From positions 3,060,001 through 3,092,000 of the forward strand of contig NC_009664.2 of the NCBI RefSeq assembly GCF_000017305.1: DNA of 32,000 bases, written 5' to 3'. The notes under the pieces were generated by a model that saw nothing but the letters and a program-made list of their open reading frames with translations, was not told the DNA's origin and ran no database searches. Each line of letters begins with the position of its first letter. Position 1 is the stretch's first letter. Source of the stretch: Kineococcus radiotolerans SRS30216 = ATCC BAA-149. Lineage in GTDB: Bacteria; Actinomycetota; Actinomycetes; Actinomycetales; Kineococcaceae. Below are positions 1-32,000 of this stretch, one piece after another. The position numbers were made by a program, and so were the translations under genes.

Positions 1-300
1 TTCATGTGGAACGACCTCGCCGACGGGGCCCTCGGCGGGATCGTCCTGGTGGACCCCAGCCGGATCGACGACTGCTTCGTGGCGCTGGACTACTTCGAGA
101 AGATCGGCCTGCCGTTCGTGCTGGCCGTCAACTCCTTCGCGAACCGCAGCCAGCTCACCCTGGACCAGGTCCGCGCCGCCGCCAACGTCGACCCGGCCGT
201 CCCCGTGGTCGCCGTCGACGCCCGCCAGCGGGAGGACGTCAAGCAGGTCGTGCTGACCCTGCTGCAGCTGATCCTGTCCCGCGCCCGGTCCGCGGCGTAG
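1..300 (+). CDS. ATP/GTP-binding protein, conservon CvnD/MglA-like small GTPase (C-terminal fragment; 5' end outside window)
   Basis: Frame 1 is open from the window edge to TAG at 298-300. The tail FMWNDLADGALGGIVLVDPSRIDDCFVALDYFEKIGLPFVLAVNSF...VDARQREDVK resembles, from memory, the C-terminal half of actinobacterial conservon-type ATP/GTP-binding proteins. Strong GC3 bias. The P-loop region lies outside the window. Confidence 0.7.
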   Translation, partial: FMWNDLADGALGGIVLVDPSRIDDCFVALDYFEKIGLPFVLAVNSFANRSQLTLDQVRAAANVDPAVPVVAVDARQREDVKQVVLTLLQLILSRARSAA

Positions 301-323
301 GGCGTTCCCCCAGAGCCCGGCCC

Positions 324-378
324 GGCCCACCGGTCCCCGCCCGCGTCGACGCCGTCGGCGCGCGGGGACCGGTGGGCC
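324..378. terminator. GC-rich hairpin between convergent genes (candidate bidirectional terminator)
   Basis: Perfect 17-bp inverted repeat GGCCCACCGGTCCCCGC (324-340) / GCGGGGACCGGTGGGCC (362-378). The 21-nt loop itself contains the palindrome GCGTCGACGC. It lies between the stop at 298-300 (+) and the stop at 395-397 (-). No U-tract, as is common in high-GC actinobacteria. Confidence 0.45.
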
Positions 379-394
379 TCCGTCGTGGGGCGCC

Positions 395-928
395 CTACTC
401 GCCGTAGCGGGGGTCGACGTCCTCGGGGGGCAGGTCGAGCAGGTGGGCGACCTGCTCCACGACGACGTCGGCCACCAGGTCGTCGAGGTCCTCCCCGTCG
501 GCGCGGGTCTCCAGCGGCCGCCGGTACAGCACGACCCGGGCCGGGCGGTCGCCGTGGGCGGGGAACAGCCGGCCCAGCGGGACGACGTCGTCCTCCCAGG
601 GGGCCGGGTCCGAGGGCGGGACGTCCTCGACCGCGAACTCCACCCCGGCCAGCTGCTCGGCCCAGCGGCGCTCCAGCAGCTCCACGGCGTCGAGGACCAG
701 GTCGTCGAAGCGCTCGGAGCGCGTGCGCGCCGCCGGCAGCGACGCGGGCAGCAGGGGGCCGCGCAGGCCGCGACCGTGGCGGTCGCGGCGTCGGCGTGGA
801 CGGGTCGGCACCCGGCGTCGGAGGACCACCGGGCGAGAGTACCCACGGCGGCGCGCCGGGGCACCGCGCGACCGCCCCGCGCGGGGCGCGGCGGGACCCC
901 GCCGCGCCGGGCCCCGACCGGGCGACAC
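395..928 (-). CDS. metallopeptidase family protein (DUF1025-type, Rv3259-like)
   Basis: The C-terminal ~120 aa (RGLRGPLLP..RSERFDDLVLDAVELLERRW..VEFAVEDVP..LGRLFP..VVLYRRPLE..VVVEQVAHLLDL.PEDVDPRYGE) fit my memory of the small actinobacterial 'metallopeptidase family protein'. It is divergent from DUF3499, as in other actinobacteria. The start is uncertain: the Arg/Pro-rich first ~50 codons (GTG at 926-928) may not be translated, and internal GTG starts exist. Confidence 0.7.
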   Translation of the reverse strand: MSPGRGPARRGPAAPRAGRSRGAPARRRGYSRPVVLRRRVPTRPRRRRDRHGRGLRGPLLPASLPAARTRSERFDDLVLDAVELLERRWAEQLAGVEFAVEDVPPSDPAPWEDDVVPLGRLFPAHGDRPARVVLYRRPLETRADGEDLDDLVADVVVEQVAHLLDLPPEDVDPRYGE

Positions 929-978
929 GATCCCGCGCGTGGGGGGCTCCGCGGGGGCCGGAGGGGTAGCGTGCGCGC

Positions 979-1380
979 GTGAGCTCCCGCACCCCTGGAA
1001 CGAACGCCTCCCGCCCCGGAGCCGGTCGCTCCACCGCCCCCAGCGCCCGGCGCTGCTCGCGCACGGCCTGCGGGCGCCCCGCGGTCGCGACGCTCACGTA
1101 CGTGTACTCCGACTCCACGGCCGTCCTCGGCCCGCTGGCGACCTTCGCCGAACCCCACTGCTACGACCTGTGCGCCGAGCACGCCGACCGCCTCACCGCC
1201 CCCCGCGGCTGGGAGGTCGTGCGCCTGGCCCCCGACCTCGTCGAGGCCGCCCGCCAGCACGACGACCTCCTCGCCGTCGCCGAGGCCGTGCGCGACCGCC
1301 CCGGCGCGCCCGGGCGCGGCATCGACCCCGACGCCCCCGCCGTCCGCCGCGGGCACCTGCGGGTCCTGCGCGAGAGCTGA
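979..1380 (+). CDS. DUF3499 domain-containing protein (Rv3258c-like)
   Basis: GTG start at 979. RRCSRTACGRPAVATLTYVYSDSTAVLGPLATFAEPHCYDLCAEHADRLTAPRGWEVVRL is the characteristic Cys-containing N-terminal region of DUF3499 proteins. It holds the conserved position near manB. Confidence 0.85.
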   Translation: MSSRTPGTNASRPGAGRSTAPSARRCSRTACGRPAVATLTYVYSDSTAVLGPLATFAEPHCYDLCAEHADRLTAPRGWEVVRLAPDLVEAARQHDDLLAVAEAVRDRPGAPGRGIDPDAPAVRRGHLRVLRES

Positions 1381-1487
1381 GCCGGGTCCACCGGGCCCCT
1401 CCCCGGGCCGGTCCGGGCCGGTCCGCGGGCGGGCGACGTCGTGCCGCGGGTTCCTCAACCGGGCTGCCGCGCTGCCGATGGAGCCCC

Positions 1488-1757
1488 GTGCCCGCAGCCA
1501 ACGCGCCCCGCGCCTCCCGTCGCCCCCGCGCCACCCGCACCGCCCCGCCGCTGGGCTCGCTGACCCAGGCCGCCCACCGCGAGACGGTCACCTGCGGGCC
1601 CTGCGGCAGCGAGCGCGTCACGCAGCTGTCGATGTCGCTGACCGACGGCACCCCCGTCCGGTTCGTCTCCTGCCACGTCTGCGAGGAGCGCACCTGGACC
1701 TCCGACACCGGGCCGATCACCGTCGACGCCGTCCTGGACCGCACCCGCAAGCAGTAG
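1488..1757 (+). CDS. small hypothetical zinc-ribbon protein (CxxC...CxxC)
   Basis: This is the 3' part of the 723..1757 frame. A GTG at 1488 gives an ~89-aa product ending ..ETVTCGPCGSERVTQLSMSLTDGTPVRFVSCHVCEERTWTSDTGPITVDAVLDRTRKQ. Two CxxC pairs lie ~24 aa apart. The last ~60 codons have clean GC3 bias, whereas upstream the frame is Arg/Pro shadow-like. The exact start is uncertain. Confidence 0.5.
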   Translation: MPAANAPRASRRPRATRTAPPLGSLTQAAHRETVTCGPCGSERVTQLSMSLTDGTPVRFVSCHVCEERTWTSDTGPITVDAVLDRTRKQ

Positions 1758-1805
1758 TCCCCTCCCGCGACGGCTCACCCCGGACGGGGGTGCGCTTGTA
1801 GGCTC

Positions 1806-3299
1806 GTGATCGTGACCGACCCCTCCGACGCCCCGCGCCGGCTCCCGTCCGTCGACCTCTCGGCCTTCATCAAGGCCTACGACGTGCGGGGCACCGTCCC
1901 CGACCAGCTCGACGCCGGCGTGGTGCGGGCCATCGGCGCCGCCTTCGCCGACGTCGTCGTCCTGCCCGAGGCCCCCGAGGGCCAGCCGCCGCGCGCCGTC
2001 ATCGGTCACGACATGCGGCCCTCCTCCCCGGAGCTCTCGCGCGCCTTCGCCGACGGCCTCGCCTCGCGCGGGGTCGACGTCACCCTCATCGGCCTGTGCT
2101 CCACCGACGGCCTCTACTTCGCCAGCGGCTTCCTCGGCATCCCGGGCGCGATGTTCACCGCCAGCCACAACCCCGCCCAGTACAACGGCATCAAGATGTG
2201 CCGCGCCGGGGCCAAGCCCGTCGGCCAGGACAGCGGCCTGTCCGCGATCCGCGACCTCGCCCAGAGCCGGCTGGACGCCGGCACCCTCCCCGAGGAGACC
2301 GGCTCGATCGGCGAGGTCGACGAGCAGGACCTGCTGAAGGCCTACGCCCAGCACCTGCGGACCCTCGTCGACCTCACCGGCTCCCGCCGGCTCAAGGTCG
2401 TCATCGACGCCGGCAACGGCATGGGCGGCTTCACCGCCCCCGCCGTCCTCGGCGACGACGCCGGCCTGCCCGCGCTGCCCCTGGACGTCGTGCCGATGTA
2501 CTTCGAGCTCGACGGCACCTTCCCCAACCACGAGGCCAACCCCCTCGACCCGGCCAACCTCGTCGACCTGCAGGCCGCCGTCCCCGAGCACGGCGCCGAC
2601 ATCGGCCTCGCCTTCGACGGCGACGCCGACCGCTGCTTCGTGATCGACGAGAAGGGCGACCCGGTCAGCCCCAGCGCCGTGACCGCGATGGTCGCCCGCC
2701 GCGAGATCGCCAAGGAGATCCGCGCCGGCCGCGAACCCGTCGTCATCCACAACCTCATCACCTCCCGCGCCGTGCCGGAGATCATCGCCGCCGACGGCGG
2801 GACGCCGGTGCGCACCCGCGTGGGGCACTCCTTCATCAAGGAGCGGATGGCCGAGGTCGGGGCGGTGTTCGGCGGGGAGCACTCCGCGCACTACTACTTC
2901 CGCGAGTTCTGGTCCGCCGACACCGGCATGCTCGCCGCGATGCACGTCCTCGCCGCGCTGGCCGAGCAGGACCGCCCGCTGTCCGAGCTCGCCGCCGAGT
3001 ACGAGAAGTACGTCGCCAGCGGGGAGATCAACTCCACCGTGCAGGACGCCGCCGCCACCACCGAGCGGGTCGTCGCTGCGGTCCGCGAGACCGCCGCGGC
3101 CGAGGGCGAGGAGCTGGAGGTCGACCGCCTCGACGGGGTCACGGTCCTCCACCCCGCCAGCGAGCGCCAGCCGATGTGGTGGTTCAACCTGCGGGCCTCC
3201 AACACCGAGCCCCTGCTGCGGCTGAACGCCGAGGGCGCCGACGAGGCGACGATGGTCGCCGTCCGCGACCGCGTCCTCGCCCTGGTGCGGGGCGCCTGA
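1806..3299 (+). CDS. manB: phosphomannomutase/phosphoglucomutase (alpha-D-phosphohexomutase family)
   Basis: 497 aa with a GTG start. Active-site loop TASHNPAQYNGIK (phosphoserine), Mg-binding FDGDADRCFV and sugar-binding GGEHSAHYYF. Syntenic with DUF3499/Trm112/SIS as at Mtb Rv3257c. Confidence 0.93.
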   Translation: MIVTDPSDAPRRLPSVDLSAFIKAYDVRGTVPDQLDAGVVRAIGAAFADVVVLPEAPEGQPPRAVIGHDMRPSSPELSRAFADGLASRGVDVTLIGLCSTDGLYFASGFLGIPGAMFTASHNPAQYNGIKMCRAGAKPVGQDSGLSAIRDLAQSRLDAGTLPEETGSIGEVDEQDLLKAYAQHLRTLVDLTGSRRLKVVIDAGNGMGGFTAPAVLGDDAGLPALPLDVVPMYFELDGTFPNHEANPLDPANLVDLQAAVPEHGADIGLAFDGDADRCFVIDEKGDPVSPSAVTAMVARREIAKEIRAGREPVVIHNLITSRAVPEIIAADGGTPVRTRVGHSFIKERMAEVGAVFGGEHSAHYYFREFWSADTGMLAAMHVLAALAEQDRPLSELAAEYEKYVASGEINSTVQDAAATTERVVAAVRETAAAEGEELEVDRLDGVTVLHPASERQPMWWFNLRASNTEPLLRLNAEGADEATMVAVRDRVLALVRGA

Positions 3300-3481
3300 T
3301 GGCCCTCGACGCCTGGGTGCTGGAGCTGCTGCGCTGCCCCGTCTCCGGGGAGCCCCTGGAACCCGTCACCGTCGACGGTGCGGAGTTCCTCACCACCCCC
3401 TCGGGGATCCGCTACCCGGTGCTCGACGGGGTCCCCGTCCTGCTCGCCGACGCGGCCCTCCGCCCGGGGCAGCCCGCGTGA
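3299..3481 (+). CDS. Trm112 family protein
   Basis: 60 aa: [23 protein letters not shown]....[17 protein letters not shown], the typical Trm112/UPF0434 pattern (LL.CP....L....... YP..dGiPvLL). Its ATG overlaps the manB stop (TGATG at 3297-3301). Confidence 0.85.
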
Positions 3482-4635
3482 GCGCCCTCGACGAGACCCT
3501 GCTCGCCGACGGCGACGGGCTCACCGGCGCCGACGAGACCGGTGTCCTGCGCGCCCTGGCCAGCGCCGGGGCGCAGGTCCGCGAGGCCCTCGACCTCTCC
3601 GCCGAGGCGCGGGTGGCCCGGCTCGCCGAGGACGACCGCCCCCGGGCCGTGGTCATCGCCGCGCTCGCGGGCAGCTCCGTCGTCGCCGACATCGTCACCG
3701 CCCTCGCCGGGCGGGGCTGCCCGGTGCCCGTCGTGGTGCGCCACAGCGGGCCGCTGCCGAGCTGGGTCGGGCCGCTGGACCTGGTGATCGCCGTCTCGCT
3801 GTCCGGGCGCGCGCCCGGGCCGGTGGCGCTGGCCGCCGAGGCCTCCCGGCGCGGGGCCCGCGTCCTCGCCGTGGCGGGGGAGGGTTCCCCGCTGGCCGAG
3901 ATCGGGGCCCGGCACGGCAACGTCCACGTGCTCCCGGCCCGGGGCGTGCGCGCCGACGGCGGCGACCCGCGCTCCTCCCGGGTCGCGCTGTGGTCGCTGG
4001 TGACGCCGGTCCTGCTGGCCTGCGACGCGATGGGGCTGCTGCCGGCCTCCGCCGCGGACCTCGCGGGCGTCGCCGACCGCCTCGACGCCGAGGCCGAGGC
4101 CTGCCGCCCGTGGTCGGAGACGTTCGTGAACCCGGCCAAGGTCATCGCCCTCGAGGTGTCCGGCGCGGTGCCGGTGGTGCTCGGCGACGGCGACCTGATG
4201 GCCGCCGGGGCCCGCCGCGCCGCCGGGATGCTGGCCCGCACCGCGCGGGTCCCCGCGGTCAGCGGCGCCCTGCCCGACGACGCCAGCGAGGTCGTGGCGA
4301 CCTTCGGCGGGCCGTTCGCCTCCACCGTCGAGGACGTCTTCGCCGACCCCTTCCTCGACGGCCCGCCCGGGCCGCGCCTGCAGCTGCTGGTGGTCCGCGA
4401 CTCCCCGCTGGCGGTCTCCGACGAGGACCGCCGCCTCGCCGACGCCGTCGTCACCACGGCCACCGACGCCGGGGTGCGGGTCTCCGAGGTCGTCGCCGAC
4501 GAGGGGTCCCCGGCGCAGCGCCTGGCGCAGGTGATCGCCCGCGTCGACTTCGCCGCGGCCTACCTGGCGCTGGCCTCCGGGATCGACCCCGCGCGCTCGC
4601 CGCAGGTCGCCGACCTCAAGGACCGGCTGGGCTGA
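3478..4635 (+). CDS. SIS domain-containing protein (bifunctional glucose-6-P/mannose-6-P isomerase-like, Rv3256c-like)
   Basis: 385 aa. The GTG start overlaps the Trm112 stop (GTGA at 3478-3481). It holds the conserved position between manB/Trm112 and the downstream genes. The two-lobed Ala/Val-rich sequence is consistent with the actinobacterial SIS/PMI-like family. Assignment rests on synteny plus general resemblance. Confidence 0.75.
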
Positions 4636-4664
4636 GACCCCCGCGCCCACCCCGGGCGCCCGCA

Positions 4665-4702
4665 CCCCCGGGCCGCACCCTCGGCGGGGCGCGGCCCGGG
4701 GG
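4665..4702 (+). terminator. GC-rich hairpin downstream of the SIS gene
   Basis: Perfect 12-bp stem CCCCCGGGCCGC (4665-4676) / GCGGCCCGGGGG (4691-4702) with a 14-nt loop, 30 nt after the stop at 4635. No U-tract. Confidence 0.45.
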
Positions 4703-4802
4703 CGGGCGCGTACCCTGGGAGGGAGCTCCGGCGTCCGGTGATGCCGAGTGGCCCAGAGGGGCCGCGCCGGGAGACCGTCACAGACCGCACGAGAGGACTC
4801 CC

Positions 4803-6266
<1,464 letters not shown>

Positions 6267-6289
6267 GCCGTCCGCAGGACGCTCCGCAC

Positions 6290-6327
6290 GACGGCGCCCG
6301 GCACCCCTCGGGGTGCCGGGCGTCGTC
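6290..6327 (+). terminator. strong hairpin downstream of ahcY
   Basis: GACGGCGCCCGGCACCC (6290-6306) / GGGTGCCGGGCGTCGTC (6311-6327) form a 17-bp stem (16 Watson-Crick pairs plus one G-U) with a 4-nt loop, 24 nt after the ahcY stop. Confidence 0.5.
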
Positions 6328-6347
6328 GTCCCTGCTCGACTGGGGCG

Positions 6348-6962
6348 GTGCCCGACACCGCTCCGCTCCGGCTGGCCCTCCTCGGCGACTCCCTGGCCGC
6401 GGGGGTGGGCGCGGCCGACGCCCGGGACACCCCGGGGCCCCTGCTGACCGCCGACCTGGTGGCCGCCGGGATCCCCGCCGAGCACCGGGTGTTCGCGGTG
6501 TCCGGGGCCCGCAGCACGGCGCTGGCGGGGCAGGTCGCCGCGGCGGGGACGTGGCCGCAGGTCGCGGTGGTCGTCGTGGGCGCCAACGACCTCACCCACG
6601 CCGTCCCGGTGGCGCAGGCCGTGGCCGAGCTCGCCGCGGCCCTCACCGCCCTGCGCGCCACCGGCGCGGAGGCCGTCCTCGTCCCGGCCCCGGACCTGAG
6701 CGTCGTCGCCCACGTCCCCCCGGCGCTGCGCGAGTTCGCCCGCACCGCCAGCGCGCAGCTGCGCACCGCGCAGACCCGCGCCGCCGCCGCGGCGGGGGTC
6801 GCCGTGGCGGACACCTCCGCCGCCGCGGCGGTGTTCGCCCGCGACCCCTCGATGTTCTCGCCGGACCGGTTCCACCCCTCCGCCGCGGGGTACCGGGTGA
6901 TCGCCGCCGACGTCGCCCCGCTGGTGCGGGCGGCCGCGCGCACCGCCCTCGGCGCCGCCTGA
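6348..6962 (+). CDS. SGNH/GDSL hydrolase family protein
   Basis: 204 aa. Block I LLGDSLAAG (nucleophile Ser), block III GANDL and block V DRFHPS (Asp/His). No obvious signal peptide. Confidence 0.85.
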   Translation: MPDTAPLRLALLGDSLAAGVGAADARDTPGPLLTADLVAAGIPAEHRVFAVSGARSTALAGQVAAAGTWPQVAVVVVGANDLTHAVPVAQAVAELAAALTALRATGAEAVLVPAPDLSVVAHVPPALREFARTASAQLRTAQTRAAAAAGVAVADTSAAAAVFARDPSMFSPDRFHPSAAGYRVIAADVAPLVRAAARTALGAA

Positions 6963-6974
6963 GAACATGGCCGG

Positions 6975-7217
6975 ATGAGCTTGGAGGACGCTGCGTCGTG
7001 GGCCACGATCCTCGGCGGTGTCGCGGTCCTCGCCGCGTTCCTGCGCGGCTGCGTCCTGGTGGCGATGAAGTACCACGCCCGCGAGGTCCGCCGCTGGACG
7101 GCGACCGAGGAGGGCCTGGACGGCGGGCGGCTGCGGTGGTGGAACTGGGTCCGGGCCCGCTGGCGCCTGCTGTGGGCGACGGGCCGGTTGCGGACCCGCC
7201 GCGAGGTGCGGGAGTAG
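6975..7217 (+). CDS. hypothetical small membrane protein (one predicted TM helix)
   Basis: 80-aa ATG ORF with good GC3 bias. It has a hydrophobic stretch WATILGGVAVLAAFLRGCVLVAM followed by an Arg/Trp-rich tail. No recognisable family, and it fills the gap between the SGNH gene and glgX. Confidence 0.35.
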   Translation: MSLEDAASWATILGGVAVLAAFLRGCVLVAMKYHAREVRRWTATEEGLDGGRLRWWNWVRARWRLLWATGRLRTRREVRE

Positions 7218-7255
7218 ATCGACTCGCGCGACGCCCCGGTAGGCCTCAGGATCCG

Positions 7256-9277
<2,022 letters not shown>

Positions 9278-9299
9278 CCGCTCCGCAGCTCCTCGGCGG

Positions 9300-9336
9300 G
9301 GACCCCGCCGGACGCCACGGGCGCCCGGCGGGGTCC
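9300..9336. terminator. hairpin between convergent glgX and RDD genes
   Basis: 12-bp perfect stem GGACCCCGCCGG (9300-9311) / CCGGCGGGGTCC (9325-9336) with a 13-nt loop. It lies between the stops at 9277 (+) and 9358 (-). Confidence 0.4.
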
Positions 9337-9357
9337 TGTCGCGTCCGGGCTCCCCGG

Positions 9358-10176
9358 TCAGCCCCGGCCGATCGAGCGTTCCAGGTCGCGGGTGCGGGCC
9401 TCGCGCCGCTGCATCCGCACCAGTTCGCGGTCGCGGCGCTCGACGAGGACGGCGACGAGGAACCGCTCGGGGTCGGTGCCGGCCGGCGGGGCGGGGGAGA
9501 CGTGCAGCAGCAGCGCGTCGGCCAGCTCCACGCCCAGCGCCGTGCGCGAGGCCGGGTTCAGCGTCGCGGTGCGGGCCAGGAACTGGCGGGCGGCGGTCAC
9601 CACGGGCAGCGGGAGCCGCCCGATGTCGGCGGTGCGCGCCCAGCCGGCCAGTTCCGGGGGCATCGGCGGCAGCGGCACGTGCCGGGCCGCGGTGCGCTCG
9701 CGCACGACGTAGGTCCCGGCCAGCAGGTCGCCGACCCGCTTGCCGCGACGGGTGACCAGGGCCGAGATGATCGCGGGGCTGCCCGCCAGCCCCCACAGCT
9801 CGAACAGGCCCACGACGGCGCGGACCAGGCAGTGCCGGAACCGGACCGGGCCCCCGTCGTCGCGGACGACGCGCACCCCCAGGACGAGCTTGCCGACCGT
9901 CCGCCCGCGGGTGGCGGTCTCCACCGCGACGGGGATGCCGATCAGGCACAGCGCGCTCTCGGCGAGGGTGATCGCCGCGTACGCCGCCTCGTCGGTCTCC
10001 GACAGCAGCACCGAGGTGCCCCAGAGCAGCGCGGCGAACACGACGCCGACGATCACGGCGTCCAGCAGCGCGGCCAGCATGCGGGAGGCGAACGACGCGG
10101 CCCGCAGCCCCAGCACCACGGCCTCGCCGGTGACGATCTCCCCGACGGGCTCACCGACCGGGCCAGCAGCGCTCAC
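9358..10176 (-). CDS. RDD family protein (Rv3695-like membrane protein)
   Basis: The C-terminal 272 aa of the 9358..10971 ORF, starting at GTG 10174-10176. It has TM segments, the RGRTVGKLVLGVRVVRDDG motif typical of RDD domains, and a soluble tail. Upstream of that GTG the frame turns into Arg/Pro/Gly shadow sequence overlapping the GrpB gene. Confidence 0.85.
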   Translation of the reverse strand: MSAAGPVGEPVGEIVTGEAVVLGLRAASFASRMLAALLDAVIVGVVFAALLWGTSVLLSETDEAAYAAITLAESALCLIGIPVAVETATRGRTVGKLVLGVRVVRDDGGPVRFRHCLVRAVVGLFELWGLAGSPAIISALVTRRGKRVGDLLAGTYVVRERTAARHVPLPPMPPELAGWARTADIGRLPLPVVTAARQFLARTATLNPASRTALGVELADALLLHVSPAPPAGTDPERFLVAVLVERRDRELVRMQRREARTRDLERSIGRG

Positions 10177-10244
10177 CCCGCCACCGTACCCAGGGTGCGG
10201 GTGCCGCGGCCCGGGCCCACCGGCGCGAGCCGGGCGCGGTGGTC

Positions 10245-10838
10245 TCAGGCCCGGCGCCCCCACGCCTCGAACTCCTCCTGCACCTCGTCGAAGAACGCCG
10301 TCTTGGCCAGCGTGTAGCCGTCGTAGTCGGCGTCCCCGGCGTGGGCGGCGGCGGTGGCGGTCTTGAACGCGGCGTAGCGGTCCCGGGCCTCGGGGTGCGC
10401 GCGCAGCCAGTCGCGGAACCACACGGTGTACCGGCCCCACGGCGAGGCGCTCAGGCGGACGTGCAGGATCGACGCCCCCGGCCCGTCGAGGTCGTGGACG
10501 AACAGCCGCTTGCGCCACACCTCCTCCGGCACGACCTCGCTCCCGCGCGGGATGTCGCGGTGGACCCCCGGGGAGTCCGGGCGCGACCCGGTGGTGGGGA
10601 CGAAGCCGGCCGGGGCCAGCGCCCGGTCCAGCACTTCGGGCCGCGGCAGCTCGCGGACGCGGACCTGCAGGTCGACGTAGGCCTTGGCCCGCAGCCCGGG
10701 CACCGAGGTGGAACCGATGTGGTCGTGGGACTCGGCCACCCCCAGCGGCTCCAGCGCCCGCCGCACCGCGGCGAGCAGCTCGGCCGCCCGTCCGGGCCAG
10801 GCGGGGTCGTAGGGGTGCAGCACCGCGGGTCCAGGCAC
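10245..10838 (-). CDS. GrpB family protein (UPF0157)
   Basis: LHPYDPAWP..., HIGSTSVPGLRAKAYVDLQV, HVRL..SPW......FRDWLRAHPE.RD.Y...K match the GrpB pattern. I prefer the start at GTG 10836-10838 (197 aa). The longer ORF to 10955 would overlap the divergent peptidase start. Confidence 0.8.
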   Translation of the reverse strand: MPGPAVLHPYDPAWPGRAAELLAAVRRALEPLGVAESHDHIGSTSVPGLRAKAYVDLQVRVRELPRPEVLDRALAPAGFVPTTGSRPDSPGVHRDIPRGSEVVPEEVWRKRLFVHDLDGPGASILHVRLSASPWGRYTVWFRDWLRAHPEARDRYAAFKTATAAAHAGDADYDGYTLAKTAFFDEVQEEFEAWGRRA

Positions 10839-10943
10839 CCCCGGACGGTACCGGCGCGGCGGGGGCCCCCGCCGCGACCCGCCGCCGCGGCTCCGCCCGC
10901 CCCCGGGTGCCCGGGGGGCCGCGGCCGGGTGGACGATGCCGGG

Positions 10944-12875
10944 ATGGACGAGCACGGGGCCTGGCGCTCACCCCTCACCGCCGCCGCCGTCGCCTCGACG
11001 GGCCTGCGCCTGAGCGGCGTCGCCCTCGACGCCGCGGGCCGGGCCTGGTGGTCCGAGGGCCGCCCCGCCGAGGGGGGCCGGGTGGCGGTCCTGCGGCGCG
11101 AGCCCGACGGCCGGGTCGTGGAGGCCGCCCCCGGCCTCGACGCCCGCACGCGCGTGCACGAGTACGGCGGCGGGGCCTGGGGCCTGGTCCGCGACGCGCG
11201 GGGGGAGACCGGGGCGGTGCTGGCCTCGGCGAGCGACCAGCGCTGGTTCCACGCCGCGGCGGGGCGCCCGCCGCGGCCGCTGACCCCCGCCGACGGCGTC
11301 CGCTACGCCGACCCCGACCAGGCCGGCGACGGGATCGTCCTGGTGGCCGAGGACGTGCGCGAGGGGGTTCCGCGCCGCTCGCTGGTGCACGTCCCCCTCG
11401 ACGGGTCCGGCCCGCGGGAGTTGTTCGAGGGCCCGCGGTTCCTGGCCGCGCCGCGCGTCTCCCCGGACGGCTCCCGGCTGGTCTGGACCAGCTGGGAGCA
11501 CCCGGACATGCCCTGGCAGTCGACCCTGCTCTGGGAGGCGCGCCTGGACGTCGCGGCGGGGCAGCTGTCCGACGTGCGGGTCCTGGCGGGGCGGGACCGG
11601 CGCGAGTCGCTGGTGCACCCGGGGTTCGCGCCCGACGGCACCGTCCTCGTCGTCAGCGACCGCAGCGGCTGGTGGAACCTGCACGAGGTGGGCCCCGACG
11701 GCGGGTTGCGCCCGCTGCTGGCCGAGGCCGCCGACCAGGGGTTCCCGCCGTGGGTGTTCGCGACGACGTCCTGGGCGGCGCTGGACGCCGACCGGGTCGC
11801 GCTGGTCCACGCCGCCGACGTCGGCTACCGCCTCGACGTGGTCCACCGCGCCGGCGGCCGCGTCGAGGCGCTCGACCTGCCGTTCACGGCCTACGCGCCG
11901 GTGCTGGCCGGCGGGGGAGGCCGCGTCGTCGCCGTGGCCGCGTCCCCCACCGCCCCCGCCGCCGTCGTCGTCGTCGACCCCGCCGACCCCGCCGACCCCA
12001 CCGCCCCCGCCGTCGACGTCGTCCGCGTCTCCGCGGCGGCCCCGGACCCCGCGCACCTGCCGGTGCCGCAGCCCCTCTCCCTGCCCAGCGCCGGCGGGCG
12101 CACCGTCCACGCCCACCGCTACCCGCCGACCCACCCCGACCACCCCGACGCCGGGGCCGCCCCGCACGTCCTGTTCGTGCACGGCGGCCCGACCGCGCAG
12201 TCGCAGGCCGCGTACTCCCCGGAGGTCGCGTTCTTCACCTCCCGCGGCATCGGCGTCGTCGACGTCCAGTACGGCGGGTCCACCGGTTACGGCCGCGCCT
12301 ACCGCGAGGCCCTGGACGGGAACTGGGGGGTCGTCGACGTGGAGGACTGCACCGCTGTGGCCCGCTGGCTGGTCGAGGAGGGTCTCGCCCCGCCCGGCCG
12401 GGTCGGGATCCGCGGCGGCAGCGCGGGGGGTTTCACCGTCCTCGCCGCGCTCACCGGCACCGACGCGTTCTCGGCGGGGACCTCGTACTACGGCGTGGCC
12501 GACCTGCGGGCGCTGGCCGCCGAGACCCACGACTTCGAGTCCCGCTACCTGGACTCCCTCGTCGGTCCGCTGCCCGCGGCCGAGGACGTCTACGTGGAGC
12601 GCGCGCCGCTGTCCCACGTCGACGGCCTGTCCTGCCCGGTCCTGCTGCTGCAGGGCGCCGACGACCCGGTGGTGCCGCGCTCGCAGGCCGAGGCGTTCGC
12701 GGCGGCCCTGCACCGCAAGGGGTTGCCGCACGCGCTGGTCGTCTTCCCCGGCGAGCAGCACGGGTTCCGGCGGGCCGAGAACGTCGCCGCCGCCCTGGAG
12801 GCCGAGCTGTCCTTCTACGGGCAGGTGTGGGGCTTCGACCCGCCGGGGGTCCCGCGGCTGCACCTCGACGGCTGA
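10944..12875 (+). CDS. S9 family peptidase (prolyl oligopeptidase/acylaminoacyl-peptidase-like)
   Basis: 643 aa from ATG 10944 within the 10239..12875 frame. The N-terminal region is beta-propeller-like. The C-terminal alpha/beta hydrolase carries the nucleophile elbow GGSAGGF, Asp in LLLQGADDPVVP and His in FPGEQHGF. Confidence 0.9.
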   Translation: MDEHGAWRSPLTAAAVASTGLRLSGVALDAAGRAWWSEGRPAEGGRVAVLRREPDGRVVEAAPGLDARTRVHEYGGGAWGLVRDARGETGAVLASASDQRWFHAAAGRPPRPLTPADGVRYADPDQAGDGIVLVAEDVREGVPRRSLVHVPLDGSGPRELFEGPRFLAAPRVSPDGSRLVWTSWEHPDMPWQSTLLWEARLDVAAGQLSDVRVLAGRDRRESLVHPGFAPDGTVLVVSDRSGWWNLHEVGPDGGLRPLLAEAADQGFPPWVFATTSWAALDADRVALVHAADVGYRLDVVHRAGGRVEALDLPFTAYAPVLAGGGGRVVAVAASPTAPAAVVVVDPADPADPTAPAVDVVRVSAAAPDPAHLPVPQPLSLPSAGGRTVHAHRYPPTHPDHPDAGAAPHVLFVHGGPTAQSQAAYSPEVAFFTSRGIGVVDVQYGGSTGYGRAYREALDGNWGVVDVEDCTAVARWLVEEGLAPPGRVGIRGGSAGGFTVLAALTGTDAFSAGTSYYGVADLRALAAETHDFESRYLDSLVGPLPAAEDVYVERAPLSHVDGLSCPVLLLQGADDPVVPRSQAEAFAAALHRKGLPHALVVFPGEQHGFRRAENVAAALEAELSFYGQVWGFDPPGVPRLHLDG

Positions 12876-12886
12876 CTCCCGCCGGG

Positions 12887-13570
12887 TCAGCCCCCCCAGC
12901 TCTCGCGCCGCCGGTCGAGGCCGAGCGCGAACACCTCGAACGCCGCGTCGACCCGCGCGGTGTCGCCGGTGAGGAGCCGGTCCAGCACCAGGCCGCGCAG
13001 GGTGCCCAGCACCAGCGTCGCCAGCGCCCCCGCCTCCGGCGGCGGGCAGCCGGCGCGCACCAGGGCGGCCTCCAAGAGCCCGGTGCGCCGGTGCAGCGAG
13101 CGGCGCACCGCCGCGGCCAGCGCCTCGTCGTGCAGGGCGTTCCCGGTGATGGCCAGGAACAGCCGCACGTGCGCCTCACCGCTGCCGGTGGTGGCCTGCT
13201 GCCACAGCGCGCGCAGCGGGCCGCCTTCGGTCCCGGTGCGCTGCTCGTTCGCGAGCACCCTCGGCCCGGTGAAGGTCCGGTCCAGGACGCGTTCGACGAT
13301 CTCGGCGACGAGCTTCTCCCGGGTGCCGAAGTGGTGCAGCAGCGCGGCGTGGCCGACCCCGGCGCTGTCGGCGATGCGGCGCAGGGACAGCCGGGCCGGG
13401 CCGTGCTCGAGGGCGTGCTCGGTGGCGGCCTGCAGCAGCTCCTCGCGGCGGTGGCGGTAGCGCAACCGCCGTCCGTCCACCCGTTCCGGTTCCTCGTCCC
13501 CCGCGCTCCCCACGGCGCGAGGGTAACCGCGGGAGGCGCCGCCGGGGGTTCCCCGAGATTGCTTGACCAC
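12887..13570 (-). CDS. TetR/AcrR family transcriptional regulator
   Basis: HTH region REELLQAATEHALEHGPARLSLRRIADSAGVGHAALLHHFGTREKLV, then a helical ligand-binding domain. The maximal ORF starts at GTG 13568-13570. An alternative GTG at 13511-13513 (208 aa) would leave a 204-bp divergent intergenic region and seems at least as plausible. Confidence 0.88.
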   Translation of the reverse strand: MVKQSRGTPGGASRGYPRAVGSAGDEEPERVDGRRLRYRHRREELLQAATEHALEHGPARLSLRRIADSAGVGHAALLHHFGTREKLVAEIVERVLDRTFTGPRVLANEQRTGTEGGPLRALWQQATTGSGEAHVRLFLAITGNALHDEALAAAVRRSLHRRTGLLEAALVRAGCPPPEAGALATLVLGTLRGLVLDRLLTGDTARVDAAFEVFALGLDRRRESWGG

Positions 13571-13592
13571 TCGGTCAGTCCATCGCTACCTT
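13563..13592 (+). promoter_or_regulatory. candidate sigma70/HrdB-type promoter of the cutinase gene, overlapped by a short palindrome (possible TetR operator)
   Basis: TTGACC (13563-13568), an 18-nt spacer, then TACCTT (13587-13592, TAnnnT). The inverted repeat TGACC-ACTC-GGTCA (13564-13577) overlaps the -35 hexamer and spacer. This is pattern matching only; the arms are just 5 bp. Confidence 0.3.
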
Positions 13593-13717
13593 GTCGCCCA
13601 CGCCAGGGGTCGAGGTTCCCGGGCGGGGCCAGACGCGGAACGCGGGGGGCCCCGCGCGCCCGGGTCGTCCACCGGCGTCCCCCCGTCGCAGCACCACGTC
13701 CCCCGGAGAGCCGTTCG

Positions 13718-14614
13718 ATGCCGAACACCCTCGTGCGCCCGTCCCGGCGCCGTTCCGCCCGCGGGTTCCGCGCCTCGCTGGCCGCCAGCGCCGTCGCCCT
13801 GCCCCTCCTCGTCGGCGTCGCCCCGGCCGAGGCCGCCACCAACCCCTACGAGCGCGGTCCGGCGCCCACGAACACCTCGGTGGAGGCGACGCGCGGTTCC
13901 TTCGCGGTCTCCACCACGACCGTGTCGAACTTCGCCGCCACCGGCTTCGGCGGCGGCACGATCTACTACCCGACCTCCACCACCTCCGGCACCTTCGGCG
14001 CCGTGGTGATCGCCCCCGGCTACACCGCCAGCCAGTCGAGCATGGCCTGGTACGGACCCCGCCTGGCCTCCCAGGGCTTCGTGGTGTTCACCATCGACAC
14101 CGAGGGCCGCTACGACCAGCCCGCCTCCCGCGGTGACCAGCTCCAGGCCGCGCTGACGTACCTGACCCAGCGCAGCACCGTCCGCACCCGCGTCGACGCG
14201 AGCCGCCTGGCCGTCATGGGCCACTCCATGGGCGGCGGCGGCACCCTCGAGGCCGTCAAGGACAACCCGGCCATCAAGGCCGCCATCCCGCTGACGCCCT
14301 GGAACCTGGACAAGACCTGGCCGGAGATCAGCACCCCCACGCTGATCGTCGGTGCGGAGAACGACTCCACCGCGCCGGTCGCCTCGCACTCCGAACCGTT
14401 CTACGGCTCCATCCCCACCGCCACCGACAAGGCCTACCTGGAGCTGCGCGGCGCCAGCCACTTCGCGCCGAACAGCGCGAACACGACGATCGCGAAGTAC
14501 AGCATCAGCTGGCTCAAGCGCTACGTCGACGACGACACCCGGTACACCCAGTTCCTCTGCCCGGCCCCGGGCACGAGCCTGGCGATCAGCGAGTACCGCA
14601 GCACCAACTGCTGA
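13718..14614 (+). CDS. secreted cutinase / polyester (PET) hydrolase-like alpha/beta hydrolase, type I (TfCut2/LCC-like)
   Basis: 298 aa, with GGAGAG as RBS 8 nt upstream of ATG 13718. The signal peptide ends APAEA|ATNPYERGP. The mature sequence follows Thermobifida fusca cutinase block by block: NPYERGP, GFGGGTIYYP, PGYT, GHSMGGGG, AAIPLTPW, PTLIVGAENDSTAP, GASHFAPN, DTRYTQFLCP, EYRSTNC. Confidence 0.93.
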   Translation: MPNTLVRPSRRRSARGFRASLAASAVALPLLVGVAPAEAATNPYERGPAPTNTSVEATRGSFAVSTTTVSNFAATGFGGGTIYYPTSTTSGTFGAVVIAPGYTASQSSMAWYGPRLASQGFVVFTIDTEGRYDQPASRGDQLQAALTYLTQRSTVRTRVDASRLAVMGHSMGGGGTLEAVKDNPAIKAAIPLTPWNLDKTWPEISTPTLIVGAENDSTAPVASHSEPFYGSIPTATDKAYLELRGASHFAPNSANTTIAKYSISWLKRYVDDDTRYTQFLCPAPGTSLAISEYRSTNC

Positions 14615-14626
14615 TCCGCTGACGGC

Positions 14627-14662
14627 CCGGCGCGGGCGGGGAGGGCACCCCGCCCGCGCCGG
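14627..14662 (+). terminator. strong hairpin downstream of the cutinase gene
   Basis: Perfect 15-bp stem CCGGCGCGGGCGGGG (14627-14641) / CCCCGCCCGCGCCGG (14648-14662) with a 6-nt loop. It starts 13 nt after the stop and ends 17 nt before the next start. Confidence 0.55.
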
Positions 14663-14678
14663 CCACTAGCCTGAACCC

Positions 14679-15677
14679 GTGGACGTCGACGCCTTCCGAG
14701 CGGTGCACGAGCACGAGTGGTCGCGCCTGCGCCGTCTCGTCGGCCAGCGCCACCTCACCGGCCAGGAGGCCGACGAGCTCGTCGTCCTCTACCAGCGGAC
14801 GGCCACCCACCTGTCCTCGCTGCGCTCGGCGCAGTCCGAACCGGTCCTGCTCGACGAGCTGTCCACCGCGCTGGTCCGCGCCCGCGCCCGGCTCACCGGT
14901 TCCCGCTACACCGCGTGGCGCCAGGTCGTGCACTTCACCACCCGCGGGCTGCCCGCGGCGCTGTGGCGGGTGCGGTGGTGGACGACGGGCGCCGCCGCCT
15001 ACACAATTCTGCTCGCCGTGGTCGCCGGGGCCTGGATGGCCGGCGACCCCGCCGCCCAGGCCAGCCTCTTCGGCTCCGACGAGGAGGTCCGCCGGCTCGT
15101 GGAGTCCGACTTCGCCGGGTACTACTCCGAGTACGGGCACGCGTCCTTCGCCGGGCGGGTCTGGACGAACAACGCGATGGTCGCCGCGACGTGCATCGCC
15201 CTGGGCATCACCGGGGTCTTCGTGCTGGTGGCCCTCACCACCAACGCGGTCAACGTGGGCCTGCAGGGCGGGCTGCTCATCGACAACGACCGCGGGGAGC
15301 TGTTCTTCGGCCTTATCCTGCCCCACGGCCTGCTCGAGCTCACGGCCGTCTTCGTCGCCGCCGGCGCCGGGACGAAGCTGTTCTGGGCGTGGGTGTCACC
15401 GGGGGCGCGCAGCCGCGCGCAGGCCCTCGCGACCGAGGGCCGGGCGATGATGGGCGTCGCCCTCGGCCTCGTCGTCGTGCTCTTCGTCTCCGGGGTCATC
15501 GAGGGTTTCGTCACCCCCTCGGGGTTGCCGACGTGGGCGCGCATCGGCATCGGGGCCCTGGCCGAGGTCGCGTTCCTCACCTACGTCCTCGTCCTGGGCC
15601 GGCCCGCGGCGCGGGCGGGGGAGACCGGCGACCTCGAGGAGAGGTTCGCCGGCGACACCGCCCCCGTCAGCGGCTGA
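14679..15677 (+). CDS. stage II sporulation protein M-like integral membrane protein (DUF95, Rv3694c-like)
   Basis: 332 aa with a GTG start. The N-terminal soluble helical region (FRAVHEHEWSRLRRLV...LVVLYQRTATHLS) and multiple TM helices with LPHGLLELTAVFVAAGAG match the SpoIIM/DUF95 pattern. It belongs to the conserved RDD/DUF58/MoxR neighbourhood. Confidence 0.85.
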   Translation: MDVDAFRAVHEHEWSRLRRLVGQRHLTGQEADELVVLYQRTATHLSSLRSAQSEPVLLDELSTALVRARARLTGSRYTAWRQVVHFTTRGLPAALWRVRWWTTGAAAYTILLAVVAGAWMAGDPAAQASLFGSDEEVRRLVESDFAGYYSEYGHASFAGRVWTNNAMVAATCIALGITGVFVLVALTTNAVNVGLQGGLLIDNDRGELFFGLILPHGLLELTAVFVAAGAGTKLFWAWVSPGARSRAQALATEGRAMMGVALGLVVVLFVSGVIEGFVTPSGLPTWARIGIGALAEVAFLTYVLVLGRPAARAGETGDLEERFAGDTAPVSG

Positions 15678-15728
15678 GCGAACGCCCACCCGGGGCGTCC
15701 CGTCCGCCCGGCACCGAGGGGCCCGGGC

Positions 15729-17105
15729 TCAGGACCCGCCGCTGCCCAGCAGGCTGCGGGTCAGCGCCTCGGCGTCGGAGAGCAGTTCCTCCAAGGCGGT
15801 GCGCACGTCCCCGTCGCGGACCTCGTGACCGGCCTCGGCGCCCACCAGCACGGCCCGGCGCAGCAGCTCCCGCGCGAAGCTCGCGGTGACCCCGGCGGAC
15901 CGGGCGGCGGCCTCGCGCAGCACCTCGTCGGAGACCCCGAGACCGCGCGCGTAGAGCCGGAACAGGGCGTGGCGCGCGGCCTCGTCGGGCAGCGGGACCT
16001 CCACGGCCAGGTCGACCCGGCCCGGGCGCTGGGCCAGGGCCCGCTCCAGCAGGTCGGCGCGGTTCGTGGTCAGCAGGAAGGCGACGTCGGCGTCGCCGTC
16101 GAGGCCGTCCATGGCGTCCAGCAGCTCGAACAGCAGGGGCCGTTCGCCGGGGGACTGGCCGCGGTCCTCGGCGACGAGGTCGCAGTCCTCCAGGACGACG
16201 ATCGCGGGCTGCATCGCTCGGGCCAGGTGCGCGGCCGTCGTGACCAGGGCCAGCGACTGCCCGGAGAGCAGCACCACGGTGCTGTCCCGGGCGCGGGAGA
16301 CGAGGTGGCGCACGGTCAGGGTCTTGCCCGTTCCGGGCGGGCCGTAGAGCAGGACCCCGCGCTTGAGGTGCTGCCCGGCCCGCGCCAGCCGCTGCGCGTG
16401 GGCGCCCACCCCGACGACGTGGCGGGCGATGCGCTCCAGCGCGCCGTCGGGCAGGACGACGTCCTCCGCGCTCACCTCCGGCCGGTGCAGGAAGGTGATC
16501 CCGGCGTTGTGGGGCTCGTAGGGCGACCCGGAGAACGACAGCACCTGCCCGCGCAGCACGCTGCGCTCGAGCATCGTCCGGCGCACCTCGGCGATGAACC
16601 GCGGGACGACGTCCTCCTCGGGGCAGGCGACCTCGAACCCGGCGGGATGCCCGCTGTGGCGCTGCGCCGCACGCTGCAGCACCGCGACCGGGTGGCCCTC
16701 GAACCGCAGCATCCGCACGCCCAGGCCGACGGCGCGTCGGGTGGTGTCCGGGCCGGTCGGCAGGTTCACCCGGTCCACTGCCCCGGTCCCGAACCGGCCG
16801 AACTGCTCGGAGAGGAGGTCGGAGAAGCTCTGGTGGTGGCGCTGGTCCCCGCCGCCCACGCCGACGACCTCCTCGCCGCCGCCGTGCTCGGCCAGCAGGG
16901 TCAGGGCGAGGTCGAGGTCGACGTACTGGTGCTCGGGAACCTCCTCGCGCACCACCGGCACCTCCCGCGCCGCCACCCCCAGGAAGGCGCCGACGACGTC
17001 CCCGACCGAGGGGCGGGAGTCGTCGGCGTCGACGCGCTGGGAGTGCACGACGTCGTCGAGGAAGCGGCGGATCGAGCGGGCCAGGTCACGGGTCTCGGCG
17101 TCCAC
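15729..17105 (-). CDS. AAA family ATPase (classical AAA clade, Bcs1-like ED Walker B) with an uncharacterised ~230-aa N-terminal domain
   Basis: 458 aa. Walker A LLYGPPGTGKTL, Walker B AIVVLEDCD, sensor-1 LLTTN, and second region of homology with Arg finger ALAQRPGRVD, followed by a helical lid. I cannot assign residues 1-230 to any family. No TM helix is evident. Confidence 0.9.
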   Translation of the reverse strand: MDAETRDLARSIRRFLDDVVHSQRVDADDSRPSVGDVVGAFLGVAAREVPVVREEVPEHQYVDLDLALTLLAEHGGGEEVVGVGGGDQRHHQSFSDLLSEQFGRFGTGAVDRVNLPTGPDTTRRAVGLGVRMLRFEGHPVAVLQRAAQRHSGHPAGFEVACPEEDVVPRFIAEVRRTMLERSVLRGQVLSFSGSPYEPHNAGITFLHRPEVSAEDVVLPDGALERIARHVVGVGAHAQRLARAGQHLKRGVLLYGPPGTGKTLTVRHLVSRARDSTVVLLSGQSLALVTTAAHLARAMQPAIVVLEDCDLVAEDRGQSPGERPLLFELLDAMDGLDGDADVAFLLTTNRADLLERALAQRPGRVDLAVEVPLPDEAARHALFRLYARGLGVSDEVLREAAARSAGVTASFARELLRRAVLVGAEAGHEVRDGDVRTALEELLSDAEALTRSLLGSGGS

Positions 17106-17112
17106 GCCGCGA

Positions 17113-18093
17113 TCATGGCCGTGCGGTGAACCCCGCGGCCAGCGACTTCCGGAAACCGGTGAGGTTCCCGCGGGACCGGTCGAGGTGGACGCCGCCGGTC
17201 AGCAGCACCAGGCAGGAGCCCGACCGCGGGTCCAGCAGCAGCGAGGCTCCGGTGGACCCGCTGCGTCCCGAGGAGTCCGGGGCGGGCATCCACGTCGGGT
17301 CCCCGACCGGCAACCCCTCCCCGCGGCGCACCCGCGCCCACGCGGCGGGCGGCAGCAGGGTGCCCTCCAGCAGCGCCCGGCCCAGGGCGTGGACCTCCTC
17401 GGCCGTCCCGAACAACCCCGCGTTCCCGGCCGGGCGGCGCAGCGAGGCGGCCAGCCCGTCGTGCACCACCCCGCGGGCGGTCCCGCCCCCGGTCGCCAGG
17501 ACCGGGCCGGCCACCGGCGCGCCGGCCGTCCCGAACACCGGGCCGCGCAGGCCCAGGGGAGCGGTGACGAACTCCTCGACCAGGGCGTCCAGCCCCTGCC
17601 CGGTGGCCTCCTCCACGAGGTGCCCCGCGACCACGTACCCCACCCGCGAGGGGCGGGTCACCGTCCCGGGCGCGGACTCCAGCGGTGCGTCCAGCACCCG
17701 CTGCAACCGCTGCGCGGGACGCAGGTCCCCGCGGTGCCGGGCGTCGGAGTCCGCGGGCAGGCCGGAGGTGTGGGCCAGCAGCTGGGCCAGGGTGAACCCC
17801 CGCCCGGTCGGGCGGTCCAGGTCCACCGCCCCCACCTCGGCCAGGGCGTGGACGACCACCGCGGTGAACACCTCCGTCACCGCGCCGAGGTCGGCGCGGG
17901 TCCCCGGCGTCACCGGGTCCGGGTCGCCGGGGGCGAGGGTCCCCGCCACGGCCCGCCGCACGGTGCCGTCGGCGGCGGAGGACACCGCGCTCGCCCCGGG
18001 GAACGACCCGGCCCGCACCCCGGCGCGCAACGCGGCCCGCAGCGGCGCGCCCGGGTCATCCAGGTCGCCCGGGCCCCCGCTGCCGCCGCTCAC
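17113..18093 (-). CDS. beta-lactamase-fold (serine hydrolase family) protein, predicted non-catalytic
   Basis: 326 aa from GTG 18091-18093, which overlaps the upstream ABC stop as GTGA. The backbone follows the PF00144 pattern (..DLGAVTEVFTAVVVHALAEVGAVDLD.., TLAQLLAHTSGLP, PGT...PSRVGYVVAGHLVEEATGQGLDALVEEFVTAPLGL, AGLFGTAEEVHALGRALL, GRSGSTGASLLLDP..G.CLVLLTG). The SxxK, YxN and K/H-T/S-G positions read AVTE, PSR and RSG. The ORF extension to 18249 was rejected because it overlaps the ABC gene. Confidence 0.8.
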   Translation of the reverse strand: MSGGSGGPGDLDDPGAPLRAALRAGVRAGSFPGASAVSSAADGTVRRAVAGTLAPGDPDPVTPGTRADLGAVTEVFTAVVVHALAEVGAVDLDRPTGRGFTLAQLLAHTSGLPADSDARHRGDLRPAQRLQRVLDAPLESAPGTVTRPSRVGYVVAGHLVEEATGQGLDALVEEFVTAPLGLRGPVFGTAGAPVAGPVLATGGGTARGVVHDGLAASLRRPAGNAGLFGTAEEVHALGRALLEGTLLPPAAWARVRRGEGLPVGDPTWMPAPDSSGRSGSTGASLLLDPRSGSCLVLLTGGVHLDRSRGNLTGFRKSLAAGFTARP

Positions 18094-19976
18094 GGCTCGG
18101 CGACCGCGCCGGGGACCGTCCCGGCCGGCCGGCCGGGGTGCGACCAGGTGCTCCACAACCGGGCGTAGCGGCCCCCGCGCGCCAGCAGGTCCGCGTGGCT
18201 GCCGAGCTCGACGACCTCCCCGGCCTCCACGACCGCGATGGCGTCGCACACCGCGGCCTGGCTCAGCCGGTGCGCCACCACCAGCGCCGTCCGCCCCGCC
18301 ACGACGGCGAGCGCCGCCTGCTCCAGGTCGCGGGCCCCCGCGCTGCCGGCCTCGGCGGTCGCCTCGTCCAGCACGACCACGGGCGGGTCGCGCAGCACGA
18401 CCCGGGCCAGGGCCAGCTGCTGGCGCCGCGCCGGGGACAGCGGGAGCTCCCCCGGCCCGACCCGGGTGCCCAGGCCCTCGGGCAGGGCGCTCACCCAGTC
18501 GTCGGCCCCGACCACGCCCAGCGCCCGGTGCAGGTCCTCGTCGGTGGCGTCGGGGCGGGCCAGGGTGAGGTCCTCGCGCAGGGTGCCGGTGAACACGTGG
18601 GACTCCTGGGCGATGACCCCGATGCGCTCGCGCACGGCGGCGGCGTCCAGGTCGGCGAGGTCCACCGCGCCCTGCGCCCCGACCAGCTCGACGCGGCCGG
18701 CGGTGGGGGGGAAGACCCCGCCGACGATCGCGGCCAGCGTCGTCTTGCCCGCCCCGCTGCCGCCGACGACGGCCAGCGACGTCCCCGCGGGCACGTCGAG
18801 GTCCACCGCGCGCAGGACCAGGTCGGGGTCCTCGCCCGGGGAGGGGTCGGCGTAGGCGTGCGACACCCCGCGCACCCGCAGCGCCACCGCGCGGCGGGGC
18901 GCGCGCTCCAGCGCCCCCGGGTCCGCGTCCGGTGCGTCCGGCAGGTCCACGACCCCGACGAGCCGGCCCAGCGCGGCGGCGGCGCGCTGCACCTCGTCGA
19001 AGCTCAGCAGCAGCGCGCCGAGCGGCCCGAACAGCCGGTGGAACAGCAGCGCCGCGGCCGTCACGTCCCCGACGCTGACGTCCCCGCCGCGGACCAGGAG
19101 GAACCCGGTGAGCAGCAGGCTCGACAGCCCGACCGCCTCGGCGCCGTTCATCGACACCGCCAGCCGCGCGAAGGTCCGCAGCGCCGCCAGCGACGCCCCG
19201 ATCGTCCGCTCGGAGGCGACCTCCACGCGCCGGCCCTGCAGCGCGGCCATCCCGTAGGCGTGGACGGTGGAGGCGCCGTGGAAGGACTGCAGCACCACCT
19301 GCGAGCGCCGCGCCGCGACGGCCCGCTCGGCCGCGTACAGCGGCCCCGACCTCGGCAGGTACCCGCGCAGGCTCAGCGCGTAGACGGGGAAGACGGTGCA
19401 GAAGGCCAGGGCCAGGCGCCAGTCCAGGGAGACGAAGCCCGCCGCCGACAGCACGACGGTCAGGGCGGAGGTGAGGACGGTGGCGCCCAGCTGCACCGAG
19501 GAGGTGAACAGCTCCACGTCCTCGGTGACGCGGGAGGCCACGTCCCCGGACCCGGCCCGTTCCAGGACCCGCGGCGACATGCGCAGCGAGCGCTCCACGA
19601 CCCGCTCGCGCAGGTCGGCGGCGATGCTCGCCCCGAGGCGCTCGGCGTCGCGGCGGGCCAGCGCGCTCGCCACCGCCGTCGCGACCGCGACCAGCGCCAG
19701 CAGCACCAGGACGGGGGTGAGGGACGTCCCCGCCCGCACGACGTCGACGGCGCGGCCCAGCAGCAGGGGCAGGGCCACGGTGCCCGCGCTGGCCAGCGCC
19801 GTCGTCACCAGGGCCGCGGCGAGCTCCCCGGGGTGGGCGGTGGCGGTGCGGGCCAGCACGGCCGCGCTTCGGCGGCCGGTGGCCACGGGCAGCGCGCGCT
19901 GCCCGCCGTCCCCCGCCGGGGTCCCCGCCCCGTCCCCCGTCCCGGGCCCCGTGGTGGTCCCCGCCGGGGCGCTCAC
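18090..19976 (-). CDS. ABC transporter permease/ATP-binding protein (type IV exporter half-transporter; canonical ATPase motifs, degenerate signature)
   Basis: 628 aa from GTG 19974-19976, which overlaps the upstream stop as GTGA. It has six-TM exporter-type TMD features. The NBD carries Walker A GGSGAGKTT, Q-loop IAQE, Walker B VVVLDEAT and H-loop LVVAHRL, but the signature is LSPARRQQ instead of LSGGQ. The remaining 5' part of the 1435-aa track ORF is shadow sequence. Confidence 0.9.
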   Translation of the reverse strand: MSAPAGTTTGPGTGDGAGTPAGDGGQRALPVATGRRSAAVLARTATAHPGELAAALVTTALASAGTVALPLLLGRAVDVVRAGTSLTPVLVLLALVAVATAVASALARRDAERLGASIAADLRERVVERSLRMSPRVLERAGSGDVASRVTEDVELFTSSVQLGATVLTSALTVVLSAAGFVSLDWRLALAFCTVFPVYALSLRGYLPRSGPLYAAERAVAARRSQVVLQSFHGASTVHAYGMAALQGRRVEVASERTIGASLAALRTFARLAVSMNGAEAVGLSSLLLTGFLLVRGGDVSVGDVTAAALLFHRLFGPLGALLLSFDEVQRAAAALGRLVGVVDLPDAPDADPGALERAPRRAVALRVRGVSHAYADPSPGEDPDLVLRAVDLDVPAGTSLAVVGGSGAGKTTLAAIVGGVFPPTAGRVELVGAQGAVDLADLDAAAVRERIGVIAQESHVFTGTLREDLTLARPDATDEDLHRALGVVGADDWVSALPEGLGTRVGPGELPLSPARRQQLALARVVLRDPPVVVLDEATAEAGSAGARDLEQAALAVVAGRTALVVAHRLSQAAVCDAIAVVEAGEVVELGSHADLLARGGRYARLWSTWSHPGRPAGTVPGAVAEP

Positions 19977-21517
19977 CGGGCCACCGCCGCGGCGTAGCCG
20001 GGGTCGGCGAGCAGGTCGGCGTGGCGGCCGGTGCGGTGCCGGCCGTCCCCGTCGAGGAGCACCACCCGGTCGCAGCGGGCCAGCAGCAGCGGGGAGGTGG
20101 TGATCAGGACCGTCGTGCCGGTCCCGGCCCGCACCGCGCGCAGGCCGGCGGCGACGCGGTCCTCGGTGACGGCGTCCAGGGCCGTCGTGGGGTCGCGCAG
20201 CACCAGCAGCTCGCGGTCGGCGGCCAGCGCCCGGGCCAGGCCGATGCGCTGGCGCTGGCCGCCGGAGTAGTTGGCGCCGCCGTCGGCGAGGGGGGTGGTG
20301 AGGTCCTCGGGGGCGGTCGCGGCGCGCAGGGCGTCGGCCAGGGCGATCCCGCGCCCGGCCGGGGCGGGGCCGGTGTCGAGGGCGTCGGCGAGGGTGTCGC
20401 CGAGCAGGTGCGTCTCGGCCGGCTCGACGAGGACCCCGCCGCTCCCGTCCGCGCCGCCGGCGAACGCGAACGCGGCCGTGACGGCGTCGGCGGTGGCGGT
20501 GTCCGTCGTCACCACCCCCAGCACCTCCCCGGCCACCGCCCGCACCGGCGGCGCGGGCACCGCCGCGGCCGGGGCGGCGGGGGTCTCCAGGACCTCCGCG
20601 ACGCGGCGCGCGCTGGCCCGCGACACCGCCAGCTGCTGGACGCACTGGCTGACGTTGCGCACGGGGTCGGCCAGGAAGCTGGCCATCCCGACGACGGTGA
20701 CGAACTCGCCGACGCTCAGGCGCCCCTGCTGCACGAAGGCGCCCGCGACGGCCGCGGTGGCGACGAGGACCGCGCCGGTGGCCAGGGTGCTGACGCCGAC
20801 GACGACGGAGGTCGCCCCGGCCGCCTGGACCGCGGCCCGCCGGGAGGTGCGGCTCGCGGAGCGGTAGCGGCGCACGGCCTCGGGGACCCCGCCGAAGCCG
20901 CGCAGCGGCCGCAGCCCGGCGAGCAGGTCGGCGGCGACGGCGGCGGCGAGGCCGGCGCTGCGCTGGCGGGTGTGCATCCGCGCCTCCAGGCGGGGGGCGA
21001 GGGCCTGCAGCCCCAGGACCAGGACGGGGACGCAGAGCAGCAGGCCGAGCCCGAGCGCCACGTCGATGCGCAGCAGCACGACGGCCGCGACGAGCATCCC
21101 GAAGCAGCCCGAGACCCCGAAGCTCAGCAGGCCCAGGGCCTCCGCGGCGTGGCGGGTGTCCGAGGTCGCCACCGACAGCGCCTCCCCGACCTGCCGGTCG
21201 CGCAGCACCGCCGGGTCGCGCAGCACCGCGCGGGCCACGGCGGTGCGCAGGAAGTGCGCCTCGGCGAACTGCGCCTTGTCGATCGTCCAGAACGCGAAGG
21301 CCCCCGCGGTGGCGAGGACGGTGAACAGCGCGAGCACCGCCAGGACGGAGACGACGATCGCGGGGGTGTCCCCGGTGCGCACGGCCCCGTCGACCACGGC
21401 GCCGATGGCGACGGGCACGAGGGCCTCGCAGGTCTGGTGCAGCATCGAGGACCCGCAGCCGACGGCGGCCGCGCGGGGGTGGCGCCGCAGGACGTCGGCG
21501 ACGGGGCGGGAGGACAC
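19973..21517 (-). CDS. ABC transporter permease with a degenerate, shortened nucleotide-binding domain (no Walker A)
   Basis: The exporter-type TMD is followed by an NBD remnant. It has an intact signature YSGGQRQRIGLARAL, but Walker A is replaced by VVTTDTATAD, Walker B reads LLVLRDPTT, and the H-loop reads VLITTSP. The whole protein contains only one Lys. I prefer the start at GTG 21515-21517 (514 aa). The track ORF start at 21691 would overlap the divergent DUF72 gene. Confidence 0.8.
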   Translation of the reverse strand: MSSRPVADVLRRHPRAAAVGCGSSMLHQTCEALVPVAIGAVVDGAVRTGDTPAIVVSVLAVLALFTVLATAGAFAFWTIDKAQFAEAHFLRTAVARAVLRDPAVLRDRQVGEALSVATSDTRHAAEALGLLSFGVSGCFGMLVAAVVLLRIDVALGLGLLLCVPVLVLGLQALAPRLEARMHTRQRSAGLAAAVAADLLAGLRPLRGFGGVPEAVRRYRSASRTSRRAAVQAAGATSVVVGVSTLATGAVLVATAAVAGAFVQQGRLSVGEFVTVVGMASFLADPVRNVSQCVQQLAVSRASARRVAEVLETPAAPAAAVPAPPVRAVAGEVLGVVTTDTATADAVTAAFAFAGGADGSGGVLVEPAETHLLGDTLADALDTGPAPAGRGIALADALRAATAPEDLTTPLADGGANYSGGQRQRIGLARALAADRELLVLRDPTTALDAVTEDRVAAGLRAVRAGTGTTVLITTSPLLLARCDRVVLLDGDGRHRTGRHADLLADPGYAAAVAR

Positions 21518-21671
21518 GTCGGAGGAGCCTATGCGACCCCGCTCCCGCCCCCGGGTGGACGAGCGGGCGGGCCGGGTCCCGCGCCCGGGCGATCGCGGGC
21601 CCCGGTGCGGGGCCGTAGGGTGCGACCGCCGCGGCGCGCTCGGTGCCCGCGGGGACGGGACGGGGGCCGGG

Positions 21672-22415
21672 GTGACCATCCGCGTCGGCACCTCCGGGTG
21701 GAGCTACGACCACTGGGAGGGCGTGCTCTACCCGCCCGGCACGCCCGCCCGCGACCGGCTGGCCCTCTACGTGCGCGAGTTCCCCACCGTGGAGCTGAAC
21801 GCCAGCTTCTACCGCTGGCCCCGCGACGCCTCGTTCGCCTCGTGGCGGCGCCGGCTGCCCGAGGGGTTCGCCCTCTCGGTCAAGGCGCCGAGGGGGCTCA
21901 CCCACGCCAAGCGGCTCCAGGCCCCGGAGGCGTGGGCGCAGCGGATGTCCGCCTCCTGGCACGAGCTGGGTCCCCGGCGGGCGGTGCTGCTGGTGCAGCT
22001 GCGTCCCGACCACGCCCGCGACGACGACCGCCTGCGCTCCTTCCTGGACCGCCTCCCGCCGTGGATGCGGGTGGCGGTGGAGTTCCGGCACCCGAGCTGG
22101 CACGAGGAGGCGGTGTTCGCCCTGCTCGCCGAGCGCGGCGTCGGCTACTGCGTGATGAGCGGCGCGCACCTGCCCTGCGTGCTGCGGGTGACGGCGCCGT
22201 TCGCGTACGTGCGCCTGCACGGCCCCGACCACGACCACCTCTACGCGGGGTCGTACTCGGGGGCGGACCTGGCGTGGTGGGCGGACCGGATGCTCGAGTG
22301 GGAGGCGGGCGGGATCGAGGTCCACGCCTACTTCAACAACGACGGCGGCGGCAACGCGGTGCGCGACGCGCGGGGGCTCATCGCGGCCCTGGGCCACCGG
22401 TCCGGGGGGTCGTGA
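21672..22415 (+). CDS. DUF72 domain-containing protein (UPF0759/YecE-like)
   Basis: 247 aa from GTG 21672. IRVGTSGWSYDHWEGVLYP......L..Y...F.TVELNASFYR, VEFRHPSW and YVRLHGP....Y.G.Y are the typical DUF72 blocks. Confidence 0.88.
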   Translation: MTIRVGTSGWSYDHWEGVLYPPGTPARDRLALYVREFPTVELNASFYRWPRDASFASWRRRLPEGFALSVKAPRGLTHAKRLQAPEAWAQRMSASWHELGPRRAVLLVQLRPDHARDDDRLRSFLDRLPPWMRVAVEFRHPSWHEEAVFALLAERGVGYCVMSGAHLPCVLRVTAPFAYVRLHGPDHDHLYAGSYSGADLAWWADRMLEWEAGGIEVHAYFNNDGGGNAVRDARGLIAALGHRSGGS

Positions 22416-22468
22416 CGCGAGACCCCGGCCCCCCCGTCCCCCCGCGGCGGGTCACCGCCACCGACGAG

Positions 22469-22510
22469 GGCGAGCCCCCGCCCCGGCGGGTGCCGGGACG
22501 GGGGCTCGCC
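22469..22510. terminator. compound hairpin between convergent DUF72 and GH9 genes
   Basis: Outer perfect 12-bp stem GGCGAGCCCCCG (22469-22480) / CGGGGGCTCGCC (22499-22510). It encloses an inner 6-bp stem CCCGGC/GCCGGG with a 4-nt loop. Confidence 0.5.
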
Positions 22511-22531
22511 GACGGGGCGGGGTTCCCGGGG

Positions 22532-24892
22532 TCAGCGTCGCTGACGCTCGTCGCGACCGCCGTCCTGGTCGGCGACGAAGGACGCCACCCAGGCCAGCGG
22601 GGCGTTCCAGTTGACCGTGATCTCGTTGGTCGACCACGACCCGATGTCGTCCACGTAGCAGAACTGCGCCGCGCAGCCCTCGGGGAACAGCGGGGCCGTG
22701 ATCGGGTCACCGCTGGTGGCGGTGGGGGAGTACGGGCCGCCGGCCACCGTGCCCGCCGGGGGGTTGGGCAGGGAGGGGTCGAGCTGGTTGGCGTACATCC
22801 GCGAGTGCTGGTTCTTCGAGAACACGTCGCCGTAGCCGGTGATGTAGGAGTTGTTCAGCGCGTTCCGCCCGAGCAGGTAGTCCATGCCGCGGACCACCCC
22901 GTCGCGGTAGGCGTCGTCACCGGTGAGGTCGAAGGCGGTGCCCAGGACCTGCAGGTTGGCGAGGATCCCCGAGTTCGAACCCCACGCGTACTGCCCGCCC
23001 TCGGGGGCGTAGGGCTGCCCGAACGGCTGGCCGGCCTGGTCGATGAGCAGGCGGTCGGCGGCCTCGGTCACCGAGCGCCGCACGGCGCGCCGCTCGCGCT
23101 GGTTCAGCTCGCTGGGCACGGTGGCCAGGTCGAGGCGGGCCAGCGCCCCGACGTGGCCCCAGTCGAAACCACCGGCGGGGAACACGTCGGCGGTGTGGAC
23201 GGGGGAACCCAGGACGTCCTTGCGGAACTGCGGCTCACCGGTGGTCAGGTACAGCTCGGCGGCGGCCCAGTAGAACTCGTCGGACACGTCGCGGTCGTCG
23301 TAGGGGCCGCTGCCCGGGTTCGGGTCGAGGGCCGCGTCCGGCGCCGGGGCGTACACGGCCGGGTTCGCCTGCGCGGCGGCGTAGGCCGTGCGCGCGGTGG
23401 CGAGCAGGCGCTGGGAGAACGCCCGGTCGTAGCGGGCGAACAGGCGCGCGCCCTGCGCGGCGGTGGCGGCCACGTTCAGGGTCGCCGCCGTGGAGGGGCG
23501 GTACAGGACCCGCGGCTGCGGGTCGGTGGCCGGGTCCTGCGGCAGGCCCGTCCAGTCGACGTCGGCGACCTTGTGGAAGACCATCCCGGCGTAGGGGCGG
23601 CCCGGCTGGACCTGCATCTTGAGGAACCACTCCAGTTCCCAGCGCGCCTCGTCCAGGACGTCGGGCACGCGGTTCCCGGACTCGGGGATGCTCAGGGTCC
23701 CGTCGGCGAGGGCGCCGCGGTCCGCGGTGGGGGCGGTGAGGCTGCGCTCGTACTGCTGCAGCAGCTGCCCCACGGCGATGCCGCCGTTGACGACGTACTT
23801 GCCGTGGTCGCCCGCGTCGTACCAGCCGCCGGTGACGTCGGTGGTGTAGTCGCAGGTGAAGGGCTGGTCGCCCTGCTTGACCAGCAGTTCCTGGGAGTCG
23901 TCCTCGAGGCTCTGGCAGGGCACCGCGGTGTCGCCGAGGTTGGGGGCGACGCCCACGTGACCGGCGGCGCGGCCGTAGCCGGGGGCCAGTTCGTCGGAGA
24001 TCGGGGTTCCGCTGCGGTTGGTGTAGAAGAACGTCATCGAGTCGTCGCGCAGGCGCTCGTAGGCGTCCTCGCCGATGTCGAAGGGGTGGCTGGTCTCCCC
24101 GTCGACGGTGAGCACGAGGTCGGTGCTGCGCCGCTGGTAGCCGCTGAAGTCGATCACGTGGACGTTCAGGCCCGCGCTCGGGTCGACGCCGCGGGGGGTG
24201 GTGGTGCCCCGGGCGAGGACGGTGCCGCCGGCGCTCTTCAGCTCCCACGGCAGGGCGGTGGTGGAGTCGGTGACCAGGGTGGCGCCCTTGGGTCCCTGCG
24301 GCAGGTACGCCTCCTGGTTGACCCGGACCCGGGGGCCGGTCTCGGGCACGTACGGCGGGCGCTCGGCGCCGCCCTCCAGGACCACGTCGTCGACGCACAG
24401 GGTGTAGGCGACGGGGTTGACGACGTCCTGCTGGAACGCGAGCTGGGCGTTGGGGTAGTCGCGGTCGGCGGTGAAGTAGTACTCGTAGGTGCCGAAGGCG
24501 CTCTCGAACGCGGGCTTCTCCGCGGGCAGGAACTGCTGGTAGTTCACGTCCGCCCCGCCCTGGACGACCACGCGCACCGGCCCGGTGGTGGCCGGGGTGG
24601 TGCGGGCCCGGAACGAGAGCTTGTAGGTCTCGCCCTCGGTGAGCGGGACCTCCTGCTGGATGGCCGCGCCGTAGGCGCCGGTGGAGGCCGGCACGGTGGT
24701 GCAGCCGGCGCCGTCCTGGACGGAGGCGGTGGGGTAGACCTGCCAGCCGGTGGTGCCGTTGTCGAAGGACCCGTTGGTGATCTGGTCGGCGGCCTGGGCC
24801 GCGGAGGGGGTCAGCAGGAGGCTGGCGGGGACGAGCAGCGCGCTGACCGCGGTCAGCGCGCGGGCACGGCTCTTGCGGGGGTGCGAAGGCAC
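22532..24892 (-). CDS. secreted glycoside hydrolase family 9 endoglucanase (CBM4_9 - Ig-like - GH9)
   Basis: 786 aa with a GTG start and GAGGAG as RBS. Signal peptide ..TPSAAQA|ADQ. N-terminal CBM4_9-type module (ITNGSFDNGTTGWQVY...). Ig-like CelD_N region (VRVNQEAYLPQGPK.ATL). GH9 catalytic motifs GGWYDAGDHGKY, NSYITGYG....QHSR, and GGP...STNEITVNWNAPL (catalytic Glu). Confidence 0.95.
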   Translation of the reverse strand: MPSHPRKSRARALTAVSALLVPASLLLTPSAAQAADQITNGSFDNGTTGWQVYPTASVQDGAGCTTVPASTGAYGAAIQQEVPLTEGETYKLSFRARTTPATTGPVRVVVQGGADVNYQQFLPAEKPAFESAFGTYEYYFTADRDYPNAQLAFQQDVVNPVAYTLCVDDVVLEGGAERPPYVPETGPRVRVNQEAYLPQGPKGATLVTDSTTALPWELKSAGGTVLARGTTTPRGVDPSAGLNVHVIDFSGYQRRSTDLVLTVDGETSHPFDIGEDAYERLRDDSMTFFYTNRSGTPISDELAPGYGRAAGHVGVAPNLGDTAVPCQSLEDDSQELLVKQGDQPFTCDYTTDVTGGWYDAGDHGKYVVNGGIAVGQLLQQYERSLTAPTADRGALADGTLSIPESGNRVPDVLDEARWELEWFLKMQVQPGRPYAGMVFHKVADVDWTGLPQDPATDPQPRVLYRPSTAATLNVAATAAQGARLFARYDRAFSQRLLATARTAYAAAQANPAVYAPAPDAALDPNPGSGPYDDRDVSDEFYWAAAELYLTTGEPQFRKDVLGSPVHTADVFPAGGFDWGHVGALARLDLATVPSELNQRERRAVRRSVTEAADRLLIDQAGQPFGQPYAPEGGQYAWGSNSGILANLQVLGTAFDLTGDDAYRDGVVRGMDYLLGRNALNNSYITGYGDVFSKNQHSRMYANQLDPSLPNPPAGTVAGGPYSPTATSGDPITAPLFPEGCAAQFCYVDDIGSWSTNEITVNWNAPLAWVASFVADQDGGRDERQRR

Positions 24893-24911
24893 GGGGGCGT
24901 CTCCTCTTCGT

Positions 24912-24925
24912 TGAGAGCGCTCTCA
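24912..24925. promoter_or_regulatory. CelR/CebR-type LacI-family operator (perfect 14-bp palindrome TGAGAGCGCTCTCA)
   Basis: TGAGAGCGCTCTCA lies 20-33 nt upstream of the GH9 start codon. It differs from the known cellulase operator TGGGAGCGCTCCCA (Thermobifida CelR, Streptomyces CebR) only at the symmetric positions 3 and 12. It occurs once in the window. Confidence 0.6.
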
Positions 24926-24937
24926 GAGCGCGCGCAC

Positions 24938-24966
24938 AGCCTCGCCCGCGGTGGCGCTCCTGTCAA
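24938..24966 (-). promoter_or_regulatory. candidate promoter of the GH9 gene
   Basis: On the minus strand: TTGACA (24961-24966), a 17-nt spacer, then GAGGCT (24938-24943; it keeps A2 and T6 of TAnnnT). The CelR-type box lies just downstream of the predicted transcription start. Pattern match only. Confidence 0.35.
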
Positions 24967-25015
24967 CGCCGGGCGCGCCGCCGCGCCCGCCGCCCGCGAG
25001 GGTCGGCGTGGGGTT

Positions 25016-26833
25016 TCACTCGACCTCCGTCGCCGCCCCCGCGAACTGCGCCTCGTGCAGGCGCGCGTACGGCCCACCGGCGCCGACCAGGTCCTCGTGC
25101 CGGCCCTGCTCCACGACCCGGCCCGACTCCATGACGAGGATGAGGTCGGCGTCGCGGATCGTGGAGAGGCGGTGGGCGATGACCAGGCTCGTGCGGTCCG
25201 CGCGCAGCGCGGCCATCGCCCGCTGCACCACCCGCTCGGTGCGGGTGTCCACCGAGCTCGTCGCCTCGTCCAGCACCAGCACCCGGGGCCGGGCCAGGTG
25301 GGCCCGGGCGATGGTGATGAGCTGCTTCTCGCCGGCGCTGATGCGCCCCGCGTCGTCGTCGACGACGGTCTGGAAACCCTCGGGCAGGGTGGCCACCACG
25401 GTGTCCACCGACGCGGCCCGCGCGGCCTCCAGCACCTCGGCCCCGCTCGCCGACGGCCTCGCGTAGGCGATGTTCTCCGCGATGGTCCCCTGGAACAGCC
25501 AGGTGTCCTGCAGCACGATCGCGGCGCGCGAGCGCAGTTCCGCCCGCGACATCGTCGCCGTGTCGACGCCGTCGAGCAGGATGCGGCCCGACGTCACCTC
25601 GTAGTAGCGCAGCAGCAGGTTCACCAGCGTCGTCTTGCCCGCCCCGGTCGGCCCGACGATGGCGACGGTCTGCCCCGGTTCGGCCGTGAACGACAGGTCC
25701 TCGATGAGGGGGGTGTCGGGGGTGTAGCGGAACGACACGTGCTCGAACTCGATGCGCCCGGACCCGGAGGGCTTCGGCCCGTCGGCCGGGTCCGGCGACA
25801 TCCGCGGTGCGTCCAGGAGCTCGAACACCCGTTCCGCGGACGCCACCCCCGACTGCAGCAGGTTCGCCATCGAGCCCAGCTGCGCCAGCGGCTGGGTGAA
25901 CTGGCGGGAGTACTGCACGAACGCCTGCACCCCGCCGATCGTGATCGACCCGCCGGTCACCATCGTCGCCCCGACCACGGCGATGGCGACGTAGACGAGG
26001 TTCCCGATGAGCATCGTCGAGGGCATGATCGTGCCCGACAGGAACTGCGCGCCCGCGCTGGCGGCGAACAGCTCGTCGTTCTTGGCCGCGAACCGCGCCC
26101 GGACCTCCTCGCGGCGACCGGACGCGGTGACGACGTCGTGGCCGGTGAAGGCCTCCTCGATCTGCGCGTTCAGCGCCCCCGTCTCGCGCCACTGCCCCGC
26201 GAACAGCGGCTGCGCGCGCCGGGCGATGAGCGCCACCACGACGAGGGTGAGCGGGACGGCGACCAGCGCCACCAGCGCCAGGCGCCACGAGATGGAGAAC
26301 ATCATCGCCACGACCCCGACGACGGTCAGCACCGACACCAGGGCCTGCGACACCGTCTGCTGCAGGCTCTGGGAGACGTTGTCGATGTCGTTGGTGACCC
26401 GGCTCAGCAGCTCCCCGCGGGGGGTGGCGTCGACGTGCGACAGCGGCAACCGGTGGATCGTCGACTCGACGTCGGCGCGCAGCCGGAACACCGTGCGCTG
26501 CACCACCCGGTTCAGCAGGACCCCCTGGACGAAGGCGAGCACGGCCGAACCGGTCACGACCGCCACGACCTGCAGGACGGTGCGCTCCAGGCCGGCGCGG
26601 TCCAGCGGCCGCCCGAGGAACGCGGCGTCCACGACGTGGTCGGTCGCGTCACCCAGCAGCTTCGGGGCCACGACCGCCAGCGCGACGCCGGCCACGGCGA
26701 GGACCACCACCACCGCCAGCAGCGGCGCCTCCGGTCCCATCCGGCGCAGCAGCCGCTTCGCCGAGGGCAGGAAGTCCACCGACCGCTGCGGCGGCACCCC
26801 GGCCGTCCGCGTCGGCCCCCCGCGCCCGCTCAC
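25016..26833 (-). CDS. ABC transporter permease/ATP-binding protein (exporter half-transporter, canonical catalytic motifs, ISAGEKQ signature)
   Basis: 605 aa from GTG 26831-26833, which overlaps the upstream stop as GTGA. TMD then NBD with Walker A GPTGAGKTT, Q-loop VLQD, signature ISAGEKQLITIARA, Walker B VLVLDEATS and H-loop LVIAHRL. Confidence 0.9.
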   Translation of the reverse strand: MSGRGGPTRTAGVPPQRSVDFLPSAKRLLRRMGPEAPLLAVVVVLAVAGVALAVVAPKLLGDATDHVVDAAFLGRPLDRAGLERTVLQVVAVVTGSAVLAFVQGVLLNRVVQRTVFRLRADVESTIHRLPLSHVDATPRGELLSRVTNDIDNVSQSLQQTVSQALVSVLTVVGVVAMMFSISWRLALVALVAVPLTLVVVALIARRAQPLFAGQWRETGALNAQIEEAFTGHDVVTASGRREEVRARFAAKNDELFAASAGAQFLSGTIMPSTMLIGNLVYVAIAVVGATMVTGGSITIGGVQAFVQYSRQFTQPLAQLGSMANLLQSGVASAERVFELLDAPRMSPDPADGPKPSGSGRIEFEHVSFRYTPDTPLIEDLSFTAEPGQTVAIVGPTGAGKTTLVNLLLRYYEVTSGRILLDGVDTATMSRAELRSRAAIVLQDTWLFQGTIAENIAYARPSASGAEVLEAARAASVDTVVATLPEGFQTVVDDDAGRISAGEKQLITIARAHLARPRVLVLDEATSSVDTRTERVVQRAMAALRADRTSLVIAHRLSTIRDADLILVMESGRVVEQGRHEDLVGAGGPYARLHEAQFAGAATEVE

Positions 26834-28584
26834 GCCGCCACCTCCAGCTGGCTGGACACGATCTCCCGGTAGGTCGGGCAGTCCGCCAGCAGCTCCCGGT
26901 GCCGTCCGCGGCCCACCACCCGCCCGGCCTCCAGCACGACGATCTCGTCGGCGCCCACGATGGTCGAGACCCGCTGCGCCACCACGAGGATCGCCGCGTC
27001 GGGCCGGGCCGCGGCCAGCGCGGCGCGCAGCCGGGCGTCGGTCGCGGTGTCCAGCGCGGAGAACGCGTCGTCGAAGACGTGCACGGCCGGGGCCTGCACG
27101 AGCAGCCGCGCGATCGAGAGCCGCTGCCGCTGCCCGCCGGAGACGTTCGTGCCGCCCTGGGTGATCGGGGCGTCCAGACCGCCCTCCATCCGTTCCACGA
27201 AGTCGGCCGCCTGCGCCGTGCGCAGCGCCGCCCACAGCTCCTCGTCGCTCGCGTCGGGGCGCCCGAAGCGCAGGTTCGTGGCCACCGTCCCGGCGAACAG
27301 GTACGGCCGCTGCGGCGCCAGCCCGACCCGGCGGCGCAGGTCGGCGTCGGCCACCGAGCGCACGTCGACCCCGTCCAGCAGCACCGCGCCCGAGGTCGCG
27401 TCGGCCAGGCGGGTCGCGAGGTCCACCAGCGTCGTCTTGCCCGCCCCGGTCGACCCGATGACCGCCGTCGTCCGGCCCGCCCGCACGTCGAGGCTGACGC
27501 GGTCCAGCACCGGCCGGTCCGCGCCCGGGTAGCGGAAGGTCACGTCGCGGAACTCCAGCGACCGCCCCCCGGGCACCCCGGCGGGGACCTCGACGGGGAC
27601 GTCCGGGTCCCGCACGCCCGGTTCGAGGTCCAGCACCTCGCCGATGCGGCCGGCCGAGACCGCCGCCCGCGGCCCCAGGACGGCCAGGAACGTCGTCATC
27701 ATCACGCCGGTCAGGATCTGCACCAGGTAGCTGAGGAACGCGATGAGCGAGCCCACCTGCAGCTCACCGGCCTCCACCCGGGGCGCGCCGAACCAGACGA
27801 CGGCCGCGCTGGTGAGGTTCACCACGAGCACCACCACGGGGAAGACGACGGCGAACCACCGCCCGGCGCGCAGCGCGACGTCGGTGAGGTCGGTGTTGGC
27901 GCGCGCGAAGCGCGCCTCCTCGGCGTCCTCGCGCACGAAGCCGCGGACCACGCGCAGACCGGTCAGCTGCTCGCGCAGCACCCGGTTCACGGTGTCCAGC
28001 CGCTCCTGCAGCACCCCGAACAACGGGCCGAGGCGGACCATGATGAGCGCCATCACCGCGACCAGCACCGGCACCGCGACCACGACGAGCCAGCTCAGCC
28101 CCACGTCCTCGCGCAGCGCCATGACGATCCCCCCGACGCAGAGGAGGGGCGCGGAGACGATCACCGTGCAGGTCACCAGGACGAGCACCTGCACCTGCTG
28201 CACGTCGTTGGTGGCGCGGGTGATGAGCGAGGGCGCCCCGAAGCGGGACACCTCCGCCCGGGAGAGGGCCAGCACGTGGGTGAAGACGGCGGCGCGCAGG
28301 TCCCGGCCCAGCGCCATCGCCACCCGCGCCCCGCACCACACGGCGGTGATCGTGGCGACCACCTGCACCAGCGTCACGCCCAGCATCACGGCCCCGGTGC
28401 GCCAGATGAAGGCGGTGTCGCCGGTGCTCACACCCCGGTCGATGACCTCGGCGTTGAGCCGGGGCAGGTACAGCGACGCCGCGGTCTGCAGGACCTGCAG
28501 CACGACGACGGCGATCAGCAGCCCGCGGTGCGGGCGCAGGTGTTCTCGCAGGAGGGGGAGCAGCACGGGGTCCAGGTCTAGCAC
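26830..28584 (-). CDS. ABC transporter permease/ATP-binding protein (exporter half-transporter with degenerate Walker B/H-loop)
   Basis: 584 aa with a GTG start at 28584. Walker A GSTGAGKTT and signature VSGGQRQRLSIARLL are canonical. Walker B is VHVFDDAFS (catalytic Glu to Asp) and the H-loop is LVVAQRV (His to Gln). Confidence 0.9.
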   Translation of the reverse strand: MLDLDPVLLPLLREHLRPHRGLLIAVVVLQVLQTAASLYLPRLNAEVIDRGVSTGDTAFIWRTGAVMLGVTLVQVVATITAVWCGARVAMALGRDLRAAVFTHVLALSRAEVSRFGAPSLITRATNDVQQVQVLVLVTCTVIVSAPLLCVGGIVMALREDVGLSWLVVVAVPVLVAVMALIMVRLGPLFGVLQERLDTVNRVLREQLTGLRVVRGFVREDAEEARFARANTDLTDVALRAGRWFAVVFPVVVLVVNLTSAAVVWFGAPRVEAGELQVGSLIAFLSYLVQILTGVMMTTFLAVLGPRAAVSAGRIGEVLDLEPGVRDPDVPVEVPAGVPGGRSLEFRDVTFRYPGADRPVLDRVSLDVRAGRTTAVIGSTGAGKTTLVDLATRLADATSGAVLLDGVDVRSVADADLRRRVGLAPQRPYLFAGTVATNLRFGRPDASDEELWAALRTAQAADFVERMEGGLDAPITQGGTNVSGGQRQRLSIARLLVQAPAVHVFDDAFSALDTATDARLRAALAAARPDAAILVVAQRVSTIVGADEIVVLEAGRVVGRGRHRELLADCPTYREIVSSQLEVAA

Positions 28585-28652
28585 CGTCCCCGGTCCGCGA
28601 CATCAGCCTCCCGTGGCCCGCGGCGAACCGGCGGCCCCTGCGCCCGCCGGGC

Positions 28653-30002
28653 CTACAGCCTCCCGGCCGCCTTCAGCGCGAGGTAGCGGTCGGCCAGCGC
28701 CGGGGCCAGGCCCTCCGGGTCGGCGTGCACGACCTCCACCCCCAGCCGCGCCAGCAACCGGGCCGTGCGGTCCCGCTCGGCCGTCGCGGCCTCGGCGGCG
28801 GCGGCGGTGTAGACGGCCTCGGCGTCGGAGCGGCCGCGCGCCAGCCGGGTCAGGGCCGGGTCGTCGACCGCGGCGAGGACGACGGTGTGCCGGGTGGCGA
28901 GCTGCTCCAGCACCGCCAGCAGGCCGGAGTCCAGGACGGAGGAGTCCAGGGCCGTGAGCAGCACCACCAGCGAGCGCTGGCGGGCGGTGGTGCGGACCTC
29001 GGTGGCCACGGCGTCCCAGTCGGCCTCCACCAGGGAGGGCTCCAGCGGGGCCAGCGCCTCCACCAGGGACGGCAGCAGGTCACCGCGGGTGCCGCCCCGC
29101 ACCCGCGCCCGGACCCGCCGGTCGTGGGCGACCAGGTCCACCCGGTCCCCGGCGCGGGCGGCCAGCGCCGCGGTCAGCAGCGCCGCCTCGATCTGGGCGT
29201 CGAGGCGGACGGCGACCGCGGCCGGCACCCCCGCCCCCGCCGGGTCGCGGGGGTCGCCGGGACCCGCCAGCCGGGCCGCGGAGGTGCGGGAGGTGTCGAC
29301 GACCAGCAGCACCCGGCGGTCCCGCTCGGGTCGCCAGGTGCGGACCACCACGGCCTGCCGGCGCGCGCTGGCCCGCCAGTCGATGGAGCGGACGTCGTCG
29401 CCGTCGACGTACTCGCGCAGCGAGTCGAACTCGGTGCCCTGGCCGCGGTGCTGCACGGAGCTGCGCCCGTCCAGCTCGCGCAGCCGGGCCAGGCGGGAGG
29501 GCAGGTGCTTGCGGGAGGCGAAGGGCGGCAGGACCCGCAGCCGCCCCGGCACCGGCGCCGAGCGCTGCCGGGCGGCGAGGCCGAGCGGGCCGGCGCAGCG
29601 CAGCGTCACCCGGTCGCTGAGGCGGTCCCCGCGCCGGTTCGGCACCAGGACGGTCGTGAACCGGCGCCGCTCCCCGGCCGGCAGGTCCAGGCGGTGGCGG
29701 GAGGAACGGGCCCCCGCGGAGGGGACCCACGCGTCGCGCAGCACCCCCCGCACCCGCCGGCCGCCGGTGTTGGTGACCAGCAGCTCCGTCTCGCGGGGCT
29801 CGCCCAGGCGCACCGCCGGCAACGGCGACCGCTCCACCCGCACCCGGCGCGGGGAGGGGGCCAGGACCACGTCGAGCGCGACGAGCAGCGCGCTCAGCAG
29901 GGCCCACAGCCAGAACGAGGTCCAGCCGGGCCAGGCCACGACCAGCACCAGCCCCGCGAGGACGAGCAGCACGGCCCGCCCGGTCACCGCCACCCCGGTC
30001 AC
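28653..30002 (-). CDS. DUF58 domain-containing protein (vWA-like, Rv3693-like)
   Basis: 449 aa. N-terminal TM hairpin, then G.EFDSLREYVDGDDVRSIDWRASARR...VVRTWRPERDRRVLLVVD, the hallmark DUF58 block. Its start is 7 nt downstream of the MoxR stop. Confidence 0.9.
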   Translation of the reverse strand: MTGVAVTGRAVLLVLAGLVLVVAWPGWTSFWLWALLSALLVALDVVLAPSPRRVRVERSPLPAVRLGEPRETELLVTNTGGRRVRGVLRDAWVPSAGARSSRHRLDLPAGERRRFTTVLVPNRRGDRLSDRVTLRCAGPLGLAARQRSAPVPGRLRVLPPFASRKHLPSRLARLRELDGRSSVQHRGQGTEFDSLREYVDGDDVRSIDWRASARRQAVVVRTWRPERDRRVLLVVDTSRTSAARLAGPGDPRDPAGAGVPAAVAVRLDAQIEAALLTAALAARAGDRVDLVAHDRRVRARVRGGTRGDLLPSLVEALAPLEPSLVEADWDAVATEVRTTARQRSLVVLLTALDSSVLDSGLLAVLEQLATRHTVVLAAVDDPALTRLARGRSDAEAVYTAAAAEAATAERDRTARLLARLGVEVVHADPEGLAPALADRYLALKAAGRL

Positions 30003-30009
30003 GGGCGCG

Positions 30010-31020
30010 TCAACGCGGGACGGGCACGGAGCCGAGCACGGAGTCCAGGACCGCGTCCACGCTCACCCCGTCCAGCTCGGCCTCGGGACGCAGCTGCACG
30101 CGGTGGCGCAGCGTCGGGCGCGCCAGCGCCTTCACGTCGTCGGGGGAGACGTAGTCGCGCCCCGACAGCCACGCCCAGGCGCGCGCCGTGGCCAGCAGGG
30201 CGGTGGCGCCGCGGGGGGAGACCCCCAGCGCCAGCGACGGCGAGCTGCGGGTGGCGCGGCACACGTCGACGACGTAGCCGATGACCTCCCGCGAGCACTG
30301 CACCCGCCGCACGGCCGCGGACGCGATCGCCAGCTGCTGCGGGGAGGCGACCGCGCGCACCCCCGCCGCGGCCAGGTCGCGCGGGTCGAACCCCGTCGCG
30401 TGCCGGGCCAGCACCTCCACCTCGTCCTCGCGCGGGGGCAGCGGCAGGGTCAGCTTCAGCAGGAAGCGGTCCAGCTGGGCCTCGGGCAGGGGGTAGGTGC
30501 CCTCGTACTCCACCGGGTTCTGGGTGGCGGCGACGATGAAGGGGTCCGGCAGCGGGCGGGGTTCGCCCTCCACCGAGACCTGCTTCTCCTCCATCGCCTC
30601 CAGCAGCGACGCCTGCGTCTTGGGCGGGGTCCGGTTGATCTCGTCGGCGAGCAGGATGTTCGTGAACACCGGGCCCTCGCGGAAGGAGAACCGCGAGGTC
30701 TGCGCGTCGTAGACCAGCGAGCCCGTCACGTCGCCGGGCATGAGGTCGGGGGTGAACTGCACCCGCTTGGTGTCCAGCGCCAGCGCCGCCGAGAGGCTGC
30801 GCACCAGCAGCGTCTTGGCCACCCCCGGCACGCCCTCCAGCAGCACGTGGCCGCGGCACAGGACGGCGATGACCAGGCCGGTGACGGCGGCGTCCTGCCC
30901 GACGACGGCCTTGGCGACCTCCTGGCGGACCGCCCGCAGCGCCTGCCGGGCGTCCTCCACCTCGGGCCCCTCGGCCGCGCTCGGGGGCGGGGCGGTCTCG
31001 GGGGTCACGGGCTCGCTCAC
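30010..31020 (-). CDS. moxR: MoxR family AAA+ ATPase
   Basis: 336 aa from GTG 31018-31020, which overlaps the DUF4350 stop as GTGA. VVGQD..V..L..A.L..GHVLLEGVPGVAKTLL (Walker A), ILLADEINRTPPKTQASLLEAMEE (Walker B), ATQNP.E.EGTYPLPEAQLDRF, GVSPRG. Confidence 0.93.
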   Translation of the reverse strand: MSEPVTPETAPPPSAAEGPEVEDARQALRAVRQEVAKAVVGQDAAVTGLVIAVLCRGHVLLEGVPGVAKTLLVRSLSAALALDTKRVQFTPDLMPGDVTGSLVYDAQTSRFSFREGPVFTNILLADEINRTPPKTQASLLEAMEEKQVSVEGEPRPLPDPFIVAATQNPVEYEGTYPLPEAQLDRFLLKLTLPLPPREDEVEVLARHATGFDPRDLAAAGVRAVASPQQLAIASAAVRRVQCSREVIGYVVDVCRATRSSPSLALGVSPRGATALLATARAWAWLSGRDYVSPDDVKALARPTLRHRVQLRPEAELDGVSVDAVLDSVLGSVPVPR

Positions 31021-32000
31021 TGTCCAGCGTCCAATCGTCGGCTCGGGGTGCCACGCACGTCGTCCTCCAGGGTGTCCAGTTCCAGGGCCAGCCGGACCAG
31101 CGCGGGGTCGTCGCGCGGGGAGGTCCCGGCCAGCAGTTCCCGCACGGCGGGGGCGGGGCGCCCGGTCAGCCACGCCACCTGGTCGGCGACGTCCTGCACC
31201 GGGGCCCGCGGGTCCAGGCCCACCCAGCCCCGCAACCGCCGCAGCGTCGCCCGGCGCAGCTCGTCGGCGGCGCGGCCGGAGGCCCCGGCGCTGGCGTACA
31301 GCCGGCCGTGGCCCTCGACGGTCTCGGCCGCGCGCACCACCACCGGCAGCGGCTCCTCCACCAGCCGCCCCAGCCGCCGCCCCCGCCACAGCACCGCCAC
31401 CACCGCGGACAGCAGGACCAGCGCGACGGCGGGGAGGAACCAGCGGGGGACGAGGTCCAGCAGCGGCACGGTGGGGGAGTCGGTGTCCAGCGGGTCGGGC
31501 AGGTACCAGACCAGCTCCGGCTGCGCGCCGAGGGTGCGCAGCGCCAGCGTCCCGTTGCCCTCCCGGTCCGCCCAGCGGTTGGTCAGCAGCGCCGGCTGCC
31601 CCAGGACGGTGAGCGGGCCCGCGCCGGAGCGCTCCACCCGCGCGTAGGAGCCGCCGTAGCAGGTGCGCGCGTCGCCGGTGCCCGCGTAGGTCGGCCCGCC
31701 CGCGCGCGCCGTGCCCGCCGCGGCGGGGTCGGCGACCTCGCAGCCGGGGGCGCGGTCGCCGGCGGCGGCCGACCCCGCCCGGCGCACGTCGGGGGTCAGC
31801 GCCGCCAGCGCCGCGTCGCCGGGGCGCAGCAGCACCAGGTCCGCGCCGGAGGCGGACAGCGTCCGCAGGCGCGCCGCGGAGAGCAGGTCCGGCTGCGTGA
31901 CCAGGACCGTCGCACCCCGGGCGCGGGCCCCCTCCAGCGCGCGGGTCGCCCCCGCGAAGGAGCGGGCCTCGGTGACCTCGACGCCCTGCTCCGCCAGCAC
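31017..32000 (-). CDS. DUF4350 domain-containing protein (C-terminal part; 5' end outside window)
   Basis: The ORF runs off the right edge, so the leading M in the track is an edge artefact (an internal GTG codon). It has the periplasmic-binding-like region VLVTQPDLL...LVLL and a C-terminal TM helix (FLPAVALVLLSAVVAVLW) followed by a helical tail. It holds the conserved position upstream of MoxR. Confidence 0.78.
   Translation of the reverse strand: MLAEQGVEVTEARSFAGATRALEGARARGATVLVTQPDLLSAARLRTLSASGADLVLLRPGDAALAALTPDVRRAGSAAAGDRAPGCEVADPAAAGTARAGGPTYAGTGDARTCYGGSYARVERSGAGPLTVLGQPALLTNRWADREGNGTLALRTLGAQPELVWYLPDPLDTDSPTVPLLDLVPRWFLPAVALVLLSAVVAVLWRGRRLGRLVEEPLPVVVRAAETVEGHGRLYASAGASGRAADELRRATLRRLRGWVGLDPRAPVQDVADQVAWLTGRPAPAVRELLAGTSPRDDPALVRLALELDTLEDDVRGTPSRRLDAGQ

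Follow-up and report, generated by a model that had tools for sequence, protein, structure and literature searches.

A PET-hydrolase-like esterase gene and its divergent TetR neighbour form a compact cassette in Kineococcus radiotolerans

What kind of enzyme is encoded at positions 13718–14614 of a 32,000-nucleotide stretch of Kineococcus radiotolerans SRS30216 (contig NC_009664.2; hereafter the window, to whose first letter all coordinates refer), and does it belong with the genes and signals around it? The original prediction, made from the letters of the DNA, was of a secreted polyesterase of the TfCut2/LCC type with its own regulator, promoter and terminator inside an accessory block. As far as sequence can tell, the locus very probably encodes a secreted and competent serine carboxylesterase, likely TetR-controlled, within a unit of 1.78 kb that appears to have changed sites within the genus. 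Below we consider the enzyme, its putative control and the boundaries of the unit.

The hydrolase, its family and its active site

Translation revealed an open reading frame on the forward strand from ATG at 13718 to TGA at 14612–14614, with 298 codons specifying a 298-aa precursor, and the predicted frame and Ser170 codon proved correct to the base. The translation also contains every motif that had been quoted (ATNPYERGP, GFGGGTIYYP, PGYT, GHSMGGGG, AAIPLTPW, PTLIVGAENDSTAP, SHSEPF, GASHFAPN and FLCP...STNC). The gene has a GC3 of 0.97, equal to that of the neighbouring genes, which together with the intact frame argues for a live native gene. Recent foreign origin was considered and set aside, since this GC3 carries no compositional signal. 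A public K. radiotolerans assembly already includes a protein 99% identical to this one, and public runs of the SRR5887xxx series carry the exact gene. The features of the gene are as follows.

13705–13710, forward: Shine-Dalgarno sequence GGAGAG, 7 nt 5' of the hydrolase ATG, read from the sequence
13718–13834, forward: predicted signal peptide, 39 aa, with cleavage between AEA and AT, from the charge and hydropathy profile
13835–14614, forward: mature alpha/beta-hydrolase domain (259 aa, 27.5 kDa, pI 6.35) and stop codon
14021–14023, forward: codon of Y102
14225–14227, forward: codon TCC of the nucleophile S170
14228–14230, forward: codon of M171
14300–14302, forward: codon of W195
14363–14365, forward: codon of D216
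14387–14389, forward: codon of H224
14399–14401, forward: codon of F228
14459–14461, forward: codon of H248
14558–14560, forward: codon of C281
14609–14611, forward: codon of C298

Upstream of the start codon, GGAGAG recurs in four of six aligned Kineococcus loci, and a purine-rich variant takes its place in the other two.

Searching the PDB with phmmer placed the hydrolase firmly within a known family, with E-values of 1e-125 for 1JFR (the LipA of Streptomyces exfoliatus M11), 4e-125 for PET40 (8A2C, an esterase from an Amycolatopsis/Streptomyces metagenome) and 3e-101 for TfCut2 (4CG1), the alignments to 1JFR and PET40 being full-length. TfCut2, LCC and IsPETase all aligned with their catalytic residues matched. 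Identity across the mature domain falls from 73.2% (1JFR) and 72.0% (PET40) to 60.8% (TfCut2), 56.8% (LCC) and 48.8% (IsPETase). Pfam model PF12740 covers residues 39–296 over model positions 2–261 of 263, at 403.6 bits against a cut-off of 28. The equivalog model for BdeA (NCBIfam NF051441) scores 508.9 bits, a near miss of its curated cut-off of 520, so that the protein counts as a close homologue and not as an equivalog, and strict equivalence in function to the Streptomyces BHETases does not follow. By its sequence, then, the protein is a member of the PF12740 actinobacterial type-I cutinase / lipase-A / PET-hydrolase-like family with intact catalytic residues. The predicted TfCut2/LCC kinship holds at the level of this family, but its nearest kin belong to the lineage of the Streptomyces lipase/BdeA and PET40.

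The description of the protein as a divergent member of a small family was overturned, as database searching yields over 5,000 protein matches at E ≤ 0.001, at least 580 genome loci carry a homologue, and the 1JFR structure to which it is 73% identical was solved in 1998. It is an ordinary, non-divergent member of a large and well-known family.

A residue map made against the PDB-verified sequences of TfCut2, LCC and IsPETase bore out the predicted triad, the oxyanion Tyr and Met and the clamp Trp. S170, D216 and H248 align with S130, D176 and H208 of TfCut2 and with S160, D206 and H237 of IsPETase; the triad is invariant across 16 homologues, and S170 sits in the GHSMGGGG elbow. H224 and F228, the predicted His/Phe pair, occupy the positions of IsPETase Ser214 and Ile218 in subsite II, where His and Phe are reportedly among the type-I defining features given by Joo and colleagues in 2018. 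C281 and C298 are the only cysteines, as had been predicted of a single C-terminal pair, and Ala213 and Ala250 stand at the positions of C203 and C239, which leaves no second disulfide of the IsPETase type. The beta8-alpha6 loop is short, with a 3-column gap facing the 'SNQ' of IsPETase, as also in TfCut2, LCC, 1JFR and PET40. Type I PET hydrolases are characterised by a single C-terminal disulfide and the lack of a beta8-alpha6 extension, according to a published summary of the Joo scheme (PMC12432417). In sequence terms the hydrolase is of this type, with one disulfide, a short loop and the His/Phe pair.

Comparison with individual enzymes sharpened this picture. 1JFR has the same length, triad, Met oxyanion residue, clamp Trp, His/Phe pair and secretion, and also the C-terminal Cys, although the 1JFR chain printed by HMMER ends ahead of the second Cys. 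PET40 has the type-I architecture in common with the window hydrolase, but in an unbootstrapped neighbour-joining tree it clusters with Amycolatopsis and Streptomyces, separate from the Kineococcus clade. TfCut2 and LCC (4EB0) have all diagnostic residues in common with it (Y, H-S-M, W, D, H...F, H-F, one disulfide and PLTPW); unlike these thermophilic enzymes, it is not expected to be thermostable, its Kineococcus host being a mesophile. IsPETase, a type IIb enzyme, has the same fold and triad, but its second disulfide and 3-residue loop extension are missing here, and its Trp159, Ser214, Ile218 and Ser238 are replaced by His, His, Phe and Phe.

The identity of 73% to 1JFR makes the alpha/beta-hydrolase fold near-certain. 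An AF2 model, run on a 16-sequence alignment with every row at least 69% identical, was poor (mean pLDDT 57.7, pTM 0.64, residues 194–256 below 50), probably because this alignment was so shallow and its rows so similar. Foldseek on that model returned 8A2C and 1JFR at the top (E about 1e-27, TM 0.62–0.71, rmsd about 8 Å), in keeping with the sequence comparisons but without independent weight.

Export from the cell had also been foreseen, and we infer it from a signal peptide whose n-region holds six Arg and whose h-region is LAASAVALPLLVGV, with residue 40, the predicted mature N-terminus, aligned by phmmer to residue 1 of the 1JFR chain. As to the presumed route, twin-arginine (Tat) export was considered and is not supported, since the RR pair varies among homologues and reads SRHR in Kineococcus DK018.

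How far this architecture extends to polyesters is less certain. A rival reading holds that the hydrolase is a generic secreted lipase/esterase of the LipA/BdeA type, acting on soluble or short-to-medium-chain acyl esters with no meaningful cutinase or PET-hydrolase activity, so that a 'PETase' label merely echoes the Pfam family name. We regard this as quite possible, if somewhat doubtful. In its favour, 1JFR, the nearest relative of known structure, entered the PDB as a lipase, and a cutinase from a different family has already been characterised in K. radiotolerans, KrCUT (Krad_4111), which is likewise presented as a polyester degrader and which we take to be a two-domain protein of the PF01083 type. 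Krad_4111 has 294 aa and is homologous to the Mycobacterium tuberculosis cutinase-like protein Cut5 (PMC4503659), and KrCUT degrades PCL and poly(1,3-propylene adipate) (PMC11754424); this length and Cut5-like character rule out that the window hydrolase is the published KrCUT. The nearest relatives with assay data are mesophilic esterases whose activity on PET is weak; among them, ScLipA, S2LipA and S92LipA act mainly on BHET, which they hydrolyse, merely roughen PET film and have an optimum of 25 °C; their PET and BHET activity is termed promiscuous by the authors, and PET40 too is called a promiscuous esterase (PMC11169514). Against the generic reading, every groove residue that defines type-I PET hydrolases is present, and the window hydrolase keeps Tyr102 at the oxyanion/aromatic clamp and Pro194 before the clamp Trp, the state found in TfCut2 and LCC, where 1JFR and PET40 have Phe and Gly. 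The generic and the polyester-directed explanations differ in substrate range alone.

The divergent TetR gene and the shared intergenic region

A divergent TetR gene had been predicted and is present, with its start moved downstream. The features of the gene and of the intergenic region are given here.

12887–13513, reverse: tetR-family regulator gene, 208 aa from GTG at 13513, by orthologue starts and the gene call in GCA_014191015.1
13520–13525, reverse: -10-like hexamer TACCCT, 6 nt upstream of the tetR GTG
13558–13578, strand not assigned: operator-like block ATTGCTTGACC-N4-GGTCAG, the sole invariant block in the intergenic alignment of six Kineococcus loci
13564–13568 and 13573–13577, strand not assigned: palindrome TGACC / GGTCA with an N4 spacer
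13563–13592, forward: putative hydrolase promoter, with -35 TTGACC (13563–13568), an 18-nt spacer and -10 TACCTT (13587–13592)

The longest tetR frame spans 12887–13570 on the reverse strand, but its extension beyond GTG 13513 is probably spurious, as the orthologues, of 206–209 aa, begin where V20 stands, and the annotation of GCA_014191015.1 likewise gives 208 aa. The N-terminal domain matches TetR_N (PF00440) at E = 3e-11 over 47 of 47 profile positions. The C-terminal domain matches TetR_C_6, TetR_C_31 and TetR_C_13_2 of Pfam weakly, all under cut-off, and searches of NCBIfam and the PDB for a subfamily gave generic HTH matches only, from which no ligand can be inferred.

Searches with tblastn revealed a TetR orthologue of 50–82% identity directly upstream of the hydrolase and divergent from it in all 11 loci of a single clade (seven Kineococcus, one Nocardioides, two Promicromonospora and one Kineosporia), and in none of the other loci searched, which include the PET40-like Amycolatopsis loci. 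This arrangement differs from the lipAR organisation of Streptomyces, where LipR-like tblastn matches were found in 61 loci, nearly all of them Streptomyces, and where the LipR-like gene is a large LuxR/LAL-type gene lying immediately downstream in the three loci checked by ORF listing and Pfam. LipR has been described as an activator of lipAR (PMC12134079). The window has instead a divergent TetR upstream and a SpoIIM-like gene downstream, and tblastn found no LipR-like match in the window or in any TetR-type locus. A search of a 2025 review of lipase gene regulation turned up no mention of TetR control.

The intergenic region carries an operator-like motif that is conserved along with the TetR gene, such that TTGACC-N4-GGTnn occurs in 11 of 11 TetR-type loci. 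The strict palindrome TGACC-N4-GGTCA (≤1 mismatch) is found in the window and in seven other Kineococcus/Nocardioides loci checked, is missing from three Kineosporia/Promicromonospora loci, where the right half-site is GGTAG and the palindrome weaker, and occurs in 0 of 72 TetR-less loci. Within the 32-kb window there is one exact copy, and allowing one mismatch gives three matches against 0.27 expected, two of which are the intergenic palindrome on both strands. The copy at 25945–25959 (1 mismatch) lies inside an ABC transporter gene and was treated as chance.

The promoter and terminator signals of actinobacteria often depart from what is consensus in E. coli, for which reason we rejected a consensus scan as a test and turned to phylogenetic footprinting. 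The original prediction had named a putative promoter but located none, and the sigma-70 scan, which uses the E. coli consensus, found none in the region. Footprinting pointed to a putative hydrolase promoter, TTGACC-N18-TACCTT, whose pattern TTGACC-N17/18-TAnnnT is kept in all 11 TetR-type loci. On the opposite strand, TAnnnT stands 6–7 nt ahead of the tetR GTG in each of the 11, which suggests a leaderless tetR mRNA if the hexamer acts as a -10 box. The operator lies about 40–55 bp upstream of this putative -10, so that autoregulation is not evident. The predicted 5' leader of the hydrolase (13599–13717, about 118 nt) showed no unusual folding (z = +0.35) and Rfam gave no match in the window; a riboswitch or other leader element was dropped on these grounds.

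Could TetR then be a mere neighbour, or a regulator of itself or of another target, with the motif being simply a -35 box and the hydrolase constitutive or controlled elsewhere? We think this improbable. The motif does include TTGACC, a perfect actinobacterial -35-like hexamer, so that the promoter by itself could account for part of the conservation; in addition, the C-terminal domain of TetR matches no characterised family above cut-off, and the unbootstrapped tree places some loci without a TetR, from Cellulomonas and from one MAG, within the clade of the TetR-type loci. Yet the pair stays together in four genera and three orders while the other neighbours change, and the second half-site (GGTCA or GGTAG) keeps a fixed 4-nt spacing in all 11 loci, more than a -35 box by itself would require. 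The confinement of the strict palindrome to loci with TetR and the end of DNA homology exactly at the tetR stop codon also speak against it. TetR control of the hydrolase remains the reading that we prefer.

Cassette boundaries, the hairpin and the genomic setting

The predicted accessory block and the far end of the unit involve these features.

10150–14663, strand not assigned: accessory insertion of about 4.5 kb relative to K. gypseus and K. terrestris
10245–10955, reverse: GrpB gene in the insertion
ending at 12875, forward: S9 peptidase gene in the insertion
14627–14662, forward: 15-bp GC hairpin with a 6-nt loop and a perfect stem (14627–14641 / 14648–14662), starting 13 nt past the hydrolase stop

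Aligning the window by blastn with six Kineococcus loci revealed homology that starts at 12882–12921 and stops at 14605–14663, with nothing outside, and all genes flanking the tetR-hydrolase pair differ between species. The claim of a self-contained unit is borne out here: tetR, the operator/promoter, the hydrolase and the hairpin are a 1.78-kb cassette (12887–14663), the hairpin being the right edge of homology among Kineococcus loci. Because homology ends exactly at the tetR stop, tetR and the hydrolase appear to move as one piece. The accessory setting was upheld as well, since the pair lies in a block that is absent at the corresponding site of K. gypseus and K. terrestris, where the RDD and SpoIIM-like core genes are adjacent and homology to the window stops at 10149 and resumes at 14664. 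The S9 peptidase stop is 11 nt from the tetR stop, and on the other side 16 nt lie between the hairpin and the start codon that follows; these gaps are too short for mobile-element repeats of any size at the flanks. Taken at the level of sequence comparison, the cassette appears to have moved between chromosomal sites within Kineococcus.

The predicted 15-bp-stem terminator fared well as a structure and less well as a canonical signal. Its stem is perfect, the fold of 14610–14680 is stable (dG -46.4 kcal/mol, z = -3.7), and an equivalent hairpin stands in the same place in the six orthologous Kineococcus loci folded; it has, however, no U-tract after it, and the consensus terminator scan makes no call. 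Hairpins without a U-tract are common as terminators in high-GC actinobacteria, and we consider this one likely to be a terminator or an mRNA-stabilising 3' end. The missing U-tract and a SpoIIM-like gene that starts about 16–17 nt further on the same strand make read-through possible. They also lend themselves to an alternative in which the hairpin is no terminator but a structural or recombination repeat at the cassette edge, or a 3' stabiliser, with transcription running into the SpoIIM-like gene, and the hairpin does coincide with the cassette/insertion boundary (14663/14664). This alternative seems unlikely to us, as in other Kineococcus loci a hairpin still comes after the hydrolase stop when the next gene is convergent or of an unrelated kind, and the stems differ in sequence while their pairing is maintained.

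Proposed function and meaning

Under the preferred reading, removal of the 39-aa signal peptide would release a 27.5-kDa enzyme with a Ser170-Asp216-His248 triad, in which the backbone amides of Tyr102 and Met171 would form the oxyanion hole, Trp195, His224 and Phe228 would line an open, lid-less groove, and a Cys281-Cys298 disulfide would hold down the C-terminus. The natural substrates are likely extracellular acyl esters and plant polyesters, cutin or suberin for example, and by analogy with the closest tested relatives the enzyme may also act on BHET, on aliphatic polyesters and weakly on amorphous PET at mesophilic temperature. The divergent TetR most likely controls expression of the hydrolase: a dimer on TGACC-N4-GGTCA, overlapping the hydrolase -35 box, would block RNA polymerase until a ligand, most plausibly lipid-like or a product of ester hydrolysis, freed it from the DNA. 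Both this repression and the ligand are inferred. The GC hairpin would then end or stabilise a monocistronic hydrolase transcript.

It is tempting to see the 1.78-kb unit as a relocating, inducible 'polyester-esterase switch' whose TetR senses the enzyme's own product, for example the hydroxy-fatty acids of cutin or suberin or the dicarboxylate or aromatic monomers of synthetic polyesters, although we hold this further step to be speculative and rather unlikely.

As an enzyme, the hydrolase would hold no surprise for a specialist: thousands of proteins and dozens of crystal structures are already known from the family that this mesophilic type-I PETase-like esterase joins. It is probably of low value for plastic recycling. 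For K. radiotolerans, whose sole published cutinase is of another family, it adds a second candidate polyesterase. The new point is the compact 1.8-kb cassette with its own TetR in place of the Streptomyces LipR activator, and if the ligand of that TetR were a polyester hydrolysis product, the module could find use in biosensing or as a cassette for inducible expression.

Identity and expected function of the hydrolase

The hydrolase is encoded by an open reading frame of 298 codons running from the ATG at 13718 to the TGA at 14612-14614, which confirms the position of the original prediction (13718-14614), and its translation contained all of the motifs quoted there, with the nucleophile Ser170 likewise encoded by TCC at 14225-14227. 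Its GC3 of 0.97 equals that of neighbouring genes, and we therefore take it to be a live native gene. Searching PDB sequences (phmmer) revealed 183 matches, with the Streptomyces exfoliatus lipase 1JFR on top (E = 1e-125), PET40 (8A2C) at E = 4e-125, PHL7, Cut190, Est119 and the 8ETX-8EU1 chains (labelled by Foldseek as reconstructed "ancestral PETases") among the best, and TfCut2 (4CG1) at E = 3e-101. The Pfam family PF12740 ("PET hydrolase-like") matched at 403.6 bits (cut-off 28).

We next mapped residues by aligning the mature domain with reference enzymes using MAFFT, the TfCut2 and IsPETase references being identical to 4CG1 and 6QGC, and the LCC reference differing at five positions from the engineered variant 8QRJ and matching wild-type 4EB0 over residues 36-293 (E = 1e-173). 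Mature-domain identity was 73.2% to 1JFR, 72.0% to PET40, 60.8% to TfCut2, 56.8% to LCC and 48.8% to IsPETase. The map places the triad at S170 (within GHSMGGGG), D216 and H248, the oxyanion residues at Y102 and M171, and the clamp tryptophan at W195, such that phmmer, Pfam and alignment together support both the PET-hydrolase-like family and the residues named for it. Where IsPETase has W159/S238 and S214/I218 the hydrolase has H169/F249 and H224/F228, the type-II extra-disulfide positions hold Ala213 and Ala250, the 3-residue loop insertion is absent from the alignment, and the whole precursor has no cysteines besides C281 and C298. Judged by these residues, the hydrolase carries type-I features, which include one disulfide, shorter loops and actinomycete origin (PMC12432417). 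Unlike 1JFR and PET40, which have Phe at Tyr102 and Gly before the clamp tryptophan, the hydrolase has Tyr102 and Pro194, as do TfCut2 and LCC. It also scored 508.9 bits, slightly below the cut-off of 520, for the NCBIfam equivalog BdeA (Streptomyces BHET hydrolase), a name that goes back to Verschoor et al. 2024 (PMC11169514). AF2, given a 16-sequence alignment, produced a poor model (mean pLDDT 57.7), whose Foldseek ranking, with 8A2C and 1JFR first, is uninformative beside 73% sequence identity.

Secretion is predicted, as originally proposed, by residues 1-39, which comprise a positively charged n-region with six Arg, then a hydrophobic core (LAASAVALPLLVGV), and end in A-E-A just ahead of the predicted cleavage site, and by phmmer, which aligned residue 40 with the first residue of the 1JFR chain. 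The Arg-Arg pair of this predicted signal peptide is not conserved in orthologues, and Tat export is therefore not indicated. The predicted mature protein has 259 aa, 27.5 kDa and a pI of 6.35.

Two expectations of the original prediction, a small family and a divergent member, gave way to the opposite: among the scored candidates >5,000 proteins matched at E <= 0.001, the genome loci found for the PF12740 family numbered at least 580, and the closeness to 1JFR and PET40 is not that of a divergent enzyme. Among the matches listed, the nearest proteins were from Kineococcus spp. (76-89% identity), followed by very many Streptomyces "bis(hydroxyethyl) terephthalate hydrolase" or alpha/beta-hydrolase entries (~75%). 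The top value of 89% does not amount to novelty, the query's own 90% cluster evidently being omitted from this homology listing: GCA_014191015.1, 99.1% identical in DNA to window 8672-15679, encodes a 99%-identical hydrolase differing at three residues (V6A, T53A, V211F), and the gene is thus already public, with an automatic PF12740 assignment. We found no published characterisation of it. The published K. radiotolerans cutinase KrCUT is Krad_4111, a 294-aa homologue of the M. tuberculosis cutinase-like protein Cut5 (PMC4503659; PMC11754424), and is of another family than the window hydrolase. The exact hydrolase protein also occurs in 46 indexed blocks of Logan assemblies, and the places shown all derive from a numerically close series of runs (SRR5887127-SRR5887294) with neighbours as in the window (L001-L006, L093). 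These runs may represent resequencing or transcriptome sequencing of K. radiotolerans and could yield transcript boundaries.

The nearest tested enzymes, Streptomyces LipA variants, hydrolysed BHET and roughened amorphous PET film, with an optimum at pH 7 and 25 C and activity mostly gone above 40 C, and the authors of that work see the hydrolysis of PET and BHET as promiscuous (PMC11169514). By analogy with these properties, we expect the hydrolase to be a secreted esterase/cutinase of mesophilic type whose PET activity is weak at best, and its practical value, put forward in the original prediction, is probably low. Tyr102 and Pro194 are the sole hints that it might perform above the Streptomyces enzymes.

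Insertions and gene neighbourhood

Gene order in the window, by group
First: DUF3499, manB-like, PGI-like, ahcY, GDSL lipase, GlgX-like, RDD
Second: GrpB, S9 peptidase, tetR, hydrolase
Third: SpoIIM-like
Fourth: AAA ATPase, beta-lactamase-like, two ABC transporters, DUF72, GH9 cellulase with CBM4_9, two further ABC transporters
Last: DUF58, MoxR, DUF4350

Selected features of the neighbourhood
6348-6962, +, GDSL-family lipase/acylhydrolase, 204 aa, 7 kb upstream of the hydrolase
10245-10955, -, GrpB
10719-12875, +, S9 peptidase
15729-17105, -, AAA ATPase, 458 aa
22532-24892, -, secreted-type GH9 cellulase, CBM4_9 and CelD_N domains

The accessory block of the original prediction was borne out by comparison with K. 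gypseus and K. terrestris. RDD adjoins the SpoIIM-like gene in both species, and their homology to the window ends at ~10149 and resumes at 14664, so that 10150-14663 is an insertion relative to them. Both species carry their own copy of the tetR-hydrolase cassette at another site. No compositional signal of foreign origin was found, and the genes are spaced too closely for flanking mobile-element repeats of any length to fit between them.

Several further observations concern this neighbourhood. The SpoIIM-like protein is 100% identical to one from K. radiotolerans. The GDSL gene is a second esterase of the region. Read from its longest in-frame start, the S9 peptidase ORF overlaps GrpB on the opposite strand, and the 640-aa call in GCA_014191015.1 puts its start near 10950-10960 (MDEHGAW...). 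Directly after the SpoIIM-like gene (window 15680-17195) lies the AAA ATPase, which had sub-threshold NCBIfam matches only (e.g., anti-phage ATPase IteA, 58 bits, cut-off 510), whereas the 99%-identical GCA_014191015.1 has NmrA-like and AraC-like genes at the same spot (7001-9174 of its locus, L092), which therefore is strain-variable. A second, larger insertion (~15700-28650) separates the SpoIIM-like gene from DUF58-MoxR-DUF4350, its direct neighbours in K. gypseus, and holds the AAA ATPase, the beta-lactamase-like gene, four ABC transporter genes, DUF72 and the GH9 cellulase.

The TetR-hydrolase cassette

Features of the cassette
12887-13570, -, TetR-family longest ORF, divergent and upstream of the hydrolase
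13520-13525, -, TACCCT before the tetR GTG
13558-13578, ATTGCTTGACC-N4-GGTCAG, invariant block
13587-13592, +, TACCTT
13705-13710, +, Shine-Dalgarno GGAGAG before the hydrolase ATG
14627-14641 / 14648-14662, hairpin stem, 6-nt loop

Comparing window 11000-17000 with Kineococcus loci (blastn) revealed homology confined to a span from 12882-12921 through 14605-14663, that is, from the tetR stop codon to the hairpin end, which therefore forms a discrete 1.78-kb cassette. The divergent TetR already predicted was confirmed (Pfam TetR_N, E = 3e-11), and TetR alignment puts its true start at V20 of the longest ORF (GTG 13513), giving 208 aa, also the length called in GCA_014191015.1. Six other Kineococcus genomes have a divergent TetR gene directly upstream of the hydrolase (206-240 aa as called; in Kineococcus G2 the adjacency was seen by tblastn only), and all other neighbours vary (thiS/G/F genes and a toxin-antitoxin pair in Kineococcus DK001; a sigma/anti-sigma pair and sortase in K. 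gypseus; hemB and hemL on either side in K. terrestris and Kineococcus DK018; argininosuccinate synthase in K. rhizosphaerae).

Searching 91 loci with the window TetR (tblastn) revealed orthologues at the same position in every Kineococcus locus (62-82% identity), Nocardioides flavescens (51%), two Promicromonospora species (54%) and Kineosporia sp. (50%), and none in the remaining loci (Streptomyces, Actinoplanes, Saccharothrix, Amycolatopsis, Lentzea, Actinomadura, Cellulomonas). An unbootstrapped NJ tree grouped the TetR-linked hydrolases in one clade, which also held two Cellulomonas and one MAG locus without TetR, separate from the Streptomyces/Amycolatopsis clade with 1JFR and PET40. A 2025 review in which TetR goes unmentioned describes LipR as activating the lipAR operon of Streptomyces (PMC12134079). 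LipR-like tblastn matches occurred in 61 loci, Streptomyces in nearly all cases, and in none of the TetR-type loci, such that the two architectures are mutually exclusive. In three Streptomyces loci (ORF listing and Pfam) the gene immediately downstream encodes the LipR-like protein, a large member of the LuxR family with GerE in all three and AAA_16 also in one. K. rhizosphaerae encodes a 974-aa AAA_16 and GerE (LAL-type) regulator 2 kb upstream of its cassette (L010 975-3899), which is probably not related to LipR because it gave no LipR-like tblastn match at E < 1e-10.

Across the aligned intergenic regions of six Kineococcus loci, the block at 13558-13578 is the only invariant one; it contains the operator-like palindrome TGACC-N4-GGTCA, overlapping a -35-like TTGACC. 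TTGACC-N4-GGTnn was present in 11/11 TetR-type loci, while the strict palindrome (<=1 mismatch) was found in 0/72 upstream regions of TetR-less loci and was also missing from the three loci of Promicromonospora and Kineosporia, whose right half-site reads GGTAG. The window holds one exact copy, and at <=1 mismatch 3 matches against 0.27 expected, two of the three being this palindrome on both strands. The third (TCGACCCGCCGGTCA, 25945-25959, +), within an ABC transporter gene, is probably due to chance.

For the putative promoter, a consensus scan found no sigma-70-type promoter; what stands is TTGACC followed after 17-18 nt by TAnnnT (TACCTT in the window), conserved in 11/11 TetR-type loci. 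On the opposite strand, the tetR GTG is preceded at 6-7 nt by TAnnnT in all 11 TetR-type loci, which suggests a leaderless tetR mRNA. The Shine-Dalgarno was kept in 4/6 aligned Kineococcus loci, the ~118-nt hydrolase leader had no unusual fold (z = +0.35), and Rfam gave no match in the window. On the simplest reading of this layout, TetR would repress the hydrolase through promoter occlusion at the palindrome overlapping the -35. Matches of the TetR ligand domain (Pfam, NCBIfam, PDB) were weak and generic and therefore name no ligand; by analogy, a lipid-like or ester-hydrolysis product is plausible.

Of the predicted 15-bp-stem terminator, the stem held and the terminator signature did not: a perfect GC hairpin begins 13 nt after the hydrolase stop (fold of 14610-14680, dG -46.4 kcal/mol, z = -3.7), no U-tract follows it, and the consensus terminator scan missed it. 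Each orthologous Kineococcus locus folded has a strong GC hairpin 3' of the stop, with pairing kept and stem sequences varying, and three loci share a CCGGCGCGGGCGG core. The K. gypseus hairpin (L008 ~6912-6955) is unusual in consisting of long homopolymer runs (G and C) and could reflect an assembly error close to the end of a contig.

Overall, the original observation is confirmed and its interpretation supported, with three corrections: a large family, a non-divergent member and a probably low practical value. The enzyme family itself was already known, and the hydrolase adds one member to it. The conserved TetR-operator-hydrolase-hairpin cassette, mutually exclusive with the Streptomyces LipR architecture, is a small but new comparative observation.
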